NCBI GenBank assembly: GCA_964344355.1
Contig: CAYFNE010000016.1
Span: 4,344-68,343 of the forward strand
Direction of reading: 5' to 3'
Length of the DNA stretch: 64,000 bases
Origin: an uncultured Magnetococcales bacterium
Lineage (GTDB): Bacteria > Pseudomonadota > Magnetococcia > Magnetococcales > CAYFNE01
Shown here: positions 1-64,000 of the stretch, one piece after another
Numbering within the stretch: position 1 is the first letter of the stretch
Layout: each line of letters starts with the position of its first letter
Made by a program: the position numbers and the translations under genes
The notes under the pieces: generated by a model
Seen by the model: only the letters and a program-made list of their open reading frames with translations
What the model was told of the DNA's origin: nothing
The model's database searches: none

Positions 1-573
1 GTCCACCCGTTGTCCCATGAACTGTTCCGGGGACATGTAACTGGGCGTGCCCATCACCGCCCCCATTTGCGTCATGGTGGAGCTTTCCACCCGGGCGATG
101 CCGAAATCGGCCACTTTGACCTGGCCGTTGTCCAGCAGGATGATGTTGGCCGGCTTCATGTCCCGGTGTACGACGCCGCCGGCATGGACATAATCCATGG
201 CCGACAGGGTCTGTTCCATGATGTCCACCACCTGGGAAACTTCGAAACGGGCCTGCTCCTTGATGTAATCCTTGAGCTCCTTGCCCTCGATGAACTCCAT
301 GGCGATGAACGGTGTGCCCTGCTCCTCGCCATATTCATAGACGGCGACGATATTTTGGTGCATCAACCGCCCGGCGGCCTGCGCTTCGCGTTTGAAACGG
401 GCCAGCAACTCTTGCCCGCCATCCCCTTCGAGGAGGGCTTTGTGGACGGTCTTGATGGCCACGCGCCGCTCGATGACCGGATCGTTTCCCTCGTAGACGA
501 TGCCCATGGCCCCCTTGCCGAGGACGCGGGTGACTTCATATTTTCCCAGTTTTTTCGGTATTTCGTCGGCCAT
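1..573 (-). CDS. Ser/Thr protein kinase, N-terminal catalytic domain (gene continues beyond window start)
   Basis: Absent from the ORF track because there is no stop in the window. Hand translation of the reverse strand from ATG (573-571) gives MADEIPKKLGKYEVTRVLGKGAMGIVYEG..RVAIKTV..VVHRDMKPANIILL..VKVADFGIAR..GTPSYMSPEQ. These are the Hanks glycine loop, VAIK lysine, HRDxKxxN, DFG and PxYMxPE motifs. 573 nt = 191 codons, in frame to position 1. Confidence 0.85.
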   Translation of the reverse strand, partial: MADEIPKKLGKYEVTRVLGKGAMGIVYEGNDPVIERRVAIKTVHKALLEGDGGQELLARFKREAQAAGRLMHQNIVAVYEYGEEQGTPFIAMEFIEGKELKDYIKEQARFEVSQVVDIMEQTLSAMDYVHAGGVVHRDMKPANIILLDNGQVKVADFGIARVESSTMTQMGAVMGTPSYMSPEQFMGQRVD

Positions 574-591
574 GGATCACCTCACCTCATT

Positions 592-1578
592 TCATTCATT
601 TTCATTGGCTTCAAGCCACGCCCTGGCCCGGGATGCCTCGTCGCCATCCGGCGCCAGTTGCAGATATCGTTGGAAAGCCTGCCGTGCCGATATGGCATTG
701 TGCAGGCCGGTCGCGTATACCATGCCCAAATTCCAATAGGCAATGGCGGACTCCGGGTTGATGATGATGGATCGGATCAGGGCGTTACGGGCCTTTTCAT
801 GGTCGCCCAGGTCCCGGAGCGTGGTCCCCAGTTGCAGGTGGATCTCCGATTCGTCGGGATGTTCTTCCAACAATCGTCGATATTCGGGCAGCCGCGCCCG
901 GGGATCGTCGATGGCGGCGATGTCCCGCAACTGCCGGCCGACGGGGTTCGGGTCGATGCCGGCCTTTTGCAGCAGGGTATTGAGGCGTTCGGCCGGGACG
1001 GCGAAATTGACCCCGGCCCCCTCGGTCCAGGAGCCCATGATCACCCCCACCACGGCGCCGGCGTTGTTGAGCAGCGGACCGCCGCTGTTGCCGTTGTTGA
1101 CCGTCAGATCGGTCTGGATCAAAACCTTGCCCTCCAGGTGGCGGCGGGCATTGCTCACCACCCCCCGGCTCAGGGAGTGGTCCAGGCCCATGGGACAGCC
1201 GATGGTGAACACCTCTTCGCCCAATCCCGGCGGACCTGCCGCCAGACGCAATCCGTCCACCCGGGTGGCGGGGGCTTGCAGAACCGCCACGTCCCAATCC
1301 CGATGCTGGGCCAGAACCCGCACCGGTCCGGAGTGGCCGTCCTGGAGGTGAACGGTGATTTTCGAGGCGCCCCGCACCTGATGGGAGACGGTGGCCAGCA
1401 GCTCCGGGCTGATGAAAAAACCGGAACCGCGCAGGGTGGTGCCGTCGGCCATGACACTGTGGATGCAGACGACGTTGGGGTCGATGCGTTGATAGAGTTC
1501 GGTGCGTCCTTCCGCATGGCTGCCGGTGGCCGACAGCAGGATCATCAGCAGAATGGAGATCGAGAACGGTGACCTCAT
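592..1578 (-). CDS. Secreted trypsin-like (S1/DegP-type, no PDZ) serine protease with C-terminal TPR-like region
   Basis: 328-aa ORF. It has an N-terminal signal-like segment (ILLMILLSATGSHA), the catalytic serine motif TVNNGNSGGPLL and helical TPR-like C-terminal repeats. Its start overlaps the upstream stop by 4 nt (ATGA at 1575-1578). Confidence 0.8.
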   Translation of the reverse strand: MRSPFSISILLMILLSATGSHAEGRTELYQRIDPNVVCIHSVMADGTTLRGSGFFISPELLATVSHQVRGASKITVHLQDGHSGPVRVLAQHRDWDVAVLQAPATRVDGLRLAAGPPGLGEEVFTIGCPMGLDHSLSRGVVSNARRHLEGKVLIQTDLTVNNGNSGGPLLNNAGAVVGVIMGSWTEGAGVNFAVPAERLNTLLQKAGIDPNPVGRQLRDIAAIDDPRARLPEYRRLLEEHPDESEIHLQLGTTLRDLGDHEKARNALIRSIIINPESAIAYWNLGMVYATGLHNAISARQAFQRYLQLAPDGDEASRARAWLEANENE

Positions 1579-2132
1579 GATGGTCGTCCCCCCGGTAGCG
1601 CCCGGCCCTGCCGATGGAGCCGGCTCAGGCGGATGTAGTTTTCACAGGTGGCGGCGATGCCGTTTTTTTCGGTTTCGCTCAAGGGCCGTTTATGCCGGGC
1701 CGGGGAGCCGGTCCAGAGGCTGCCGCCGTTGACGGTTTTTCCCGGTGTCACCAGGCTGCCGGCCGCCACCATGGCCCGGCTTTCGACGGTGGCGCCGTCG
1801 AGGACGATGGCGCCGATGCCGATCATGCAGCCGTTTTCCAGGCGGCAGGCGTGCAGGTTGACACCGTGGCCGATCACCACGTCATCGCCGATGATCAGCG
1901 GGACGCCTTCGGGTTTGGCCGTGGAGGGACGGGTGACGTGGAGAATCGATCCATCCTGGATGTTGGTCCGTTGGCCGATGTGGACGTGGTTGACATCGCC
2001 GCGGATGACCACCCCCGGCCAGACCGATGTTTCGGCGCCGATGGTCACATCGCCGATGATCACCGCGTCGGGGTGAATGAAGGCGCTGGCATCGATCCGC
2101 GGCAGCCGGTCGTCGAATGGATAAATCGGCAT
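1575..2132 (-). CDS. Gamma-class carbonic anhydrase-like / left-handed beta-helix (hexapeptide repeat) protein
   Basis: The protein from MPIYPFDDRLPRIDASAFIHPDAVIIGDVTIG... is the typical YrdA/PaaY-type LbH family pattern. I chose the internal ATG at 2132, which is preceded by a GGAGAG-type RBS. The track ORF extends to 2198. Confidence 0.8.
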   Translation of the reverse strand: MPIYPFDDRLPRIDASAFIHPDAVIIGDVTIGAETSVWPGVVIRGDVNHVHIGQRTNIQDGSILHVTRPSTAKPEGVPLIIGDDVVIGHGVNLHACRLENGCMIGIGAIVLDGATVESRAMVAAGSLVTPGKTVNGGSLWTGSPARHKRPLSETEKNGIAATCENYIRLSRLHRQGRALPGGRPS

Positions 2133-2245
2133 CTCTCTCCCTTCTCTCCTGAAAGCCCATCGATTATGGCACAGGAGAGCGGGAAAAATCCAAGCCAACT
2201 TCCAATCAGGTTGCTTTTTCCGGTTTTTTTCTGCGGTTCGGTCCG

Positions 2246-2989
2246 TTACCGGGGCATGGGCCGCAGGGAAAAATCCAGGCCCACCGTCAAACCGCGGCCC
2301 CTTCCCCGCCCTTTGGGGCTTTCGGCCAGATAGTCGCCGGGAATGTGAAACTCTTTTCGTTCATCATCCCAGTGGATGGTGCGGGCGGCGATCTTTTTTT
2401 GCGTTCGCGGTTGTTCCAGCAGGCCATCGGTGAAGGTGGTTTTCCGGTCCCCGGGTTTGATGACGCCATGGCGGGCCTTGAAACGGAGCAGGGTATCCCG
2501 CCCTTGCCGCACCGTCAGGGTGAAGGGGGCGAGCAATCCCCGGGTGATGCGTGTCTTCGAGGATCGTTGCCGGTTGCCGCCGCCGGCCACCGCTGCCTGA
2601 ATCCCTTGAAATCCTTCCGCCAGGGAGGGCGGCGCGGGGCGGATGGGCGTCCCCGGCGGGAGCGGGTTGTTTTCGGCGCTGGTGGGCTGGAACAGGGTGA
2701 TCCGCACATCGTGCAGCAACACCTGATGGATGGAACGGACGCGCAGGGCCAGAAAGGCCCGTTTTTTCACCTCCAGCCGTTTGGCCGTCATGGTCATGAC
2801 CGGGCGACCGTGGGACCATTTGCCATAGCGCAACCCCTCGACGGTGCGCAGAGGCGACAGCCGCTCTTCGGACAGGGGTGGGGAGAGGGGGCCACCGTTG
2901 AAAAATCCGAAAAAAATCACCCCCAGGGCGCCCAGGATCAACAGGGCGCCCAGTCCGTACAGGGAGCGGTTATGGGCTGGGAGGATCAA
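2246..2989 (-). CDS. Hypothetical membrane-anchored (periplasm-facing) protein
   Basis: 247-aa ORF with one N-terminal TM helix (LYGLGALLILGALGVIFFGFF). No family motif was recognised. It lies in the same orientation as its neighbours. Confidence 0.5.
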   Translation of the reverse strand: MILPAHNRSLYGLGALLILGALGVIFFGFFNGGPLSPPLSEERLSPLRTVEGLRYGKWSHGRPVMTMTAKRLEVKKRAFLALRVRSIHQVLLHDVRITLFQPTSAENNPLPPGTPIRPAPPSLAEGFQGIQAAVAGGGNRQRSSKTRITRGLLAPFTLTVRQGRDTLLRFKARHGVIKPGDRKTTFTDGLLEQPRTQKKIAARTIHWDDERKEFHIPGDYLAESPKGRGRGRGLTVGLDFSLRPMPR

Positions 2990-3204
2990 AGGATCGGCCG
3001 GTGGGTACCCGTACTCCTTTTTCCCCCAAAAATCCCGGGGGCATGGTCGGCCGAAAAAATCCTGCGACGGGCTTCTCCCGTACCCTCCGGATCGGGGCGT
3101 TTCATCATCGGAGTGATCATCTCTTCAGCCTTGACATCCTTTCGTTCCCATTTCGGTATGAATCGGATCTTACCCCATTGTCTGGATTTTGGGGCGCACC
3201 ATGG

Positions 3205-5373
3205 TCACTCCAGTTCCGGCAGGTTGCGCAAATCCTTCACCCGTTCGGCGGGATAGCCCAACCCTTCAAAATCGATGATGCCGTTTGTGGTATGACACTG
3301 TTTGCAACCGCGTCCTTCCCGTTGAATGCCATGGTTGATCATCAGGGTGCCCATCTGCCGCATCCAGTTGGCCTTGACGTTGCGCAGTTGACCATCCTTC
3401 CCCAGCGGATATTCGTTGGACCAGCTGTCGACACCGAAATAGTTCATGAACTCGTCCATCATGTAGAGTTTGAACGGGGTTTCGTACATGCGTTTGACGA
3501 TGGGGTTCTGGATCGCCCTGGTCATCGATGCCAGCGGATCGCCGCTCTCATAGTAGCTCGGATAGTCGAAGGGCAGGATCATCGCCCCGAACGGTCCTTG
3601 GTTGGACATGTCCTCATACATCAGGGCGTTGAACACCTTGAAGGGATAGATGCGGCTGCGGCCCCGTTCCATGATCGGACGGATGTTTTCATGGATCATT
3701 TTTTTCCGTTTTTCCAACATCTCCGGGCTCAGGGGCGCCAGGGTGTCGGTGGCCGCCTCGACATAGGCCTCGACATCGAGATCGGGATAGTGTTTTTTCA
3801 ATTTTTCCGCCGCCTGGCGGATCTCCGCCACCATCTCCGGATCGTCGATTTTAACCAGTTGTTTCATCAGTGGGTTATAAATTTCACCACCCAGGGGGTT
3901 GTTGCCCAGGGCATTGGCCAGGAAGGTACCGCTGCCGTTGAACCACAGGAATTGCAATCCCTTGCCCGCTTTGCCGGAGCGGTAGACGTCCACATAGACG
4001 AAGGCCCCTTCCTCTTCGTTCCAGACCGGATGGATCCAGTCGCGGAGCACCACGTTGTCGTCGCGCAACTCCTGGATGTGGCAGGCTTCACAGGAGACCC
4101 GGTCCACATGACCGTTGAGCAACGCCCGATCATCCTCACCCTTGATGTGCGGGGCGGCGGTATGGCACCCCTCGCAACTGACGGTGCGTCCCGGCAGATC
4201 GTTGGCCACCAGATCGACGCCCATGGTGCCCCGGGGAATTTTATGTCCCTGGGGGACATGGCAGTCGGTGCAGGTCAAACCGGCGGCGGCGTGAACATCG
4301 TTGGCCGGGGTGATGGAGTTGGCCCGTTTGGCCCCCGGGTGCAAGAGCCGTTTGTGACGGTGACCCAGGTTGCTGGGGGCCGAGTCGGGTTTCAACCCTT
4401 TTTCCGTATCGCCGCCCATGTTGTGCTGATGACAGAACAGACAGGTTTTGTTGCTCGGTTGGCCCACCGTCAACGCCGCTTTCAACGACCGGTCCTGGTT
4501 CCAGCGTTTGCCATGATCATCTTCGATGACGAACCGTTCGTTCATGTCATAGTTTTGCGCATGACAGATCAGACAGTCGATGCCCTGTTTGACCGCCACC
4601 GGCACATCCCCCACCGGCATCATCTTTTCCGTGGCCGGATGATAACCGCCGCCGATGTGACATTGACCGCAACCTTCGCTGCGCAACTCGATTTCACCGT
4701 GCAGGTGTTCCGGTTTGGTTTTCACCAGTTCCGCCCAGCCGGTCCAGGAAAAGGAGCCGGGAACGCCGCAGGCACGGTCGATCTTGCCCACGGGAATGCC
4801 CCGGGAGCCCTTGGCGTTGACCTCGCGGCCATCATAACCGAAGGTGGAAAAACCGGGCTCCGACCGTTGAAAGGTGTAGTGGACCGAGGCCACCACGTCA
4901 TCCATGGTATCGACCGCATGGATGGTGCCATCCTCGCCGGTCACCCTCATCGTTTCATGACAGCGCAGACAGGTGTCGGGTCCGGTGTACTGGCGGATGC
5001 CGGCCTTGCGGAAATGGTCGATGTGCGAAAAGGGCGCCTGTTTGCTGAAGGAACGGGTTCTCATCAGCATGTTGATTTTCACCCGCCTGGCAAAGGAGTT
5101 CTCCTCCTCGGCGGTGATGGCCCGGGCGCGGCTCAACCGGTAGTGCCGGGTCAGCTCGGCGGCGATCTTTTCAAACTCCCGGTCGCTCACCGGCCGGCTG
5201 CTGTCATAAGTCAGCGGCGCGTTGACCACGCCGGTGTAGAGTTGGAACATGTGTGGGTAGAACCACTGCAGGATACCGGTCAGGATGATCACGGCGGCGA
5301 CAACGGTCAAGGCCCGTCCCAGCCCGTTCATGTTCCCGCCCGTGGGGATCCAGCTCATTCGGGTGTTCATCAC
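3205..5373 (-). CDS. Membrane-anchored octaheme c-type cytochrome
   Basis: 722-aa ORF with 8 CXXCH motifs (CLRCH, CGQCH, CLICH, CLFCH, CTDCH, CEGCH, CEACH, CKQCH) and an N-terminal TM helix (ALTVVAAVIILTGIL). Its start (GTG 5373 or ATG 5370) overlaps the stop of the cytochrome b gene. Confidence 0.85.
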   Translation of the reverse strand: MMNTRMSWIPTGGNMNGLGRALTVVAAVIILTGILQWFYPHMFQLYTGVVNAPLTYDSSRPVSDREFEKIAAELTRHYRLSRARAITAEEENSFARRVKINMLMRTRSFSKQAPFSHIDHFRKAGIRQYTGPDTCLRCHETMRVTGEDGTIHAVDTMDDVVASVHYTFQRSEPGFSTFGYDGREVNAKGSRGIPVGKIDRACGVPGSFSWTGWAELVKTKPEHLHGEIELRSEGCGQCHIGGGYHPATEKMMPVGDVPVAVKQGIDCLICHAQNYDMNERFVIEDDHGKRWNQDRSLKAALTVGQPSNKTCLFCHQHNMGGDTEKGLKPDSAPSNLGHRHKRLLHPGAKRANSITPANDVHAAAGLTCTDCHVPQGHKIPRGTMGVDLVANDLPGRTVSCEGCHTAAPHIKGEDDRALLNGHVDRVSCEACHIQELRDDNVVLRDWIHPVWNEEEGAFVYVDVYRSGKAGKGLQFLWFNGSGTFLANALGNNPLGGEIYNPLMKQLVKIDDPEMVAEIRQAAEKLKKHYPDLDVEAYVEAATDTLAPLSPEMLEKRKKMIHENIRPIMERGRSRIYPFKVFNALMYEDMSNQGPFGAMILPFDYPSYYESGDPLASMTRAIQNPIVKRMYETPFKLYMMDEFMNYFGVDSWSNEYPLGKDGQLRNVKANWMRQMGTLMINHGIQREGRGCKQCHTTNGIIDFEGLGYPAERVKDLRNLPELE

Positions 5374-5993
5374 TCTTCCTCCAGCAACTTGAAACCAAAC
5401 AGCATTTTTTTGAACTCACTGGTCAGCTTTTCCCCGATGGTGGCCAGGTAGAGGTGTCCGATCATGAACAGGGTCAGGAACAGGCCGATCAGATAGTGGA
5501 TGATGGCCACCGGCCAAAGGGGATCGATGCCCAGAAACCGTTCCGGCAGCCACTCCGGGAACAGATAGAGCAGACCGGTGACGATCAGGAGCGGCATGGC
5601 CCCGAACATCACCGCCAGATAGGTCATCTGTTGCAGGGGGTTGAACTTGGCGTCACGGCCGGGTGGAAAGGGATGATGTTCACCCTGGAACACGCCCGAG
5701 CCGTAAAATTGCGCCTGTTTGAGCAGTCGACCGGTCAAGCCCTGGAATCGGGGCCGGTAATGACGGCCGTTGCCGCTGATCACGTTGCCCACCGCATAGG
5801 CGATGAAACCGATGCCCAGCAGGATGCCGAAAAAGTTGTGCAGCAACCGGGCGGTATTGAAGGGGATCAAAAATCCGTTGGCGCCGGCGAAGTGCAGACT
5901 GGCGCCGGTCACGATCAACAGGATGAACGACAGGGCGTTGCTCCAGTGCCAGATGCGCAACCAGAGCGGGTAGAGTTCAATCGATTGTTTCAT
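5370..5993 (-). CDS. Membrane b-type cytochrome (prokaryotic cytochrome b561 / PhsC-FdnI-HydC-like)
   Basis: 207-aa ORF with about 4 TM helices. The N-terminal LWLRIWHWSNALSFILLIVTG motif and conserved His residues are typical of quinone-interacting dihaem b subunits. It overlaps both flanking cytochrome c genes. Confidence 0.75.
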   Translation of the reverse strand: MKQSIELYPLWLRIWHWSNALSFILLIVTGASLHFAGANGFLIPFNTARLLHNFFGILLGIGFIAYAVGNVISGNGRHYRPRFQGLTGRLLKQAQFYGSGVFQGEHHPFPPGRDAKFNPLQQMTYLAVMFGAMPLLIVTGLLYLFPEWLPERFLGIDPLWPVAIIHYLIGLFLTLFMIGHLYLATIGEKLTSEFKKMLFGFKLLEEE

Positions 5994-7002
5994 GGTGTTT
6001 CCTCCGGGCGGTCAACCAGCGGGCCAGACCGTGGCCACCGACGCCCAGCAGGGTCAGACCGAGGCCGATAAAGGAGAGCCAGTCCAGCCACGGTTGCCGG
6101 CTCATACCGATCACATAGGCCTCATTGTGCATGGTGCCGCTGAAAAGGCCGCCTTTTTCACGGGATTGCGGCGCCCGATAACGGTACAGCTTGGCCCGTA
6201 GCACCGAGTCGCGGCTGTGACAGGCGACACAGTTGCGTTCCGCCCGCATTTTGCCGAGGATGGTGTGGGTCCGTTCACCGAAATGGGGGGTGTGACACTC
6301 CACGCAACGTACCGCCTGCCAATGGCGTTTGGTCTTCGGCAACCAGCGGTGGGTCTCCTCCAGCGAGCTGAACAACCGTTGGCTCCTGTCACTGGCGACA
6401 CCGGGTTTGCCGTGGCACTTCAAACAGATGGCATTGCCTTCGCGCACCACTTTCGAGAGATCTTCCACCCGTGCCGCCCGTTGGAAGGCGTGGGCGTCAT
6501 GGCAGGAAAAACAGTTGAAATGGTTGGGCAGGGCCTGAAAATGGATGCTGCGTTCGAACTCCCGCTCGATCCGCTCGAACAACGCCCGTGGGAAACGGTT
6601 TTCATCGTTTTTGCCGTTGCGGTGACAATCCAGACAGCCCAACCGTTCCCGGGCCGCCTCGGGATAGTGCGGCACCACGTCCAGGGCCGCCCCGTGACAA
6701 TCCCGGCAGCCCAGCCGGCCATGGTTGGAGTCGGTGAACAGTTTGCCATCCACGAACAGGTTGATGAATCCGCCGGTGCGTTCGTCGAGATAGCCCATGG
6801 TGCGCATGCCGTGACAGCGCAGACAGGCCGCCCGGGCCCGTTGCGGACCGTTGTTTCCGGAAAGATCTCCCCCCTTGGCGAAAACCACCGCCGAAGGGGG
6901 GAGCAGGGAGAACAGGCAAACCAGAAAAAAGATCGGCAAGGATGTTCTACCAGGACGCGGATTGGATAAAAAGGCGCTCATCTGCTGGTCCGCCGTCACC
7001 AA
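5977..7002 (-). CDS. Heptaheme c-type cytochrome with C-terminal membrane anchor
   Basis: 341-aa ORF with 7 CXXCH motifs (CLRCH, CRDCH, CLDCH, CFSCH, CLKCH, CVECH, CVACH). It has an N-terminal signal/TM segment and a C-terminal TM helix (WLSFIGLGLTLLGVGG). Confidence 0.85.
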   Translation of the reverse strand: MVTADQQMSAFLSNPRPGRTSLPIFFLVCLFSLLPPSAVVFAKGGDLSGNNGPQRARAACLRCHGMRTMGYLDERTGGFINLFVDGKLFTDSNHGRLGCRDCHGAALDVVPHYPEAARERLGCLDCHRNGKNDENRFPRALFERIEREFERSIHFQALPNHFNCFSCHDAHAFQRAARVEDLSKVVREGNAICLKCHGKPGVASDRSQRLFSSLEETHRWLPKTKRHWQAVRCVECHTPHFGERTHTILGKMRAERNCVACHSRDSVLRAKLYRYRAPQSREKGGLFSGTMHNEAYVIGMSRQPWLDWLSFIGLGLTLLGVGGHGLARWLTARRKHHETID

Positions 7003-7111
7003 CCGGGTGGTTTCCCGGTGTTGTCGGTTGTTGTGGGGGATCGGGGGAGGTTTTCACCTCCCCGTCACGGTTGGGGGTTTGGATATCATTTTACCAGTAT
7101 GCCCATCTTCA

Positions 7112-8050
7112 TCAACCGTGGGTGGCGGTCGGTTGGATTTGACGATAATCCTCGGCGGTTTTGCCGGATTGATCGGTCAGGCCGGTGTCGATGCCGTTTT
7201 CGACCAACACCCTGGCGGTATCCTCATGGCCATAGCGGGTGGCCAGCATCAGGGCCGAGGTGCCATCCTCGTTGACGGCGTTGATGTCGGCGCCTTTGGC
7301 GAGGATGCGTTTGACGATGTTGGTGTGGCCTTTTTCCGAGGCCAGCAGCAGGGCCGTACAGCCACACTTGTGTTGACGGCTCAAATCGGCGCCGCTCTCC
7401 AGCAGGAGGGTGGCCACCTTCTCCTTGCCGGCATGGGCGGCCATCATCAACGGGGTGAAACCGTAGCGGTTTTGCATGTTCGGGTTGGCCCCTTTGGCCA
7501 GCAGGGCCGCCACCACCTCGTCATACCCCCGTTTGGCGGCCATCATCATGGCGGTTTCGCCTTTTTTATCGACATTGTTCAGGTTGGACCCGTTGTTCAT
7601 CAAGGTTACCGCCACCTCGGCATAGTCATATTGGGCGGCGGCGGTCAGGGCATCACGTCCGGCATCGGTCACCGCGTTCACGTCGGCGCCCTGTTCCAGG
7701 AGCAGATCGACGATCTCGACATTGCCCCATTGGGAGGCGACGATCAACGGGGTGAATCCCCAACGGTCGTGGCTGTTGACATCGGCCCCGGAGTCGATCA
7801 ACGTTTTCACCACCTCGACATGACCATTTTCGGCGGCCCAGATCAACGGGGATACATCCAGACGGCCCCTGGCTTCGGGGCTGGCCCCCTGTTGCAGGAG
7901 GGATTGCACGGTGGCGGCATCACCATCCATGGCCGCTTGAACCATGCGATCCCCGGTCGGGGCGATATTTCCGGTGCCGATGCTGGCGACGGCGACGAAT
8001 CCGGCCAGTGCGAGCATTGTCAGTTTGAGGGTCATATTCCTGGTGTTCAT
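7112..8050 (-). CDS. Secreted ankyrin-repeat protein
   Basis: 312-aa ORF with a signal peptide (KLTMLALAGFVAVASIG). It carries about 8 tandem ankyrin repeats with recurring GxTPLMxAAxxGHxxVVxLLLxxGAD-type units. Confidence 0.85.
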   Translation of the reverse strand: MNTRNMTLKLTMLALAGFVAVASIGTGNIAPTGDRMVQAAMDGDAATVQSLLQQGASPEARGRLDVSPLIWAAENGHVEVVKTLIDSGADVNSHDRWGFTPLIVASQWGNVEIVDLLLEQGADVNAVTDAGRDALTAAAQYDYAEVAVTLMNNGSNLNNVDKKGETAMMMAAKRGYDEVVAALLAKGANPNMQNRYGFTPLMMAAHAGKEKVATLLLESGADLSRQHKCGCTALLLASEKGHTNIVKRILAKGADINAVNEDGTSALMLATRYGHEDTARVLVENGIDTGLTDQSGKTAEDYRQIQPTATHG

Positions 8051-8146
8051 GGTTTCATCTCCCTGAGGGTCAGGCCTTGTTCAGAGGCCCTTGGACTGTT
8101 GGACAGTCCGGTTGTTCGGTTTGTTGCTACCTTTACCTTAAAATAT

Positions 8147-8162
8147 TGCATCCCTCATGCCA
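8147..8162 (-). promoter_or_regulatory. Candidate sigma-54 (-24/-12) promoter for the ankyrin/multiheme operon
   Basis: The reverse strand reads TGGCATGAGGGATGCA, against the consensus TGGCAC-N5-TTGCA. The GG and GC dinucleotides have the correct spacing. It lies about 95 nt upstream of the ankyrin ATG (8050). Confidence 0.5.
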
Positions 8163-8248
8163 GAATATAAATTTCATTTAAAGTGTTGAAAGTAAAGGTG
8201 TTTTTCCGACACCCCGCCCGCAGACCGAAACCGAACTGTTCCGGCCCG

Positions 8249-8282
8249 TGTCCGAGTGGTACACTCTGGGACATAATGTCCC
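8249..8282. promoter_or_regulatory. Candidate activator-binding site (TGTCC half-sites, perfect palindrome GGGACATAATGTCCC)
   Basis: The sequence GTGTCCGAGTGGTACACTCTGGGACATAATGTCCC lies between the sigma-54-like promoter and the divergent activator gene. 8268-8282 is a perfect 6-3-6 palindrome. Confidence 0.3.
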
Positions 8283-8340
8283 GAACCGGTCCCGCTGACC
8301 GCTCCCGAAGCCGCCCTTATTGCTCCGAGAAAGCCGAAAA

Positions 8341-9813
8341 ATGACGCCTCCAAAGAGTTTTCAGGATGTCGCGTTCCACTCGGGACAAAGTGTCCCAGCC
8401 AATCCGGACGGTCATCCCCTGACCTCCAGCACCGTCCTGAAACAGTGTTTGCGGGCCATTGGCGACAACATTCGCGAAGCCATTATGATCGTTGATGAAA
8501 ATTTGGTGTTACGGCAGGTGAACCCCGCCGCCGCCCGTTTGTGCCATCTGCCCGGAGGTCTGTTGGGACACTCCTTGAAGAAACAGTCCAGGGGCTGTTT
8601 CCCGAAGATCGTCGGCATCCTCTCCCGGGTGATCAACGAGGGGGCGTCGGTGCCCGAGGCGTTGTTGGTCTGTCCGGTCCCGGATTCGGAGCCGGAGATG
8701 GAGACGAAAGGGAAGGGAAAAAAGAAAAAACACCGGGATGAAACACACAACCTGGAGGTCCGCGTCCTCGCCACGCCGCTCCTGGGCAGCAACGGTCACT
8801 GTGTCGGCGCGTTGTTGGTGGTACGGGAGCACACCTTGAAAACCACCATGGCCCAATCTGGCAGGGGCCGCAACCGGTTTCACCGTATGATCGGCGCCAC
8901 CGCGCGCATGCGCGAGATCTATGCCTTGATCGAAGCGTTGTCGAAGATGGAAACGACGGTCTTGATCACCGGGGAGTCCGGCACCGGCAAGGAGCTGGTG
9001 GCCGAGGCGTTGCACAATGAGAGCACCCGCAGCCATGGTCCCCTGGTCAAGGTCAACTGTTCGGCCCTGTCGGAGACCATCCTGGAGAGCGAACTGTTCG
9101 GCCATGTGAAAGGGGCCTTCACCGGCGCCATCCGTGATCGGGTGGGACGTTTTCAAATGGCCGACAAGGGCACCATTTTTCTCGATGAAATCGGCGATAC
9201 CAGCCTCAACATGCAAACCCGGTTGTTGCGCACCATCCAGGAAAAGGAGCTGGAGCGGGTCGGTGACTCCCGTACCGTCAAGGTGGATGTACGCATCGTC
9301 ACCGCCACCAACCGGGACCTCAAGGAAAAGGTCAAGAGCAACCGGTTCCGCGAAGACCTCTTTTTTCGCCTCAAGGTGGTGGAGATCCACCTGCCACCGC
9401 TACGCGACCGGCGGTCGGACATCCCGTTGCTGATCGCCCATTTCATCCAAAAATTCAATACGAAATATGATAAGCACATTGCCGATGTGGCGCACAATGC
9501 CATGGAGTTGTTGATGCACCACAGCTGGCCGGGCAATGTGCGCGAGCTGGAAAACGTGATGGAGCACGCCTTCGTGCTCTGCCGGCAAAACCAGATCCGC
9601 GTCCGGCATCTGCCCAAAGACATGCTCAAGGCCCGTCCCTGCGCCGACCCGCATCCACCCCCCCCGCCGCCGCCACCGACGGCCAACTCCGAGGAGGAGT
9701 CGATCCGCCGCGCCCTGGAGACCGCCCACTGGAAGAAAAAAAAGGCCGCCAAACTGCTGGGGATCAGCCGCAGTACTTTTTATCGGAAGCTGGAAAAGTA
9801 TGGAATCACCTGA
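8341..9813 (+). CDS. Sigma-54-dependent transcriptional activator (PAS-like sensor + AAA+ + Fis-type HTH)
   Basis: It has Walker A GESGTGKE, the GAFTGA sigma-54 contact motif and a C-terminal HTH (KAAKLLGISRSTFYRKLEKYGI). ATG 8341 was chosen; the track starts at TTG 8320. The linker contains a P8 tract. Confidence 0.9.
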   Translation: MTPPKSFQDVAFHSGQSVPANPDGHPLTSSTVLKQCLRAIGDNIREAIMIVDENLVLRQVNPAAARLCHLPGGLLGHSLKKQSRGCFPKIVGILSRVINEGASVPEALLVCPVPDSEPEMETKGKGKKKKHRDETHNLEVRVLATPLLGSNGHCVGALLVVREHTLKTTMAQSGRGRNRFHRMIGATARMREIYALIEALSKMETTVLITGESGTGKELVAEALHNESTRSHGPLVKVNCSALSETILESELFGHVKGAFTGAIRDRVGRFQMADKGTIFLDEIGDTSLNMQTRLLRTIQEKELERVGDSRTVKVDVRIVTATNRDLKEKVKSNRFREDLFFRLKVVEIHLPPLRDRRSDIPLLIAHFIQKFNTKYDKHIADVAHNAMELLMHHSWPGNVRELENVMEHAFVLCRQNQIRVRHLPKDMLKARPCADPHPPPPPPPPTANSEEESIRRALETAHWKKKKAAKLLGISRSTFYRKLEKYGIT

Positions 9814-10078
9814 ACCGGGAAGCGCCGTTTTTCCGGGGTCGGGCTGCCCGGGTGTTAAGGAAACAAAGACCGTTCCCATTCCCGCCACTCCCGGTTATCC
9901 TGGATCATCCGGCGGGCGGTCCCCATTTGCATCGGGTTTCCCCAGCCGACCGACTGGAGGGGATTTTTTCAATTTTTTTTAGATCGTTTCATCTTGTTCC
10001 AGATGAACCATGTGTGGAGCGGGTCCCATTGCGTGGCTCGCCTAGCACGCCATTTCAAACCATGAGGAAGATCCGACC

Positions 10079-11116
10079 ATGAGGAAAAACCTGATCGCTG
10101 TTTCCCTGCTGGCCCTGACCTTGACCTTTGCCGGGGCGGCCAGCGCCGGAGAGAGATCCCGTTCGCAAAACCCGTTCACCGAACAGGAGTTTTCCAAGTT
10201 TCTCGATGATTACTCCGGCGTCACCGCCTGGTTGGCCGAGCAGGGCCGGGGCCGTAATCTGGTGCACAATCCCTGGATCCTGACCGGCATGCGCTACAGT
10301 CCGAAACTGGCCGCGCATCTCAAGGAGAAGGGTTGGGAGGTCGATCGTTTTTTCTATCTGCTCGATCACATCAACATGGGCCTGTTGACCAGCCGCGCCG
10401 ATGAAAACCGCAAAAAGGCCGAGGCGCGCCGGGCCGAACGGGAAAAGGAGATGGAAGCGCGCCTTTCCGAGGGACGCAAACGGGCCCGGGAGGGTCACGG
10501 TCGGATGAATGAGGCGATGCGCAAACAGATGGCCGCCAGCAACGCCCGCTATCAAAAACAACTGGCCGAACAGCGCGCCCGCATTCAAAACGATCCCTAT
10601 ATGAGCCCCCAGCAAAAAAGCCAGATCCTGGCACAGATGACCCGCACCAACAAACAGATGTCGGCCGCCAACGAGGGTTCGGTCGGTCCGCAGGAGATGC
10701 GCGCCCGCATGGAAAAACAGCAACAGCAGTGGCTGGCGGCGCAACAACGCATGATCCGCAACAACCCCTACATGTCCCCCTACCAGAGACAGATGGCCCT
10801 GGCCGGCCTGCAGGCGCCCAAAATGCCCAAACCGCCCGCCAAACCGGACATGAGCGGCGAAAAAATGCGCGCCCGGGCCCTGAAGGAGCACCAACGGTTG
10901 ATGGCCGAACATCGCCAGCGCATCAGCAACAACCCCTATTTCACCCCCCAGCAGAAAAAACAGATGTTGGCGCAGTTGCAAGAGGTCACCGAACGCATGG
11001 AAAGCGACATGAAACGACCTGCCTCCAGCCAAGGCGGCCTGCTGCCCGACAACGAAATGGCCCTGATCAAGGAAAACCGCAAAAAGCTGCTGGGGATCTT
11101 TTTCCCGGAAAAATGA
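10079..11116 (+). CDS. Secreted Gln/Lys/Arg-rich protein with three NNPY(M/F)(S/T)PxQ(K/R) repeats
   Basis: 345-aa ORF with a signal peptide (AVSLLALTLTFAGAASA). It has three spaced repeats: RIQNDPYMSPQQKSQILAQM, MIRNNPYMSPYQRQMALAGL and RISNNPYFTPQQKKQMLAQL. Confidence 0.7.
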   Translation: MRKNLIAVSLLALTLTFAGAASAGERSRSQNPFTEQEFSKFLDDYSGVTAWLAEQGRGRNLVHNPWILTGMRYSPKLAAHLKEKGWEVDRFFYLLDHINMGLLTSRADENRKKAEARRAEREKEMEARLSEGRKRAREGHGRMNEAMRKQMAASNARYQKQLAEQRARIQNDPYMSPQQKSQILAQMTRTNKQMSAANEGSVGPQEMRARMEKQQQQWLAAQQRMIRNNPYMSPYQRQMALAGLQAPKMPKPPAKPDMSGEKMRARALKEHQRLMAEHRQRISNNPYFTPQQKKQMLAQLQEVTERMESDMKRPASSQGGLLPDNEMALIKENRKKLLGIFFPEK

Positions 11117-11163
11117 GTTGTTGAACGGTCGTTGAGGCCGTCGTACCAAGGCGGCCCGGCACC

Positions 11164-11206
11164 AAAAAGCCGGAACGGCTCCCGAGGGGGCGGTTCCGGC
11201 TTTTTG
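11164..11206 (+). terminator. Rho-independent (possibly bidirectional) terminator
   Basis: The sequence is AAAAAGCCGGAACGGCTCCCGAGGGGGCGGTTCCGGCTTTTTGGG. A GC-rich stem (GCCGGAAC/GTTCCGGC plus inner pairs) is flanked by an A-run and a T-run, 50 nt after the stop at 11116. Confidence 0.65.
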
Positions 11207-11297
11207 GGTATCGGGGTGGGTGTCCGCGGAAGGTGTCAATGAACATGATACCGTTTCAATTTAACAATGGCCTGATGTCAGCGACCTGTTCCGACGA

Positions 11298-11520
11298 CGG
11301 GCAAAGCGAATGCCTTGTTGCGCAACAACCGCGCAACAAGGCATTCCGAGGCTCGCCGGTAAAAACGCCGGCGACTGTCTGATGCGCGTTTGCGCGCCTT
11401 TTGCTGAGAAACGCAAAAGGCGCTATTGTGAAAAACGCGCAAATTCAAAGTCAAAATCAAAGTCAAAAGCGTGGGCGCTGCCCACACCCGCCAGGAGGCC
11501 AACCCCGTGGACCCCAATTA
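11298..11520. repeat. Multi-hairpin intergenic repeat element, copy A
   Basis: Homologous in the same orientation to 56638-56874. Hairpins are at 11308-11346 (16-bp stem), 11353-11374 (7 bp) and 11394-11423 (11 bp). These are followed by a (TCAAAG/TCAAAA)x4 microsatellite and a conserved GTGGGCGCTGCCCACACCCGCCAGG..GGACCCCAATT tail. Confidence 0.8.
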
Positions 11521-11698
11521 ATGAAAGTAAAACAATTTTTTCAGCTTCCAGAATGCTTTCTATCCATTAGGACATCTTTCCATCGCAACGGTATGAGACA
11601 CGAGCCAGCCGGAAAGGAAACCGACGAAACCAACCATTTGGTGAGGCAGGGGGGGGCAATTTCTCAGGTCGCCCGACACCGGCCTGCCATCCTTCGAA

Positions 11699-12592
11699 TC
11701 AAGGACCGGCCACGAAGCCGGTTTTTATGAGGATTTCCCGGCCCTTGGGACTCATGATCCAGTCGAGATATTTTTTGACCATGCCTTTGGGGGCGCCCAG
11801 GGTATACATGTAGAGGGGCCGGGACATGGGATAGGAGTGGTCGAGGGTGAAGGCGGCGGTGGGGGGGACGCAGGGACCCTTGTCGATGCCGCCGCCGAAC
11901 AGACAGAGGGTTTTGACCCAGCCGGTGGCGAAGGCCATGCCCGTATAGCCGATGGCGCACGGTTCCCCGGCCACCCGGTCCACCACCTGCTCGGAGGCGT
12001 CCAGGGTCTCCATCTGGGAATGAAAACGACGCCGTTTGCCAAAAATGGCGTGTTGAAAAAAGGTGTAGGTTCCGGACTTGTTTTTGCGGCTGACGCGGAG
12101 AATTTTCTGGTCCTCGCAGCCGGGTACCGTCACTCCCAGGTCGGTCCAGCGGTCGATGTGGCCCTTTTTGCCATAGATCTCCGCCAATTGCCTTAAAGAG
12201 ACGCCGTGCAGGGGGTTGTTGCGATGCACCAGCATCGTCACCGCATCCAGTCCGACGACATGGGAGACCGGTTTCAGGCCGGACCGTTTGGCGATCAACC
12301 GGGCCTCGCGTTTTTTCAGCGAGCGGCTGGTATTGGCGATTTCGATGTGGCCGTTGATCAGGGCGGCGATGCCGTTGCCGGAGCCGCCGCCACCGACCTC
12401 CACCCGTACATCCGCCACCTCCTTCTGGAAAGCCCGCGCCCAGAGGGTGGCCACCCGTGCCAGGGTGTCGGAACCCTTGGTGCGGATCACCTTTTCCCGG
12501 GCCCGGGCGCTGCCGGCCCCCATGGTCGATCCCAGCAGCGGGATCAGGCAACACAGTAGGACAACGAAGAGAGAGTTGCGGTTCGATTTCAT
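11699..12592 (-). CDS. PstS-family (phosphate/oxyanion) periplasmic substrate-binding protein
   Basis: 297-aa ORF with a signal peptide. It shows type-2 PBP features typical of PstS-like proteins (IRTKGSDTL..., GGGGSGNGIAALINGHIEIANTSR). Its ATG overlaps the stop of the upstream ATPase (ATGA, 12589-12592). Confidence 0.75.
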   Translation of the reverse strand: MKSNRNSLFVVLLCCLIPLLGSTMGAGSARAREKVIRTKGSDTLARVATLWARAFQKEVADVRVEVGGGGSGNGIAALINGHIEIANTSRSLKKREARLIAKRSGLKPVSHVVGLDAVTMLVHRNNPLHGVSLRQLAEIYGKKGHIDRWTDLGVTVPGCEDQKILRVSRKNKSGTYTFFQHAIFGKRRRFHSQMETLDASEQVVDRVAGEPCAIGYTGMAFATGWVKTLCLFGGGIDKGPCVPPTAAFTLDHSYPMSRPLYMYTLGAPKGMVKKYLDWIMSPKGREILIKTGFVAGP

Positions 12593-14868
12593 GCGGTGGC
12601 CGTCGACAGGACATCCCCATCCGGATCACAGACCAGCAACCGGTCCGATTCGGTGACGATATCGGGTTCGTAATCCTGGGCGATGACCCAGACCTGGGTG
12701 ATGCGTTCACTGATTTCGAGCAGGGCATCCAACGAGGCCCGCACCCGCTGGGCGTCATAAAAGGCGAACGGTTCATCCAAAATGATGAATTGATGGAAGT
12801 CCGCCGAGCCGGGCACCCCCGCCGCCGAACGCGCCGCCAGGGCCTGCGCCAGGGCCATGCGCACCGCCAGGATCAACTGTTGCCGCAAACCGGTGGATAT
12901 TTCTTCCACATCGACGAAATCATTCTTGACCGTGGAAAAGGCCGACACCCGCAATTCGTCATCGATACGCAAATGTTGATAACGCCCGGCGGTGAACAAC
13001 GGCGCCGAACGGGAGATGAAACGGCGCAACTCCTGTTTGAAGCGGGAAGAGATGATGCGATGGGTACCCCGGAGCAGGTCCAGGGCCGTCTCCCGCACCG
13101 CCAGGGCGTGCCGTTCACCGTTGCGCTCCTTTTCCAGATCGGCGATCTGGGCGCGCAGGGTTTGATCCTCCTGCCGGCGTATGCGTTCGTGTTCCATCTC
13201 CCGGTCGAGATCGGCGACGGTGGTTTCATGGCGCCGGCGGTTTTCGGCGATCTCCGCGAGTTGGCTGTTGATATCGGAATCGATCTCGGCCATCTCCTCG
13301 AGGAACGCCGCCAGTTCGCTTTGCAACTCCTGCAGCCAGGCGCTCAATGCCGACTCCTCCAGCAATGGGCGGCCAACCCCCTCCGACCAGTTCCGCAACG
13401 ATTCCGCCCATTCGGCGCTTTCCAGGCGCGACAGTCCCGCCACCAGCTTGGGCAGGGGTTGGGCCAGGGCGGCGGTGATGATTTCCACCTGCCGTTGATC
13501 GCCGGCGGCCCGTTCCAGCAGGGCCGACAGCCGCCCTTCATGGCCGGCCAGTTCCCGTCCCAGTTTGACCGCGCCGACGATGCCGTAAACCAGCAGACCG
13601 AAAAACAGCAGGACCAAAAACAGCAGGCCATGGACCATGGCCGGATGCCAGAAGGAGAGCGTGTTATCCAGGGCCACCGCCAGCCCGCCATCGGGATTGA
13701 ACTGCACCAGTGCCCAGGGAATGACGCTGAAACAGAAAAAAAACAGGCTCAGACCGATCCACCAGCGGTTTTTCAGCCGCCGTTGATCGAGGAGATCGAT
13801 CTCCCGGTCGATGGCGGCCCGGGCGGCCGGCAGGGTATCGCCACCGGCGGCGGTGGCCGCCTCCGGATCGGCGGTTCCGGTCTCCGCCCCCAGCCACCGT
13901 TGCAAACGCCGCCGTTGGGCGGTGGCGGCATCGATGATGGTGGTGAGCGCCGTCAACCGCTGCTGAAAATCCCGCAACCAGGCCCGGGGGGCGTCGGAGG
14001 GATCCGACTCCATCTCCACCTCGTTGCGCTGGCAAACCTCCTTCACCCCTTCCAGGGCCTGCTCCAACTGCTCGCCGCGCACCTGCCAACCGTCGCGGTT
14101 GGTCTCCAGACCACTCTCCGACTGCCGGCTGACGGCCCGTTCGACATTTTTGCCGGTGGCCGACAGATCACGGGCGAAATGGCGCCACCGATCGCGGTTG
14201 GCATCACAATCGATGATCGCCTCGGCCGCGGCGTCCCGGCGCCCCTGCAGCTCCGGCAGGACGCTCTCCTCGACATCGAGGAGGGCCAGGCGGTCCAGGA
14301 GCTCTTCGGCCTTGGCCTCGGCGGCGGCGATGGTGCGCCTGGTGGAGACGATCTCCTCTTCCATCTCGGCGATCAGGGTCTCCACCGGCGTCACACCGGC
14401 CAGGGTTTTGATGGTATCGGCCTGGGTATCGCCGCCGCCCCGTCCCTGATTGAGATAGAGGGCGTCGACGAACGATTGAAAATCATAGCCGGTCACCGCC
14501 ATCACCGCCCGGTTGACGGCCTTTTCGCCCTTGACCAGCGGTTTCTGCTCCAACCCCCGGGTCAAGGCGGCCTGACGGCTGCCCTCGGTATCGAAAAACC
14601 GTTGCACGGTATAGACCCGACCGTCCCGGCCGGTGAACGCCATGACCACCGACGCCCGGGTCTCCCCCCAACGCACCGCCTTGGCCAGGCGATCCGCCTC
14701 CAGGGCGACGGTGCGTCCGAACAGCGCCAGACAGAGGGTTTCGACGATGGCGGTCTTGCCGGATTCGTTGGATCCACTGATGAGGATCCGCCCCCGTTCC
14801 GGCAGATCGGTCAGATCGAGGCGGGAATATTTGAAGGTGTTTTCGGCTTGCAGACGGCGAATGATCAT
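12589..14868 (-). CDS. SMC/Rad50/YhaN-like ATPase with two central transmembrane helices
   Basis: It has N-terminal Walker A (ISGSNESGKTAIVETL) and long coiled-coil-type regions. A central hydrophobic hairpin reads WWIGLSLFFFCFSVIPWALV - about 22-aa loop - MVHGLLFLVLLFFGLLVYGIVGAV. The C-terminus has a signature-like ISTGLRQQLILAVRMAL and Walker B FIILDEPFAFYD. Start chosen at MIIRRLQ (14868), which overlaps the upstream stop as ATGA; the track ORF extends to 14919. Confidence 0.8.
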   Translation of the reverse strand: MIIRRLQAENTFKYSRLDLTDLPERGRILISGSNESGKTAIVETLCLALFGRTVALEADRLAKAVRWGETRASVVMAFTGRDGRVYTVQRFFDTEGSRQAALTRGLEQKPLVKGEKAVNRAVMAVTGYDFQSFVDALYLNQGRGGGDTQADTIKTLAGVTPVETLIAEMEEEIVSTRRTIAAAEAKAEELLDRLALLDVEESVLPELQGRRDAAAEAIIDCDANRDRWRHFARDLSATGKNVERAVSRQSESGLETNRDGWQVRGEQLEQALEGVKEVCQRNEVEMESDPSDAPRAWLRDFQQRLTALTTIIDAATAQRRRLQRWLGAETGTADPEAATAAGGDTLPAARAAIDREIDLLDQRRLKNRWWIGLSLFFFCFSVIPWALVQFNPDGGLAVALDNTLSFWHPAMVHGLLFLVLLFFGLLVYGIVGAVKLGRELAGHEGRLSALLERAAGDQRQVEIITAALAQPLPKLVAGLSRLESAEWAESLRNWSEGVGRPLLEESALSAWLQELQSELAAFLEEMAEIDSDINSQLAEIAENRRRHETTVADLDREMEHERIRRQEDQTLRAQIADLEKERNGERHALAVRETALDLLRGTHRIISSRFKQELRRFISRSAPLFTAGRYQHLRIDDELRVSAFSTVKNDFVDVEEISTGLRQQLILAVRMALAQALAARSAAGVPGSADFHQFIILDEPFAFYDAQRVRASLDALLEISERITQVWVIAQDYEPDIVTESDRLLVCDPDGDVLSTATA

Positions 14869-15086
14869 GGACCGCCCTCTCGATTGATCTCCTCCAGGGT
14901 GGGAACGGTGTCCACCCACAGGCGCGAGAGCACCAGTTCGACCGCTTCCCGGTGAAGATCGCCATCGAAATCCGGGTTGGTCTCCCGTTGCCGTTCCATC
15001 TCCTCGCGGCTGTAGGCGGCGAACACCTCACGGGGATCTTCCACCTGAAACCCTTTGATCGTCTCCGGCTCGCTTCGGGTTTTCAT
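14865..15086 (-). CDS. Small acidic hypothetical protein, translationally coupled to the SMC-like ATPase
   Basis: The 73-aa version MKTRSEPETIKGFQVEDPREVF...TLEEINREGGP has a GGGGG RBS-like run upstream. Its stop TGA overlaps the ATPase ATG. No family was recognised. Confidence 0.45.
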   Translation of the reverse strand: MKTRSEPETIKGFQVEDPREVFAAYSREEMERQRETNPDFDGDLHREAVELVLSRLWVDTVPTLEEINREGGP

Positions 15087-15190
15087 GCCTGCCCCCATTT
15101 TTTCACATTCCAACGGGAAACCGGCCCGGCCCCCTCCCCTGCCGGCACCGATCCCAACGACTGCCCCACCCCCCGTTTACCGGCCACCTG

Positions 15191-15322
15191 GAGGCGGTCG
15201 AAAAACCTTTCGACCGCCTCGTGCGGTCCATGGATGGACCGCCAAGAAACGCCGCTTTTCGAGAGCCCGGTTCGAATTCCCCTCGAACCGGGCGACGTCC
15301 ATAAACGCCACGGACGGCGTTT
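15191..15322. other. Array of four consecutive perfect hairpins/palindromes in a 580-bp non-coding gap
   Basis: The four are 15191-15220 (13-bp stem, GAGGCGGTCGAAA/TTTCGACCGCCTC), 15223-15242 (9 bp), 15266-15292 (10 bp, CCCGGTTCGA/TCGAACCGGG) and 15303-15322 (7 bp). The stem sequences are unrelated to each other and none is followed by a U-tract. Confidence 0.6.
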
Positions 15323-15695
15323 TCGGCAAACCCCTTATACCATCCGAAACGTTGCCGGAGCAATCGGGACCGAGTCACCCCCGGCCCATTCAAACCCGAA
15401 AGCGTCCCCGATCGCCCGTGCCGGAGACCGGAATCGCCACCAGGCCGGCCAGGATCAACCCCTTCCGGGTCACGAAATCCGCCGCCAGGATGTCATCAAT
15501 CGTTTTATTCCGATCATCATCCCCTCCGGGGCGGCGGCCAACCGATTTGGCAACCACCCCGCCGGCCTTGGTGCATTGCATTGATATTTTTGTTAGACGC
15601 ACAAAAATCACCACACGCCGCCCATGACGGCGGGCATGGCAATTTTCACCGTGTATGTTAGCATGTGCCGATCGGGATGGCTCCAAAACCAAGTG

Positions 15696-16979
15696 ATGAA
15701 CATGGCCGGCAGAATTTCCGGGGAAGATAAAACATTCCTGAAATCCATCAGCCTCCTCTATGTCGAAGATGAAGAGACGGTCCGCGGGGAGCTGTCCGAA
15801 TTTTTACGCCGTATCATCGGAACCCTTCACACCGCCGCCGATGGCCGCACCGGTCTGGAGATGTATTCCCGGGAACGACCGGAGGTGGTGGTGACCGATA
15901 TTTTGATGCCCCACATGGACGGATTGACCATGGCGCAGGAGATGCGCAATCGGGATCCCGACGTCCCCATCATCATCACCACCGCCTTCAACGATGAGAG
16001 TTATTTCATCAAGTCCATCGAGGTGGGTGTCGATCACTATGTACAAAAACCGATTCTCCCCAACCTGCTGGTGGAAGCCATTCTCAAGGCGGGACGGCTG
16101 CTGCGGGAAAAACGGCGCGCCGCCGCCGCCAACCGTTTCAGCCGTTTCGTCCTCGACACCTATCCCAACTTTCTCCTGGTGACCAATCGTACCGGGGTCG
16201 AATACATCAACCGGCCGTTCCTGAAATTTCTCGGTTATCCCACCCTGGAAGCCTTCATGGAGAACGGGCCGCCGCTGACTTCGGTCATCGTCGACCTGCC
16301 GGAGGGGGATTGGGTCGGCCATCTGCTTGATTTGCGGGAACGGGTGCCCATCGTCCATCTCCGCAGCGGCGGCGCCGACGGTCCGGGCAAAACCCTTGCC
16401 CACGCCCTGACCGTTTCCACCATTTTGGACCTGGGAAAATATATTTTTTCCTTCGCCAACATCGTCCAGATCGAAAACCGTATCAAAAATCTGGAAGAGA
16501 TGGCCTTCACCGACCCCCTGACCGGCGCCTGCAACCGCGCCAAACTGGGGGGGTTCCTCGACGCCGAAATCAGCCGCGCCAAACGCCACGGGATCTCCCT
16601 CTCGATCATCCTCCTGGACCTGGACCATTTCAAAAAAATCAACGACACCCATGGACATCAGGTCGGAGATGACGTACTCACCGCCCTGTCGGTATTGATC
16701 GCCAACCATATCCGCGCCTCGGACCTGGTGGCCCGCTGGGGCGGGGAGGAGTTCATGCTGGTGCTGCCGGAAGTCGATCTGCCGGGAGCGGTGCAAGTGG
16801 CGGAAAAACTGCGTCTCCTGATCGAGAAAACCCCCTTTCCCGAGGCCGGGCACATCACCAGCAGTTTCGGCGTCGCCCAGTTTCTGGCCGACGACAGCAG
16901 CCGTTCCCTGACCGAACGGGCGGACCTGGCCCTCTATGCCGCCAAAAACAAGGGCCGCAACCGGGTGGTCAGCCGTTGA
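15696..16979 (+). CDS. Response regulator receiver + PAS-like + GGDEF diguanylate cyclase
   Basis: REC motifs are present (LLYVEDEE.., VVVTDILMPHMDG, TAF..KP). The C-terminal GGDEF domain has GGEEF and RxxD-type context. Start chosen at ATG 15696; the track starts at 15624. Confidence 0.85.
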   Translation: MNMAGRISGEDKTFLKSISLLYVEDEETVRGELSEFLRRIIGTLHTAADGRTGLEMYSRERPEVVVTDILMPHMDGLTMAQEMRNRDPDVPIIITTAFNDESYFIKSIEVGVDHYVQKPILPNLLVEAILKAGRLLREKRRAAAANRFSRFVLDTYPNFLLVTNRTGVEYINRPFLKFLGYPTLEAFMENGPPLTSVIVDLPEGDWVGHLLDLRERVPIVHLRSGGADGPGKTLAHALTVSTILDLGKYIFSFANIVQIENRIKNLEEMAFTDPLTGACNRAKLGGFLDAEISRAKRHGISLSIILLDLDHFKKINDTHGHQVGDDVLTALSVLIANHIRASDLVARWGGEEFMLVLPEVDLPGAVQVAEKLRLLIEKTPFPEAGHITSSFGVAQFLADDSSRSLTERADLALYAAKNKGRNRVVSR

Positions 16980-17006
16980 CCATCCGTTTGATGAACGGAC
17001 GTACTC

Positions 17007-17678
17007 ATGGATCATGACCCCCACAAGATTCTCATCACCGACGACGACCGGGCGTTCCGGGACAATCTGTCCGAACTCCTGCGCCGGAAGGGATTCCTCA
17101 CCACCAAGGCCGCCAGCGGTGAGGAGGCGTTGCAAAAACTGGCCGAGGAGCGATACGACGTGTTGTTGGTGGACATGGTGATGCCGGGCATGAACGGACT
17201 GGCCACCATCACCCGCCTGCGCGAAACCAACAAAACCATCAAGATCATTCTCATCACCGCCTTCGCCACGGTGGACAGCGCCGTCGAAGCCATCAAAAAC
17301 GGTGCCGACGACTACATTCAAAAACCGTTCAAGACCGATGAACTGATCATCACCATCAAGCGGGTCCTGGAAGAGGCCCGTTTTGAAATCGATGTGCGCA
17401 ATCTCAATCTGGACTACACCCTGCACTCCCTCTCCAACCCCATCCGCCGCAAGGCGATCCATCTCATCGGCAACGGCGACCACGTACGCCTGATTGACAT
17501 CGCCAACGACCTCAACATCGTCGACCATACCAAGGTTCTGTTCCATCTGAAAAAACTCAAAGAGGCCGAGATCATCGCCCAAACCGGGGACAAATCCTAT
17601 GTCCTGACCGCCAGCGGCCGCCTGATGTTGGAATTTTTATGGATTCTCTCCAAGCACATCGCGGTTTTCAAACACTGA
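17007..17678 (+). CDS. Response regulator with C-terminal ArsR-like winged-helix domain
   Basis: The REC domain reads KILITDDDRAF..VLLVDMVMPGMNG..ITAF..DYIQKPF. It is followed by SNPIRRKAIHLI...HTKVLFHLKKLKEAEII, a wHTH pattern. Confidence 0.85.
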   Translation: MDHDPHKILITDDDRAFRDNLSELLRRKGFLTTKAASGEEALQKLAEERYDVLLVDMVMPGMNGLATITRLRETNKTIKIILITAFATVDSAVEAIKNGADDYIQKPFKTDELIITIKRVLEEARFEIDVRNLNLDYTLHSLSNPIRRKAIHLIGNGDHVRLIDIANDLNIVDHTKVLFHLKKLKEAEIIAQTGDKSYVLTASGRLMLEFLWILSKHIAVFKH

Positions 17679-17946
17679 CCGGGGACCCCCGGCAGCCAGC
17701 CCGTCAGAGGACCGGTTGCGACGATATGTGAACAATATTCACACTCCACGCCCTTGCCATCGCCACCACTCTTGATGCTTTCCCCCCAAATCTTTTTGTT
17801 TTACAAGCCGTTTTTGCCGTAAAGCGCCACCATCATCCTTTTTGCGATTTTTGTTTACCGCTCCCCATGTGAAGCAGGTTTCAATGTTCTCCCCCTGCTT
17901 GATCTGTTATTCCTGTAATCTTGAAAATGGTTGAGGCGCCACGGGC

Positions 17947-18507
17947 ATGGCCAACCCTTTTTCAAGAGGGGAACCATCCTGCAAGGAGGAGACCATGAAC
18001 ATGCTGGGACTATTGGCCGCCGGAAAACGGTTGATGCGCAACAATCAGTTCGAAAACAGCATCATCTATTTTTCCATTGCCCTGGAGGCGGGCAAGTCCC
18101 AGGGTTGGTTCGACCCGAAACGAACCGATGGTTGGGAGTTCGATCATGAATACGGTGCCGGCATCACCGAATATCACTGGTTTTTACCGATCGGCCAGGT
18201 GCGTGAAATTCAATCCCTGCTCCATTTTTATCGGGCCAGCGCCCACATGGCATTGGAAAACTTTTCCGCCGCCTGTGATGATCTGCACCGGACACTGGCC
18301 CTGAACGACACCTTTTGGCCGGCCCACCTGGCATTGGGCTTTTGCCACATCGTCCTGAAAAAATGTCACAATGCCCGGCATGATCTGAACACCGCTGAAC
18401 TCCTGCTCCATCACTGCAAACAAAAACCCTTTTTCACCAACGACATCACCCGACTGCGGAATCGGGTGAACCAACAGGTTGATAATCTCTATGAAAATCC
18501 CATGTAA
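17947..18507 (+). CDS. Hypothetical TPR-like protein (start may be ATG 17995)
   Basis: 186-aa ORF in a locally lower-GC stretch (about 52% in a sampled line). It has helical-repeat character and no specific family was recognised. Confidence 0.45.
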   Translation: MANPFSRGEPSCKEETMNMLGLLAAGKRLMRNNQFENSIIYFSIALEAGKSQGWFDPKRTDGWEFDHEYGAGITEYHWFLPIGQVREIQSLLHFYRASAHMALENFSAACDDLHRTLALNDTFWPAHLALGFCHIVLKKCHNARHDLNTAELLLHHCKQKPFFTNDITRLRNRVNQQVDNLYENPM

Positions 18508-18733
18508 CCCCCCGCATGTCAGATCCCCCGGTCACTGACCGGTTCCGGGCGCCAACGGTTGCTCAGGGCCGGTTCCATTCGTATCCAGACCACATCACCG
18601 ATATTGCCAAAACGGTGAACGATCCACCGGAAATACGGATCGACCGGAACCGATCAAAGGACCGACTTCCCGACCCACCGTCTCGGAAAACTGTCGAGAA
18701 GGAAACCTGGAATCTGATCGGTCCCGAAAGAAT

Positions 18734-19858
18734 TTACCGCTCCAACCCGCTGGGAATGATCGGAAAATCCCGGGTCGGTCCGAAGGGGTTTTCGCCGGAT
18801 TTGAACAGGGGCGGGGCGGTGATGTAGGTGGTCAGCAGATGGCTGACGCTGGACAGGGATTTGATGTGGGTGCGTTCATAGCCGTGGGAGGCGTCCAGGG
18901 CGAAACAGACCAACGCCGTGCGGATGTCATTGCCGGCCTCCACCGCCGAGGCGGCGTCGCTGCGATAGTGTAAAAACACATCCCGGCTGTACTCGATCTC
19001 CTGCTCCTGGCACAGGGCGATCAAATGGCGGGTCAGGTGCCGGTCGAAGGGACCGCTGGAGTCCAGCATGGCCAGGGTGACCCCCTGGTCACAGGTGTTC
19101 TGGTTCGGGGCGATGGTGCCGTTGTCCACCGATACCATCTCCGTGACCTTGCCGTGGAGAATGTGGGACGCCCCCACGCCCACCTCTTCAGCGATGGTGA
19201 ACAGGATGGTGCAGCGGTTGGGCACCGGCAACTGATGATCGCGGATGGTTTTCAATGCCGACAGGATACAGGCGACACCGGCCTTGTCATCCAGGTGACG
19301 GCCATTGATGAAACCGTTGTCGCTGAACTCCTGGTTGCTGTCGATGGCGACGAAATCCCCCACCCGTATCCCCCGTTCCCACAAACAATCGAAGGTGGTG
19401 CAGGGTTCATCCACGCGGATTTCCAGATTGGACCAGGCCGTGGGTTGCGTGTCCACCTCCTCGTTGTACACATGGCCGGAGGCCTTCAATGGCAGGATGG
19501 TGCCGCGAAAGGAGCGGTCGCCGTCGGAAAAAATGGTCACCCGCGCCCCTTCGGCCATCCGGGCCGACCAGAAACCGATGGGCACCACGCCCAGGCGGCC
19601 ATTGTTGTGAATCGATTTGACCATGGCCCCCAGGGTGTCCAGGTGGGCCGCCACCGCCCGCCGAGGTTTTGGGGAAATACCGGTGATGGTGGCGCGGATG
19701 GCGCCGCGCATGGTCAATTCGTAGGGCAGGTTCAAATGGTCCAACTCACTACAGACCAGCTTGACCACCTCGTCGGTCATGCCGGTCGGACTGGGAGTGG
19801 CGAGCAGATCGGCCAGGACCCTTTTGAGGTAGCCCTGGTCCGGAAGGGGTCGTTTCAT
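18734..19858 (-). CDS. M42-family peptidase of the NAGGN osmoprotectant cluster
   Basis: 374-aa ORF with M42/glutamyl-aminopeptidase-like sequence. It lies immediately downstream of ngg (3-nt gap), matching the known asnO-ngg-M42 peptidase gene order. Confidence 0.75.
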   Translation of the reverse strand: MKRPLPDQGYLKRVLADLLATPSPTGMTDEVVKLVCSELDHLNLPYELTMRGAIRATITGISPKPRRAVAAHLDTLGAMVKSIHNNGRLGVVPIGFWSARMAEGARVTIFSDGDRSFRGTILPLKASGHVYNEEVDTQPTAWSNLEIRVDEPCTTFDCLWERGIRVGDFVAIDSNQEFSDNGFINGRHLDDKAGVACILSALKTIRDHQLPVPNRCTILFTIAEEVGVGASHILHGKVTEMVSVDNGTIAPNQNTCDQGVTLAMLDSSGPFDRHLTRHLIALCQEQEIEYSRDVFLHYRSDAASAVEAGNDIRTALVCFALDASHGYERTHIKSLSSVSHLLTTYITAPPLFKSGENPFGPTRDFPIIPSGLER

Positions 19859-19861
19859 GGA

Positions 19862-21652
19862 TCATCCTTGACAGCTGATACCGGCGGAACGGGTCTGGGG
19901 GAAAAGCAGATCGATAAAACATTCCGCCGTCGGTTGTGGTTCATGGTTGGCCAGGCCGGGCCGTTCATTGGCCTCGATGATCCGATAATCCGGACCATCC
20001 ACCGATGGTACCATGAAATCGAACCCCACCACCGGAATTTCCAGCGCCCGGGCGCCGATCACCGCCGCCTTGGCCAGTTTCGGGTGCAGAATCGGAGTGA
20101 CATCGTGGATGGTGCCGCCGGTGTGCAGATTGGCGGTCTTGCGCACCGGGATGGCCTTACCGGCGGGAAGAACGGTTTCCAGCCCGAAGCCGGACTGTTT
20201 GACACACCGTTCGGTTTCGGCGTCCAGGGGGATGCAGCTCTCGCCATCGGTGGCCGCCGCCTGACGCCGGCTCTGTTTTTCGATCAACGTCCGGATGGTG
20301 TGCCGACCATCGCCGGTCACCCGGGGCGGTTTACGCACCGCCGCCGCCACCACTTCGTTGTCGATGACGATGATGCGCAGGTCCTCGCCCTGAACCAACT
20401 CTTCCACCAATACCTCTTTTGGTTTCGGGGCGGCCTGCCGGATCGCCTCCATCACCTCCCGGGGGTGGCGCAGATCGACCCGCACCCCGTGTCCCTGTTC
20501 GCCGATGGCCGGTTTCACCACCACCCGTTCATGATGTCGCAAAAAGGCCAACACCTTTTTTTCATCGTCGGCAACGATCTGTTCGGGAATCGACAGGTCG
20601 GCCTTTTTGAGGATGCTGTGGGTCACCGCCTTGTCCTGGCAGCGGCTCATGGCGATGGCCGAGGTCAGTTCGCTCAACGATTCCCGGCAGGTGACCGAGC
20701 GACCGCCGAAGGTGAGGTTGAAATAGCCGTTGTCGGCATCCAGCACCTCGACGACGATGCCGCGCCGCCGCGCCTCATCGACCAGGATCCGGGCATAGAC
20801 GTTCAACCCCTGATCGGGCAACGGTCCGGAAAACAGTTTTTCGTTGATGCAGTTCTTATGTTTCAGACAATAGACCGGGACCTTTTCAAAACCGAGTTTT
20901 TCGTACAGGGCGATGGCCTGGCTGTTGTCATGGATGACCGACAGGTCCATGAAGGCGCGGCCATGGTCCCGAAACATGGCGGCCATGAACAACACCATGC
21001 GTTCGCCGACGCCGGGATAGGGACAGTGGGGATCGACCGCCAGGGACCACAGGCTGGAACCGTTGTCGGGATCGTTGATCGCCAGTTTGTGGTCGATGCC
21101 GGTGGCCACCGCCAGTACCCGACCGCCAAGCGTCTCCTTGGCGATGAGAATGTGCGGATGGCCGTTTTCCAGGCAGGATCGATAATAATCGCCACTGACG
21201 CGGATCATGCCCCGTTTGGCCAGGATGCCGTTGGCTTCCTTGCCCTGCTCGACGGTCTCCAGCAGGGAGATTTCATAACCCTCGCCGTCGGATTGGCTCA
21301 AATCCCGGTCGGCCAGGGTCAACCGATAGGTGTGGGAAGGATCCAGGAACAGTTCATGGGGGGCCAGGGAGATGAGCACGTGGGGATCACGCACATAGAG
21401 CGCCACATCCCGGCGCCCCTCCTGTTCATCCAGCAATATGTGAACCAGCAGGTTGGGGTCTTCGAAGGTTTGACCGAAGATCAAACGTCCCCAACCGCAG
21501 TCGAGAACCACGGTATCGCCGATCGGCTCCGATTCGAGGTTTTCGGGCGGATCCCCCCAATGTTTGAGGGAGGCCATTTTCTGCGGGTCCATCGGATCGG
21601 GGATCGTTTCTTCTGTCATGATAAAACTCTTTTCGGTCGGTTCCGGAACCAT
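19862..21652 (-). CDS. ngg: N-acetylglutaminylglutamine synthetase (GNAT + ATP-grasp)
   Basis: 596-aa ORF with an N-terminal acetyltransferase-like half and a C-terminal ATP-grasp half (..VVVKPAIGEQGHGV.., ..GFDFMV..). Its size and neighbours match Ngg. Confidence 0.75.
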   Translation of the reverse strand: MVPEPTEKSFIMTEETIPDPMDPQKMASLKHWGDPPENLESEPIGDTVVLDCGWGRLIFGQTFEDPNLLVHILLDEQEGRRDVALYVRDPHVLISLAPHELFLDPSHTYRLTLADRDLSQSDGEGYEISLLETVEQGKEANGILAKRGMIRVSGDYYRSCLENGHPHILIAKETLGGRVLAVATGIDHKLAINDPDNGSSLWSLAVDPHCPYPGVGERMVLFMAAMFRDHGRAFMDLSVIHDNSQAIALYEKLGFEKVPVYCLKHKNCINEKLFSGPLPDQGLNVYARILVDEARRRGIVVEVLDADNGYFNLTFGGRSVTCRESLSELTSAIAMSRCQDKAVTHSILKKADLSIPEQIVADDEKKVLAFLRHHERVVVKPAIGEQGHGVRVDLRHPREVMEAIRQAAPKPKEVLVEELVQGEDLRIIVIDNEVVAAAVRKPPRVTGDGRHTIRTLIEKQSRRQAAATDGESCIPLDAETERCVKQSGFGLETVLPAGKAIPVRKTANLHTGGTIHDVTPILHPKLAKAAVIGARALEIPVVGFDFMVPSVDGPDYRIIEANERPGLANHEPQPTAECFIDLLFPQTRSAGISCQG

Positions 21653-21869
21653 CGATTGGGGTCGATGATGGGGGAAAAGGGCGGGTTCGAAGGATATCCG
21701 GGGGACGAACCGACCGAATCCCCGTCCAGTATAGCCAACCGGAAAATAAAAATCTTCGATTTGTTTTCCGGACGGTGCCGCCGGCGGGCTTCTGGACGGC
21801 CGTTGGCGGCGGCGTTGGAAAATCAGTCACCGTCCAACAACACCCGAAGCGGATATTTGGACGGCCGGC

Positions 21870-23642
21870 TCATAAGCCGTGGCGTTGCAGCCAAAGTTCC
21901 AACAAGGCGATCTGCCACAGTTTGGAGCCGCGCAACGGGGTGATGTGCGACTCGGGATCCTCGAGCAGGGTTTCGATGTGTTGTTGTCGGAACAACCCCC
22001 GATGCCGGGCCCGGTCGCTGGACAGGGTGTCGCGAACCATCTCCAACACGGTGCCTTGCAGGTATTTCAGGGCCGGCACCGGGAAATAACCCTTGGGCCG
22101 GTCGATCACCGCATGCGGAATGATGGCCCGGGCCACCTCCTTGAGGATGCCCTTGCCCTCCTGCGCCAGCTTCAGGGCGGCGGGGGTGCGGGCGGCCAGC
22201 TCCACCAGTTCATGGTCGAGAAACGGCACCCGCGCCTCCAGCCCCCAGGCCATGGTCATGTTGTCCACCCGTTTGACCGGATCGTCCACCAGCATGATGG
22301 TGGTGTCGAGCCGCAGGGCCTTGTCCACCGGTTGGTCGGCGCCGGGGCTGGCGAAATGGGCGGCGACGAATTCACGGCTGAAATCCCGGCTCAACCATTG
22401 GGAATGGAGGGCGTCGGCCATCTCGTCGGCATCCCGGTCGAAAAAGACCCGGGAATAGTCCGCCAGCGGATCGCGACTCGTCACCAGGGGCGGATACCAA
22501 TGATAACCGGCGAACACCTCATCCGCCCCCTGGCCGCTCTGTACCACCTTGACCCGTTTGGCCACCTCCCGGGAGAGGAGGAAAAAACCGGCATTGTCAT
22601 GGCTGACCATCGGTTCGGACATGGCGCCGATCACATCCGGCAGGGTGGCGAGCAGCTCCCGGGTGGGGACGACGATCTTGTGATGCCGGGTGGCGAAATG
22701 GTCGGCGACCAGGTCCGAATATTGAAATTCGTTGCCCCGCTCCCCGGCCACATCCTCGAAACCCACGGAGAAGGTGTTGAGGCCGGTTTGACCCGCTTCC
22801 GCCAGCAGGCCGACGATCAGGCTGGAGTCCAGGCCACCGGAGAGCAGCACCCCGACCGGCACGTCGGCCACCAGCCGCCGTTTCACCGCCAGACGCAGGG
22901 CGGCCAGAATCTCCCGGCGCCATTCTTCATCCGATTTTCCGACCTCTTCGGGCCGTTGGTTGCAGGTGAGCCGCCAATAGACCCGATCCCGGCGGCTGCC
23001 GTCGGCTTCGATGATGGCGACGGTGGCCGGGGGCAGTTTGCGCACCCCCTTGATCAGGGTGTGGGGGGCCGGCACCACGGCGTGAAAGGACATGTAATGA
23101 TGCACCGCCACCGGGTCGAGGCCGGTGTCGACGCCGTCCGCAGCCGTCAGGGCCGGCAGGGTGGAGGCGAAGCGCAACCGGTCGGGCCGGCTGTCCAGGT
23201 AGAGCGGTTTGATGCCGAGCCGATCCCGGGCCAGGATCACCCGACCGCTCTCCCGTTCCCACAGGGCGAAGGCGAACATGCCGTGGAAACGGTCCACGCA
23301 GTCGCTGCCCCAGGCGTGGTAGGCCTTGAGGACCACCTCGGTATCGCCCTGGGAAAAAAACCGGTAACCGCGGTCGATGAGTTCGGCGCGCAGTTCCTGG
23401 TAATTATAGATGCAACCGTTGAAAACCAGCGTCAGTCCCAGCTCCGGATCGACCATCGGCTGGGCGGCCTTGGTACTGAGGTCGATGATGCGCAGCCGTC
23501 GATGCCCGAAGGCCACCCGATCCCGCGCCACCAGTCCCGTTGCATCCGGTCCCCGAGGGGCCAGCAGACCGGACATGAGCCGAACGGTCTCCACGGAGGC
23601 CGCATCACCATCAAATCTGATTTCACCGCATATGCCACACAT
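21870..23642 (-). CDS. asnO: Asparagine-synthetase-like glutamine amidotransferase (NAGGN amidotransferase)
   Basis: 590-aa ORF beginning MCGICGEI, the class II Ntn amidotransferase catalytic Cys2. The AsnB-type synthetase domain has the SGGLDSS PP-loop. Confidence 0.85.
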   Translation of the reverse strand: MCGICGEIRFDGDAASVETVRLMSGLLAPRGPDATGLVARDRVAFGHRRLRIIDLSTKAAQPMVDPELGLTLVFNGCIYNYQELRAELIDRGYRFFSQGDTEVVLKAYHAWGSDCVDRFHGMFAFALWERESGRVILARDRLGIKPLYLDSRPDRLRFASTLPALTAADGVDTGLDPVAVHHYMSFHAVVPAPHTLIKGVRKLPPATVAIIEADGSRRDRVYWRLTCNQRPEEVGKSDEEWRREILAALRLAVKRRLVADVPVGVLLSGGLDSSLIVGLLAEAGQTGLNTFSVGFEDVAGERGNEFQYSDLVADHFATRHHKIVVPTRELLATLPDVIGAMSEPMVSHDNAGFFLLSREVAKRVKVVQSGQGADEVFAGYHWYPPLVTSRDPLADYSRVFFDRDADEMADALHSQWLSRDFSREFVAAHFASPGADQPVDKALRLDTTIMLVDDPVKRVDNMTMAWGLEARVPFLDHELVELAARTPAALKLAQEGKGILKEVARAIIPHAVIDRPKGYFPVPALKYLQGTVLEMVRDTLSSDRARHRGLFRQQHIETLLEDPESHITPLRGSKLWQIALLELWLQRHGL

Positions 23643-23825
23643 GGGATTGATTCATACCACATTTTCCGACCGATTGACAGTAATTCGGTTTCAATAACCC
23701 ACAAAGCCCCCCAAGCGCCTTCCCCGGGGGCGGGGATCGGACCGGGAGACCGGAAAAACCCGGGCCGGCCACCGGTCGATTGGTGACGGGGACATTTTGA
23801 ATGGCAAAATAAAATTTTTTATGAG

Positions 23826-23849
23826 TTGTTTGGCAATTGCCAAACAACC
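23826..23849. promoter_or_regulatory. 24-bp perfect palindrome GTTGTTTGGCAATTGCCAAACAAC (candidate operator)
   Basis: Perfect dyad in the AT-rich divergent region between asnO (-) and the receiver gene (+). It has no flanking U-tract, so a terminator is unlikely. Confidence 0.35.
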
Positions 23850-24100
23850 GTTCAAGTTATTAAATGCTGTTTGGACGAAGTGACATTGTCAATACCGGCG
23901 GCTCGGCCGGTACCGACTGCGGATACTGGAAATACCGGTCAATGAGTAACGGTTTGGACGATCCAACCGACGATGGGAGAGATGATGTCGTCAAGTTTCT
24001 TCTTCAAGACACCGATTCATATCTTTTTTTGCGACAAATGGTTGACCAGGTTCCCCGGTCGAGCTCGTTTATCCCGGTTTTTCGATGTCGGGAGAAAGAT

Positions 24101-24538
24101 ATGACCATGGATACCGAACGGGACGTCTTCTCTTCCGAACCGGCCGCCGGTGACCACACCCCCCTCTCCGGACGGTCCGTCGAGGCGTTGCGGCAACCAC
24201 CGGATCGGGACTTGAACGGCCCCGGGGAGGAGACTCCAATGACGGTCATGGTGGTCGAGGATGATTCGGTACTGCTCGAACTGTACCGTACCCACATCGA
24301 AACCTGGCGACCGGCCGTGCGGTTGGTGACGGTCACCGATGGTTTCGGGGCCCTTGTTCAAATTGACGAAATCAAACCCGACCTCCTCATCGCCGACCTG
24401 ATGATGCAGGGCATGGACGGTTTTCAGTTGATTCAAAAATTGAAGGAGTCGGAGGTCTATCGGACCATCCGGATCATCGTCGTCACCATCCTGGACCCGG
24501 AAGAGATCGACCGTCGGGGGGGTTGCCCGACGATGTGA
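24101..24538 (+). CDS. Single-domain response regulator receiver, apparently truncated by a frameshift at a G7 run (intact reading would end at 24615)
   Basis: ATG 24101 is preceded by a GGGAGAAAG RBS. REC motifs are VMVVEDD and LLIADLMMQGMDG. The ORF ends ..DRRGGCPTM*, but the other frame continues LPDDVTILHKPISFAYLQRVAREKTATVRF*, which supplies the conserved receiver KP lysine. Confidence 0.7.
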   Translation: MTMDTERDVFSSEPAAGDHTPLSGRSVEALRQPPDRDLNGPGEETPMTVMVVEDDSVLLELYRTHIETWRPAVRLVTVTDGFGALVQIDEIKPDLLIADLMMQGMDGFQLIQKLKESEVYRTIRIIVVTILDPEEIDRRGGCPTM

Positions 24539-24872
24539 CCATCCTGCACAAACCGATCTCCTTCGCGTATTTGCAGCGTGTGGCGCGGGAAAAAACCGCC
24601 ACGGTTCGCTTTTGATCCATGATAAGCTGTCGAAAACGGTTCGATGGCGGATAAAAAAATGAGAAGGGGTCATGATCGAGTGATCGTTTTTGCCGCCTGC
24701 TGATCGTCACTGGAACAAGGACGTGAAATGCCTGACGAGCCCACCATTCAACAAACCCTTCTTCAGACCATTCGCGATACCGACCCGCCGGGGGCGGGGT
24801 TGTCGTTGGCGCGGCGGCCCGGCCCGGTCAACCCGTTTCCGGTTGCCAGTGGCGAAACGGGAGGGACGTTCC

Positions 24873-27800
24873 ATGTCTGAGGCCCTTTTCGATCCTCGCC
24901 ATGATCCCGCCTTCGCCGCCATGTCCCTGGAGATCGTTCAGGAGCTGTTGCACCGGTCCGGAGACCTGGAGCGGACCGTCGCCTGTCTGTTGCACAAGGT
25001 TCGTGAAATCAGTGGCGCCGACCTCGTGGTGATCAGCCGGGCGTTGCCGGCGGGCCAAACCGGCGCCGGCAACCATGAACTGTTGGGCGTTCTGCCGCCG
25101 ACGGAAAAAAAGATCTTCACCGCCGACCGCTGGCAATCGTTGTCCACCGCCGCTGCCGCCCTGGCCGGCCCGATCCTGGTTCGGAGCGGTTCCGAACCGG
25201 GCGCGCTGGGAAACACGTTGCGGGAATTGAATGTTGGTTCGGGGTCGGTGATGCCACTCACGGTCGGCCAACTGCGGGTTGGAACCCTGTTCGCCCTGGG
25301 ATTGAACGAGGATCGTTACACCCCCGCCATCCATGGGACGTTGGCGGCACTGGCCGGGATCGTCTCCAACAATCTCCACAACGCCCTGCTCTGGGAGGAG
25401 CGGCGCCGGGCGGAACGGGTGTTGCGGGAGTCCGAGGAAAAATACCGCACCCTGGTGGAAAATTTGAATGTTGGCGTCTTTCGCCACACCGTCGCCGGCA
25501 ACGGGCGGTTTTTGCAGGCCAACGAGGCCATCGCCCACATGTTCGGTCATGCGGATGTGTCCGCCTTCATGACCGTTCCCATGTCGGCGCTTCATAGCCA
25601 TTCCGAGGCGTATGAGGATTTTTTGCACTTTCTGATCGGCGAGGGGGAGTGCCGAAACCACGAATTGCAGCTGCAAAAAAAGGATGGCACCCCCATCTGG
25701 ACCTCTCTCAACATCAAGGTTCGATATGACGATACCGGCCAGGTCCAGTGGCTGGATGGCACCATCGTCGACATCACCGCCCGCAAGGCCGCCCGGGAAA
25801 AATTGCGCATCAGCGAGGAACGGTTCCGGGGCACCTTCGAAAATGCCGCCCATGGCATGGCCCTGATTTCGCCGCAGGGCCGATTCCTCAAAATCAATCG
25901 GGCCTTTTGTGAGATCGTCGGTTACACCAACGATGAACTGTTGGCCATCGATTTTCAAACCATCACCCATGCCGACGATCTGGAGATCGATCTGGCTTAT
26001 GTGCGGCAGATGCTGGCCGGCGTCATCCCCACCTATCAGATGGAAAAACGCCATATCCACAAGGATGGGCACATCATCTGGGTCCTGTTGAGTGTCTCCC
26101 TGGTGTGGGATGCCAATGGGAAACCCTTGCATTTCGTCTCCCAGGTCCAGGACATCACCGCCCGCAAGATTGCCGAGGAACAACTGGTCAAGGCCAAGGA
26201 TGATCTGGAGCTGCAGGTCCACTGTGTCAACCGGTTGCAAAGCCGTTTCATCGAGGAGACCGACCCGGAAGAGTTGTTCGATGCCCTGCTCCTGGATGTC
26301 CTGAAGCTGACCGGTAGTGACTATGGATTCATTCACGGGGTTCGCCTGGATGAGTCCGGTGTCCCCGTACTTCAATCCCTGGCCATTGCCAATCTCTCCC
26401 GGGATCGGGAAACCCGGGCTTTTTTCCAGGCCAACGCCTGGAGCGGCATTCGATTTACCCGAATGCACGGTCTCCATACCGCCCCTTTCACCACCGGCGT
26501 GCCGGTGATCGCCAACGATCCGCCCAACGATCCGCGGCGATGTGGCCCCCCGGAGGGACACCCGGTCCTGAAGACTTTTCTGGGACTGCCCCTGAAACGG
26601 GGTGAGGAGGTGGTTGGCGTCATCGGACTGGCCAACCGCGCCGGTGGGTATGACCGGGCCATCATCGATTTTTTGAAACCGGTCCTCCTGGCCGCCGCCC
26701 AGGTGATTGAAAGCCATCGCAACCAGCGGGAAAAACGGCAGGTCGAAGAGGCCTTGTCGACCAGTGAACGGCGCAACCGCATGATCGTCCAGGCGGCGCG
26801 GGTGGCGGTCTGGGACTGGGACCTGGTCACGGATGTGACCATCTGGAACCAGGGGTTGACCGATCTGTTCGGTCATCCCGCCGGAGCCGTGGAAAATTCC
26901 CGGCGTTGGTGGTTGGATCACATCCATACCGATGATTGTTCCCGTGCTGGGGAGAGCCTGTCGGCCCACCTTCGGACCCGGCATGATACCTGGCGTCAGG
27001 AGTATCGTTTCCGGAGAGCCGATGGCCGTTGGGCGGCGGTCATCGACTGGGGACAGGCCATTGCCGATGAGTCCGGTCGGTCCATCCGCATGATCGGCGC
27101 CATCATGGATATCACCGACCGTCAGCGGCGGGAGGAGACCATCCTGCGTTTGAGCCGTCAAAATGAATTGATCCTCAACGCCGCCGGGGAGGGCATCTAT
27201 GGTCTGGATGACAAGGGTGTCACCACCTTCGTCAATCCCGCCGCCGCCCGCATGGTCGGATGGAAACAGCAGGAATTGATCGGCCGGGTCCAGCATGATG
27301 TGTTCCACCATTCCGCGGCCGACGGTACGCCGCAAAAACGGGAACACTGTTTGATTTACGCGGCGTTGCGCGATGGCAGGACCCATCATGTGACCGATGA
27401 GGTGTTTTGGCGCAGGGATGGGACCCGCTTTCCGGTGGAGTATGTCAGCACCCCGATCATCGAAAACGGGCGCATTGCCGGCGCGGTGGTGATTTTCCGG
27501 GATGTGACCGAGCGCAAACGGATGGAGACGGCCCTGCGCGAGGCCAAGGAGCAGGCGGAACGGGCCAACGAGGCCAAGAGCGAATTTTTGGCCAACATGA
27601 GCCATGAGATCCGCACGCCCTTGAACGGTATCATCGGCATGGCGGAACTGCTTTTGGAATCAGGGCGGTCGGAATCGGAGCGCCGATATGCCGAAACGAT
27701 CCTCCGTTCCGGGGACAACCTGCAGGTGATCATCGATGACATACTCGATTTTTCCAAGGTCGAGGCCGGTCGGCTGGAGCTGGAGGAGACCTGTTTCGAT

Positions 27801-29132
27801 CTGCCCGGCCTGTTGCGGTCGATGATGCCGCTCTATCAAAAACTGGCGCAGAAAAAAAATATCTTCTGCCATCTCGACATGGCCCCCGACCTGCCCCGTT
27901 TCGTCCGCGGGGATCCAACGCGGCTGCAACAGATTCTGGTCAATCTGATCACCAATGGCATCAAGTTCACCAGCGATGGCGGTGTCACCCTGATCGTTAC
28001 CGGCGGTCCCCCGGAAACCGGTCGTGCCGGCCTCATCTTTCAGGTGCGGGACACCGGCATCGGTATTTTTCCGGGCAAACTGTCCAAACTGTTCAACGCC
28101 TTTTCCCAGGCGGACAGCTCCACCACCCGCAAATATGGCGGTACCGGTCTCGGGTTGGCCATTTCAAAACGGTTGGCCCGGTTGATGGGCGGGGATGTGA
28201 CCGTCAAAAGCACCCCGGGAAAGGGCAGTGCCTTCACCCTGCGGGTCACCCTGCCTTTGGCCGGTCGGGCGGAGACCGAAGTGATCCTCCGGGAAAACCG
28301 GGCGTTGTCGCGGGACCTCCCGAAAGCGGTACGGGTCCTGGTGGTGGAGGATGAATCGATCAACCGTTCGGTCATTCAGGCCATGTTGGTCAGCCTCGGT
28401 TTTTCGGCCGATATCGCCGTCAACGGCAGGGAGGCCCTGGAGCGGTTGCATCGGAACCGTTACGACCTGGTGCTGATGGATTGTCAGATGCCGGAGATGG
28501 ACGGATTCGATACCACCCGGAATCTTCGCGCCCGGGAACAGGGATTGGACGGCCACCGTCACACCCCGGTGGTGGCCCTGACCGCTTATGCCATGAAGGG
28601 AGACCGGGAAAAATGTCTGGCCGCCGGGATGGATGATTATCTGGCCAAACCGGTGCGCAAGCGGGCATTGCGGGCGCTGCTCTCCCGTTGGCTCGGTGAA
28701 ACGGGCAATGGAAAGGGTGGGCCGGGCTCCGGTTCGTCTCCCCCGGAACCGCAGCAACCCCGGGGGCCGGCCCCACCACCCGAGGAAGAGATCCTGGACA
28801 AACGGGTATTGGCCGATCTGCAGGAGGAGATGGGGGATGCCTTCGTGTTGATCGTGGAAAAATTTCTTGAAAGCCTGCCGCACCATTTGGCCCGCATCGA
28901 GGAGTCCCTGGCCCGGGAAAGCCCCGTGAGTGTGGCCGAGACCTGCCACAAGCTGAAAGGCACCTCCAGTCAACTCGGCGCCAAACGGCTCGCCGACCGG
29001 ACCAAGGCGTTGGAGCAAATGGGACGTGCCGCGAACATGACCGGGGCCGTGAGCGAATTTTCCGGGTTGCGGCAAGAGGTGCAACGGACGGAACAGGCCT
29101 TTCGGCGGCTGCTCTCTTCCACGGATCCGTAA
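24873..29132 (+). CDS. Large hybrid sensor histidine kinase (GAF, multiple PAS, GAF, PAS, HisKA, HATPase_c, REC, HPt)
   Basis: It has the H-box [21 protein letters not shown] boxes ([24 protein letters not shown]), REC ([27 protein letters not shown]) and HPt ([16 protein letters not shown]). ATG 24873 with a GGGAGGGA RBS was chosen over the track start at 24690. Confidence 0.9.
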
Positions 29133-29185
29133 CCACCGCCCGTTCCGTCTGACCGTTTTTTTCAACAGGGTCATCCTGTTTGGGC

Positions 29186-29213
29186 TTTGACATTAGAAAA
29201 ATACATATTATAA
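29186..29213 (+). promoter_or_regulatory. Near-consensus sigma-70 promoter (TTGACA-16 nt-TATAAT)
   Basis: TTGACA at 29186-29191, a 16-nt spacer and TATAAT at 29208-29213, about 150 nt upstream of ATG 29363. Such matches arise more easily by chance in AT-rich DNA. Confidence 0.4.
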
Positions 29214-29362
29214 TTTCTGTTCATTTTAGTTTATTTTCACAAAAGTGATTGTCAGGATTTTCCTTTAACATCAAAGATTCAAGTATCGACAACACATGAA
29301 ATTCAATGTGATCGTGTCAACAAAAATGTCAATCAAAAGGGATCATTTTTGGGGCGAAAATC

Positions 29363-31243
29363 ATGACAAGCATATTCAATGCGGAACTTCCAGATTACGA
29401 GAAAGTGAAAGAGATCGTCAACAAAAAGAATTTTGAAAGAAAAGTGGTGGAGGCTCTTGAGAGTATAGAAAATGATATTATCGTCGCCCGAGACAAAGGC
29501 GTCGACAGAAAGGGGCAGGATCCATATTTTCCGCCTGTCTATCTCACTAAAAGGCGGGTCAAATCCCAGTACAGCGCCTTTCTGAAAACCAAAAGAAAAA
29601 TGCGTAAAGATCTGAATTTTATCAGAGATTATGCAGGCATCCGAATTCTTGTATTGTTTGATGACGATCTGATCGAGATCTTTAGATTCATGCTTACCGA
29701 TGTCATCGATCCCGGTTTGCTGGAAGAGGTTACTCTTTTCAATCTGCCAGAGCATCTTGTTAAAAACATAAAATCCGACTCTTCGCTCAAAAAACACTTG
29801 GAAAAGGGTTTTAAGTTGGAGGAAAAACATGATCATTTTAGAGTTATCGATCGACAGTCTGGCTACCAATCAATTCATTTCGTGTTCCGACAGACCATAA
29901 AACAAACAAATAACTTCTACGAAGGTGAAAAGTCAATTTATGGGACGGTCTCCAGCGATGATTTCTTCATAGAAGCACAGGTTCGCACGCTGTTACAAGA
30001 CGTTTGGTCAGAAATGGAGCATAAACTGGCCTATAAACAGGGCAAGGCAAATCCTCATATTTCTACGAGCTTCAAGTTATTGCAAGAGGATATCTCTACC
30101 ATGGGGCGGAGACTCACCAATATCCAATCCATGAGAAACAGCCATTTGTCACTGGATCATCTGGCCATTCGCGAATCTCGTCCGTACTCATATTTTCAAT
30201 ATGAAAAAGACTGGGAGCCAATGGTTTTTTTGCGGGAAAAGCTTGACGATGATTGCATAAATGAGGCAAAAAGATATGAAGATCTTACAAAAAAATATCA
30301 GGATGGAGAAATCAATCCTGGTTATTTTTGCGAAAAGGCAATGGACTCCGTAGACAAGCTCTTTAAATGTTTCAAGAAGTATATTGAAAATGCCGATCAG
30401 GACAGTGATGATAAAGTTCGTTATTGGTATTTGATGGAAAAAGGTTTCATTGAGTTTCTTGCCAAAAACTACGGAAAAGCGCGCGAATCGTACGAAAAAA
30501 TTTTGAATGATAAAACGTTTGATGGACAGCCTGTGCCGCTCTTTCGGCGAACAGAACTGAATTTCGTTGCGGAAGAAGGTTTGGATGAAAAAGATCTCAT
30601 TCCCTGTCTGGAAGGGTTCGATAAGGTAATTGAACGCATCAAAATCTTGCATGACTCCGGGGGCATGTCCGATGTTGCCAGGGAAAATGGTGCTGCCATA
30701 CTGACCAAAATTGCCGCCATCTACGAGTTGATGGGAGCGGAGGAATATCTGGATTTTTGCATCAGTCTACTGGAGGAGGCGGTTGAACTCCTCTCTGGGA
30801 GAAAAGGGAAAAAGGGTCGAAAAAACAAACTGCTATTTGCCAGAAACAATTTGGGGTGGGTGTATCTCGAAAAGTTCAGGACTTGTAAGAAAAACGAGAA
30901 GCGAGGATGGCACGAAAAATGCGTCAATGAAGTGAGGCCGCTTTATAAAGAGGTCAAGAAGGCCTTTCAGGAGGATCCGGAGCAGTTTACAAGCAATGTG
31001 TACGATACTTTGTCCTGGTTTTTTTACCAGTCGCATGTCTTCCTGAATGATCCGGCATACGGAAAGACCGTCATTTCCTCGCCGATGCTCCGGCCACCCG
31101 GCAAAAAGGACCTGTTGACCACGGCCCAACTTTTTTGCGGCTTGGTCTGGCGGGTGAAAAACAGAAGCTCCTTCCTGGTCAGCAGCGTCAGCCGCCAGAG
31201 GAGTCGAGCTGAACTCATCATGAATCCGAATGTCAAAAGGTGA
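29363..31243 (+). CDS. RelA/SpoT-family (small alarmone synthetase-like) nucleotide pyrophosphokinase domain fused to a ~400-aa helical/TPR-like C-terminal region
   Basis: 626-aa ORF. All synthetase-fold motifs are present in order: R65-V-K..S71...K75, D89xxG92xR94 (IRDYAGIRILV), G167-YQSIH172, and E204-AQVRTLLQDVWSEMEHKLAYK225. There is no HD hydrolase domain. The C-terminal two-thirds is helical-repeat-like (e.g. YWYLMEKGFIEFLAKNYGKARESYEKIL). Confidence 0.8.
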   Translation: MTSIFNAELPDYEKVKEIVNKKNFERKVVEALESIENDIIVARDKGVDRKGQDPYFPPVYLTKRRVKSQYSAFLKTKRKMRKDLNFIRDYAGIRILVLFDDDLIEIFRFMLTDVIDPGLLEEVTLFNLPEHLVKNIKSDSSLKKHLEKGFKLEEKHDHFRVIDRQSGYQSIHFVFRQTIKQTNNFYEGEKSIYGTVSSDDFFIEAQVRTLLQDVWSEMEHKLAYKQGKANPHISTSFKLLQEDISTMGRRLTNIQSMRNSHLSLDHLAIRESRPYSYFQYEKDWEPMVFLREKLDDDCINEAKRYEDLTKKYQDGEINPGYFCEKAMDSVDKLFKCFKKYIENADQDSDDKVRYWYLMEKGFIEFLAKNYGKARESYEKILNDKTFDGQPVPLFRRTELNFVAEEGLDEKDLIPCLEGFDKVIERIKILHDSGGMSDVARENGAAILTKIAAIYELMGAEEYLDFCISLLEEAVELLSGRKGKKGRKNKLLFARNNLGWVYLEKFRTCKKNEKRGWHEKCVNEVRPLYKEVKKAFQEDPEQFTSNVYDTLSWFFYQSHVFLNDPAYGKTVISSPMLRPPGKKDLLTTAQLFCGLVWRVKNRSSFLVSSVSRQRSRAELIMNPNVKR

Positions 31244-31929
31244 AGGAGGTTACGTTATTTTTTTACCGGTTTTCAAGAAGGTTTTCTGTTGACACTCTAC
31301 CACCGTTCGTTCAGCATTCGAGATCCGTCCCTGTAGGGATAAGTGGTTCAAGCCATGCACGGGGCGGTATCCGGAGAGAGTTGAGAAAAGGAGGGTTTCA
31401 TGCGTGATATTATGGGTTTGTGAATTATCGCTCTGTCGTGTGGAAGCATCTGCCTTGAATATGGAACGGTGCCGGGAAAGGAACGGAGTCACTACCGACA
31501 GAGCGGAACGGTCCTTTCCCGGGCAAGGCCTCTCTCCTGACCATGCAGCGGATGCTGTTCAGGGCGTTCTCAGGTGAGCGGGGGGTTCCGGCACCGTTCG
31601 GGCGTCCTGCCGGAACGAACGGTCGGAACAACCGATCATCTTCCGGTTCGGTCGCCCGTGTGCTGATATCAATTCAGGGCGAAACTGTCCCCAGACTGCC
31701 CCCGCGCCGCTGTTTTTCCAGATACCATCTGACCTTTTTCCAATGAATCATGAATCGGTTCCAAAGTTTTCGCACTGTCAGCATTTTTGACAGGTGGCGG
31801 TTTTTTTGGCACCGGAAACCGTGCTGACTCGCTTTCCAATGACGTGAGCATGTGGGCGAGGAAATTCCGGAGGGATCTGTAAGGTCCCGGCTTTGATCGC
31901 GAAGTATGACGATCCATAATAGTGCGGCG

Positions 31930-32547
31930 TCACTTCTGCAAATGTTCAGCCATTTCCCCAAACCTCACTCCCGCATACCCCCCCGCCCCCAGGCGGGCCA
32001 ACGGGTCCAGGCCGCCGGCGTCGACGGTCAAACGGTTGCCGCCGTCCAGGGTGGCGATGGCATCGTCCAGATATACCCGTTTCACCTCGCCCAGGATCAG
32101 GGTTTGGGGCCGGTTGCCCACCTCCAAAATCCGGTGTCGCACACAGGCCATCGCCGCCCGGCAGGCACTCAGGCGCGGCAGGGGGAAATCGTCGAAGGGG
32201 ACCGTCTCCAGACCGAGTTTTTCCACCTCCGATACCTCTGCGGGCAGGGATTCGGCGCTGGCCTCCACCGGCTGCCGTTGTTGTACATGGGGAATGTGGA
32301 CGACGAAATGGTCCCGGGCGGCGATGTTGGCACGGGTGTCCTTGGGGGAGCCGTCGGCCTTGTCACCGATTGAAAGCATGATGATCGGCGGATCGCTGCA
32401 GACCCCGGTGAAAAAGGAGAACGGCGCCAGGTTCAAACCGCCATCGCCGTTTTCGCTCAATACCCAGGCGATGGGCCGGGGGATCAATACCTGGGTCAGG
32501 GTGTGGTAAACCCGCTTCGGACTCAGGGTGGTCAGATCGATTTCCAT
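31930..32547 (-). CDS. Flavin reductase-like (FMN-binding split-barrel) protein
   Basis: 205-aa ORF. YHTLTQVLIPRPIAWVLSENGDGGLNLAPFSFFTGVCSDPPIIMLSI is typical of the flavin reductase domain family. Confidence 0.8.
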   Translation of the reverse strand: MEIDLTTLSPKRVYHTLTQVLIPRPIAWVLSENGDGGLNLAPFSFFTGVCSDPPIIMLSIGDKADGSPKDTRANIAARDHFVVHIPHVQQRQPVEASAESLPAEVSEVEKLGLETVPFDDFPLPRLSACRAAMACVRHRILEVGNRPQTLILGEVKRVYLDDAIATLDGGNRLTVDAGGLDPLARLGAGGYAGVRFGEMAEHLQK

Positions 32548-32577
32548 GAATATCTCTCCTCTTCCAGTCCTTCCCGC

Positions 32578-35500
32578 TCATGCGTCGAACAGGGTCACCC
32601 GCTCCACCACCAGGCTGCCCTGTTTCACCACCCCTTCGACGTGCCAGGGTCCCCGATGTTTCAATCCCGGTCCCAGGTGCCGGATCACGGCGGGGAACAA
32701 AATGGTCTCGATGAGACCGGTACGGTCGGAAAGGGTCAGAAAGGCCATCGGTTCGCCCTTTTTCGTCAACATCGATTTGCGCGCCACCGGCAGGCCGACG
32801 CCGCCACCGCGTTGCCCTTCTCGCAGCCGCGCCAGACGGCGCGCCGGCAGCACCCGGTTTTGCAATGGCAGCAGGGTGTGCCGGTAGAGCCGCAACGGAT
32901 GATCGGCGAGCGCCAATCCCAGGGCGGTCATCTCGCGCCGGATCCGGGCCTCCACACTTTCCGGGGGCGGCGCCACAGGTTCTTCCCGTTCCGCATCCGC
33001 ATCATCGAACAGCGCCAACTCCGGTTGCCGATTGTGCCCGTTATGATGAAAATTTTCCACCGTCCACAGCCGTTGCCGCCGTTCGGCGGCGTTGACCGGT
33101 CCGCACAGTTCGTCCGTGGCCCCCGACAGCACCAACATCGCCGCCACCTCCCGATCCGGGACCAGACGCCGCAATAGATCCGGCCAATCGGCGAACGGGC
33201 GGCGGTCGATCAACGTCGCCACCGTTTTTTCGTTCAGGTTGGCCACCCACTGCAAACCCATGCGGATGGTGCGGTCGTCCAAGGCTTCGGTGTGCCAGCT
33301 CCCGGCCACCACGCAGGGGGGGACGAGGCGGATACCGAGCCAGCGGGCGGCGTCCACATAGACCTGCGGATGATAATAGCCCCCCTGGTTGCTCAATACC
33401 GCCGCGAAAAAGATCGCCGGATGGTGGCTGCGCAACCAGGCCATCTGATAGCTGAGACGGGCGAAACTGGCCGAGTGTGCCTTGCAAAAGGCATAACCGG
33501 CGAAGGAGACGATCTGTTTCCACAACGCCTCGGCCCGTTGTTCCGCCATGCCACCGGCCAGGGCGCCGTCGAAAAAACGGTCCCGATAGAGGTTGAGATC
33601 CTCGTGGTGGCGTTTTTTGCCCATGGCGCGGCGCAACAAATCGGCCTCGCCGAGGCTCATGCCGGCGACCGTCGCCACGGTCTGGATGACCTGCTCCTGA
33701 TAGACCAGAATGCCATGGGTCTCTTCGAGAAATGGCCGCAGGCGGGGATCGGGATAGTGGGCGGGCTCCTCACCGCGGTGACGGCGGATGAAGGCATCCA
33801 TGAGTCCGCCCTGATTGACGCCGGGCCGGATGATCGAGCTGGCGGCGACCAGGGTTTCATAATCCCGGCAGGCCAACCGTTTGAGCACGCCGCGCATGGA
33901 GGGGGATTCGATGTAGAAGCAACCCAGGGTCTCCCCCCGGGCGATCAATGCGTTGGTGGCGGCGTCGGCCATGGCCGCTTCCGGGCACAGCCCGCCTTCT
34001 GGATCGGTTTCGTCCCGCCGGTTCAGCACCGTCAGGGCGTCGGCCAGGGCGCCCATGGAACGGTTGCCGAGGAGGTCGATCTTGATCAATCCCAGGTCTT
34101 CCGCCGGTCCCATGGAACCGTCGGTGGCCGGCCAGTCCGACGGCGATGGCACCACCGGCATCACATCGCGCACCGGCACCCCGGCGACGGCGATGCCACA
34201 GGGGTGGATGCCGAAATGGCGTGGCAGACCGGCCAGTTGTCGGGCCACCGGCCACATGCCGCGCCAGGGCGGTTGGTCCAGGGGGATGCCACGATAGACC
34301 GGATGGTTCGAGACCAGGGCCTCCTCCAGATGGCGCAGGGAGCCCCAGGGCAGTTTTTTGGCGAATGAATCGATGGTTGCCGGCGGTATGCCGAGGGCAT
34401 GGCCGATCTCCCGGAACAGTCCCCGGGTCTTGAAGGTTTGAAAGGCGCCGACCAGGGCGACGTTTTCGGCGCCGAACCGTTCCAGGATGAAACGCAACAT
34501 CTCCTCGCGCCGATCCCAGGGCAGATCGAGATCGATATCCGGTGGATCGAGCCGTTCCGGATTGAGAAACCGTTCAAAAAACAGATTGTGCCGCACCGGA
34601 TCGACATGGGTGATGCCCAGGGCGTAGGCGACGGTGGAGTTGGCCGCCGAACCGCGCCCCAACACCGGCATGCCGCGCCGCACCGCTTCACGGACGATTT
34701 CGTCGACCACCAGGAAATAACCGGCGTAACCCATGCGGTTGATGACCGCCAACTCCCGCTGGCAGCGCCGCAGGGCCTCCATGGGGATGGCCGGATGATA
34801 ACGGCGCGCCAATCCGGCCATGGTGCGGTCGGTGAGCAGGGTTTCCGGCGGATCGGCGCCGGGAAACGGTGGAAACAGCGGCCGGCCCAGGGTCGGGGTG
34901 AAATCGCACCGTTCGGCGATGCGCCGGCCGTTGGCCAGCGCTCCCGGCAGATGCCGGAAACGATCGGCCAGGGTGGTATCCGCCAGGATGGCGCCGGCCG
35001 CGGCGCCGTCATCGTCGGTCAAACGGTGTACCGTCGTTGCCCGGGCCAACGCCCGCAACACCCGGTGGGCGGTCAAGCCGGCGCTGGAAACCGCCACCGC
35101 GTCGGTGGCGGCCAGCAACGGCACCCGGTGTTGACGGGCCATCTCCAACAGCAGATCGTTGTTTTTGCGCAAAAGGGGGGAGCTGTCCGGCAGCCGTGGC
35201 CGGATGCGCGCATGGAGCCGTTGTTCGCCGCGGCGCCAGGCGGGTATCTGCAACGTCCTGGCCAACCACAAGGCCGAGCCCGGCAGGGCCATCAACGATT
35301 CCGCCGCCGCGGTCACCGCCCGCCAACCGGCCTGCCGGTCCCCCCGCCGCCAGTCGGAGACCGCCCGGCAGAGCGCCGGCCAGCCATGGCCGTCGGCCAC
35401 CAACAGCACCAGCCCGGGATCCCGCTCCCCCAGGGTGAGGGTGACGCCGACGATGGGGTGAATCCCGGCGCCGGCGGCCGCCTGCACGAAGGGGACGATG

Positions 35501-35631
35501 CCGGCCAGGGTTTCGCGGTCGGTCAGGGCCAGGGCCGGCAATCGTTGTTCGCGGGCGGCCTCCACCCACCGTTCGGGCGTATCGACCCCCTCCAACAGGG
35601 AAAAGGCGCTGCGCACCGACAGGGGAATCAT
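32578..35631 (-). CDS. dnaE2: Error-prone DNA polymerase III alpha-like subunit DnaE2 (ImuC)
   Basis: 1017-aa ORF with an N-terminal PHP domain (SAFSLLEGV..), a Pol IIIalpha core and a C-terminal OB region. Its start overlaps the imuB stop by 4 nt. Confidence 0.9.
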   Translation of the reverse strand: MIPLSVRSAFSLLEGVDTPERWVEAAREQRLPALALTDRETLAGIVPFVQAAAGAGIHPIVGVTLTLGERDPGLVLLVADGHGWPALCRAVSDWRRGDRQAGWRAVTAAAESLMALPGSALWLARTLQIPAWRRGEQRLHARIRPRLPDSSPLLRKNNDLLLEMARQHRVPLLAATDAVAVSSAGLTAHRVLRALARATTVHRLTDDDGAAAGAILADTTLADRFRHLPGALANGRRIAERCDFTPTLGRPLFPPFPGADPPETLLTDRTMAGLARRYHPAIPMEALRRCQRELAVINRMGYAGYFLVVDEIVREAVRRGMPVLGRGSAANSTVAYALGITHVDPVRHNLFFERFLNPERLDPPDIDLDLPWDRREEMLRFILERFGAENVALVGAFQTFKTRGLFREIGHALGIPPATIDSFAKKLPWGSLRHLEEALVSNHPVYRGIPLDQPPWRGMWPVARQLAGLPRHFGIHPCGIAVAGVPVRDVMPVVPSPSDWPATDGSMGPAEDLGLIKIDLLGNRSMGALADALTVLNRRDETDPEGGLCPEAAMADAATNALIARGETLGCFYIESPSMRGVLKRLACRDYETLVAASSIIRPGVNQGGLMDAFIRRHRGEEPAHYPDPRLRPFLEETHGILVYQEQVIQTVATVAGMSLGEADLLRRAMGKKRHHEDLNLYRDRFFDGALAGGMAEQRAEALWKQIVSFAGYAFCKAHSASFARLSYQMAWLRSHHPAIFFAAVLSNQGGYYHPQVYVDAARWLGIRLVPPCVVAGSWHTEALDDRTIRMGLQWVANLNEKTVATLIDRRPFADWPDLLRRLVPDREVAAMLVLSGATDELCGPVNAAERRQRLWTVENFHHNGHNRQPELALFDDADAEREEPVAPPPESVEARIRREMTALGLALADHPLRLYRHTLLPLQNRVLPARRLARLREGQRGGGVGLPVARKSMLTKKGEPMAFLTLSDRTGLIETILFPAVIRHLGPGLKHRGPWHVEGVVKQGSLVVERVTLFDA

Positions 35632-36779
35632 GGCGGAGGACCGATGCGGACCGCCTCGGCGCCGAAACGGCCGCGGATGGCATCCAGGGTTTCATCCAGT
35701 CCCCGGCGCAACAGGGGGGAGGACCGTTCCAACGGTGCGAACAGGTTTTCATCGCGATAACGGCGGGTTTCGGTCACGGTCAGGGTGAGGCGCCGGATCA
35801 ACACCCGCCGGCTGCGCAATCGGTGCAATCCGTCCCAGACCGATGCCAGCAGGCCCATGGTGCGGTCTTCCGGTGGATCCAGAATGATTTTTCGGCGGTG
35901 GCGGGGTCCATCCCACTCTTCCAGTTCCAACGTGACGACGGCGATGAACACCCGCTCCCGTCGTGCCGCCAGTCCCAGATGATTGCAGGCCTCGACCAGC
36001 AGGGCACGCAACGGGGGATCCTTTTGACGGTGGATGCCGGGGTGAAGGGTGATGGTGGTCGGTTCGGCCACGGTCGCCGTCGGTTGGATCGGCGTCGTAT
36101 CGTGGCCCAGTCCCCAGGCCCGCCACAGGCGCGCCCGTTTACCGAAGGCGCGTACCAGACGTTCCTCCGGACAGCGCACCAGATGACCGACCGAGGTCAA
36201 ACCCAGACGGTGCAACCGTTTGGCCAGGGCCGTCCCCACCCCCGGCAACACCGTCACCGGCAACGGCGCCAAAAACCGTTGCTCCTGGCCGGGAAAAATA
36301 CGCAACAGACGCATGTGCGCCCGTCGGGCGGCGGTCTCCGCCATGCGCGCCATGGCCGGATTGCCGCCGATACCGCTCAGGGGGGTCACTTTCAAATCAT
36401 TTTCCAGGTCCCGCAACACCCGGTCCCAGGTGACGGTCTCCGCCGCCCGATGGACGCCCCGGGTGCCGGACAGTTCCACCAACCACTGTCCGGCGTCTCT
36501 CTCCGCCACCAGGGGCGTGGCATCCAACAACCGTTCGGCGACCACCCGGCGGATGCGCGCCTCCCATTCGGGCCGTCGCGGCCGGATGATCAGGGCCGGA
36601 TGCAACCGGTCCACCGCCAACCCCGGATGCGCCCCCAATCGCCTGGCGGCCCGGTTCAGATCGACCACCCGCCCCTGCTGAACCACCACCAACGGCGCTT
36701 CATCGGCCACGGCCCCGGCCCGCCGCACCGCCGCCAACGGCAAATGCGGCAACCGCAACGCCGCCACCGTCCGGTTCAT
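35628..36779 (-). CDS. imuB: ImuB, Y-family-polymerase-like mutagenesis protein
   Basis: The protein from MNRTVAALRLPHLPLAAVRR.. has a typical ImuB N-terminus and Y-family fold without clear catalytic acidic residues. Start chosen at ATG 36779; the track start at 36917 adds an implausible hydrophobic extension. Confidence 0.8.
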   Translation of the reverse strand: MNRTVAALRLPHLPLAAVRRAGAVADEAPLVVVQQGRVVDLNRAARRLGAHPGLAVDRLHPALIIRPRRPEWEARIRRVVAERLLDATPLVAERDAGQWLVELSGTRGVHRAAETVTWDRVLRDLENDLKVTPLSGIGGNPAMARMAETAARRAHMRLLRIFPGQEQRFLAPLPVTVLPGVGTALAKRLHRLGLTSVGHLVRCPEERLVRAFGKRARLWRAWGLGHDTTPIQPTATVAEPTTITLHPGIHRQKDPPLRALLVEACNHLGLAARRERVFIAVVTLELEEWDGPRHRRKIILDPPEDRTMGLLASVWDGLHRLRSRRVLIRRLTLTVTETRRYRDENLFAPLERSSPLLRRGLDETLDAIRGRFGAEAVRIGPPP

Positions 36780-36876
36780 GACCAGCCTCGGCGGCCAATG
36801 GCGGACGATGGTTGAAAAAACGGCTCCGGATGGATCGGTTCGGATGATGGGGATGACACGGTCGTTCTCTCCATGG

Positions 36877-36906
36877 TGTTCATTATCAAAAAGAACAAAA
36901 TAGAAC
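36877..36906. promoter_or_regulatory. Candidate SOS/LexA-type operator upstream of imuB
   Basis: TGTTCATTATCAAAAAGAACA is a TGTTC-N11-GAACA dyad. It overlaps the direct repeat AGAACAAAAT/AGAACAAGAA (GAAC-N6-GAAC). This resembles known GAAC/GTTC-type LexA boxes but does not match them exactly. Confidence 0.25.
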
Positions 36907-37269
36907 AAGAAAGTCAATGGCCAATTGGGGATTGATCAACCATTCCGGCGGGGACCCAACCCCGCTCTAACATAGGCATTTGTTTTTTTGGATAAAACTG
37001 GAAACTCCGGACCCTCCCTGCTGTGGTTCATGGTTTCATCCGGCCATCAGGATCATTTTTCACCAAAACAAATGGTCAAGATGGATGATCGGCCCCCGAC
37101 GGCGACCAACGACCAAACTTGGGAACATGCCCCGTTTACGGGTTGGAATTCCCAACGATCTGCATGTATGATGTCCCGCGGTGGGCAGGGGACCATTTTC
37201 CCGTCATAATCCGCCCACGCGGCAATCTATCCGACACAGACAGCGTTGCATCGAGCGAGGAGGACGGGC

Positions 37270-37860
37270 GTGGCCATTTCTTTGTCAAAAGGACAACGGG
37301 TTTCCCTGGAGAAGGAGACCGGCAAAAAGCTGGACCGGATCATCATGGGGTTGGGCTGGGATGTCCGGCAAAAGGAAAAAAAGGGCTTTTTCGGTTTTCT
37401 CTCCGGCGGTGGCGGCAGCATCGATCTGGATGCCTCGGTGGGCCTGTTCGACGCCGGCGGCGGCCTGGTCGATCAGGTGTGGTTCCGGCAGTTGCAGAGC
37501 CGGGACGGATCGGTGCGGCATACCGGGGACAATGTGACCGGAGAAGGGGAAGGGGATGATGAACAGATCCTGGTCTCCCTCAGCCAGGTCCCGGCCAATG
37601 TACAGGCGATGGTGTTCGTCGTCAGTTCCTACTCCAGCGACACCTTCGATGAAATCGACAACGCCTACTGCCGTATGGTGGATGCCAGCGACAACACGGA
37701 AATCCTGCGTTACGCCCTCTCCGGCCAGGGCAGTCATACCGCGCAGATCATGGTCAGCGTCTACCGCAAGAATGGTGGCTGGTCGGTCCGTGCCATCGGT
37801 GAAAAATCCCAGGGGCGCACCATCCAGGATCTGACCGCGCAGATGAGCCGGAACATTTGA
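37270..37860 (+). CDS. TerD-family stress protein
   Basis: It has (V)AISLSKGQRVSLEK..MGLGWD.. and the [15 protein letters not shown] calcium-binding motif. A GTG start at 37270 follows a GAGGAGGA RBS; the track starts at TTG 37246. Confidence 0.85.
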   Translation: MAISLSKGQRVSLEKETGKKLDRIIMGLGWDVRQKEKKGFFGFLSGGGGSIDLDASVGLFDAGGGLVDQVWFRQLQSRDGSVRHTGDNVTGEGEGDDEQILVSLSQVPANVQAMVFVVSSYSSDTFDEIDNAYCRMVDASDNTEILRYALSGQGSHTAQIMVSVYRKNGGWSVRAIGEKSQGRTIQDLTAQMSRNI

Positions 37861-37929
37861 TCACCAGCCCCGTTATCGGCGCACTTCCATTCAACGAGCC
37901 ATACAACCCACTCGTCAAGGAGCACGTTC

Positions 37930-38508
37930 ATGTCCGTATCTCTCTCAAAAGGCGGTAATGTTTCCCTGTCCAAAGAGGCCCCCGGCATCAAGGCCATTTT
38001 GCTCGGTCTCGGCTGGGACGCCCGGGCCACCGATGGTCAGGATTTCGACCTGGACGCCGTGGCCTTCATCCTGAACGCCAACGGCAAGGTTCGTTCCGAC
38101 TCCGATTTCATCTTTTACAACAACAAGGTCGGTGCCAACGGCGCCGTACAGCACCAGGGCGACAACCGCACCGGTGAAGGGGAAGGCGATGATGAGCAGG
38201 TGATGATGAACCTGGAAGGGTTTCCCACCGATGCCGAAAAGGTGGTCCTGGCGGTCACCATTCATGAAGGGGATACCCGCGGTCAAAATTTCGGCCAGGT
38301 CAACAATGCCTTCATCCGCGTCGTCAACGCCGATGGCAACAAGGAGATCGCCCGTTATGATCTCAGCGAGGACGCCTCCACCGAAACGGCGATGATTTTC
38401 GGCGAGGTCTACCGGCGCAACAACGAGTGGAAATTTCGCGCCGTCGGCCAGGGTTTCGCCGGAGGACTCGGACCGCTGGCGCGCAATTTTGGCGTTGACG
38501 TCGGTTAA
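37930..38508 (+). CDS. terD: TerD-family stress protein
   Basis: [59 protein letters not shown] is canonical TerD sequence. Confidence 0.9.
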
Positions 38509-38624
38509 ACCGGCCAAAGATCGGCCAAGCGAATGAACCGGGAGAGGGGTACGGCGATTCCCCCTCTCCCGCTGATGGCTCAGACCCCCCGTTCAGCCGT
38601 CCACCTCGGAGGACAATCCACATC

Positions 38625-39368
38625 ATGGTCTCTTCATCTCGTTCCGGAACCAACTGGGAGGAGCGCGGACAACGCGCGGTCGGTGCGGCGGCGGACCTGA
38701 CCGCCGGTCTCATTAAGGGTTTCCGCTCCCTGGGCGGTCGCATTCAGGCGGCCCGTTTTCAATCAGTCATCGATGGATTTTGTGCCTCGGCCGGTTTGGT
38801 GGCGGCGCAGAACGGCCGCCTGAAGCGGGAGGAAGTTGAAGGTTTCCGCCGATTTCTGGTCGAAAACCGGCAACATCCGGTATTGGGCCATTTCGCGCCC
38901 GACGAGCTGGTCGATAAATTTCGCGATTATGCCGTCAAGGCCTTTCTGGAGGATGATGAAGCCTTCGTGCGGGTGTTGGATCAAATCCCCAAACGGTCGG
39001 AAGAGGCCAACCTGATCCTGACCGGCTGTCTGGCGGTGGTCTATGCCGATGGTCATTGTGATCAACTGGAACAGACGCAGATCGAAAAGCTGGCCCGGGA
39101 CCTGGGGGTCAATCTCAAACAGTTGTCGGACAACATGCAGGTATCGTTGCCACCACCCGATCCCCCGGCCTTGCCGACACCGAGGGCCGGTGGCAGCCGT
39201 TTCACCCAGTCGATGAGCAGCGCCCCGCCGCCGCCCCGCCCGGAACCGGCTCCGGCACCGGAACCCCCACCGCCTCCCGCCACCCCGGCGGCGGCCAACC
39301 GCGCCGCCTGCACCTTTTGCAATGGCAAGGGGTGTGCCTTTTGCGGCAATACCGGTTTCGCCAAATAG
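38625..39368 (+). CDS. TerB-like domain protein with Pro-rich linker and C-terminal DnaJ-type CxxCxGxG zinc ribbon
   Basis: 247-aa ORF. The central region (VIDGFCASAGLVAAQNG..LILTGCLAVVYADGHCDQLEQTQIEKLARDLG) resembles the TerB/tellurite-resistance fold. The C-terminus reads CTFCNGKGCAFCGNTG. Confidence 0.6.
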   Translation: MVSSSRSGTNWEERGQRAVGAAADLTAGLIKGFRSLGGRIQAARFQSVIDGFCASAGLVAAQNGRLKREEVEGFRRFLVENRQHPVLGHFAPDELVDKFRDYAVKAFLEDDEAFVRVLDQIPKRSEEANLILTGCLAVVYADGHCDQLEQTQIEKLARDLGVNLKQLSDNMQVSLPPPDPPALPTPRAGGSRFTQSMSSAPPPPRPEPAPAPEPPPPPATPAAANRAACTFCNGKGCAFCGNTGFAK

Positions 39369-39519
39369 CCGGTTTCCAGTCGCAGTGACAGGGCTCGAAA
39401 ATCCCGAAGCCGTTTTCAGACGGGGGGCGATTCGGGATCGCCGGCTCCCCCACCCCGGGGCCGGACGAAGAGAAAACCCCATCCGGAAACGGATTCGGTG
39501 CATCAAGGAGCGGGAGAGG

Positions 39520-40389
39520 ATGATTCATAAAGAACTGGTCGATGTGATCCAAGAGTCCATCAATGAAACGGCCATCGCCTTTTTTCAAAATGACATCGGC
39601 ATCCAGGCCGGACCCGCCGTCATCAAACCCCCGGATCAACCCTATGAACCGCCGAAGGCCGATGTCACCGCCGTCGTCGCCTTCAGCGGTGAACTGGCCG
39701 GGGGGGTGCATCTGTCGGCCCCCCTGCATGCCGCCCTGGCCCTGATCGAAGCCTTCATGGGCGAACCGGTCAGCGAAATCGATGACACCGGCCGCGACGC
39801 CCTGGGCGAGTTGACCAACATGATCGCCGGCGCCGTCAAAAGCCGCCTGTCCGAATCCATCCATCTGACGCCGCCCAATGTGGTCACGGGGCAAAATTTG
39901 AATGTCTCCTACACCACCAACCTGGAAAGCACCAAATGCTATTTCCGTACCGGCAGCGGTCCCTTTTTCGTGGAAGTGTTCTTCCGCACCCAGGCGGCGG
40001 TCCTGCTGGATGAACTGCAACGGGAACATGTGGCCATCAAGGCCGCCTTCGAGGCCATCCGCCGCGAGGGCATCGGCAGCAAAGAGGGACAGAAGACCTT
40101 CTGGATGGTGGAAAAGTTGCTGGTGACCCACCTCGAAAAAGAGGATGAACAGGTCTATCCCGCCCTCAATATCAGGGCCCGCAAGGACACCGGCCTGCAG
40201 GAACTCCTGAAAAAATCGAGCTGGGAAATGCGTCACATCAAACAACGGTTTCAGGACCTGTCCAATCGGCTCGTTACCGATCTCGAGGATGAAGACATCG
40301 AACAGGAGTTCAATCAGATCCACGAAACCCTCACCGAGCGGATGAAGATGGAAGAGAGTCATCTCTATCTGATCTTCGCCGACACCTGA
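39520..40389 (+). CDS. CheX/CheC-like domain fused to a hemerythrin-like (HHE) cation-binding domain
   Basis: Start at ATG 39520, after a GGAGCGGGAGAGG RBS. The N-terminal part MIHKELVDVIQESINETAIAFF..DALGELTNMIAGAVKS is CheX-like. The C-terminal part has EH..THLEKEDEQVYP..RH..IHETLTERMKMEESHLY, an H/E spacing like hemerythrin HHE domains. Confidence 0.65.
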   Translation: MIHKELVDVIQESINETAIAFFQNDIGIQAGPAVIKPPDQPYEPPKADVTAVVAFSGELAGGVHLSAPLHAALALIEAFMGEPVSEIDDTGRDALGELTNMIAGAVKSRLSESIHLTPPNVVTGQNLNVSYTTNLESTKCYFRTGSGPFFVEVFFRTQAAVLLDELQREHVAIKAAFEAIRREGIGSKEGQKTFWMVEKLLVTHLEKEDEQVYPALNIRARKDTGLQELLKKSSWEMRHIKQRFQDLSNRLVTDLEDEDIEQEFNQIHETLTERMKMEESHLYLIFADT

Positions 40390-40676
40390 TCGTCGTTGGA
40401 CCCGGCCTGCCGGAAAATACGATACCCCCCCTTATTTTCATTGGGCGGTCCCATTGCGCACGGTTGGCCATTTTCTTCCGGAAAGCATCGGAAAAACAAG
40501 CCGGACATGGCACCTCGCCCCTTGGATTCAGACCGCGCTGAACCGGCCCGGAAACCGGATCCGAGCCGCCGCCCGGCCCCCCACTCCGCCGCACATCCCT
40601 TCCAAACGGGGAAAAAACCTGATAAAAACGGCTTGGGATGAACTGAATTTAATAAAAGTGAGGGAGCTTAACGACA

Positions 40677-41855
40677 ATGGAAGAAGCGGTCATCGTAGCA
40701 GCCGGGCGCACCGCCATCGGCAAATTTCTCGGTACGCTCGCCGGCATTCCCGCCAGCGAGCTGGGGGCAAAGGTCATCAACGGACTGCTGGAGCGGTCCG
40801 GTATCGCCGCCAGTGAAATCGACGAGGTGATCCTCGGACACGTATTGACCGCCGGCGCCGGTCAAAACACCGCCCGGCAGACCAGCATCGCCGCCGGCCT
40901 CGGGGTGGAAACGCCGGCCATGACCATCAACAAGGTGTGCGGCAGCGGTCTCAAGGCCGTGGCCCTGGCCACCCAGGCCATCCGTTGCGGGGATGCCAGC
41001 ATGGTGATCGCCGGCGGCCAGGAAAACATGAGCCTGGCCCCCCACGTCCTGCCCAAATCCCGCTCCGGCAACAAAATGGGCGACTGGAACATGGTCGACA
41101 GCATGATCACCGACGGCCTGTGGGATGTGTTCAACAATTATCACATGGGCTGCACCGCCGAAAACATCGCCCGCGACTTCAACATTTCCCGTGAAGATCA
41201 GGACACCTTCGCCACCGGGTCCCAGAACAAAACCGAAGCGGCGCAAAAGGCCAACCGGTTCGCCGATGAGATCATCCCGGTGGAGATCCCGCAGCGCAAA
41301 AAACCGCCCATCATCTTCGATACCGACGAATTCCCGCGTCATGGCGCCACGCTCGAAGCCATGGCCAAACTGCGGCCGGCTTTCGATAAAACCGGCTCCG
41401 TCACCGCCGCCAACGCCTCGGGCCTCAATGACGGCGCCGCCGCCGTGATCGTCGCCTCCCGCAACAAGGCGCAAGCCCTGGGGCTCGCCCCCCTGGGCCG
41501 GGTGGTGGCCTATGCCAGCGCCGGCGTCGATCCCAAAATCATGGGCACCGGGCCGATCCCGGCGGTCAAAAAGGTGTTGGACAAGGCCGGCTGGTCCGTC
41601 GCCGACCTGGACCTGATCGAGGCCAACGAGGCCTTCGCCGCCCAGGCCCTGTCGGTCAACAACGGTTTGGGCTGGGATACCGGCAAGGTCAACGTCAACG
41701 GCGGCGCCATCGCCCTTGGCCATCCCATCGGCGCCTCCGGCGCCCGGATCCTGGTCTCCCTGATCCATGAGATGGGCCGCCGCGACGCCAAAAAAGGTCT
41801 GGCCACCCTCTGCATCGGCGGCGGCATGGGCGTCGCCCTGGCCGTCGAACGGTAG
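40677..41855 (+). CDS. phaA: Acetyl-CoA acetyltransferase (beta-ketothiolase)
   Basis: 392-aa ORF with the active-site cysteine context [10 protein letters not shown]. The C-terminus [28 protein letters not shown] has the thiolase signatures. Confidence 0.9.
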
Positions 41856-41951
41856 CTTTCAGAGAACGGAAGGCAGAGGACGAAAAAAGGTTCCGTCCCT
41901 GCGAACGGTTCTTATCACGTTTGGAAAAAGACAAAAACTAAGGAGAGGATC

Positions 41952-42695
41952 ATGGCACAAAGAGTCGCTTTGGTGACCGGGGGAGTCGGTGGCATCGGTA
42001 CGGAAATCTGCAAACAGCTCGCCCGGGCCGGCTACAAGGTGGTCGCCACCTACGCCCCGCCCGAGGCCGGCATCATCGATGAATGGTTGAGCGCCCGCAA
42101 AGGGGAAAATCTGCAGATCGAAGTGGCCGAAGTGGACGTTACCGACTTCGACTCCTGCGCCAAGATGGTTGCCGATGTGACGGCCAAGGTGGGGGCCATC
42201 GAGGTATTGATCAACAACGCCGGCATCACCCGCGACGCCTCGCTGAAAAAAATGAAAAAAGAGCAGTGGGACGCGGTGATCGGCGTCAACCTGACCGGCG
42301 TCTTCAACATCACCAGCCAAATTTTCCCGGCCATGCTGAGCGCCGGTTTCGGCCGCATCGTCAACATCTCTTCCATCAATGGCCGCAAGGGACAGTTCGG
42401 TCAGTGCAACTACGCCGCCGCCAAGGCCGGCATGCACGGTTTCACCATGTCCATCGCCCAGGAGGGCGCCCGCAAGGGGGTCACCGTCAATACCGTCTCC
42501 CCCGGTTACACCGGCACCCGCATGATGCTGGACATCCCCAAGGAGATCCTGGACGGCATCGTCAAGCAGATCCCGGTCGGGCGTCTGGCGGAACCGGCGG
42601 AGATCGCCCGGGCGGTGCTGTTCCTGGCCGCCGACGAATCGGCCTTCATCACCGGCGCCAACCTCGACATCAACGGCGGTCAATTCATTCACTGA
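41952..42695 (+). CDS. phaB: Acetoacetyl-CoA reductase (SDR)
   Basis: 247-aa ORF with VALVTGGVGGIG (Rossmann), NNAGITRD and the YAAAKAG catalytic YxxxK. It lies between phaA and phaR. Confidence 0.9.
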   Translation: MAQRVALVTGGVGGIGTEICKQLARAGYKVVATYAPPEAGIIDEWLSARKGENLQIEVAEVDVTDFDSCAKMVADVTAKVGAIEVLINNAGITRDASLKKMKKEQWDAVIGVNLTGVFNITSQIFPAMLSAGFGRIVNISSINGRKGQFGQCNYAAAKAGMHGFTMSIAQEGARKGVTVNTVSPGYTGTRMMLDIPKEILDGIVKQIPVGRLAEPAEIARAVLFLAADESAFITGANLDINGGQFIH

Positions 42696-42739
42696 TCCGC
42701 GGCGGTCCGCCATTGGCGGTTCGATTCGCGTTCCATCCA

Positions 42740-42779
42740 TTCGGGAAGGGGCCGTTCACCCCTTCCCGAATTTTTTTTT
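42740..42779 (+). terminator. Rho-independent terminator after phaB
   Basis: TTCGGGAAGGGG-CCGTTCA-CCCCTTCCCGAA forms a perfect 12-bp stem, followed by T9 (42771-42779). Confidence 0.85.
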
Positions 42780-42853
42780 CCGTTCCATCCCCCACCAATG
42801 GTATCGTTCAATAATTTTCGCCCTTTCCGCCGCCGAACCCACGGGTCCCCTTT

Positions 42854-43324
42854 ATGAGCGCACCACCCCGCATCATCCGCAAATACCCCAACCGCCGTCT
42901 CTATGATACCGAAACATCCACCTACATCACCCTGGAAGGGATCCGTCAACTGGTTCTGGACGAGGTTCCTTTCGAAGTCAGGAACAAAAAAAACGGCGCC
43001 GACATCACCCGCACCATCCTCCTGCAAATCATCAGCGACCAGGAGGAGCAGGGCAACCCGGTCTTCGGCACCGAACTGTTGATGCAGATCATCCGCCTCT
43101 ATGGCGACACCACCCAGGGGGTGCTGGGGGAGTTTTTGAAAAAAAGCCTGTCGGTGTTCATGGGCCAGCAAAAACAGTTCCGCCAGGCGGCCGACCCCCT
43201 GGCGATGATGCACCAGATGTCCGAACAGAGTTTCGCCTTCTGGAGCGGCCTGTTCACCCTCCCCCCCAGCGGGGACGTGGCGGCAAAAGAAGATTCAACC
43301 ACTGGAAAAAAAAGAAAAAAATAA
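42854..43324 (+). CDS. phaR: PHA synthesis repressor PhaR
   Basis: The N-terminus RIIRKYPNRRLYDTETSTYITLEGIRQLV is the conserved PhaR DNA-binding region. Confidence 0.85.
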   Translation: MSAPPRIIRKYPNRRLYDTETSTYITLEGIRQLVLDEVPFEVRNKKNGADITRTILLQIISDQEEQGNPVFGTELLMQIIRLYGDTTQGVLGEFLKKSLSVFMGQQKQFRQAADPLAMMHQMSEQSFAFWSGLFTLPPSGDVAAKEDSTTGKKRKK

Positions 43325-43437
43325 CCGTTCCCCAATTTTCCCGCCCCCACCGGAGCGGCGGTTTCACCAGCGTCATCCCCCATTCGTGACAGCGGGACGA
43401 AATTTTTTGCCGGCCGGATAATTGCTAAAAAATTTTC

Positions 43438-43493
43438 TTGACAAGCCTATACGTTCTCTTTATGCTGCATCGCAACATATGCTGCAATGCAGC
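43438..43493 (+). promoter_or_regulatory. Candidate phasin promoter (TTGACA-17 nt-TATGCT) overlapping TGC-rich dyad (candidate PhaR operator)
   Basis: TTGACA is at 43438-43443 and TATGCT at 43461-43466. GCTGCATCGCAACATATGCTGCAATGCAGC (43464-43493) contains a repeated TGCTGCA and the inverted GCTGCAT/ATGCAGC. Confidence 0.4.
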
Positions 43494-43557
43494 AATTGAT
43501 TCGAGCATACGGACCACTTCGCAATTTTCATCGACCAGATCAAGGGAGCGACGAACC

Positions 43558-43914
43558 ATGGAAAACAAAATTGCCGGACAGATGGCTGAGATGAGCCAAC
43601 GCATGGTGGAGACCATGACCACCCTGCAAAAGATCAATGAACGCACGGTCAAGGAGCTGGCCCAACAGCAACTGCAGGCCGCCGAGGGTTTCGTCAACAC
43701 CGGCGCCAAACAACTCAAGGACATGAGCAGCATCAAGACCGTCCAGGAGGCGATGAGCACCCAGGCTGAAATCGCCTCGGATGTGGGACAGATGCTGGTC
43801 GGCAACGCCCGCGCCACCATGGATGTGCTGACCCGCAGCCAGGACGAGCTGAAAGACCTGATGGAAAACAACATCACCGAACTGATGAAACAGGCGAAAA
43901 TGCCGGGCAAGTAA
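43558..43914 (+). CDS. Phasin-family PHA granule protein
   Basis: 118-aa helical protein MENKIAGQMAEMSQRMVETMTTLQKINERTVKELAQQQLQAAEGF.. with an AAGGGAG RBS. It sits between phaR and phaE. The track ORF start at 43438 is upstream, in the promoter. Confidence 0.65.
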   Translation: MENKIAGQMAEMSQRMVETMTTLQKINERTVKELAQQQLQAAEGFVNTGAKQLKDMSSIKTVQEAMSTQAEIASDVGQMLVGNARATMDVLTRSQDELKDLMENNITELMKQAKMPGK

Positions 43915-44166
43915 TCTCCGGACATTCGGAACGATCCCCTACAGACAAGCTGCCGGAAGGCGGTTCCCCGCCGATGGGGGAACCGCGCGGAAGGCGGAAA
44001 GGGAGACGGTTGACGCACGCATCCCTTTCGGTTCAATCTCGTACATACGCATGAGCTTTTTGAAAAGAGGGGGCGGAAGGATTCATTTCCGCCCGTCGGG
44101 CTACCCGGGTTGACGGCCCGAGGAGACCGTGAAGGTCACTGGGGCTGGCAATCGAGGAGAGGCGCA

Positions 44167-45513
44167 ATGGAGAATGACACGTTTACAGCCGATTGGATGC
44201 AAGGTATGACCGACTTGCAAAAAAAAATGTGGGATGACTGGTCCAACGCCGTGCAAAAGACCATGGCCGGCGGCGAGACCCCGTTCAATCCCATGTCCTT
44301 TTTCCAAGGCATGAAACCACCCGACCTCAACGCCCTTTGGGGACAATCGGCCAACCCGTTCGCCGGCATGGGGGCCTTCCCGGCCATGGGCGGATCATTC
44401 ACCGCCCCGGGCGCTGGTCTTCCCAACTGGAACAATCTCTGGGGTCCGGTTCTCAGTGGTTTCTCCAAACCCACCACCGAAACCATGGCCATGCAAAACC
44501 TGGTGGCCACCATGGATGGTTTCATGCGTATGGGCCAGGAGGTGTTCAAGGTTTTCCAAAAGATGGGCGACGGCATGCAGGAGGGCGAGGAGTGGACCGC
44601 CCTGCTCGACCAAAGCATCCAACAGGCCAAAGCCCTGTTCCAGGAAAGCGGCAACACCTTCGCCGCCCAGGACCCGATGGCGGCCTGGAACCAGCCATTG
44701 ACCGCCTGGAAGGGCATGTTGCAAAACAATCCCCTCTTTTCCGGCCCGCTCATGAACACCATCCTGCAGGCGGCCGGCGGCAGTTCAGAGACCCCCCTGG
44801 AAGGGGTCATGGAACGGATGTTGTCGATACCGGGACTGGGTCTGACCCGGGAAAAACAGGAACGGATGCAGGAGGGCGTCCGCCACGGTATCGCCTACCG
44901 CAAGGCCTACGAGGCGCATCGGGACATGATGAACCGCATGAACCTCCGGGCCCTGGACCTGTTCCACAAAAAATTGTTGGAGCGGGGGGCCTCGGATGAA
45001 CCGATCAACAGCATGCGGGAACTGTATGTCCTGTGGGTGGATTGCAGTGAAGAGGCCAATTCCGAAACCGTCACCAGTGATGAATATCAGGAACTGAACG
45101 CCCAGATGGTCAACGCCCTGGTCCGGGTGCAAAATCATGTTCAGGGCATGATCGATGACTATCTGGAAGCGATGAACATGCCCACCCGCAAGGAGGTGGA
45201 CAGCGCCCATCGCCAGGTTCACGCCCTGAAACGGCGGGTTCGCGAACTGGAAGCCACTGTCAAGGCCCTGGGCAACAACAGCGAACATCGCGCGGAAGTG
45301 CGGGCGGTACGGGAAGAGATGGAACGGTTGGACATCCGCGGATTGCGGGAAGAGGTGGCGAATTTGACCAAAAAGGTCGCCGCCCTCGATGTCAAACCGG
45401 CGGCGGCCGCCGCCAGGGGCAAAACCACCGAGGACAAACCCCGTCCCCGCACCCGTACCAGCACCGCCACCGCCAAAAAAAGCAAGGCCGGAGCCACCGA
45501 CAAAGGAGCCTGA
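44167..45513 (+). CDS. phaE: Class III PHA synthase subunit PhaE
   Basis: The N-terminus MENDTFTADWMQGMTDLQKKMWDDWSNAV is PhaE-like. The C-terminus is a coiled-coil with a basic tail. The stop lies 3 nt before phaC. ATG 44167 follows a GAGGAGAGG RBS. Confidence 0.75.
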   Translation: MENDTFTADWMQGMTDLQKKMWDDWSNAVQKTMAGGETPFNPMSFFQGMKPPDLNALWGQSANPFAGMGAFPAMGGSFTAPGAGLPNWNNLWGPVLSGFSKPTTETMAMQNLVATMDGFMRMGQEVFKVFQKMGDGMQEGEEWTALLDQSIQQAKALFQESGNTFAAQDPMAAWNQPLTAWKGMLQNNPLFSGPLMNTILQAAGGSSETPLEGVMERMLSIPGLGLTREKQERMQEGVRHGIAYRKAYEAHRDMMNRMNLRALDLFHKKLLERGASDEPINSMRELYVLWVDCSEEANSETVTSDEYQELNAQMVNALVRVQNHVQGMIDDYLEAMNMPTRKEVDSAHRQVHALKRRVRELEATVKALGNNSEHRAEVRAVREEMERLDIRGLREEVANLTKKVAALDVKPAAAAARGKTTEDKPRPRTRTSTATAKKSKAGATDKGA

Positions 45514-45516
45514 TGC

Positions 45517-46581
45517 ATGTTCCCTTTTTCCATGAATCCCAAGCAGACGGTGGAGGAGCTGGCGCAGTTGAACGAAAAACTGGCCACCGGTCTGAAAACC
45601 CTCAGCGAAACCGGGCCCATCTCCAGCGGGGTCACGCCCCGGGAGGCGGTCCACCAGGATGACCGGGTGGTCCTCTACCACTACCAGCCGACGGTGAAAA
45701 AACGGCACCGGGTGCCGGTGTTGATCGTTTACGCCCTGGTCAACCGCCCCTACATGGCCGACATCCAGGAAGACCGTTCCCTGATCCGGGGTCTGTTGGA
45801 TCAAGGGTTGGACGTCTATCTCATCGACTGGGGTTATCCGGACCGTTCGGACCGTTACCTGAACCTGGACGATTACATCAACGGTTACATCAAGGGCTGC
45901 GTCGATTACATCTGTGAGCGGCACGATCTTTACCGCATCAACCTGCTGGGCATCTGTCAGGGCGGTACCTTCAGCATCTGTTTCAGCGCCCTGCACCCGG
46001 AGCAGGTGCGCAACCTGGTGACCACGGTCACGCCGGTGGATTTTCACACCCCGGACAACCTGTTGAGCCACTGGGCGCGCAAGATGGACGTGGACCTGGC
46101 GGTGGATACCTTCGGCAACATCCCCGGCGACCTGCTGAACTTCACCTTCCTCTCCATGAATCCCTACCGCCTGACCGGACAAAAATATCTGGACATGGTG
46201 GATTTGCTCGACCAGCCGAAAAAGCTGAAAAATTTCCTGCGCATGGAAAAATGGATCTTCGACTCCCCGGATCAGGCCGGTGAGGCGTACCGTCAGTTCA
46301 TCAAGGATTTTTTCCAGGGCAATCGGTTGATTTCTGGAGAGGTGAAAATCGGCAACAGGCGGGTGGACCTGAAAAACATCACCATGCCGGTGTTCAACGT
46401 CTATGCCACCAAGGATCACCTGGTGCCGCCCGAGGCGTCACGCGCCCTGGGCAATTTCGTCGGCAGTTCCGATTATAACGAGTTCGCTTTCAACGGCGGC
46501 CATATCGGTATCTATGTCAGCGGTCGCGCCCAGCGCGAAGTGCCGCCCGCCATTGCCGATTGGTTGAAGGAAAGAGGCTGA
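45517..46581 (+). CDS. phaC: Class III PHA synthase catalytic subunit PhaC
   Basis: 354 aa, the size of class III PhaC. It has the lipase-box-like GICQGG with catalytic Cys and an alpha/beta-hydrolase pattern. Confidence 0.9.
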   Translation: MFPFSMNPKQTVEELAQLNEKLATGLKTLSETGPISSGVTPREAVHQDDRVVLYHYQPTVKKRHRVPVLIVYALVNRPYMADIQEDRSLIRGLLDQGLDVYLIDWGYPDRSDRYLNLDDYINGYIKGCVDYICERHDLYRINLLGICQGGTFSICFSALHPEQVRNLVTTVTPVDFHTPDNLLSHWARKMDVDLAVDTFGNIPGDLLNFTFLSMNPYRLTGQKYLDMVDLLDQPKKLKNFLRMEKWIFDSPDQAGEAYRQFIKDFFQGNRLISGEVKIGNRRVDLKNITMPVFNVYATKDHLVPPEASRALGNFVGSSDYNEFAFNGGHIGIYVSGRAQREVPPAIADWLKERG

Positions 46582-46795
46582 GAAGACGGGTTTCCCTTCT
46601 CCTCATGCCCGCCCGCCACCGTCTCACCGCCAACGCTCGTCGTCGCCGGGAGACGGTGGTGCCTTTCCCTCCTCCGCCCGTTTGGTGCCCCATCTTCCCC
46701 ACCGGTTTGCCATCGATCCGTCGCCGATGAGACGACCGGCGGGGTGGGGCGTCCGACGGGTCCGGTGATGTACCGATCGCCGAACCCCCGTCCCG

Positions 46796-47119
46796 TTACC
46801 TGAGGACGGTGTACAGTTCCTCCACCAGCGCCTCCTGCGAATCGATCGCCTCATCGCGCAATCCAGTGGTTTCAAACAGTTTTTTTACGCTCTGACGAAT
46901 CGCTTCCTTGGATTTTACCGTCTTGGAATCGTCGAAACCGTTATAGTACTTGTAGTACTCCAGGAAGCTGTTGACCAGTTCCGAGTGCATGTCGATACAG
47001 CGGAAGGCCGTATGACAGGTATAGTCGAAAACATCGAAGATCGAGAACACCGGAAAGGGTGCCCATTTTTCATTCAACTGCACGATCTTCGCCTTGCGTA
47101 CCGGTTTTTTCGCGTTCAT
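46796..47119 (-). CDS. Small hypothetical protein
   Basis: The 107-aa version starts at MNAKKPVRKAKIVQLNEKW.. (ATG 47119). It lies in a lower-GC segment with an AT-rich upstream region. The longer track ORF (to 47389) has an implausible Gly-rich N-terminus. Confidence 0.4.
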   Translation of the reverse strand: MNAKKPVRKAKIVQLNEKWAPFPVFSIFDVFDYTCHTAFRCIDMHSELVNSFLEYYKYYNGFDDSKTVKSKEAIRQSVKKLFETTGLRDEAIDSQEALVEELYTVLR

Positions 47120-47742
47120 GCATCCCCACCCTTTTCCCGAAAAGAGGTACCCTTGCCGATTCACGAGCCACCGGGAATTCACCTCGAAACCGGGTGAGTC
47201 CCAAAAACAGCCCGGCTGGCCTGATTGGCCGGCCCCTGAATGGCGGATCGTCCACTGATGTATCGTCAAAACCACTGACGGCCCGTCGACCGTCGATGCC
47301 AACCCACCTCCTTTCCCGTATCGATTGCCCCTGAAAAACCCTACTTTCGATAAGGTTTCTTGGGTAGCACATGAAAAAATATCAGTCAATCAAAATAATT
47401 TTTATGGCAAAAAATCATCTTTATCCAAGGTTGTAATAATTTAATACCAGGAATGGAAACGCCCCGTAACCCAACAACCGGAACCGGTTCCGGCCGCCGC
47501 CGTCCGATCGTTGCCCGGGATGATTCGGAAAAAAAAATTCACCCACTGCCCCTTTTTCGTTTAGACTGTTTGGTTCCGGTGGAGAACCGGCATAATGGCT
47601 ACCGAGCCCCGGGGAAAAATCGCCTGTTTGTCACTGTCACCTTGATATCTACGGAACGAAACCGATAAAACCGGTATTCCCTTGTTTGAAACGCCCGTTC
47701 AATCCTTCATTGAATCGACCGGCGGTCGATCAGACCAATCGC

Positions 47743-49965
47743 ATGTCAGCCAGATCTCCCCAACCGTCCGTCCTCATCGTCGATGACTCCCCCCGGGAGA
47801 TCGAGCCGCTCCGTGAGGCATTGCGCCCGATCTGTGAAGTGCGACTGGTTACCGATGCCGATGCGGTCCTGGAGAGCGTTCGATCGGAACCACCCGATCT
47901 GATCCTGCTGGATACCGATATCGGCGGCACCGATGGTTTGGCGGTTTGCAACACCTTGAAGGAACAGGAACCGCTCGCCGACATACCGATCCTCTTCCTC
48001 GCTGCCGACCTCTCTGCCGAGGAGGAGGCCCGGGGACTCTCCCTGGGCGCGGTGGACTTTCTCCACAAACCGTTCCGTCTGCCGATCGTCGCCGCCCGCA
48101 TCCGCAACCATCTGCAACGGGTACGGGATCGGAACCAGTTGCTGAAACAGCGGGCCGTTCTCGATACGGTCATGGATATGAGCGGTATCATGGTCGTGGC
48201 CACAGATGAGAAAGGAACTATTTTTCAGGTCAACCGTACCTTTGAACATTTTTCCGGCATCACCCCGGAAAAGATCATCAACCGGCCGGTCTGGCAGGTT
48301 TTGGCCCCTCTGGGGGGCAGCCCCGATCAATGGCCGGTTTTCACGAAACGGATCACCGACATTTTCCGGGCGCCACCCGGGACAGAATCGACCTTTGAGT
48401 GGAAATGTCGGGACAACCGCAACACCAGCCGCCGCGTCGCGTGGAAGGTGGCCCACATCGCCGCCGAAAACGGCTCGCCGCCTTTTGCCATCCTCACCGG
48501 CACCGACATCAGCCATCGGCTGGAGGAGGCGGAGAAGGCCGACCGCGCCACCCAGTCACGCATCGCCATCGCCGCCCTGCTGGAGACCTCGCTGGAGCCC
48601 CTGACCCTGAAGCGGCAGTTGGAGATCGCCCTGGACATCATCCTGTTCATCCCCTGGCTGGCGGTGGAGTTCAAGGGGGCGATTTTTTTGATGAACCAGG
48701 AGGCCGGCCTGCTGGAGATGATCGCCCACCGCGACCTGCCGAAACCGTTGTTGACCCAGTGCGCCAGGATCGCCATGGGTCAGTGTTTGTGCGGTCAGGC
48801 CGGCCAGAGCCGCCAACTGGTTTTCGAAAACCGGGTGCGGGAAAACCACACCATCCGCTTCGACGGCATGACCGATCACGGTCACTACTGCGTACCGATC
48901 CTGTTCCGGGACCAACTGTTGGGGGTATTGGACCTCTACCTGCCCTTCGACCATCAACGGCAACCGGAAGAGGAGGCCCTGCTCAGCACCGTCGCCAACA
49001 CCCTGGCCGGCATCATTCAACACCGGCGCCTGGAGGGGGCGCTGCACAGTGAACGCGAGTTCGTCTCCACGGTGCTCGGCACCACCTCGGCCCTGGTGAC
49101 GGTCCTGGATGACAAGGGCCGCATCGTCCTGTTCAACAACGCCTGCGAGGCCCTCTCCGGTTACCGCGCCGCCGAGATGGAAGGACACCCCTATCTGTGG
49201 GACAAACTGCTGTTGCCGGAGGAGATGCCGGCGGTTGAAGAGCACATCCATCAACTGACCACCGGCCTCTCCCCGGCCCGTCATGAACACCATTGGCTAA
49301 CCCGGGGTGGGGTCAAACGGCTCATCTCCTGGGTCAGCACCACCCTGTTGAACGCCGATGAATCGGTCAAAAACATCATCGCCACCGGCATTGACATCAC
49401 CAGCCAGCGCGAGGCCGAAAAAAAATTGACCTTCCTGGCCCATAACGACACCCTGACCGGCCTGCCCAACCGGCGCCTGTTCCTGGAATATCTCAACCAG
49501 GCCCTGGCCCAGGCGCGGCGCCATCGGTTCCGGCTGGTGGTGTTGTTCATGGACCTGGACAAATTCAAGGCGGTCAACGACACCCTGGGTCATGACATCG
49601 GCGACCTGCTGCTCAGGGAGGCCGCCCATCGCATTCAACACACCCTGCGCGAAACGGATATCGTCGCCCGGCTCGGCGGCGATGAATTCACCGTCCTGCT
49701 GGGGAGCAACGCCGACACCACCGTCGCCAAACGGATCGCCGACAAGATCATCACCACCCTGTGCCAGCCCTTCACCCTGCAGGGTCACACCTGTGAAATC
49801 GGCACCAGTATCGGCATCAGCTGCTATCCAAAACATGGCACGACCGCCGATATGCTGTTAAAAAAGGCGGATACCGCCATGTATGCCGTCAAAAAGAGGG
49901 GGCGCAACCATTGTCTGGTCTTCGATCCGGAGATGGAGACACTGGCTGTGGAAACGGGACCATGA
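47743..49965 (+). CDS. Response regulator receiver + PAS + GAF + PAS + GGDEF diguanylate cyclase
   Basis: REC (VLIVDDSPREI..LILLDTDIGGTDG..KPF) is followed by PAS/GAF segments and a C-terminal GGDEF domain (RLGGDEFTVLL). ATG 47743 was chosen; the track starts at TTG 47686. Confidence 0.85.
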   Translation: MSARSPQPSVLIVDDSPREIEPLREALRPICEVRLVTDADAVLESVRSEPPDLILLDTDIGGTDGLAVCNTLKEQEPLADIPILFLAADLSAEEEARGLSLGAVDFLHKPFRLPIVAARIRNHLQRVRDRNQLLKQRAVLDTVMDMSGIMVVATDEKGTIFQVNRTFEHFSGITPEKIINRPVWQVLAPLGGSPDQWPVFTKRITDIFRAPPGTESTFEWKCRDNRNTSRRVAWKVAHIAAENGSPPFAILTGTDISHRLEEAEKADRATQSRIAIAALLETSLEPLTLKRQLEIALDIILFIPWLAVEFKGAIFLMNQEAGLLEMIAHRDLPKPLLTQCARIAMGQCLCGQAGQSRQLVFENRVRENHTIRFDGMTDHGHYCVPILFRDQLLGVLDLYLPFDHQRQPEEEALLSTVANTLAGIIQHRRLEGALHSEREFVSTVLGTTSALVTVLDDKGRIVLFNNACEALSGYRAAEMEGHPYLWDKLLLPEEMPAVEEHIHQLTTGLSPARHEHHWLTRGGVKRLISWVSTTLLNADESVKNIIATGIDITSQREAEKKLTFLAHNDTLTGLPNRRLFLEYLNQALAQARRHRFRLVVLFMDLDKFKAVNDTLGHDIGDLLLREAAHRIQHTLRETDIVARLGGDEFTVLLGSNADTTVAKRIADKIITTLCQPFTLQGHTCEIGTSIGISCYPKHGTTADMLLKKADTAMYAVKKRGRNHCLVFDPEMETLAVETGP

Positions 49966-51956
49966 CCGGAATGACGACACGTCCGAAAATCCTCATCGTC
50001 GATGATTCCAACGCCAGTATCCGCGTGTTGCGGGAGATTTTTCGCGCCAACCATGAAATTTTCATCGCCCGCGATGGCGCCGACGCCCTGAAAATCGTCA
50101 AAAAAAAAGAGCTCGATCTCATCCTTCTGGACGTAATGATGCCGGACATGGATGGCTACGAGGTGTTGGAACAGCTGCGGGCCAATCCCGAAACCCTGGA
50201 CATCCCGGTCATTTTCATCACCGCCCTCAACGCCGGACCGGAAGAGATCCGCGGCTTGGACTCCGGCGCCGTGGACTATATCACCAAGCCGATCCAACCG
50301 GCCCTGGTGGCGGCGCGGGTACGCAATCAACTGGAGCTCAGCCAACGCCGGAAAATGCTGGAAAAACTGCTCGATGAGCGCGAGCGGATGTTGGTGGAGC
50401 TGAAAAAATCACGGGATGCCGCCGAACAGTCCAACCAGGCCAAGAACGCCTTTCTCTCCACCATGAGCCACGAAGTGCGCACGCCGATGAACGCCATCAT
50501 CGGCATGACCGATCTGGCCCTCAAGACCGACCTGAACCAGGAACAACGCCAATATCTGGAGATCGCCCTGCAGTCCGGGGAGTCCCTGCTGGGCATGTTG
50601 AACAACATTTTGGACTTCACCCGCCTGGAAGGGGGCGAACTGGAGTTGCGTTCCATCCTGTTCGATCCGGTGGAAGTCCTGGAAAACGCCTGCGAAACCT
50701 TTTCAGTACGGGCCCACTATAAAAATCTGGAGTTGTTGCACGACGTCTCACCGGACATTCCCTCACGGTTGCTGGGTGACCCCTTCCGCCTGCGCCAGGC
50801 CCTGATCAATCTCATCGACAACGGCATCAAGTTCACCAAGAAGGGCACGGTCCTGGTACGGCTCGGCGTCGATCGGGACCATCCGCTCCGGCACCCCGAA
50901 CGCGGCGGCAGCCCGCGCCTGATGCTGCACTGGCGGGTTTCCGACACCGGCATCGGCATCCCCCCGGAAAACCGGGAGATCATCTTCGAACGGTTCGTCC
51001 AGGGCGAGGATTTCCGCACGCGCAAATATGGCGGCGCCGGGCTGGGACTGGCCACCTCCAAGGAGATCGCCGAACAACTGGAAGGGTCATTGACCGTTGA
51101 AAGCCCCGGTGTCAATCAGGGCGCCGTCTTTCATCTGACCCTGCCCTTCCCGGTACCGCCGGAGAGCGCTGGCCACGGTTATTTCACCCGCTCGGGCAAT
51201 TTTTCCGGCCTGCGCATCCTGATTTCCGAGGCCAACCAGCAGGCGCGGACCATCATTCGGCGTACCCTGGGCATGTGCGGGGCCACGGTGGTGGAAACCG
51301 GTTCCCACGCCGAGGCCCGGGACCTGCTCGATGCACAGGACGGGAAACAGCCCTTCCATCTGTTGCTGCTAACCTGTCGGCGCGATGATCCGGAGATGGA
51401 AACCCTGGCGCAATGGCTCACCGGAAATCCCCGCTGGAACGGCAAAATCATCATCATGCTGCCCACCGGCCTGCGCCGCTATGATCTGCCCGGTTGCAAG
51501 GAGATCACCGTCTCCAGCGGGTTGATCAAACCGGTCAAACGGTTTCGTCTGATCCATGCCATCAACGTCGTCCTCGATCTGGACCAACCCGATGAGGAGG
51601 AGCACACGCCGCTGCCGGAAGCGCGGATGAAACCGGAGCCGCTGCTGGAACCGGACGAGACCGACGATGAGGAGTTGAAACGAAAACGGTTCCAGTTCAT
51701 GGAGACCGCCCTGGTACCGCTGGAACAGCTGACCGACGCCATGATGCAGGGCAAAATAACGAAAATGCTCAGTCCGGTGCGCTGGTTGAAATATCAGTCC
51801 GGGGAGATCGGTGCCAAACGGTTGGAGTTTTGCGCCCGTTCCTTCATCGTCGCCATCAATGAGGAGAACATCGCCGACGCCGCCTTTCAGTTCGAGGTCC
51901 TTCAGGAAACCTTCCGCCGCACCGCCGAAGCCATCGCCCACTGTTTGAACGATTGA
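49962..51956 (+). CDS. Cytoplasmic hybrid histidine kinase (REC, HisKA, HATPase_c, degenerate receiver, HPt-like C-terminus)
   Basis: The ATG overlaps the upstream stop (ATGA, 49962-49965). It has REC (ILIVDDSNA..LILLDVMMPDMDG..KP), the H-box FLSTMSHEVRTPMNAIIGM and the G-boxes DTGIGI and GGAGLGL. A pseudo-receiver follows, with LLLLTCRRDD in place of the phospho-Asp context. Confidence 0.85.
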   Translation: MTGMTTRPKILIVDDSNASIRVLREIFRANHEIFIARDGADALKIVKKKELDLILLDVMMPDMDGYEVLEQLRANPETLDIPVIFITALNAGPEEIRGLDSGAVDYITKPIQPALVAARVRNQLELSQRRKMLEKLLDERERMLVELKKSRDAAEQSNQAKNAFLSTMSHEVRTPMNAIIGMTDLALKTDLNQEQRQYLEIALQSGESLLGMLNNILDFTRLEGGELELRSILFDPVEVLENACETFSVRAHYKNLELLHDVSPDIPSRLLGDPFRLRQALINLIDNGIKFTKKGTVLVRLGVDRDHPLRHPERGGSPRLMLHWRVSDTGIGIPPENREIIFERFVQGEDFRTRKYGGAGLGLATSKEIAEQLEGSLTVESPGVNQGAVFHLTLPFPVPPESAGHGYFTRSGNFSGLRILISEANQQARTIIRRTLGMCGATVVETGSHAEARDLLDAQDGKQPFHLLLLTCRRDDPEMETLAQWLTGNPRWNGKIIIMLPTGLRRYDLPGCKEITVSSGLIKPVKRFRLIHAINVVLDLDQPDEEEHTPLPEARMKPEPLLEPDETDDEELKRKRFQFMETALVPLEQLTDAMMQGKITKMLSPVRWLKYQSGEIGAKRLEFCARSFIVAINEENIADAAFQFEVLQETFRRTAEAIAHCLND

Positions 51957-52018
51957 CGGCCAACCATGCCCACCGGTCCGGAATCGACGTCATCACTGCC
52001 CCCCCCTCCCCGGCCCCG

Positions 52019-54580
52019 ATGTCACTGACGGCGCTGGTGGCCACCGGCCTCGTCGTGCCGCTGTTTTCGCTGCTGCCGCCGGACCGTCCCTGGCGTTGGC
52101 TCACCCTGTCCGGCATCGTTTTCTGTCTGTTTTTCGCCGTCCAGTGGTGGGTTCGGCGACGGAGCGGCACCCGGACGGCGCCCCCGCCCCCCCCCGAAAC
52201 GGCGCCGGAGCGGCAACCGTTGGACCCGGCCTATTACCGCGCCATCATCGACAGCTCCCTGGACATGATCATCGCCGCCGATCCGCAGCGGCGCATCGTC
52301 GAGTTCAACAAGGCCGCCGAACGAACCTATGGCTATCGGGCCAACGAGGTGCTGGGAAAGCCGATCGATCCCCTCTACGCCGACCCGGAAGAGATGCAAC
52401 GGGTCGGGGAGGTGATCCAACGAACCGGCCGGTTCATCGGCGAGGTTCGGGGCCGCCGCAAGGACGGCGACCTTTTTCCCGCTTTCATTTCCGCCACCCT
52501 GTTGCGCGATCCGCAGGAACGCATCATCGGTTCGGTGGGCAGTTCCCGGGACCTCAGCCATCAACGGCAACAGGAAAAACGGGAACGGCTGGCCATTGAG
52601 GAGGCACAGGTGGCCAGTCAGGCGAAAAGCGCCTTCCTGGCCAACATGAGCCATGAGATCCGCAGTCCCATGAACGCCATCATCGGCATGACCGATCTGT
52701 TGTTGGGGGTCAGTCTCAGCACCCGTGAGCAACGACAGTATCTGGAGGTGATCATGCGGTCCGGTGAGTCGCTGCTCGGATTGCTCAACGGCATCCTCGA
52801 CTATTCCAAGATCGAAGCCGGCAAGCTGGAATTGGAAACCTTCTCCTTCGATCCGGCGGAGGTGGTGGAGTCGGCCTGTGAAACCCTGTCGGTGACCGCC
52901 CATGGCAAGGGGCTGGAGTTGATCCATGATCTGGACCCGGAACTGCCGCCGCGCCTGTTGGGCGATCCGTTGCGTCTGCGGCAGGTGATCGTCAACCTGG
53001 TCGACAACGCCATCCGTTTCACCCGCGAGGGCGAGGTGAAGGTGTCGTTGACGCCGGACCGCTCCGAGCCGACCGGGAACGGGGAGACGGGCGGCGCCAT
53101 CACCCTTCGCGGCACCGTTACCGATACCGGCATCGGCATCGAAGGGGATCGGTTGGAGGCGATCTTTTCCCATTTCAGTCAAGCCGGCGTCGACACCAGC
53201 CGCAAGTTCGGCGGCAGCGGTCTGGGCCTGACCATCTCCCGCCAGCTCATCGAACACATGGGCGGCACCATCCGGGCGGAAAGCCCGGGTCCGGGCCGCG
53301 GCAGCACCTTCCATTTTTCCCTCACCCTCGACCGGGATCCGCAAGCGGAGAGACGGGAGGCGCCGGCCGATTTTTCCGGTTGTCATTTTTTGCTCGCCGT
53401 CGGCAATGACGCCCTGCGCCGGGTGCTGAACCGGTCGTTGGCACCCCATGGTCCCACCCTCACCAACGCCGCCAACGCCGGCGACACCTTGAACGCCCTG
53501 CGCGATACGGATCGACATCCATCGCCGTTCACGCTGTTGATCATCGACTGTCAACTGCCGGGGCTGGACACGGCCAACATCGGCGGCTGGATACGGACCC
53601 ATCGGCAACGGGTCGGAAATACCATCATTCTGCTGCCCATGGGCAGCCGCCGTTACGATCTGCCCGGCTGCCGGGACCTGGATGTGGCCCGGGGTTTGAT
53701 CAAACCGGTCAAACGGGAGGCCCTGATCCGCACCCTGCGGGAGGTCCTGGAACCGGTCCACGCCGCCGAGCCCGAACCGGCCCGGCCGGAGCGGGACGAA
53801 AACGACGGTCCGGAGAAAATTTTGGTGGTGGACGACAATATCGATACCCGCACCCTGGCCCGGCACATCCTGGAGCAGGCCGGCCACGCGGTCGAAACGG
53901 CGGAAAATGGCGCCGACTGTCTGGAAAAACTCTCCAGGGCCCCGTTCGATCTGGTGTTGATGGATGTGCAGATGCCGGAACTCGACGGACTGGAGGCGGC
54001 CCGGGCCATTCGCGGCGGCCGGCTCGGCATCGACTCGAAGACCCCGATCCTCGCCATCAGCGCCGGGGTGTTGCCGGAGGATGTGGAACAGTGCCTGGAG
54101 GCGGGCATGAACGAATTTTTGCCCAAACCCTTCCGCAGCGACGCCCTGCTGGAGGCGATGCGGCACACCCTGGATAAAGCGAAACGGACGGCGCCAACCG
54201 AAGACCGGTCGAAAGGGAGCGCCAACGCCCGCCGCGGCCCGGTATTCCAGGTCCCGATCCTCTCCCCGCAACCGCTGGACAACCCCGACTTTCTGGCCAT
54301 CGCCCGGACCTTTCGGGAGACGATCGACGACCGTTACCGGGATTTGCAGTCGGCGCTGACCGCCGGCCTGCCGGACCGGGTGGAGATCACGGCCCGAACC
54401 ATCAAGGAGGAGGCCGGTCGTCTCGGCGCCGAGCGGGTCCACAACCGGGCGTTCCGGCAGATACTCGCCGCCCGCAACCGGGATCTGGACACCGTGCGGC
54501 AACTGATGCCCCGCCTGCGCCGGGAGATCGATGAGGTGATCGCCACCCTGGCCGATCAGCCCCCACCCCCCGGGCAATGA
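52019..54580 (+). CDS. Membrane hybrid histidine kinase (2 TM, PAS, HisKA, HATPase_c, degenerate receiver, REC, HPt)
   Basis: It has the H-box [35 protein letters not shown] (ILVVDDNIDTR..DLVLMDVQMPELDG..KPF) and HPt-like IKEEAGRLGAERV. The start is uncertain: ATG 52019, or TTG 51953 overlapping the upstream stop. Confidence 0.85.
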   Translation: MSLTALVATGLVVPLFSLLPPDRPWRWLTLSGIVFCLFFAVQWWVRRRSGTRTAPPPPPETAPERQPLDPAYYRAIIDSSLDMIIAADPQRRIVEFNKAAERTYGYRANEVLGKPIDPLYADPEEMQRVGEVIQRTGRFIGEVRGRRKDGDLFPAFISATLLRDPQERIIGSVGSSRDLSHQRQQEKRERLAIEEAQVASQAKSAFLANMSHEIRSPMNAIIGMTDLLLGVSLSTREQRQYLEVIMRSGESLLGLLNGILDYSKIEAGKLELETFSFDPAEVVESACETLSVTAHGKGLELIHDLDPELPPRLLGDPLRLRQVIVNLVDNAIRFTREGEVKVSLTPDRSEPTGNGETGGAITLRGTVTDTGIGIEGDRLEAIFSHFSQAGVDTSRKFGGSGLGLTISRQLIEHMGGTIRAESPGPGRGSTFHFSLTLDRDPQAERREAPADFSGCHFLLAVGNDALRRVLNRSLAPHGPTLTNAANAGDTLNALRDTDRHPSPFTLLIIDCQLPGLDTANIGGWIRTHRQRVGNTIILLPMGSRRYDLPGCRDLDVARGLIKPVKREALIRTLREVLEPVHAAEPEPARPERDENDGPEKILVVDDNIDTRTLARHILEQAGHAVETAENGADCLEKLSRAPFDLVLMDVQMPELDGLEAARAIRGGRLGIDSKTPILAISAGVLPEDVEQCLEAGMNEFLPKPFRSDALLEAMRHTLDKAKRTAPTEDRSKGSANARRGPVFQVPILSPQPLDNPDFLAIARTFRETIDDRYRDLQSALTAGLPDRVEITARTIKEEAGRLGAERVHNRAFRQILAARNRDLDTVRQLMPRLRREIDEVIATLADQPPPPGQ

Positions 54581-55269
54581 ACCCCTCACCGCTTTTGGTC
54601 TTGCGCGGGGTCGTCCTGGCCGGCAGGGAGGCGCAACGACCGCTGATCGATGGGGTCTCCCTGGCCGTCCGGCCCGGCCAGCGGCTGGCCATCCTCGGCG
54701 CCGAGGGCAGCGGCAAAAGCACCCTGATGCGCCTGATGGCCGGTCTGATTCCGGCACAGAGCGGTGAGATCACCCTGTTCGGTCACACCGCCGATGCCCG
54801 CGCCGGTCGCACCGAGCCGCCCGGCGTCCTGTTCCGGGAGCCGGAGGCCCATTTTTTGACCCCCCGGGTGGGGGAGGAGATCGCCCTGACCCCCGCTTCC
54901 CGGGGCGTGACCGGACCGGAGTTGGAAACACGGATCAACGAGGCCATGGTCTGGGCCGGTCTGCCCCTGGACTGGCGGGAGGAGCCCCTGGCCCATCTGT
55001 CGGCCGCGCAACGGGGCCGCGTCGCCCTGGCCGCCCTGCACGCCGCCCGTCCGCGTCTGCTGCTGGCCGATGAACCGGGGGGACCCCTTTCCGATTCAGG
55101 CGAGGAACGATTGGCCGAACGGTTCCGCCGTCTGTGCGCCGACCGGCAAATGGCCCTGGTGATTTTCACCAGCCGTCCCCGGCGGGCGCTCCGTTTCGCG
55201 GAGATGGTTTTGGAATTGTGCAACGGGCGGCTGCGGGAATACCCGGCCGGCAAGGGAGGACGGCGATGA
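54577..55269 (+). CDS. Orphan ABC-type ATPase (no adjacent permease)
   Basis: It has Walker A GAEGSGKST, the signature-like LSAAQRGRV and Walker B LLLADEPGGPLSD. The ATG overlaps the kinase stop (ATGA, 54577-54580). Confidence 0.8.
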   Translation: MNPSPLLVLRGVVLAGREAQRPLIDGVSLAVRPGQRLAILGAEGSGKSTLMRLMAGLIPAQSGEITLFGHTADARAGRTEPPGVLFREPEAHFLTPRVGEEIALTPASRGVTGPELETRINEAMVWAGLPLDWREEPLAHLSAAQRGRVALAALHAARPRLLLADEPGGPLSDSGEERLAERFRRLCADRQMALVIFTSRPRRALRFAEMVLELCNGRLREYPAGKGGRR

Positions 55270-56192
55270 TCCGATCGGCGATCCTCCTCCTCGTGCTGTT
55301 GATCTCCCTGCCGTTTTCCGCACCGGCCGGCGCCGATGGACCACGACCACCGATCCTGTTCGAACAAGGGGATCGGTTCGGCTATCGCCGCGCCGACGGC
55401 ACGATTCAGATTCCGGCCCGCTTTCCCATGGCGGAACCCTTTTCCGAGCAGGGATTGGCCGCGGTGGTGGCGGAAGGGGGCTATTGGGTCCTGATCGATA
55501 CCCGGGGTGTCGAACGGTTGCGGCCGTTCGTTTTCGACAACGGACCGGATCCCTTCCAGGAGGGGTTGGCCCGTTTCATCGATCGGGGAAAAATCGGTTT
55601 TCATGACCGGTGGGGACGGGTGGCAATCGCGGCCCGGTTCGATTTCGCCCAACCGTTCAACGGTGGCATCGCCCTCTTCTGCACCGGTTGCCAGAAACGG
55701 TGGATGGGGGAACACGGTTTTTACCAGGGAGGGGACTGGGGGGCGATCGACCGGCGCGGACGGGAACTGTTCCGGTTCGATGAAAAAAATCCCCCCTGCC
55801 GCCTCGACCGTCACGACCGTTCGACCACGGCCGCCTTGAATGATTGCGCCGGCCGGTTCACCTATTTACGCGGACGCCGGCCCCTGCGCATTCATCAACA
55901 TCCCATCGGCCTGCCACCGCTCCGACCGGGTGACAGCGGCCCCGCCGCCCCACGACAGGATTATCTGCATATCGGCGAGGTTCAAATCGTGGTGATTCAC
56001 CCGGGAAACCTCTCCTGCCCCGGTCCCGTCTGGACCGCCGGCCCATTACGGGCCGTGCGCCTCGGCGGAAAAAAACGGACCAAGGACAGTTATGCCGGAT
56101 GGCGGTTGACCGCCCGGTATCATGGCTGCGTAACCAAAGAATCGAATGAAAGAAACGGCTCGATCCCGGCGAATCGTCCATCAGGGCCATAA
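55266..56192 (+). CDS. Secreted WG-repeat (KWG-like beta-repeat) protein
   Basis: The ATG overlaps the ABC stop (ATGA). It has a signal peptide (ILLLVLLISLPFSAPAGA) and repeats of the type GYRRADGTIQIPARF..AEPFSEQGLAAV, GFHDRWGRVAIAARFDFAQPFNGGIALF. The last ~120 aa are unrecognisable, so the true stop is uncertain. Confidence 0.55.
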   Translation: MIRSAILLLVLLISLPFSAPAGADGPRPPILFEQGDRFGYRRADGTIQIPARFPMAEPFSEQGLAAVVAEGGYWVLIDTRGVERLRPFVFDNGPDPFQEGLARFIDRGKIGFHDRWGRVAIAARFDFAQPFNGGIALFCTGCQKRWMGEHGFYQGGDWGAIDRRGRELFRFDEKNPPCRLDRHDRSTTAALNDCAGRFTYLRGRRPLRIHQHPIGLPPLRPGDSGPAAPRQDYLHIGEVQIVVIHPGNLSCPGPVWTAGPLRAVRLGGKKRTKDSYAGWRLTARYHGCVTKESNERNGSIPANRPSGP

Positions 56193-56600
56193 AACCGACA
56201 ACCACTCCGGAAACAGGGCACTTTTTCCCCGTCGTTCCGCCTGCCGGGCCCGGTTGAAATCGGCCACCGCCCGCTCCTCCCGGCCCAGGGCGCGCCAGAT
56301 GTTGCCCCGGTTTCGGTAAGCCTCGGTATTCTCCGGATCCAGTTCGATGGCCCGGGTCAAATCGGCCAGGGCCCGAACCCGGTCCCCCTGATGCCACCGG
56401 GCCACCCCCCGGTCATTATACACCTTGGCGGCGGTACCGTCCCAGACCGCCGGGTGGTTGAGACAGTGGTTCAACCGTTGAATCCGCCGCTCCAGGTCCG
56501 GTTCCCCCGCCAACTCCCGGCAATCGTTCTGCAACAACAGCCAGGCAAAGCCACCAATGGCGAGCAGGCCGAGAACCATCATCTTCAGGGCGGAGCTCAT
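56181..56600 (-). CDS. Membrane-anchored TPR protein
   Basis: The 139-aa version starts at MSSALKMMVLGLLAIGGFAWLLL (ATG 56600), followed by TPR units (YNDRGVARWHQGDRVRALADLTRAIELDPENTEAYRNRGNIW). The track ORF's N-terminal extension runs into repeat copy B. Confidence 0.65.
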   Translation of the reverse strand: MSSALKMMVLGLLAIGGFAWLLLQNDCRELAGEPDLERRIQRLNHCLNHPAVWDGTAAKVYNDRGVARWHQGDRVRALADLTRAIELDPENTEAYRNRGNIWRALGREERAVADFNRARQAERRGKSALFPEWLSVLWP

Positions 56601-56637
56601 GGGGTCCTGAATGATCGGATGGGTTGGAAACGTTTTT

Positions 56638-56874
56638 CGGGCAATGCGGCCGATGCAATCGGTTGTGCAAAAAACGCACAACCGATTGCATCGGCCCATG
56701 GCTCACCGGTACCGGCGCCGGTGATTTCTTGATGCGCGTTGCGCGCCTTTTGCTGAGAACCGCAAAAGGCGCTTTTTGAGCTGAACGCGCTAAAATCAAA
56801 ATCAAAGTCAAAACCGTGGGCGCTGCCCACACCCGCCAGGGGGCCAGCCCCCTGGACCCCAATTGTTTTGTTTT
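56638..56874. repeat. Multi-hairpin intergenic repeat element, copy B
   Basis: Homologous to 11298-11520. Hairpins are at 56650-56694 (19-bp stem), 56703-56724 (7 bp) and 56743-56772 (11 bp). These are followed by a TCAAAA/TCAAAG microsatellite, GTGGGC-GCT-GCCCAC (56816-56830), CCAGGGGG-CCAG-CCCCCTGG (56836-56855) and a GGACCCCAATT end. Confidence 0.8.
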
Positions 56875-56895
56875 TTTTCATTTTTTTCTGGTTGT

Positions 56896-58812
56896 TTATT
56901 TCTTGAAAATCGTTTTCATGACGCCGCCCAACCAGCCACTCTCTTCTGCCACCTTCCCCGTCTCTTCCGGCTTTTTTTCACCATCCAGGGCCTCTCCTTC
57001 TCCCCGGTCCGGCTCCTCCCCTTTGGCAAACGACCAATCCAATACCCACTGTTTGATCACCCCATCCCGGCCACCACTCAGAAAAAAACCGGTATCCCGA
57101 TTGAAACGCAAGGCGCACACCCCCTTGTCATGCCCCTCCAACGTGAACAGACACCGCCCCGTTTCCACCTCCCAAATACGAATGGTGCCATTTTTACCAC
57201 CGGACAAAGCATGCCGCCCATCCTGACTCAAAACCACCGACGCCACCACCCGACCATCACTCTCAAAGGTACGCTGACAAAAACCGGTGGCCACATCCCA
57301 TAATTTCAACGTGCCATCCTCACTGCCGGTCAAAACCATGCGGCCATCCAATCGCAGGGAAATGGCAGTGACGGGACCTTGATGACCTTCACAGTTGTGC
57401 TTGGACTGCTCGGTACGGGCCAGATTCCAAATTTTCAACGTGCCATCCCGACTGCCAGCCAAGGCATATGCGCCATCAAAACTCAAGGCCACCGAGGTCA
57501 CCGTGTCCCAGGGCCCCTTCAAGGTTTTCAAGACCACCCCACTGGCAACATCCCACAACCGCACGGTCTTGTCGGCGCCCCCCGACAGGACGTGCCGGCC
57601 ATCGACACTCATGACCACCGCCGTCACCGGCCCCTCATGCCCCCGTAATACCGTCCCGGCCCCATCATCACTGCGCGGGTCCCACAATCGCACGGTGTGA
57701 TCGGCCAGGGCGGCGGCGGCGATTTCACCGTTGTAACTCAAATCGATGGCATCGACGGCGCCCCCCGGAAAGGAAACCTGCCGCGATAAACGGCCCGTTT
57801 CCAGGTCCCATCGACACAGACGGCCATCGCCACCGCCGGAAAACAGAAAACGACCGTCTTCATCGAACAACACATCGTTCAACTCCGGATGGCGATCGGG
57901 CACCACGAAATATTCCCAGGCCCCGCGCAGGCGGTGACGGGGCAACAACCGGCACAACCGGGCACAAATGGCCATGGCCTCGGCGCCCCGGTCAAAACCG
58001 GTCTGGGCGCGGGCATTGCGGACATGTTCGAGGGCCAGGGCCGCATCCCGAACCTTGAGGGCCCGGCGGGCGGCCTCGATCTCCTGGTCATAGGCGGTTT
58101 GGGTGGCGAGGACCGTTTCACTGTCGCGGATGCGCGACAACATGAACGGGGCGCGTTCCCGCTTTTCCGGATGGATGGACCACAGTTTCATCCGCCAACG
58201 GTCATCCATGGCCAACACATGATGGCCATCGGCGGCCAGGGCCCCCTGCGTCACCGCCCCGGAGCCGATGGCATGGGTGAACAGGCAGCGACCGCTGGCC
58301 ACCTCCCACAGACGCACGGTACCATCGGCGGAAGCGGAAAGGGCCAAACGGCCGGCCCGATCCAGCGACAGGGCGGTAATGGCCTTGAGATGCCCCTGGA
58401 AACGACGCAACCGACCGGCCTTTTCCAGGGACCACAACCATACCGACCCGTCCTTGGCCCCCGACAACACCCGATCATGACGCCAATCGACGGCCAGGGC
58501 GGTAATGACCGCCTCGTGCCCTTCCAGGGTCAGCAACGGACGGCCATCGGCCACCTCCCATAAACGCAGGGTGCGATCCTCGCTGCCGGAGAGCGCCCGC
58601 CGGCCATCGTCGCTCCAGGCCAACTGCGTCACCCGACCGGTATGACCATCGAAGGAACGGGGATCGCCCTCGCCACCGCCGGTATCGCGCAGGATCAGGG
58701 TGGCGAAACTGCCGGAGAGCACCCGCCCCCCCCGGGATCGAGTGCCACCGCCGATACGGTGTCCATGTGACCGGTGAAGGTGCGCAGACACCGGCCATCG
58801 GCCAAATTCCAC
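56896..58812 (-). CDS. WD40-repeat region, C-terminal half of the frameshift-split kinase-WD40 gene
   Basis: It holds many WD40 units (GHxxxVxxxxxSxDGxxxLSGSxDxTLRLW-type). The N-terminal ~35 aa of the track ORF are nonsense, with no credible own start. The reading frame joins 58695..60560 at the G8 run. Confidence 0.8.
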   Translation of the reverse strand: MEFGRWPVSAHLHRSHGHRIGGGTRSRGGRVLSGSFATLILRDTGGGEGDPRSFDGHTGRVTQLAWSDDGRRALSGSEDRTLRLWEVADGRPLLTLEGHEAVITALAVDWRHDRVLSGAKDGSVWLWSLEKAGRLRRFQGHLKAITALSLDRAGRLALSASADGTVRLWEVASGRCLFTHAIGSGAVTQGALAADGHHVLAMDDRWRMKLWSIHPEKRERAPFMLSRIRDSETVLATQTAYDQEIEAARRALKVRDAALALEHVRNARAQTGFDRGAEAMAICARLCRLLPRHRLRGAWEYFVVPDRHPELNDVLFDEDGRFLFSGGGDGRLCRWDLETGRLSRQVSFPGGAVDAIDLSYNGEIAAAALADHTVRLWDPRSDDGAGTVLRGHEGPVTAVVMSVDGRHVLSGGADKTVRLWDVASGVVLKTLKGPWDTVTSVALSFDGAYALAGSRDGTLKIWNLARTEQSKHNCEGHQGPVTAISLRLDGRMVLTGSEDGTLKLWDVATGFCQRTFESDGRVVASVVLSQDGRHALSGGKNGTIRIWEVETGRCLFTLEGHDKGVCALRFNRDTGFFLSGGRDGVIKQWVLDWSFAKGEEPDRGEGEALDGEKKPEETGKVAEESGWLGGVMKTIFKK

Positions 58813-60560
58813 AACTTGAGCATGCGATCGGCGCCGCCGCTGATCAATGTCCCCTCATCCGCACTCACCGACAGGGCGATGATGGCACCACGATGACCCT
58901 TGCAGGTCAGCTCACAGTGGCCATCGGTCAAGCGCCACCGTTTGATCAGCCGATCCTCGCCGGCGGTCAACACCCAGGAGGCATCCCGGCTCAAATAGAG
59001 CGTGCGAACGGGCCAATCCTGTTTTTCCAGGGCGGTCATCAGCCGCCAGCCGTCATTCAGGCGATTTTTGGCCAGGTCAACGAGGTCGTCCGCCTCCACC
59101 CGTTGCCGTTGCGCCCCGGAGAGGGTGTGGAGGTGGGTCAGGACCCGGGAGGGATCGTTGCGCTCCAGGTGCAACCACGATTCACAGACGATATGGTTTT
59201 CCGGTCGGCGGGCCAGAGACCGCGACTCCTCCAGCTCGCGCAAAAAGGCATCATCGGTCGATTTGGCCAGGCGCCAGGTGAGCAACCCCCGATTGAAGAT
59301 GCTCTCCAGGTGGCCGGGCTGGGTGCGCAGGGCCTCGGACCACAGTTTCAGGGCCTGGTTCCGCCGCCGGTCCTGCCCCTTGATCTCCAGGTCGAGCAAC
59401 GACAGGGCGCGATTGTTGAGGCTGTCGGCGGTGTTGCGCCCCCGCTCCGGCACCAGACGCAGGTGCGGCTTGCCCAATAGCCGTTGATGGATCTCCCGCA
59501 ACCGACCGGCGACCACCGCCATGTCATGGGGTCGTTGATCGGCCGACTCCTGAAAACAATCCCGTAGCAGGTCCAACACCGGGGGCGGAATTTTCGGGAT
59601 GCGGTGCTGCAGCGCCCGCGCCCCCCGTTTCTCCATGAACCGATCCAGCAACGCCCCCACCACACTGCCCGAGGGCCACAGGAGTTCGCCGGTGAACATG
59701 TGCAACAACGACACCGCCCAGCTCCACAGATCGCTGCGCCGGGTCAGGGACCGTTTGCCCACCTGCTCCGGGGAGGCATAGGCCGGGGTGTGGCCGACAC
59801 CATCGACCATCAGGGTATCCTGTTCATCCAACCGCACCGTCTGGCCATCGCTACCGCCCCCCTGGGGCTGGGGACGCGATCCGGCGAGGCCGAAATCGGT
59901 GACCTTGGCGGTCCCCTCCGGGGTCATCATCACATTGGCCGGTTTGACGTCCTGATGGATCAGACCGGCGTTGTGGGCGTGATCCAACCCCCAGGCCATC
60001 TGGATGGCGATGTCGAACATGCGGGACAAAGCCTCCTCCGGCGTCCCCCGATAGAGTTTGCCGGTTTCGATCCAGGCCTTGAGATCGCCGCCGGCGACAT
60101 ATTCGGCGAACACCCGCGGCACATCGTCCACCCGGCGCACATAGTGGCAGCTGACGGTGTTGGGATGCAGCCCCAGGTTGACCCAGGTTTCCGCCTCCCG
60201 TTCAAAGTTGGCCTTGCCGCCGGCCGCCGCCATCGCCTTGCCGGTGGGACTCTTGACCGCCAGGTCCAGTTTCCAGTTGTTGTGATGCACCAGATAGACG
60301 CGGCCGAACCCCCCCTCCCCCAGGAGTTTTTTCACTTCGTAGAGATCCAGCAGCCGCTCGCCCGGTTTCCAGGTTTCGGAGAACGATCGCCGGGCCGCCT
60401 TTTCGCCGACCGAGGCGTCGGTCAGGGTCACCAGTTCCAGTTTGAAGGGTTCCCCGCAACGCACACAGACAATACGCCGCCCCACCTGATCGGGACGCAC
60501 CTTCTTGTAGCGGACGCCACAGTGTGGGCAGATCGCTCTTTGGTTGGCGCTGTCGTTCAT
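58695..60560 (-). CDS. Zinc-ribbon + Ser/Thr protein kinase + helical linker + first WD40 repeats (N-terminal half of split gene)
   Basis: It has an N-terminal CPHCGVRYKK..CVRCGEPF zinc ribbon. The kinase motifs are GEGGFGRVYLV, AVKS, IHQDVKPANVMM, VTDFGLA and PAYASPEQ. WD40 repeats begin near the C-terminus, and the ORF terminates 33 nt after a G8 run. Confidence 0.85.
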   Translation of the reverse strand: MNDSANQRAICPHCGVRYKKVRPDQVGRRIVCVRCGEPFKLELVTLTDASVGEKAARRSFSETWKPGERLLDLYEVKKLLGEGGFGRVYLVHHNNWKLDLAVKSPTGKAMAAAGGKANFEREAETWVNLGLHPNTVSCHYVRRVDDVPRVFAEYVAGGDLKAWIETGKLYRGTPEEALSRMFDIAIQMAWGLDHAHNAGLIHQDVKPANVMMTPEGTAKVTDFGLAGSRPQPQGGGSDGQTVRLDEQDTLMVDGVGHTPAYASPEQVGKRSLTRRSDLWSWAVSLLHMFTGELLWPSGSVVGALLDRFMEKRGARALQHRIPKIPPPVLDLLRDCFQESADQRPHDMAVVAGRLREIHQRLLGKPHLRLVPERGRNTADSLNNRALSLLDLEIKGQDRRRNQALKLWSEALRTQPGHLESIFNRGLLTWRLAKSTDDAFLRELEESRSLARRPENHIVCESWLHLERNDPSRVLTHLHTLSGAQRQRVEADDLVDLAKNRLNDGWRLMTALEKQDWPVRTLYLSRDASWVLTAGEDRLIKRWRLTDGHCELTCKGHRGAIIALSVSADEGTLISGGADRMLKLWNLADGRCLRTFTGHMDTVSAVALDPGGGGCSPAVSPP

Positions 60561-60631
60561 GGATGAATTTTCCGTGTTTTACGCGGGCAATGCAAAAAAA
60601 AAGCGGTGGCGGTTCAACCGAAACGTGAACT

Positions 60632-61180
60632 TCAAGGGCGGCGGTCGGCCCTTTTCGAACGGTTTTTCCGGCAATGACCGGCCGCCAGCAGAAAAACCAC
60701 GGCGAATGCCGCCAGTCCCGGCGCGAAAAACAGGGACCAGGCGCGGTCTTTGATCCGTTCGTGAACCCCGGCCAGGGAAACCGCCACGTACAGGGCGCTG
60801 GGGATGGCGAGGGAGGGCGCATCATCGGCAACCGGCAGCGGGAATCGGCGCAGGATGAGGCCCCGGTCGTCGGCGAGGCCGGAACCGGCGAGACTTTTTT
60901 TGCGGTCGGGGCGGATCTCGACGAACAGGATGTCCGGCAACTCCAACATTTTTTTCAGCCGTTTTTCGGTCTCCTCCCGGGAACCGCCGCGCAACCCCGC
61001 CACCAACGGCGGCACCTGGTCGCGACCGATGGCCGCCACCTGATGGCGAACGCGATCCACCTCCTGCCGATAGGCGAAAAAAAGGGTGACGGTGGCGACG
61101 GGAAGCGCCAGGAGCAGGGCCACGGCGACCCGACGCATCCGGGAACGGCACAGCCAGGAGGGGGTGGTCGGGGAGATCAT
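60632..61180 (-). CDS. Hypothetical two-TM membrane protein (sensor-domain-like periplasmic loop)
   Basis: 182-aa ORF with TM helices near both ends (VAVALLLALPVATVTLFF; LFFAPGLAAFAVVFLLAAG). No output domain is present. Confidence 0.5.
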   Translation of the reverse strand: MISPTTPSWLCRSRMRRVAVALLLALPVATVTLFFAYRQEVDRVRHQVAAIGRDQVPPLVAGLRGGSREETEKRLKKMLELPDILFVEIRPDRKKSLAGSGLADDRGLILRRFPLPVADDAPSLAIPSALYVAVSLAGVHERIKDRAWSLFFAPGLAAFAVVFLLAAGHCRKNRSKRADRRP

Positions 61181-61416
61181 TCCGGTCGGTTTCCATTTGG
61201 CGGATCATTGGGGTCGGGGGCGGATCCCGGAAAACCCGGCCGGCGGGTCGCCTCATGATCCGGGCGCCGCACCACTCCCGAACATTTTCCGGAAATGATC
61301 CACGAAGTCAACCACCGGACCCCGGCGACGGAACGGGCCGGTCCCCATCCGCATCTTGGCCCGGATATTGAATCGCTCCAGGATCCCCTTTGAGAATCCT
61401 ACAACTGGCTTGGCAT

Positions 61417-63963
61417 ATGTACAAAAAATATTTTGGGCTGCAACGCTCACCATTTTCCATAACGCCGGACCCCCAGTTTCTGTTTTTAAGCAAACGACAC
61501 CGGGAAGCGTTGGCGCATCTGCACTACTCCATTCAGGGTTCCAGTGGTTTCGTCATGCTTTCCGGTGAGGTGGGAACCGGTAAAACGACCCTTTCCCGTT
61601 GTCTGCTGGATCAACTTTCCGACAAGGCCGACATGGCCCTTATCTTCAATCCGAAACTGACCGCTCCGGAATTGATCGCCTCCATCTGCGACGAGTTGGC
61701 CATCCCCTACGGTGACACGTCCAGCATGAAGGTACTCTATGATGCCCTGAACAACTTTCTTTTAAAAAATTATGGGGATGGACGCACCACCGTTCTTATC
61801 GTCGACGAAGCGCAAAACCTCAGCGGCGAGCTGCTCGAACAGATCCGCTTGTTGAGCAACCTGGAAACCGTCAGCAAAAAACTTTTGCAGATCATATTGA
61901 TCGGCCAGCCGGAACTGATCCAGTTGCTGGCCCGCTCCGATCTCCGGCAGTTCAGCCAGCGTATCACCGCCCGGTACCATATCACCCCCTTGAGCCGGAA
62001 GGAGACGGCGGAATATATCGGCTTCCGCCTGACGGTGGCCGGCGCCACCCGGTCGCTCTTCACCCCTGGGGCCACCCGGAAGGTCCATCACCTGTCCGGC
62101 GGGTTGCCGCGCATGATCAACAAGATTTGCGATCGGGCCCTGCTCGGCGCCTACGTCAAGGGGCAACCCCGGGTCGATGCCGCCACCGTCAAGGAAGCGG
62201 CGAAGGAGGTCCTGGATCCGAAGCCCCGGCCAACCTGGTACGCCCCGGCGGCCATGACGCTCGTCGGGGCCGCTCTCGGTTTTTCGTTTTGGTTCGCATT
62301 CCATAATGTCCCGGGTATTCAAAGTCGGATTCAAAACTTTTTTCACACCATCGAAACGCGCAGCATCGCCCATCTGACCCGCCTGTTTCCGGCGCCGGAG
62401 GATTCCGGGCGACCGGCGGCCACCGGAAAACCGGTCGTGGCCCGGGCACACCCCCCGAAAACATCGGCAAAACCGCCGCCGACACCCCCGGCCGACGCCG
62501 CAACCGACGTGGTGGCCGCGGCGAAACCGGCCGGTCCGGAAAAAAACCGTGTCACGACGGCAAAAAACACCGCGCCGGCGCCGAAAAAGACCCCCCCGGC
62601 CAAGGAGCCGCCGGTCCCGAAGGCCGACATCGTCTCCGCCCCGCCGATTGACCGCCGTCCGGCACAATCGGCCCCGATCGCCGAACCTGCCCAAAAAACC
62701 ACGCCAACGCAACCAAAAACGGCACCCCCCATCGTCAGCGAGCGGGCCACCGGTGACGGGGATGCGGCTGCTGGCGGGAACCCCCCCCCCGTAACCACGA
62801 CGGTGGCGAAAAAAAAGGCCCCGAGGGCGCAACCGGCGGCCAGACCGGTGGCCGAATCCGCACCGCCACAGGATCGAAAAACGATCGTCGCGACGGATAT
62901 TGCTGCACAGAAGGTCCCGAAAACGACGAACAACCGGTCCACCGAGCCGATGCCGGATGGATACGACCGGCAACGTCTTGAAGCGAAAACCCCTTCCCGG
63001 AGCGGAGACCGCCCCTCCGCGGAACCGGTGACGGGAAGAAAAGAGAAATCCCCTGGCGGAACGCCCCCCACGGCGGTCAAAAAAACCGTTCAGGACAACC
63101 GGTCGAAAACCACCCCGGCCACCCCTCCCCCGGAAAGAGTGGCCACCGGCGCCCCGGCGAAGGGTCTGCCGGAACCGGGCCGGCCGCTCGCCAGGCCGGA
63201 CAGTCTTTCCACCGCTTCCCGCACGGCGGAAAAAACCGGCGAGTCCCCTATAAACCAGCCTTTCCGGAACGCGCCGCCCGTTCCCATGAACGTGGTCTCC
63301 AACGATCGAAACGACCTGGAGACCGTTTTTTCCGACGCCCATCTTCAAACCCAACAGTGGGCGGCCTTGAAAAATCTGTTTTCTCTTTGGAAAATCGACC
63401 CCTCAAAGGTTTCTCCCCGACCGACCTGCGCCGGTGACGGCCGGCGGGCGGGTGCGATCTGCAAAACCTACAGCAGCACCTGGCGGGAGATCGCCATTAT
63501 GGGATTGCCGGTGATCATTCGACTGCTCGGTAATGACCTGAAAGAGCACTTCGCCATCGTCACCGCCTTGAATCCGCAACGTGTATCCCTGTCTTTTGGG
63601 AAACGGGAAATGACCCTGCCGATCAATCTGGTGACCGCTTATTGGGATGGCACCTTTACCACCTTGCTGCGTACCACGCCCGGCAACCAAAAATTTCTGT
63701 TACCCGGCCATAAAAGTCTGGACACCCTGTGGTTGCGGCAAAAATTAAAAAAAATATTGGGACCCGAACGACCCGACGCCGCTGAACCGCTTCTTTTCGA
63801 TCCGGCCCTGAAACGCCGCGTTCAACTGTTCCAAAAGAAAACAATGCTGCAACCCGATGGCATCGTCGGTCCCATGACCATTCTCAAACTGGACATGTTC
63901 AGCCGGGATCCCGCCCGACCCGTTCCACGGCTCGGGCCGATAAACGTGAAACAGGTGGAGTAA
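61417..63963 (+). CDS. ExeA/GspA-like AAA ATPase with long Pro/Ala/Lys-rich spacer and C-terminal peptidoglycan-binding domain
   Basis: The protein starts MYKKYFGLQRSPFSITPDPQFLF (ExeA-type N-terminus) and has Walker A GEVGTGKT and Walker B VLIVDEAQNL. A TM helix (AAMTLVGAALGFSFWFAF) is followed by about 330 aa of low complexity. The C-terminus is PG_binding_1-like (ALKRRVQLFQKKTMLQPDGIVGPMTILKL). ATG 61417 was chosen; the track starts at TTG 61390. Confidence 0.85.
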   Translation: MYKKYFGLQRSPFSITPDPQFLFLSKRHREALAHLHYSIQGSSGFVMLSGEVGTGKTTLSRCLLDQLSDKADMALIFNPKLTAPELIASICDELAIPYGDTSSMKVLYDALNNFLLKNYGDGRTTVLIVDEAQNLSGELLEQIRLLSNLETVSKKLLQIILIGQPELIQLLARSDLRQFSQRITARYHITPLSRKETAEYIGFRLTVAGATRSLFTPGATRKVHHLSGGLPRMINKICDRALLGAYVKGQPRVDAATVKEAAKEVLDPKPRPTWYAPAAMTLVGAALGFSFWFAFHNVPGIQSRIQNFFHTIETRSIAHLTRLFPAPEDSGRPAATGKPVVARAHPPKTSAKPPPTPPADAATDVVAAAKPAGPEKNRVTTAKNTAPAPKKTPPAKEPPVPKADIVSAPPIDRRPAQSAPIAEPAQKTTPTQPKTAPPIVSERATGDGDAAAGGNPPPVTTTVAKKKAPRAQPAARPVAESAPPQDRKTIVATDIAAQKVPKTTNNRSTEPMPDGYDRQRLEAKTPSRSGDRPSAEPVTGRKEKSPGGTPPTAVKKTVQDNRSKTTPATPPPERVATGAPAKGLPEPGRPLARPDSLSTASRTAEKTGESPINQPFRNAPPVPMNVVSNDRNDLETVFSDAHLQTQQWAALKNLFSLWKIDPSKVSPRPTCAGDGRRAGAICKTYSSTWREIAIMGLPVIIRLLGNDLKEHFAIVTALNPQRVSLSFGKREMTLPINLVTAYWDGTFTTLLRTTPGNQKFLLPGHKSLDTLWLRQKLKKILGPERPDAAEPLLFDPALKRRVQLFQKKTMLQPDGIVGPMTILKLDMFSRDPARPVPRLGPINVKQVE

Positions 63964-63969
63964 CCAACC

Positions 63970-64000
63970 ATGTCATTCATTCTGGATGCACTGAGAAAAA
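63970..64000 (+). CDS. Start of GspB/ExeB-like protein (runs off window end)
   Basis: ATG at 63970, 6 nt after the ExeA-like stop. It encodes MSFILDALRK, the characteristic N-terminus of GspB/ExeB-like partners of ExeA. Only 10 codons are visible. Confidence 0.4.
   Translation, partial: MSFILDALRK

Follow-up and report, generated by a model that had tools for sequence, protein, structure and literature searches.

Two copies of a multi-hairpin element in a Magnetococcales genome

The window, a stretch of 64,000 nucleotides from a Magnetococcales MAG, contains two copies of a non-coding, intergenic element of approximately 225 bp. The copies are collinear and lie on the same strand. Copy A (11298..11519, plus strand) is located 179 nt past the stop codon of a minus-strand PBP_like_2 gene, which the original prediction described as PstS-like. 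Copy B (56638..56864, plus strand) lies 22-31 nt past the stop codon of a minus-strand WD40 gene, and 37 nt separate it from the ATG of a TPR gene. It occupies most of the 295-nt spacer of this operon-like gene pair, a probable operon. The minus strand is the sense strand of the genes neighbouring both copies. The gene context of each copy was the same as that first stated.

A MAFFT alignment of copies A and B gave a mean column identity of 81%, and identity in the individual segments ranged from 59 to 100%. The left end was identical at 9 of 10 positions (consensus CGGGCAAWGC), hairpin 1 at 59%, hairpin 2 at 16 of 22 positions, hairpin 3 with its outer stem at 86%, the hexamer spacer at 77%, the head hairpin and its linker at 20 of 20 positions, hairpin 5 at 17 of 20, and the right-end tail, ACCCCAATT, at all nine. 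The ends of the element (11298/56638 and 11519/56864) are sharp because the 50-nt flanks on both sides were only 39-45% identical, which is the random level. Each copy comprises five hairpins and a TCAAAR hexamer array. Cores of 25 and 21 nt occurred exactly twice in the window, compared to zero occurrences expected from shuffles, and a repeat search of the window recovered the same two copies. The count of two refers to the 64-kb window. Both strands of both copies folded much more stably than shuffled sequences, with z-scores of -6.9 to -8.9. The alignment, the segment identities and the sharp ends bear out the collinear, same-orientation pair that had been proposed.

Hairpin 1 is a hypervariable palindrome. 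In copy A (11308..11346, plus strand) it forms a perfect 16-bp stem with the loop AACAACC, and in copy B (56648..56696, plus strand) a perfect 19-bp stem, extendable to 21 bp, with the loop AAAAAAC; both loops are A-rich and 7 nt long. Each arm differs between the copies by at least four substitutions and two indels, all of which are mirrored on the other arm. Stepwise compensation explains this remodelling less well than would module swapping or a mechanism that generates or copy-corrects the arms. With its mirrored indels, hairpin 1 offers a small, clean case for asking how palindrome arms stay identical. Hairpin 2 pairs TCGCCGG with CCGGCGA in copy A (11353..11374, plus strand) and TCACCGG with CCGGTGA in copy B (56703..56724, plus strand), a single compensatory change from a G-C to an A-U pair. 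Hairpin 3 of copy A (11384..11440, plus strand) consists of the inner stem GCGCCTTTTGC/GCAAAAGGCGC (11394-11423) within an outer stem, GCGCG/CGCGC. In hairpin 3 of copy B (56734..56790, plus strand) the inner stem (56743-56772) is identical, and the TTTTTGA directly after this stem makes it terminator-like on the plus strand. The outer stem is conserved in both copies and was absent from the earlier description; the stems of hairpins 1, 2 and 3 that were described proved correct in both copies. The TCAAAG/TCAAAA microsatellite was likewise confirmed with TRF, which counted 4.7 units in copy A (11440..11468, plus strand) and 3.7 units in copy B (56792..56813, plus strand). In copy A the array makes up the A-rich tract before the head hairpin; its minus-strand reading is U-rich. 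The claim that structure is kept while stem sequence changes holds for the mirrored arms of hairpin 1 and the exchanged pair of hairpin 2, but as evidence of selection a comparison between two copies is thin, with one compensatory pair.

Reading frames were not conserved between copies and gave no coding signal, and the longest ORF across copy B (94 aa), used as query in a protein search, returned only itself. This ORF is a spurious call generated by the repeat, as are the 'genes' of 94-95 aa at locus L123. A tRNA/tmRNA scan found none, and inside the element neither sigma-54 nor sigma-70 promoters gave a convincing match, with spacing checked by eye. The Rfam search that the original prediction had called for matched no family: at the gathering threshold there was no match in the window, E-values up to 10 yielded only chance miRNA and lncRNA matches, and the elements of 16 related loci matched nothing, including the IS605/HEARO-type RNA models. 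An origin from a tRNA 3' half, twister-like ribozymes and attC sites were set aside, since neither the sizes of the loops nor the Rfam results agree with them. There is only a slim chance that each copy is a small-RNA gene on the plus strand that runs from hairpin 1 to hairpin 3 and ends at hairpin 3 as its terminator. Such a gene would account for the strong plus-strand folding (z-scores of -6.9 and -8.9 for the two copies) and for the T-run after the 11-bp GC-rich stem of hairpin 3 in copy B, but hairpin 3 of copy A is followed by TATTGTG, which is no T-run. Moreover, the largest stem, hairpin 1, is the least conserved part, no plus-strand promoter-like site lies upstream of either copy, and neither homologues in the collections searched nor an Rfam match were found.

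Hairpins 1-3 had no detectable relatives in any collection searched, and a metagenome scan with a 21-mer from hairpin 3 gave one chance match, within a coding region. Neither an inverted partner nor a degenerate module was found within hairpins 1-3. The extension formed by these hairpins appears to be lineage-specific, carried in this genome by two singlets, and since it lacks relatives the case for mobility does not extend to the 225-bp unit itself. Alternatively, a single segmental duplication could have copied an intergenic stretch holding a REP-like singlet, and the 225-bp unit would then have no mobility or function of its own. Such an event would be in keeping with the presence of just two copies in the window, with hairpins that occur nowhere else in the collections searched, and with copy A lying where synteny with two Magnetococcales relatives breaks. 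In both relatives the orthologous gene is followed by a different gene, so that neither offers a clean empty site for comparison. We regard such a duplication as improbable, given that both copies end sharply at the same positions between unrelated flanks and that every difference in hairpin 1 is mirrored. In addition, the assembly graph of the same sample's Logan contigs breaks within each copy at k-mers not common to A and B, which hints at further related copies or variants; the graph branches are at 11275, 11466 and 56832.

The 3' module and its distribution across phyla

The 3' tail, not hairpins 1-3, is the informative part of the element, and the decisive evidence sits there. The original prediction treated this GC-rich tail as minor; it is instead a conserved, widely spread module with real covariation. 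The module of copy A (11471..11519, plus strand) matched the covariance model at 52.2 bits (E=3.6e-12) and consists of the head hairpin GTGGGCGCTGCCCAC (11471-11485), the linker ACCCG, hairpin 5 (11491-11510), which is degraded with 2 mismatches, and the tail. The module of copy B (56816..56864, plus strand; 71.2 bits, E=2.5e-17) has the head hairpin at 56816-56830, the same linker and tail, and a perfect hairpin 5, CCAGGGGGC/GCCCCCTGG, at 56836-56855. The general architecture spans approximately 55 bp: an A-rich tract leads into GTGGGCGCTGCCCAC and ACCCGCC, after which come a perfect hairpin of variable sequence and A(C/T)CC.

A 20-mer of the module matched at least 113 genome stretches, and about 100 of those listed had the full architecture. 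The full-architecture loci belong to Clostridia, Defluviitaleaceae, Oscillospiraceae, Rhodospirillaceae, Synergistaceae and Myxococcota/Bradymonadia, and the module was also present in Magnetococcales relatives. Two small Pseudomonas plasmids carry it unannotated, one 440 nt from a Mob/Pre gene and the other between umuC and rep. Among 2.9 million viral contigs there was one true module, plus two chance matches in coding DNA, and phages are thus no obvious vehicle. Over 613 kb of these loci the covariance model made 158 matches, with up to 6 per 8 kb; Phaeospirillum and Rhodospirillum had 3-6 copies per 8 kb, and there were dozens of module loci in the Clostridia genome ES-bin-9 and in Defluviitaleaceae. 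Module-rich genomes include Defluviitaleaceae Th196P1bin9, Phaeospirillum tilakii, Magnetospirillum fulvum and Magnetospirillum molischianum. Copies are dense and, among the matches listed, many lie at contig ends. Wherever ORF calls were reliable the loci were intergenic. Composites at loci L123 and L027, in Oscillospiraceae and in ES-bin-9 differed in the hairpins added to the module. An A/T-rich tract precedes the head, with a run of A4 or T4 in 33% of GC-rich loci, compared to a background of 2.3%. A literature search found no account of the motif string or of Magnetospirillum REPs, and RepRanger made no mention of these taxa or motifs.

Covariation across more copies, for which a covariance model had been recommended, was found in this 3' module. 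In the second hairpin 98.5% of cells were paired, compared to 32-53% in slid controls; because rows entered the alignment (A2) only if their hairpin was 8-10 bp long and had no more than one mismatch, the percentage paired is inflated, but stem diversity is not. Double-sided changes occurred at 9 of 9 pairs, and 157 cells were compensatory versus 30 in shuffles. The head hairpin also covaries, at its closing pairs (GT..AC, GC..GC, AT..AT and TT..AA).

Adjacent modules in Rhodospirillaceae and Defluviitaleaceae were inverted with heads outward in 24 of 28 pairs. For the window copies no inverted partner was found within 500 nt with the covariance model filters off, and both are singlets. One module pair flanks recG (L027) and another a glycosidase-like ORF (L014), and neither encloses a transposase. 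Clustering of the ORFs from the 113 loci returned only housekeeping families and no recurrent neighbouring protein family, and neither tnpA nor tnpB was present near the approximately 150 copies examined. A tblastn search for RAYT-like ORFs in the window and in about 0.9 Mb of loci found none, a weak test that used an E. coli RAYT sequence as probe.

Strand, orientation and transcription

The original prediction held that the position of both copies, just past the stops of minus-strand genes, would suit a 3'-UTR stabiliser or a terminator. The analysis agrees that the position allows this, and terminator-like sites were predicted on the minus strand in both copies. In copy B the predicted site (56815..56831, minus strand) reads the head as TGTGGGCAGCGCCCACG, followed by GTTTTGACTT, and is a consensus match only; the equivalent site in copy A (11467-11489, minus strand) is likewise a consensus match. 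In a rival reading the element works first of all at the RNA level, on the minus strand, as an intrinsic terminator, attenuator or 3'-end stabiliser for the upstream WD40 and PBP-like genes, and its repetition is secondary. Both copies lie downstream of minus-strand genes, and read on that strand the head hairpin runs on into G(C/G)TTTTGACTTTGA. Throughout the family the A-tract that flanks the head becomes a U-tract on the reverse strand. Mismatches in the stems also favour the reverse strand as the wobble-tolerant one: A.C exceeded G.T by 29 to 11 among unique matches, and by approximately 16 to 6-7 (p ~0.05) after lineages were collapsed.

Other observations make it doubtful that such a role is the primary one. 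A terminator needs no 22-nt head that is conserved across phyla. Modules occurred in both orientations relative to genes (27 versus 20), and in AT-rich genomes with reliable ORF calls all four configurations relative to neighbouring genes were present; the occurrence of both orientations across the family makes a dedicated cis-regulatory RNA less convincing as the main explanation. Copies in ES-bin-9 lack a U-tract after the reverse-strand head, and copy A is positioned at a distance of 179 nt from the stop codon. A strong terminator within the probable operon that holds copy B would silence the TPR gene. The element resembles intrinsic terminators in its minus-strand GC hairpins followed by a U-rich tract, and copy B has an A-tract on the other side, but it differs from them in that its module is conserved across phyla, its units are multi-hairpin structures of approximately 225 bp, and copies are placed and oriented where termination would be useless or harmful, with no orientation rule in the family.

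A transcriptional effect may nonetheless accompany the element. On the minus strand the module would present two GC hairpins and then a U-rich tract, and it probably also attenuates or terminates transcription there or protects the 3' end of the upstream mRNA. In E. coli, REPs protect upstream mRNA 3' ends. A transcriptional role of the module would be a side effect or an exaptation.

Relationship to known repeats and proposed mode of spread

The window copies share several features with REP/BIME sequences. Both kinds are short, GC-rich, imperfect extragenic palindromes (here a head of 15 nt and a second hairpin of approximately 20 nt), form mosaics with other short motifs (here the module with hairpins 1-3 and the hexamers, and inverted doublets elsewhere), and lie after stop codons or between cistrons in either orientation. 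REP/BIME sequences are known to influence termination and the stability of mRNA 3' ends as a side effect. Where REP heads carry GT[AG]G, the module head starts with GTGG, and these bases are paired in the stem, with the variants GCGG, ATGG and TTGG matched by compensating partners. In contrast to REPs, the module joins a fixed 6-bp hairpin, through a 7-nt linker, to a second hairpin whose sequence is free, and the window element adds three hairpins and a hexamer array restricted to its lineage. REPs are specific to a species or genus, whereas the module head is near-identical across phyla.

REPINs are inverted doublets with a paired spacer, in which compensatory changes are common (Bertels and Rainey 2011, PMC3116915). 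Like REPINs, the module is extragenic, shows compensatory changes, is present in high copy number in other genomes and lacks coding capacity, and it forms heads-outward inverted doublets in relatives; the window copies, by contrast, are singlets, with no inverted pair that could form one long hairpin. REPIN-RAYT systems are reportedly passed on mostly by vertical inheritance, and a near-identical head in Bacillota, Pseudomonadota, Synergistota and Myxococcota is therefore unusual for this kind of system. The GTAG- and CGTC-tagged REP super-families have an unpaired tag at one end, a palindrome and a short, CCA-like tail (Di Nocera et al. 2013, PMC3733652). They share with the module a short conserved part, a palindrome and a short tail, a range across many phyla, and the formation of dimers (PMC3733652). 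The module nevertheless lacks an unpaired GTAG or CGTC tag, its stems do not begin with the A-T pairs of CGTC REPs, and its conserved part is 22 nt long and folds itself.

The original prediction left a choice between a REP/BIME-like element, a MITE and a structured RNA. The analysis supports a repeated intergenic element of the REP/BIME/MITE type that keeps its structure; a REP/BIME-like repeat is the favoured reading, and a classical DDE MITE or a dedicated cis-regulatory RNA as primary reading is less likely. A classical MITE would be mobilised by a DDE transposase and have terminal inverted repeats and target-site duplications. The inverted doublets of other genomes do resemble terminal inverted repeats of approximately 55 nt, and GTTTT is present on both sides of copy B. 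We nonetheless consider a classical MITE improbable, as the two ends of the element, CGGGCAAWGC and ACCCCAATT, are unrelated, with no terminal inverted repeats and no inverted partner module. Copy A has no flanking direct repeat and none is consistent across copies, the 235-nt elements of ES-bin-9 have a different hairpin at each end, and no transposase gene is recurrently linked. Neither the window copies nor the ES-bin-9 elements have terminal inverted repeats or target-site duplications, and the hairpins at the two ends differ; in both traits they resemble PATEs derived from IS200/IS605. Elements of the IS608 type have their cleavage and target tetranucleotide just outside the end hairpin. 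The A-rich or TCAAA motif of the module is similarly placed just outside its end hairpin. The module differs from IS200/IS605 elements in that no tnpA or tnpB accompanied its copies and no IS605/HEARO family of Rfam matched.

We consider it fairly likely that A and B represent a mosaic repeat of REP/BIME/REPIN type, non-coding and non-autonomous, which spreads at the DNA level, probably by way of a hairpin-recognising enzyme supplied in trans. The 3' unit belongs to a family of intergenic hairpin modules that multiply within genomes and are found in several phyla. The head and A-tract may serve as the recognition or cleavage site of the trans-acting enzyme on folded single-stranded DNA, and the obvious candidate for this enzyme is a Y1/HUH transposase of the RAYT or IS200-IS605 type. 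Such an enzyme would explain stems that must pair but are free in sequence, the lack of target-site duplications, and the perfectly mirrored palindrome arms.

More tentatively, the module of approximately 55 nt may represent an undescribed cross-phylum super-family of hairpin elements with one conserved trans-acting partner, a possibility to which we give limited weight. Candidates for the partner are a Y1/HUH enzyme that moves horizontally and a conserved host factor with one strand of RNA or single-stranded DNA as its substrate. Recognition would then take place at the head, with lineage-specific hairpins bolted on, and the 225-bp Magnetococcales element with its self-mirroring hairpin 1 would be one derivative.

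REP-like repeats are usually taken as lineage-specific, and in this module the 22-nt head is kept across phyla while the adjoining hairpin is free. A head shared in this way points to shared recognition machinery or to repeated horizontal spread of a non-autonomous element. The repeats also have practical consequences, since they break metagenome assemblies, with many copies at contig ends, and give rise to spurious ORF calls. They lie within 7-40 nt of stop and start codons, close enough to be able to change how adjacent genes are expressed.

Anatomy and setting of the two copies

Copy A (11298-11519) and copy B (56638-56864) of the hairpin-packed intergenic element were checked against the sequence, and the original prediction had described both stretches correctly. 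They are collinear and on the same strand, with a mean column identity of 81% in their alignment, and an independent repeat search of the window returned the same pair. The ends of the element are sharp, since the 50 nt flanking it on each side are merely 39-45% identical. Identity between the copies was 9/10 at the left end, 59% in hairpin 1, 16/22 in hairpin 2, 86% in hairpin 3 including its outer stem, 77% in the hexamer spacer, 20/20 in the head hairpin and linker, 17/20 in hairpin 5 and 9/9 in the tail. A conserved 25-mer and a conserved 21-mer each occurred twice in the 64-kb window and never in shuffled sequence. The TCAAAR array was confirmed by TRF (4.7 units in copy A, 3.7 in copy B), and two features were added to the known anatomy: a conserved outer stem, GCGCG/CGCGC, that encloses hairpin 3, and hairpin 5, which has two mismatches in copy A and is perfect in copy B. 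Folding against shuffled controls gave z of -6.9 to -8.9 for both strands of both copies. The window contained no Rfam match at gathering or permissive thresholds, and a tRNA scan found no tRNA; with related loci also searched, the element belongs to no Rfam family.

The earlier claim that structure is kept while stem sequence changes held for two hairpins. In hairpin 2, one G-C pair has become A-U, the only classical covariation between the two copies. The arms of hairpin 1 are homologous between copies and differ, per arm, by at least four substitutions and two indels; each difference is mirrored on the opposite arm, so that the stem is perfect in both. Hairpin 5 of copy A, by contrast, has decayed with no compensation. 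The mirrored indels of hairpin 1 are hard to obtain by independent mutation and selection, and suggest that one arm was re-templated from its partner or that whole palindromic modules were exchanged.

Copy A lies between convergent genes, a 345-aa gene with its own terminator and a PBP_like_2 gene (previously called PstS-like), whose stop codon is 179 nt away, as reported. Directly 3' of the 345-aa gene, at 11148-11215, a GC-rich hairpin (CCGGAACGGC...GCGGTTCCGG) between AAAAAG and CTTTTTGGG looks like a bidirectional intrinsic terminator distinct from the repeat. The window stems from a Magnetococcales metagenome-assembled genome: an exact protein match lies on ENA contig ERZ930070, and homologues of the 345-aa protein carry the names Magnetococcales or Magnetococcus. 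In the window (11116-11700) this gene is followed by copy A and then by a PBP_like_2/AAA_23 operon, while in two Magnetococcales relatives (L120, 8080-8167; L124, 11104-11185) an 81-87-nt spacer separates its orthologue from what comes next there, a hybrid histidine kinase and DUF3301. With a different downstream gene in these genomes, copy A marks a break in synteny, and the two relatives compared offered no clean empty site for it. Copy B makes up 227 of the 295 nt between two minus-strand genes, one WD40 and one TPR. A 94-aa minus-strand ORF (56597-56881; P0001), called as a protein in NCBI and ENA, spans all of copy B; a protein search found no homologues, and the ORF is almost certainly a gene-calling artefact that the repeat produces.

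Three stretches (27542-28168, 50408-51061 and 52591-53241) with 67-79% DNA identity over HATPase-like motifs are paralogous histidine-kinase genes unconnected with the hairpin element, and the internal DNA repeats of the minus-strand WD40 genes (57163-58970), which recur about every 126 nt, mirror the WD40 blades and do not form a non-coding repeat.

Distribution and pairing of the tail module

The 3' part of the element, here called the module, was sought with the 20-mer GGGCGCTGCCCACACCCGCC in one genome per species, and more than 113 stretches matched. About 12 of the matches listed are chance matches in GC-rich coding sequence (from Streptomyces, Mycobacterium and other taxa), a number close to the composition-based expectation. 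The remaining listed matches share a layout: an A/T-rich tract comes first, then (C)GT-GGGCGCTGCCCAC and ACCCGCC, and a perfect hairpin, which uses the final CC of ACCCGCC in its first pairs, precedes A(C/T)CC. Carriers among them are Clostridia, including many MAGs (ES-bin-9, MGG03684) and MAGs of Oscillospiraceae, Ruminococcus, Scatosoma, Christensenellales and Lachnospiraceae; one Defluviitaleaceae MAG; Rhodospirillaceae (Phaeospirillum tilakii, Magnetospirillum fulvum, Magnetospirillum molischianum, Rhodospirillum, Novispirillum); Synergistaceae; and Myxococcota and Bradymonadia. Other Magnetococcales carry variants of the module (three copies in L123, one in L124). Variants were also present in one viral contig and, as ACCCGGC-AGGGG...CCCCTGC-ACC, in two small plasmids, P. 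monteilii pSTW0522-72-4 (1828-1880) and a plasmid of Pseudomonas sp. Z8 (20651-20702). Both plasmids are typed as non-mobilizable, and in one of them a Mob/Pre 'plasmid recombination protein' gene lies about 440 nt downstream of the module; these plasmids are a possible vehicle of horizontal spread.

The second hairpin follows host composition: GC-rich genomes have CCAGGGGGC or CCAAGGGCC, AT-rich genomes have CCCCTTTTT, CCAACTTTT or CCAAAGAAACTTTT, and the head is unchanged across both. In an alignment of 62 distinct module sequences, 98.5% of cells in the second hairpin were paired (32-53% in slid controls), a percentage inflated by the prior choice of rows with an 8-10 bp hairpin and at most one mismatch; this choice does not inflate stem diversity. 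Double-sided changes occurred at 9/9 pairs, with 157 compensatory cells against 30 in shuffles. In the head hairpin only the two closing pairs vary, with compensation (GT..AC, GC..GC, AT..AT, TT..AA), and the linker ACCCGC(C/T) is kept. A covariance model built from this alignment hit only the two copies in the window (71.2 bits for copy B, 52.2 bits for copy A) and gave 158 hits in 613 kb of fetched loci.

Composite elements, placement and strand

Inversion, with heads outward and tails facing, is seen in 24 of 28 neighbouring module pairs. REPINs have the same doublet layout, with a spacer that need only pair and with frequent compensatory changes (PMC3116915). The elements are mosaics. In ES-bin-9, a Clostridia MAG, the module begins a unit of about 235 nt with about seven consecutive hairpins that ends in ...AAAGAAAGTAAGGTTTT (L001, L005, L015, L031 and about 25 more loci); dozens of near-identical copies exist, frequently at contig ends, and a TAG(A/G)AC-like motif usually precedes the 5' end, which lies within 7-30 nt of a stop or 32-40 nt of a start. 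Oscillospiraceae copies resemble the window element in having a hairpin and an A-rich spacer before the head, and one (SIG683, L023, about 3840-3890) has a 46-nt insertion of two small hairpins within the second hairpin, which resembles a nested insertion or an exchange of modules. The Magnetococcales assembly GCA_002753565.1 (L123) carries two tandem composites and a third copy (7922-8354 and 11073-11357), located after terminators between convergent genes, with AAAGTCAA(A/C) motifs before the hairpins that echo the hexamer array of the window copies. These elements are annotated as 94-95-aa genes, and their head is the compensated variant TTGGGCGCTGCCCAA.

The 12 nt preceding the head are A/T-rich even at 67% G+C, with an A4 or T4 run in 33% (background 2.3%). 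In AT-rich genomes with reliable ORFs, the head lies 7-30 nt past a stop codon or precedes a divergent start by 32-40 nt, and the module occurs in every orientation relative to neighbouring genes. Across the fetched loci no recurrent protein family adjoined it, only housekeeping genes. A probe with an E. coli RAYT sequence, a weak test, gave zero matches in the window and fetched loci.

Read on the reverse strand, the module is a hairpin, CGGGU, GUGGGCAGCGCCCAC, G and a U-tract. By consensus match this strand is terminator-like in both window copies, where it is the sense strand of the flanking genes. A primary role as a minus-strand terminator or mRNA-end protector ranks second among the explanations; against it, the U-tract is absent from ES-bin-9 copies and the module family has no orientation rule. 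In head orientation, A.C and C.A mismatches outnumbered G.T and T.G in unique model hits (29 versus 11), and after lineage collapse the counts were about 16 versus 6-7 (p ~0.05). This excess is suggestive, not decisive, that pairing may matter on the reverse strand.

In Logan assemblies of two sequencing runs from the same sample, contigs (L115/L116, L129, L130) end at 11275 and 11466, just beside and inside copy A, and at 56832, inside copy B. Exact identity between the copies around the head extends over 26 nt only, with no common 31-mers at the contig ends, so in a k=31 graph branching at these points is expected only if further copies or variants are present. The breaks suggest that the source organism has additional copies or that its population includes variants.

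Relation to REP, BIME and REPIN elements

The original prediction was of a genuine repeat, and its general interpretation was sound; the weight of the evidence rests on the tail module and not on hairpins 1-3. The evidence best supports a mosaic repeat of the REP/BIME/REPIN kind that is non-autonomous and propagates as DNA; an sRNA gene, a DDE-type MITE and a one-off duplication are less likely. The conserved head and A-tract would be the recognition site of a trans-acting enzyme, and the adjoining hairpins would need only to fold. Judging by the architecture and by existing knowledge of REPINs and IS200/IS605, the enzyme would be of the Y1/HUH class, RAYT-like. A minus-strand terminator or mRNA-end protector role is plausible as a by-product.

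The element works like REP/BIME and REPIN elements, yet departs, or may depart, from them in several defining respects. The window copies are not doublets, and no RAYT is known for the element. The GTAG and CGTC REP super-families carry an unpaired GTAG or CGTC tag (PMC3733652), whereas the module head is neither. REPINs are reported to be mostly vertically inherited and lineage-specific, whereas the module head is near-identical across phyla. Group 1 RAYTs, however, have been reported from 21 bacterial classes, Clostridia among them (PMC5581495). No published description of the motif was found in the literature searched, whose coverage is incomplete. Taken by itself, the window element is nothing out of the ordinary, an intergenic hairpin repeat. 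What sets it apart is a module shared across phyla, in which the head is fixed and the hairpin free, together with a self-mirroring hairpin 1, and these merit modest follow-up.

Follow-up and report, generated by a model that had tools for sequence, protein, structure and literature searches.

What could an SMC- or Rad50-like ATPase be doing in one operon with a very small protein and a periplasmic phosphate-binding protein? The question is raised by a locus of an uncultured Magnetococcales bacterium (GCA_964344355.1 CAYFNE010000016.1:4344-68343), which was analyzed as a stretch of 64,000 nt (the window, whose coordinates are used throughout). A preliminary description of this DNA had placed three minus-strand genes here, joined by ATGA start/stop overlaps, and the ORF calls, together with direct reading of the overlaps at 14865-14868 and 12589-12592, bear this out. 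The locus comprises:

14865..15086, minus strand: gene of the small subunit (73 aa with the ATG at 15086 as start); a homologue directly precedes the ATPase gene in 85 of 90 loci
12589..14868, minus strand: predicted membrane-anchored Rad50/SbcC-like ABC ATPase, 759 aa (AAA_23, E = 6e-10; Rad50 profile and fold matches)
11699..12592, minus strand: predicted periplasmic PstS-family phosphate-binding protein, 297 aa (PF12849, ligand residues)
12500-12592, minus strand: predicted signal peptide of the PstS-like protein, ~aa 1-31 (N-terminal signal-type hydrophobic segment)
11467..11489, minus strand: terminator-like hairpin and possible operon end, found by a consensus scan only, ~210 nt past the PstS-like stop codon

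The gene that follows the PstS-like gene (10079-11116) is convergent. Together the three genes make up a self-contained operon, of which the first two constitute an uncharacterized two-gene module of many Gram-negative phyla. The invariant M1 and I2 at the N-termini of the ATPase homologues identify the ATG at 14868 as the true start and the protein as the 759-aa form, not the 776-aa form that begins with GTG. Candidate starts of the small ORF lie at 15086 (73 aa), 15098 (77 aa, the public annotation, P0015) and 15113 (TTG); the choice among them is immaterial because the conserved core begins only at about aa 13.

The ATP-binding and dimerization motifs that had been noticed at the two ends of the ATPase are intact, align with those of Rad50 and are conserved in 78 family members:

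14752..14775, minus strand: Walker A GSNESGKT (aa 32-39), with G32, E35, G37 and K38 invariant in 78 sequences
12877..12897, minus strand: ABC signature STGLRQQ (aa 658-664), aligned to Rad50 SGGEQ
12754..12789, minus strand: Walker B FIILDEP (aa 694-700) and D-loop FAFYD (aa 701-705), with D698, E699 and D705 invariant
12676..12678, minus strand: H-loop position, at which Gln Q731 replaces the catalytic switch His in the HMM alignment to Rad50

With Q141 in the Q-loop and D705 as the D-loop Asp, the head motifs pair residue for residue with those of M. jannaschii Rad50 (GENGSGKS / YIKQ / SGGEQ / ILDEP / TVYLD). S658 and Q664 of the signature are also invariant in the 78 family members, at least 90% of which keep Q141 and G660. 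At the H-loop, the family has ‘viaQ’ where Rad50 has ‘IITH’, and Q731 occurs in at least 90% of the 78 sequences; the His is retained in the YhaN-like protein P0012. This substitution had escaped the first reading of the sequence.

At the apex of the coiled coil the ATPase carries two strongly hydrophobic segments:

13699..13764, minus strand: predicted transmembrane helix 1 (aa 369-390), preceded by basic DQRRLKNR; hydropathy maximum 2.05, inside AF2 helix 346-390
13630..13698, minus strand: predicted periplasmic loop (aa 391-413) with a short helix at aa 395-403; no K or R, two Asp
13567..13629, minus strand: predicted transmembrane helix 2 (aa 414-434), followed by basic KLGRELAGHEGR; hydropathy maximum 2.73, inside AF2 helix 411-468

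Hydrophobicity was taken as the Kyte-Doolittle (KD) maximum over 19-mers. Two central 19-mers with a KD of at least 1.4 occur in 152 of 158 members, so the pair is not due to chance and is kept across the family. The 23-aa loop that separates the segments here is free of K and R, and across the family their density per residue is 0.263 in the flanks on the cytoplasmic side vs 0.048 in the loop, a positive-inside pattern. Hydropathy, flank charge, the AF2 model and fold matches thus agree on the architecture proposed earlier, an SMC/Rad50-type ATPase whose apex is a transmembrane hairpin. Loop length varies from 2 to 52 aa, and in some clades the loop is nearly absent. A short form of the ATPase (600-650 aa) has arms of unequal length and is therefore poorly fitted by a simple symmetric coiled coil.

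The closest likeness in sequence and fold is to Rad50/SbcC, with which the ATPase shares a split head, the same five motifs and a long antiparallel coiled coil. The family profile matches M. jannaschii Rad50 with E = 3.5e-45, and SbcC is also among the best sequence matches. The AF2 model (mean pLDDT 89) has a 122-residue helix at aa 505-626 with segmented partner helices. Its top Foldseek match is Rad50 (7zr1, E = 1e-16), and Smc5/6, LmuB and SbcC are also among the best fold matches. In contrast to Rad50/SbcC, however, there is no CxxC at the apex, where hydrophobic helices take the place of the zinc hook, and the ATPase has neither the Mre11/SbcD phosphoesterase partner nor the H-loop His. 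The NCBIfam models of the Rad50/SbcC type give at best 59.8 bits, where the cutoff lies far higher at 1087; the sbcc model gives 30.7 against 478.5, and other family members score alike.

The comparison with YhaN/SbcE, made in the preliminary description, is apt. The nearest outgroup of the family is the YhaN-type P0012 (AAA_27), which aligns with the C-terminal head of the family with an hhalign probability of 99.8 and 29% identity, has the P-x-L-T-x-G-R-Y motif in common and carries a hydrophobic pair at aa 425-477, like the central pair of the window ATPase. SbcE, a protein of DNA repair and transformation, lacks a CxxC hook and has a hydrophobic, insoluble central domain between its two heptad arms (PMC2811018). 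The YhaN/SbcE proteins of Bacillus subtilis and other Firmicutes (AAA_27, COG4717) are larger (~960-1020 aa, arms of ~300 aa, vs 759 aa and arms of ~200 aa here) and pair with a YhaO/SbcF phosphoesterase, whereas the window ATPase has no such neighbor. It has instead a helix-loop-helix partner of 65 aa and an H-loop Gln where YhaN keeps the His, and its family occurs in Gram-negative phyla. Against AAA_27 it scores 14.1 bits, below the gathering threshold of 22, and the short-form P0229 just passes with 23.0 bits, which places the family at the edge of AAA_27.

ATPases of this family were found in 377 species-level genomes and form 473 clusters at 50% identity. A nuclease partner had been reported missing at this locus; no nuclease gene adjoins the ATPase here or in the homologous loci examined, and the annotated ATPase neighborhoods contain no Metallophos-type gene. 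Across 84 loci the small ORF is the only conserved neighbor. The downstream genes are heterogeneous housekeeping genes in the various phyla (acyl-CoA dehydrogenase, diaminopimelate decarboxylase, RsmE, HrpB, patatin, glycosyltransferase), and within Binatia (21 loci) the synteny of the module is stable. Searches for the family gave no match on plasmids and one weak match in viral sequences. The module is resident on chromosomes and is not mobile.

The small protein is a conserved partner of the ATPase. The 90 homologous loci come from six or more phyla, and in 85 of them its homologue lies immediately 5' of the ATPase gene, in most cases overlapping it by 4 nt; the pairwise divergences of the two proteins are correlated (r = 0.83). 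The family consists of 73 free-standing proteins of 57-77 aa that are never fused to another domain, and no Pfam domain was detected in any of the 73. The AF2 model has a helix at aa 18-36, an NPDFD loop and a second helix at aa 42-60, with a core pLDDT of 95; F22, E29, A48, L51 and V52 are invariant. Neither in sequence nor in fold is there detectable similarity to the Rad50-binding domain of Mre11 or to kleisins. It had been suggested that the 73-aa protein might be the remnant of a lost partner gene. This is ruled out by its conservation, its free-standing family and its confidently predicted fold, and the protein is in fact the most constant partner that the ATPase has.

To judge from its sequence, the third gene encodes a genuine periplasmic PstS-family phosphate-binding protein, in keeping with the preliminary description. 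Besides the signal-type segment, it shares with PstS of the TIGR02136 type the PF12849 fold (E = 1e-36; 127 bits against a cutoff of 27) and the motifs GSDT, GGGSG, SR and RxxxSGT (here GSDT, GGGSG, TSR and RKNKSGT). It aligns with the phosphate-binding protein of PDB 4pqj/4omb (E = 3e-31) with matching ligand residues, and is ~50% identical to the PstS of canonical phoBR-pstS-phoU-pstCAB operons. The phosphate-ligand residues are conserved in 116-123 of 123 relatives, in which four Cys (159, 212, 230 and 241) are conserved as well; the protein is one of a broad PstS subfamily with four cysteines. With TIGR02136 it scores 193.8 bits, narrowly under the cutoff of 206.6; all six members of the Magnetococcales clade that were compared fail this cutoff (181-201 bits) and four members of the sister clade pass it (215-245 bits). 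Canonical PstS is encoded with pstCAB, as is the sister-clade protein P0347, which lies in a phoBR-pstS-phoU-pstCABB-porin operon. Here, the gene is instead joined to the ATPase module with no pstCAB adjacent, and neither this operon nor the other Magnetococcales PstS-like loci contain permease or PstB genes. At one of these loci (L001), PHO4, PhoU_div and an OmpR-type regulator come after the PstS-like gene.

The pairing of ATPase and PstS-like genes, to which the preliminary description drew attention, is real and conserved, but within one order only: it was found in 11 Magnetococcales genomes, whose ATPases are 28-62% identical, and is absent from ~75 loci of other clades and from one Magnetococcales genome that has two ATPase copies (L014, L015). 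Where linked, the PstS-like gene is always on the same strand and is coupled to, or within 60 nt of, the ATPase gene, with ATGA coupling here and at L012. Such overlaps and very short gaps indicate a single transcript and, at these two loci, translational coupling. The adjacency persists while both flanks differ between genomes, and the two proteins co-diverge (r = 0.84, Mantel p ~2e-4). A weak scan, in which a canonical control locus also matched poorly, revealed neither a Pho box nor a common upstream motif in the 11 linked loci.

We hypothesize, with a probability of roughly 0.55, that the module is a Rad50-like clamp, gated by ATP and tethered to the membrane, which includes a small subunit and is distantly akin to YhaN/SbcE, and that in one lineage its expression is linked to phosphate. 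The coiled coil would end in an N-in/C-in transmembrane hairpin at the place where Rad50 has its zinc hook and SMC its hinge, so that the head would hang in the cytoplasm on a stalk that may reach an estimated 25-30 nm from the inner membrane. Two protomers could pair via their membrane hairpins and, as in Rad50, engage their heads on ATP. The change from His to Gln that the H-loop shows throughout the family may slow hydrolysis and give a long-lived engaged state, which would suit a clamp or switch better than a motor, although ATP could also be hydrolyzed normally in this family despite the Gln. The first gene would provide an obligate helix-loop-helix subunit of ~65 aa, which might bind the head or the head-proximal coiled coil in the manner of the helix-loop-helix Rad50-binding domain of Mre11 or of a kleisin end. 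The cargo would most probably be DNA, held or sensed at the membrane and left uncut, in parallel with the role of YhaN/SbcE in DNA repair and competence; DNA binding by the head is predicted from homology only. An ancestor of the Magnetococcales carriers would have gained the PstS-like gene in this operon, and the gene would have been co-inherited since, most likely for phosphate-linked co-expression of the module and not as an essential mechanical part.

Two other roles can be envisaged for the PstS-like protein. The preliminary description proposed that, loaded with phosphate or another oxyanion, it docks on the periplasmic loop and gates the head by a signal relayed along the hairpin and coiled coil, like a binding-protein-dependent transmembrane receptor. 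The close linkage in 11 genomes with such divergent ATPases and the somewhat lower TIGR02136 scores of the Magnetococcales clade are in line with docking, as are the predicted short helix of the loop and its recurring P-x-W motif. The co-divergence of the two proteins also fits, but shared vertical descent alone would produce it. We nevertheless regard docking as improbable, since the module occurs with no binding protein at all in the ~75 loci of other phyla and in Magnetococcales nCLbin6, and since a Magnetococcales PstS of the same clade (P0242) does not adjoin the ATPase. Nor do the loop sequences add anything to the proposed contact: a comparison across the family found no insertion or motif specific to the PstS-linked ATPases, P-x-W also occurs in PstS-unlinked gammaproteobacterial proteins, and some clades have almost no loop. 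The same unspecialized loop, the restriction of the pairing to one order and the orphan P0242 in another context would suit a PstS-like gene that is functionally unrelated to the module, that is, the orphan phosphate-binding protein of this lineage, serving a PstCAB encoded elsewhere and adjacent through inherited synteny. Its ligand residues and four Cys are, moreover, shared by the 123 relatives considered, including those in canonical operons. This explanation is still somewhat unlikely in our view, because the adjacency outlasts changes of both flanks and the gene arrangement implies one transcript, with translational coupling in two loci.

The nature of the module itself might also differ from a DNA clamp. 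It could be a membrane tether or organizer: on ATP, the heads of molecules fixed in separate membranes or membrane regions would engage and so bridge them or scaffold intracellular membranes and inclusions. To judge by record titles, the carriers seem enriched in Magnetococcales, Chromatiales/Ectothiorhodospiraceae and Planctomycetota, lineages known for internal membranes or inclusions, and both the length of the stalk and the presumed slow hydrolysis of the H-loop variant would fit. The case is purely circumstantial, however, and we find it quite doubtful: no structures of this kind are known in Binatia and several other carriers, the head is homologous to DNA-binding ATPases, and the nearest characterized relative, SbcE, functions in DNA repair and transformation (PMC2811018). 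A defense system against phages or plasmids, with an SMC-like sensor as in Lamassu, Wadjet or PARIS, is suggested by PADLOC matches of the ATPase to the LmuB and mad3 models (E ~4e-15; 3.5e-15 for LmuB) and by the LmuB structures among the fold matches; Lamassu LmuB is likewise a short-armed Rad50-like ATPase with small partner proteins. Yet these matches are generic to the head, Rad50 models score better, and PADLOC matches the ATPase alone and neither of its neighbors. Lamassu has an LmuA effector and LmuC, whereas the window locus has neither and has a membrane anchor; no effector (nuclease, Sir2 or protease) or kleisin-like LmuC adjoins the ATPase in any locus. The single-copy, clade-conserved housekeeping context is unlike a variable island, and together with the absence from plasmids and near absence from viral contigs it makes defense highly improbable.

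Against the preferred reading, in which the PstS-like gene is linked to the module by co-expression, speaks its ATGA coupling, here and at L012, which is tighter than would be expected of a mere passenger.

The operon on the minus strand of the window has the layout that the preliminary description had given it, with three open reading frames joined by ATGA start/stop overlaps that can be read in the sequence at both junctions. It is self-contained, with a divergent gene upstream of it and a convergent gene downstream.

15624-16979, divergent: response-regulator/GGDEF gene, upstream of the operon
14865-15086, minus strand: small ORF
12589-14868, minus strand: ATPase gene (759 aa)
11699-12592, minus strand: PstS-like gene
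11467-11489: terminator-like hairpin, between the operon and the convergent downstream gene
10079-11116, plus strand: convergent gene downstream of the operon, 345 aa, with a signal-type N-terminus

The ATPase starts with the ATG at 14868; every homologue begins with the same two residues, M1 and I2. The 345-aa product of the convergent gene has no Pfam family match; its translation contains three copies of the motif R-I/M-x-N-N/D-P-Y-M/F-S/T-P-x-Q-K/R.

The accepted picture of SMC/Rad50-type ATPases is of soluble machines that work on DNA, with a hinge or a zinc hook at the end of the arms. The operon's ATPase is Rad50-like and anchored in the membrane, its nucleotide-sandwich motifs are intact and it has an obligate small partner; the module lacks a nuclease, as had been proposed. 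The only Pfam match of the ATPase is AAA_23 (E = 6e-10), and its NCBIfam Rad50/SbcC N-terminal matches are far under the cutoffs. A 78-member profile of the family (the membrane-anchored Rad50/SbcC-like ATPases homologous to the window protein) matched M. jannaschii Rad50 at E = 3.5e-45, and SbcC was matched too. In the profile alignment of the family with Rad50, GpNESGKt corresponds to GENGSGKS, YLaQ to YIKQ, SsGtqrQ to SGGEQ, iLDEP to ILDEP, and FAFFD to TVYLD. The family's 'viaQ' aligns with 'IITH' of Rad50, and thus the H-loop histidine is replaced by a glutamine (Q731) that is nearly invariant across the family. Loss of this histidine in ABC ATPases usually slows hydrolysis and leaves ATP-driven dimerisation intact; by analogy, the glutamine H-loop of this family may have the same consequences.

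In an AlphaFold2 model on the 78-sequence alignment (mean pLDDT 89), the head is split between aa 1-160 and 630-759. The N-arm consists of helical segments (160-197, 203-250, 258-281 and 292-326); a helix (346-390) leads into TM1, a short helix lies in the loop (395-403), TM2 opens a further helix (411-468), and aa 505-626 form a helix of 122 residues. The top Foldseek match in the PDB is C. thermophilum Rad50 (E = 1e-16, TM 0.40-0.43), followed by Smc5/6, M. jannaschii Rad50, Lamassu LmuB, SbcC and MukB.

The two strongly hydrophobic central helices of the preliminary description proved to be a family-wide property, in that 152 of 158 members have two central 19-mers with KD >= 1.4. In the window ATPase, strong hydrophobicity is confined to aa 369-390 (KD 2.05) and 414-434 (KD 2.73). 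DQRRLKNR and KLGRELAGHEGR flank this pair, and the 23-aa loop between the two stretches has no K or R; across the 158 members, the K+R density per residue is 0.263 in the flanks versus 0.048 in the loop. The loop is predicted to be periplasmic because both head halves have to be cytoplasmic. Its length ranges from 2 to 52 aa across the family and it is nearly absent in some clades; the hairpin is therefore primarily a membrane anchor. Comparison of the periplasmic loop sequences found nothing restricted to PstS-linked proteins, i.e. those from loci where a PstS-like gene comes after the ATPase gene.

The only constant partner of the ATPase family is a 65-aa protein. In 85 of 90 loci, a search profile built from nine upstream ORFs detected a homologue directly upstream of the ATPase gene, in most cases overlapping it by 4 nt. 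Of the five remaining loci, three (L015, L073 and L077) are cut by contig ends; the other two, L059 and L063, are complete, and the profile search found no homologue in them. The protein database holds 73 of these small proteins (57-77 aa), all free-standing and none of them fused or annotated. AlphaFold2 predicts two helices (18-36 and 42-60) separated by the five-residue loop NPDFD, with a core pLDDT of 95. This good predicted fold and the wide conservation rule out the suggestion that the small ORF is the remnant of a lost partner gene. The small protein belongs to no Pfam, NCBIfam or PADLOC family, and neither a profile search against PDB sequences nor Foldseek against the PDB gave a significant match. 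The Rad50-binding domain of Mre11 is a helix-loop-helix of similar size; homology to it is unsupported by the sequence or fold searches.

A word-indexed search returned 12 members of the ATPase family, an exhaustive profile search 473 clusters at E <= 1e-30, and a species-level genome scan 377 relatives. Carriers include Magnetococcales, Binatia, Phycisphaerae/Planctomycetota, Desulfobulbaceae, Verrucomicrobia and many Gammaproteobacteria (Chromatiales, Sedimenticolaceae, Ectothiorhodospiraceae and Ca. Thiodiazotropha), among others. The module resides on chromosomes; a plasmid search gave no match to the ATPase family, and a viral search one weak match (25% identity). The profile search recovered two forms, one long (~750 aa) and one short (600-650 aa). 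Short-form proteins (P0154-P0232) retain the hairpin at about aa 250-330 and are missing ~110 N-terminal-arm residues (profile positions about 240-350), so that their two arms are unequal in length.

No curated model names the family, and full-text literature searches found no paper describing it, the one relevant paper being that on SbcE. We liken the ATPase to Rad50/SbcC in its working, as a clamp, and to the Firmicute YhaN/SbcE in its build. The latter likeness was already drawn in the preliminary description and we agree with it, as the central domain is hydrophobic in both (PMC2811018). However, the ATPase has no hook, nuclease partner or H-loop histidine and its scores against curated models are under threshold, which separates it from both Rad50/SbcC and YhaN; it also differs from Lamassu, having neither an effector nor LmuC. 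We assign it to a sister family of YhaN in Gram-negative bacteria that has no name as yet and is marked by its small subunit.

The PstS-like protein matches PF12849 (E = 1e-36), and its ligand motifs align with those of the phosphate-binding proteins of known structure 4pqj/4omb (E = 3e-31). Among 123 relatives there is hardly any variation in the ligand residues and in four cysteines. The cysteines were considered as the mark of a specialised PstS and rejected, since they are invariant throughout the subfamily, canonical operon members included. One relative from the sister clade (P0347, about 50% identical) is encoded in a phoB-phoR-pstS-phoU-pstC-pstA-pstB-pstB-porin operon. Against TIGR02136 (cutoff 206.6), the Magnetococcales clade scores 181-201 bits versus 215-245 for the sister clade, and by this measure is slightly diverged.

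The pairing of ATPase and PstS-like protein held up within one lineage only. Besides the window, ten distinct Magnetococcales loci (L001, L003, L006, L007, L011, L012, L013, L019, L091 and L092) have the triad, with gaps of -4 to about +60 nt and differing flanks; in loci outside Magnetococcales, no PstS-like gene lies within 5 kb. Pairwise identities (28-62% for the ATPases, 34-74% for the PstS-like proteins) are correlated (r = 0.84, Mantel p about 2e-4), which indicates co-inheritance from a common ancestor. In Magnetococcales nCLbin6, neither of two ATPase copies (L014 and L015, on two contigs) is followed by a PstS-like gene; these copies are paralogues, 34-35% identical to the window ATPase. 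Another Magnetococcales protein of the same PstS clade (P0242) is encoded away from the ATPase. In other phyla, unrelated housekeeping genes lie downstream of the ATPase gene, and all-against-all clustering of neighbouring ORFs from 84 loci found synteny within clades alone, mainly in Binatia.

Several Magnetococcales loci have a conserved block before the triad consisting of DUF2782, an MFS permease and a weakly ATP-grasp-like protein (361-397 aa), which is missing from the window.

L007: 651-3443
L091: 693-3438
L092: 1151-3393
L001: 340-1425

Just downstream of the triad in L091 (7642-9617, minus strand) are genes for an AAA_21/SMC_N-type ATPase (423 aa) and an unannotated 232-aa partner, a pair that may be defence-type.

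Most likely, the PstS-like gene links expression of the module to phosphate supply in one lineage. In L001, genes for PHO4, PhoU_div and an OmpR-type regulator follow the triad, which hints at regulation related to phosphate. A search of the 350 nt before the small ORF of the 11 PstS-linked loci for an E. coli-type Pho box (CTGTCAT-N4-CTGTCAT, allowing up to 3-4 mismatches) found none, but has little power given that the canonical pst control (L093) also matched weakly; an 8-mer search for a shared upstream motif returned generic GC-rich words alone. Magnetococcales-type bacteria are reported, in a passage of one preprint, to keep intracellular phosphorus as polyphosphate (bioRxiv 10.64898/2025.12.17.695019). 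It is also possible, though unsupported by the loop sequences, that the PstS-like protein directly gates the ATPase through the loop. On the fullest version of such gating, the PstS-like protein of Magnetococcales, once loaded with phosphate, would be the periplasmic input, and external phosphate status would pass via the hairpin and a coiled coil of 25-30 nm to a head of ABC type acting on DNA or another polyanion; more widely, the two-gene core of small protein and ATPase would define a new kind of SMC-like complex, tethered to the membrane, among Gram-negative bacteria. We consider this unlikely, at roughly one chance in eight; if true, it would be a binding-protein-gated SMC-like machine, with a signalling/transport logic not described for any SMC/Rad50 relative.

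For the two-gene core, we propose that protomers dimerise via their transmembrane hairpins, that ATP drives head engagement, that the H-loop glutamine would give a long-lived engaged state, and that the small protein may sit near the head. DNA is the likely ligand of the head by analogy with Rad50/SbcC and YhaN/SbcE; SbcE has a role in transformation and in the repair of double-strand breaks (PMC2811018). The family is large and phylogenetically broad, with the arm apex as a membrane anchor, no nuclease and the switch histidine replaced, and this architecture should interest SMC specialists. The PstS coupling, the most striking feature on first reading, is a lineage-specific add-on. Its co-inheritance offers phosphate limitation as an experimental handle. 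What a membrane-tethered Rad50-like clamp does could be asked in a tractable two-gene system, which may shed light on Firmicute YhaN/SbcE, itself poorly understood.

Elsewhere in the window, stop/start-overlapping imuB-like (IMS family, 429 aa) and dnaE2-like (DNA_pol3_alpha, 1017 aa) genes (32578-36917, minus strand) are arranged as in an error-prone polymerase mutagenesis cassette, and tandem TerD-domain genes (204 and 192 aa) lie at 37246-38508 on the plus strand. The stretch 28000-32000 has a low GC content (0.48-0.52 versus about 0.60 for the window) and may be horizontally acquired; a 626-aa ORF within it (29363-31243, plus strand) has a RelA_SpoT nucleotidyltransferase domain as its sole match. 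At 58698-63963, a minus-strand gene for a 621-aa Ser/Thr protein kinase that carries WD40 repeats at its C-terminus adjoins that of an 857-aa AAA_22/AAA_16 ATPase (plus strand).

Follow-up and report, generated by a model that had tools for sequence, protein, structure and literature searches.

A 64,000-nt stretch of DNA from an uncultured Magnetococcales bacterium (contig CAYFNE010000016.1; hereafter the window) carries, on an AT-rich islet, a single gene for a RelA/SpoT-type synthetase fused to helical repeats. The locus raises the question of where this gene came from, and whether it encodes a stress regulator, a defence protein or neither. An earlier note on the same letters had proposed a toxSAS-like defence or stress module. 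The features of the locus are given below in positions of the window.

29133..31243, no strand: AT-rich islet, starting straight after the hybrid-kinase stop at 29132; GC 0.423 against 0.610
29187..29214, plus strand: sigma-70-type promoter-like site TTGACA-16-TATAAT; 12/12 hexamer matches, start codon 148 nt downstream
29363..31243, plus strand: SAS + solenoid gene for a 626-aa protein (P0001), from the ORF list, Pfam, homologues and an AlphaFold model
29363..30097, plus strand: synthetase domain (RelA/SpoT nucleotide pyrophosphokinase), residues 1-245, every Syn motif intact
30026..30130, plus strand: hinge or linker helix of low confidence, residues 222-256; pLDDT <50 in the AlphaFold model
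30218..31222, plus strand: TPR-like alpha-solenoid of 14 helices, residues 286-620, from the AlphaFold model, Foldseek and profile
31244..31929, no strand: spacer of ~690 bp with intermediate GC of 0.51-0.55, ending at the convergent flavin-reductase gene

Sliding windows across the whole 64 kb bore out the drop in GC reported directly after the hybrid-kinase stop. Outside the islet the sequence averaged 0.610 (sd 0.035, minimum 0.517), and the islet was the sole stretch with GC below 0.5. In 400-nt windows, GC went from 0.59-0.64 (28000-29199) to 0.37-0.45 (29000-30799) and reached 0.47-0.55 by 31800. The foreign composition was backed at the codon level, where GC3 of the islet gene was 0.50 as against 0.74-0.80 in the kinase, flavin reductase and DnaE2 genes. 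FYMINK residues made up 33% of the islet protein and 15-19% of the proteins of neighbour genes; GC1 and GC2 of the gene are lowered because of this composition.

The amino-acid bias is the basis for supposing that Magnetococcales inherited the gene vertically, as a housekeeping SAS of DsRel or RelP/RelQ type which only looks foreign. Homologues were indeed present in four other Magnetococcales assemblies (71, 49, 35 and 31% identity). However, GC3 too is 25-30 points under that of the neighbours, none of the Magnetococcales copies has the same context, and most genomes lack the family: 14 loci were all that a pattern scan found in 185,579 species genomes. The family also fell outside the DsRel clade in the neighbour-joining tree described below. 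We consider vertical inheritance very unlikely.

The 626-aa ORF was present as described, and its promoter-like site, called near-consensus in the earlier note, proved to be a perfect match. In the window the gene is bordered by non-coding stretches of 230 and 690 bp. The downstream spacer of 690 bp contained no convincing ORF, RNA family or terminator; an Rfam search of 28.5-32.6 kb gave no match, and the inverted repeats of the spacer folded with z = -1.07. A re-check for mobility signals agreed with the note: there was no tRNA anywhere in the 64-kb window, repeats flanking the islet were at chance level only, and no integrase was found among the genes called within ~10 kb of the islet gene. 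The nearest flavin-reductase homologues were only ~60% identical, too distant for an empty-site or synteny comparison to be informative; their contexts in Magnetococcales assemblies were unrelated. No leader or promoter is shared among the four closest homologues, as their upstream regions did not align, and the match to the promoter consensus was not kept at homologue loci. The best reading is that the islet is compositionally foreign, horizontally acquired DNA consisting of a self-contained single gene.

Such un-ameliorated composition, together with the long non-coding spacer downstream, would also fit a foreign gene that is silent or decaying and at present has no function in its host. This is extremely unlikely, as the ORF is full length, keeps all catalytic and solenoid-conserved residues and stands behind a perfect promoter-like site. 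At least two other sequencing runs or assemblies (ERZ930070 and ERR2281803) also yielded the identical protein.

P0001 matched Pfam RelA_SpoT (PF04607) with 49.1 bits (E 7.8e-13), above the cut-off of 27. The four RelA/SpoT motifs were all found in the order claimed for them: R65xK67xxxS71xxxK75, D89xxG92xR94, G167-Y168-x-S170-x-H172 and E204xQ206xR208-T209...W215...H220...Y224-K225. No variation in them was seen in 12 homologues, their conservation in 117 full-length members was 97% or more, and the catalytic residues aligned throughout the homologues. Judging from the motifs, the catalytic domain is intact. A clade-specific loop is inserted in the synthetase domain at about residues 178-199. 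Pfam and NCBIfam detected no HD, TGS or ACT domain, the hallmarks of long RSHs, which agrees with the reported lack of an HD hydrolase domain; with RelA_SpoT above threshold and the Syn motifs intact, P0001 belongs to the SAS class. The top structural matches in Foldseek were the ppGpp synthetases SAS1/RelQ (5ded, E 2e-5) and RelP (6ewz), and CapRel (7ztb, E 3e-3) was a secondary fold match.

The C-terminal part was all-helical from residue 247 to 620 in the AlphaFold model (pLDDT 80.9, pTM 0.81) and resembled TPR-type solenoids in Foldseek, among them LGN, BamD, Acl4 and 14-3-3, in keeping with the TPR-like repeats first read from the translation. The pTM of this two-domain chain suggests a defined interdomain packing. 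All Pfam TPR matches in P0001 were below threshold, and a PDB sequence search with the solenoid returned no relatives. At least 80% conservation was seen at 31 solenoid positions, many of them polar or aromatic, including Y354, E359, Y377, R395, F419-D420, G458, N495, D548-T549 and W552. Since the members are only ~30% identical, this conservation fits one conserved ligand or interface.

A solenoid-only profile search retrieved 255 cluster representatives, of which 156 had E<=1e-30. Among the 150 best of the 255, plus three close homologues, the same synthetase preceded the solenoid in every protein with N-terminal sequence. The 13 proteins of this set without a synthetase match were short and started at or just before the solenoid. 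Swapping of the solenoid between domains was rejected for this set, as the only RSH domain found ahead of it was the same one throughout. Solenoid and synthetase, as judged from these profiles, form a fixed two-domain family of at least 156 clusters at 50% identity, hereafter the solenoid-SAS family.

SASs fall into about 30 subfamilies, few of which have been characterised. Our reference set covered ~17 of the 30, and the comparisons with it divided the families into two groups. Family HMMs scored 69-87 bits for MixRel, 62-84 for DsRel, 66-79 for RelP and 68-69 for RelQ; the scores were 30-40 for CapRel, 25 for PhRel, 11 for PhRel2 and 9 for FpRel2, with no reported match for FaRel. Profile-profile comparison gave the same division. 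The top match of the catalytic domain was DsRel (hhalign 180, E 2.4e-27; probability 98.9 against the Marispirochaeta DsRel), followed by RelP (164), MixRel (158) and RelQ (124), with PhRel (80), CapRel (78), FaRel (31), PhRel2 (27) and FpRel2 (23) below them. Mean identity was 24-27% to DsRel, RelP, RelQ, MixRel, BdRel and AaRel references and 16-21% to CapRel, PhRel, PhRel2, FaRel and FpRel2. Membership in a validated toxSAS subfamily was rejected on these scores, and the toxSAS-like label of the earlier note is not supported. By sequence, the catalytic domain is placed with the non-toxic SAS families and lies far from the validated toxSAS families.

A tree was built by neighbour-joining on 196 columns with 200 bootstraps; the method is rough, the sampling of references was limited, and the deep branching order among SAS families stayed unsettled. 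In this tree DsRel was monophyletic without the solenoid-SAS family (bootstrap 96.5%), and the solenoid-SAS family was itself monophyletic (~85%; 0.845). Membership in the DsRel clade was rejected on this separate monophyly, and the solenoid HMM and profile comparison with the DsRel TPRs were marginal at best. The SAS-solenoid signature motif was not present in the 2023 labelled SAS reference set, and we found no paper in the literature that describes the family. It thus appears to form a separate subfamily that has not been described before, with the SAS-TPR family DsRel as its nearest characterised relative.

A point missed in the earlier note is that an architecture of this kind has a name: SAS-TPR, the architecture of DsRel. 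Its type is Tde-SAS of Treponema denticola (TDE1711), in which the TPR domain acts as a brake on ppGpp synthesis (PMC10434055). In DsRel and the solenoid-SAS family alike, an N-terminal SAS of ~220-260 aa is followed by a flexible linker helix and C-terminal TPR-type repeats, and the signature RT(I/L)LQD(A/V)WxExEHxLxYK is common to the two. Residues 222-256 of P0001 lie at a place like that of the protease-sensitive linker in Tde-SAS (PMC10434055). DsRel is the likely model for a repeat domain that acts as a brake. However, DsRel has 410 aa with four canonical TPRs (~180 aa), whereas members of the solenoid-SAS family have 520-660 aa and a solenoid of 300-365 aa. The solenoid HMM matched eight DsRel sequences at E 0.9 or worse, and hhalign of the solenoid with the DsRel TPRs (probability 60%, E 8.7e-5, 86 columns) was at the level of generic TPR similarity. 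Tde-SAS also stands in for the long RSH of its host, whereas the solenoid-SAS family behaves as a mobile accessory gene.

RelP and RelQ (SAS2 and SAS1) have the identical catalytic fold and motifs, gave the top matches among solved structures and have profile scores near those of DsRel. They differ in being single-domain proteins of 210-250 aa without a fused sensor domain, regulated via tetramerisation and by allosteric pppGpp or RNA. Their inheritance is mostly vertical, and they occur chiefly in Firmicutes.

We consider that the islet carries a horizontally acquired, self-contained SAS gene for a (p)ppGpp-type synthetase gated by its solenoid, within an undescribed DsRel-related subfamily; for this reading as a whole the chances are about even. 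We infer its substrate, brake and trigger as follows. The N-terminal domain would move pyrophosphate from ATP onto the 3'-OH of a purine nucleotide, most likely converting GDP/GTP to (p)ppGpp and possibly making minor ppApp. The solenoid, of ~340 residues, would be a regulatory or sensor module packed against the enzyme and holding its activity low. The braking role is carried over by analogy from Tde-SAS, although the similarity to its TPR domain is marginal at best. Binding of a ligand to the solenoid, probably a protein or peptide, would lift the brake, and the output would be an alarmone pulse leading to slower growth. The islet gene can reasonably be described as a stress or sensor module.

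The distribution of the family was rare and patchy. Carriers, almost all of them uncultured bacteria, were found in Magnetococcales, Gammaproteobacteria, Desulfobacterota-type lineages, Nitrospirota, Chlorobi, Bacteroidetes and Patescibacteria. The GC of the family gene was never above that of its flanks and was usually 4-25 points below, and its genomic position was different in every genome, including all Magnetococcales copies. Searches of IMG/VR viral contigs, phage genomes and plasmids found no family member, only unrelated SAS catalytic cores; a second word-index protein search (150 sequences) added nothing useful. On this distribution and composition, the family behaves like a horizontally moving accessory gene. 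This counts against the regulator reading: rarity, patchiness, AT-richness and a frequent place in flexible regions suit an accessory or defence gene better than a core stress regulator.

It is possible, though unlikely, that the gene is a single-gene abortive-infection defence, in which the solenoid would be at once the autoinhibitor of the synthetase and the sensor of a phage protein, after the logic of CapRel, DSR2 or Avs. The freed enzyme would then, with the same low probability, poison the cell by overproducing alarmones, depleting ATP or pyrophosphorylating tRNA. An effector joined to a repeat sensor behind its own strong promoter-like site is what such a system would look like, and the patchy occurrence, low GC and shifting position of the family, as well as the secondary fold match to CapRel, point the same way. 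The proximity of the catalytic domain to non-toxic families and its distance from all validated toxSAS argue against it, as does the lack of any copy among the viral contigs, phage genomes and plasmids searched. PADLOC gave a lone match, to the candidate PDC-S33 (20.8 bits, E 5.4e-5). Membership in PDC-S33 was rejected, as the match was confined to the catalytic core (residues 135-245 against positions 105-210 of the 349-position model).

The parallel with CapRel-type systems drawn in the earlier note held in part. CapRel(SJ46) and P0001 are alike in that each is a single polypeptide with an N-terminal RSH synthetase fold and a C-terminal autoinhibitory or sensor region, putative in P0001, and has no separate antitoxin gene (PMC9712102); a synthetase fused to a large repeat region on foreign DNA fits that logic. 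However, the C-terminus of CapRel is a small pseudo-zinc-finger and CapRel pyrophosphorylates tRNA (PMC9712102), whereas the model and Foldseek matches of P0001 show an all-alpha TPR-like solenoid instead. The catalytic domain is distant as well (30-40 bits in the HMM comparison, against 62-87 for the non-toxic families). DSR2 (SIR2-solenoid) and Avs (STAND-TPR) share the design of an enzyme effector with an alpha-solenoid that binds a trigger protein, but their effector chemistry is different, and P0001 is without an NTPase switch.

Neighbouring genes were compared at ~40 loci. About 10 of the 40 adjoined restriction, TIR, toxin-antitoxin or mobile-element genes, a raw count without background control. 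Type I restriction-modification genes were neighbours at three loci (L021, L048 and L042), TIR-STAND-TPR and HSDR_N at L017, and PLD-ResIII-DUF3427 at L038; at L033 a CAP12-type TIR protein was encoded 18 nt upstream. Transposases, integrases and a primase-polymerase accompanied L028, L010 and L031. About three quarters of the loci had ordinary metabolic neighbourhoods, which speaks against the abortive-infection reading. toxSAS toxin-antitoxin modules have a conserved antitoxin gene next to the toxin, usually overlapping it, but all-against-all BLAST of the neighbours found no partner or antitoxin-like gene in common, which extends to the ~40 loci the claim that the islet gene has no adjacent antitoxin. 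We regard the defence and mobile neighbours at about a quarter of the loci as suggestive, not decisive, for a role in defence, and no experimental or strong genomic tie of the family to defence was found.

A doubtful but consequential case would be a new single-protein abortive-infection system, in which recognition of a phage protein by the large solenoid sets free a RelP/DsRel-type synthetase, with ordinary (p)ppGpp chemistry as the weapon. If so, the family-wide AT-richness would mirror continual horizontal flow through defence islands. The family joins a housekeeping-type catalytic core to a dedicated solenoid of 300-365 residues on a gene that behaves as a mobile accessory. It bears on why bacteria carry extra SASs and on where regulatory alarmone synthesis ends and toxic or defensive synthesis begins. 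Polar residues conserved in the groove of the solenoid offer a concrete handle on the trigger, and experiments are feasible with one cultured carrier, Solidesulfovibrio aerotolerans DSM 16695 (L019). A neighbour gene at L051 encodes an 8xMP protein. At L050 the gene that follows encodes an HD_4-8xMP fusion, and its HD_4 domain, of RelA/SpoT-hydrolase type, resembles the PbcSpo2 small alarmone hydrolases, which fits a hydrolysable alarmone product.

GC content fell sharply from about 0.60-0.64 to 0.37-0.45 at the end of the hybrid-kinase gene (29132) and recovered only past about 31600 (400-nt windows). This islet was the sole part of the 64-kb window under 0.5 GC in 1-kb windows, with a GC of 0.423 versus a mean of 0.610 ± 0.035 and a minimum of 0.517 in the remainder. 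GC3 was 0.50 in the islet gene and 0.74-0.80 in three neighbouring genes, indicating that the anomaly is more than an amino-acid effect. The earlier note had described a drop at the kinase stop, foreign-looking DNA, and one gene behind a near-consensus promoter with no integrase, tRNA or flanking repeat; the composition and the features below confirmed this, and none of the last three was found with the islet gene.

29187-29214, + strand: promoter-like TTGACA-16-TATAAT, 12/12 match, 148 nt upstream of the ORF
29363-31243, + strand: SAS-solenoid ORF, 626 aa (protein P0001), single ORF of the islet
31244-31929, no strand: downstream spacer, 690 bp, intermediate GC of 0.51-0.55

Neither a convincing ORF nor an Rfam family or terminator was found in the spacer. 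Its short inverted repeats (31464-31475/31588-31599 and 31472-31485/31509-31522) folded no better than shuffled sequences (z = -1.07). The closest homologues of the flanking flavin-reductase gene reached only ~60% identity and lacked synteny, which left no empty site to compare.

P0001 is a synthetase-only RSH enzyme with intact sequence motifs. It matched Pfam RelA_SpoT with 49.1 bits (cut-off 27), and the four RSH motifs read earlier were all present and conserved in homologues. The nearest solved structures by both sequence and fold were the ppGpp synthetases SAS1/RelQ (5ded) and SAS2/RelP (6ewz); CapRel (7ztb) was a weaker, third-placed relative. No HD, TGS or ACT domain was found in P0001; the proposed synthetase fold and lack of an HD hydrolase domain both hold. 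That the gene is dead is unlikely. The AlphaFold model (pLDDT 80.9, pTM 0.81) was divided as follows.

Residues 1 to ~245: alpha/beta synthetase domain
Residues 222-256: low-confidence hinge
Residues 286-620: all-helical solenoid

The solenoid resembled TPR proteins in fold (LGN, BamD, Acl4, 14-3-3), which bears out a TPR-like helical-repeat C-terminus; Pfam TPR matches were below threshold only, and no solved relative of the solenoid was detectable by sequence. Members of a Magnetococcales-type subclade (P0001-P0005, 625-657 aa) carry a loop insert in the catalytic beta-sheet region (P0001 ~178-199, window 29894-29959) and a Pro/Gly-rich insert close to the C-terminus (~560-583, window 31040-31111), both missing from most members of the SAS-solenoid family (520-580 aa).

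An identical P0001 protein was present in several assemblies from one metagenome project, and the closest relatives, in Magnetococcales MAGs, were 71% and 49% identical. An exhaustive HMMER search with a solenoid-only profile yielded 255 cluster representatives, of which 156 had E<=1e-30. Among the 150 best of the 255 plus three close homologues, all but 13 had the same synthetase, complete or N-terminally cut; those 13 were short proteins starting at or just before the solenoid. This constant partner rules out the solenoid as a swappable sensor cassette. The family is an obligate fusion of a synthetase to a dedicated TPR-like solenoid that has co-evolved with it. On average, pairs of members were 43% identical over the catalytic domain, 22% over the linker and 30% over the solenoid, where 31 positions, many polar or aromatic, were conserved at >=80%.

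One SAS-TPR architecture already has a name, DsRel, and a type member, Treponema denticola Tde-SAS. This tetrameric protein of 410 aa prefers GDP as acceptor, giving ppGpp, and its C-terminal domain of four TPRs (~180 aa) brakes synthesis (PMC10434055). We used sequences of 17 SAS subfamilies from the supplement of that paper as a labelled reference. The family catalytic-domain HMM scored MixRel at 69-87 bits, DsRel 62-84, RelP 66-79, RelQ 68-69 and BdRel 68, against CapRel 30-40, PhRel 25, PhRel2 11 and FpRel2 9; no match to FaRel was reported. Profile-profile scores were highest for DsRel (180), followed by RelP (164), MixRel (158) and RelQ (124), with PhRel (80), CapRel (78), FaRel (31), PhRel2 (27) and FpRel2 (23) far below. 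The toxSAS-like identity suggested in the earlier note was therefore rejected.

DsRel is the closest known family in catalytic sequence and design. However, in a bootstrapped neighbour-joining tree, whose deeper nodes lacked resolution, the SAS-solenoid family was monophyletic (0.845) and DsRel was monophyletic to its exclusion (0.965). The solenoid HMM did not detect DsRel TPRs, and the hhalign match (prob 60%, 86 columns) was marginal, of the kind that generic TPRs give. Membership in DsRel was thus rejected. The earlier note could not name the architecture with this C-terminus; SAS-TPR as a class is already named. The family motif LQDVW was absent from the entire reference set. The family forms a distinct SAS subfamily, which is apparently undescribed. 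The architecture class and its chemistry are known; for the subfamily, its large solenoid and its mobile AT-rich behaviour, a literature search found no description. A TPR-encoding stretch elsewhere in the window (~56247-56429, - strand) matched the DsRel TPR domain at 37-39% identity over ~60 aa with no RSH domain, and is probably an unrelated TPR protein.

We give about even chances to a reading in which the synthetase domain would make (p)ppGpp-type alarmones and a bound ligand would cause the solenoid to gate its activity. Two things point to the product: the affinity to DsRel, RelP, RelQ and MixRel, and, at one locus, a neighbour that resembles HD_4 hydrolases; the Tde-SAS precedent, confident interdomain packing in the model and conserved groove-like residues point to gating.

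The analysis covered about 40 distinct loci, 16 in a first set and about 25 in a second. Gene GC was 5-25 points under the flanks in 15/15 loci of one comparison, and likewise lower in metagenome loci. It was never above the flanks and usually 4-25 points below (window and loci L005-L007, L009-L019 and L026-L056); differences of <1 point occurred only in hosts of ~0.24-0.28 GC, and host GC elsewhere ranged from 0.30 to 0.66. This suggests that the gene keeps arriving horizontally from AT-rich donors, or that low GC is selected for (through low expression or silencing, for instance). The distribution was broad but sparse: Magnetococcales, Thiohalobacteraceae, Desulfuromonadales, other 'Deltaproteobacteria', Solidesulfovibrio aerotolerans DSM 16695, Nitrospirota, Chlorobiaceae, Chloroherpetonaceae, Bacteroidetes and Patescibacteria. 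No copy was found in the viral contigs, phage genomes and plasmids searched. The P0001 DNA is compositionally foreign and the family moves horizontally; a vertically inherited housekeeping role of the gene is unlikely.

In the window, the gene has a single promoter-like site and, in line with the earlier claim of no adjacent hydrolase or antitoxin gene, no partner; its neighbours are the hybrid kinase, flavin reductase and ImuB-DnaE2. No conserved neighbour was found across the ~40 loci, and neighbours were common only to near-duplicate contigs and the L046/L048 pair. Defence or mobile-element neighbours occurred in roughly a quarter of the loci, by a count uncorrected for background.

L017, 4538-9253: TIR-STAND(DUF7779)-TPR protein (916 aa) and HSDR_N protein directly upstream of a Chlorobiaceae member; DDE transposase also in the neighbourhood
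L021, L048, L042: type I restriction-modification genes
L038: PLD-ResIII-DUF3427
L033, 1186-2106: CAP12/Pycsar-type TIR protein, ending 18 nt upstream of the SAS-solenoid gene
L006: GIY-YIG, EVE and SNase genes
L010, L028, L031: integrase, transposase or primase-polymerase

Behaviour like that of an accessory gene and, at some loci, island-like contexts might suggest a defence system, but this is a doubtful reading, since the catalytic affiliation points away from it and most contexts were ordinary (glycogen phosphorylase, FAD oxidases, UvrA, cytochromes and sigma-54 among the neighbours).

The ImuB-DnaE2 error-prone polymerase cassette (32578-36779, - strand) adjoins the flavin reductase. Next after the cassette come a TerD-TerD-TerB stress cluster and a CheX/hemerythrin gene (37270-39368, + strand). 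At two very AT-rich loci (L050:2198-3061 and L051:222-677, both +), an '8xMP' membrane-domain (PF24838) protein adjoins the SAS-solenoid gene. In L050 the two genes share a strand, with the '8xMP' gene 77 nt downstream, and the membrane domain is fused to an HD_4 segment at the N-terminus that resembles PbcSpo2 small alarmone hydrolases (E 5e-8). This neighbour may serve one subclade as an alarmone hydrolase, as an antitoxin or as a membrane partner that responds to alarmones. L046:1037-1747 and L048:7213-7893 encode an 89%-identical protein (227-237 aa, without Pfam domain) 87 nt upstream on the same strand, which probably reflects related genomes and not a family-wide partner.
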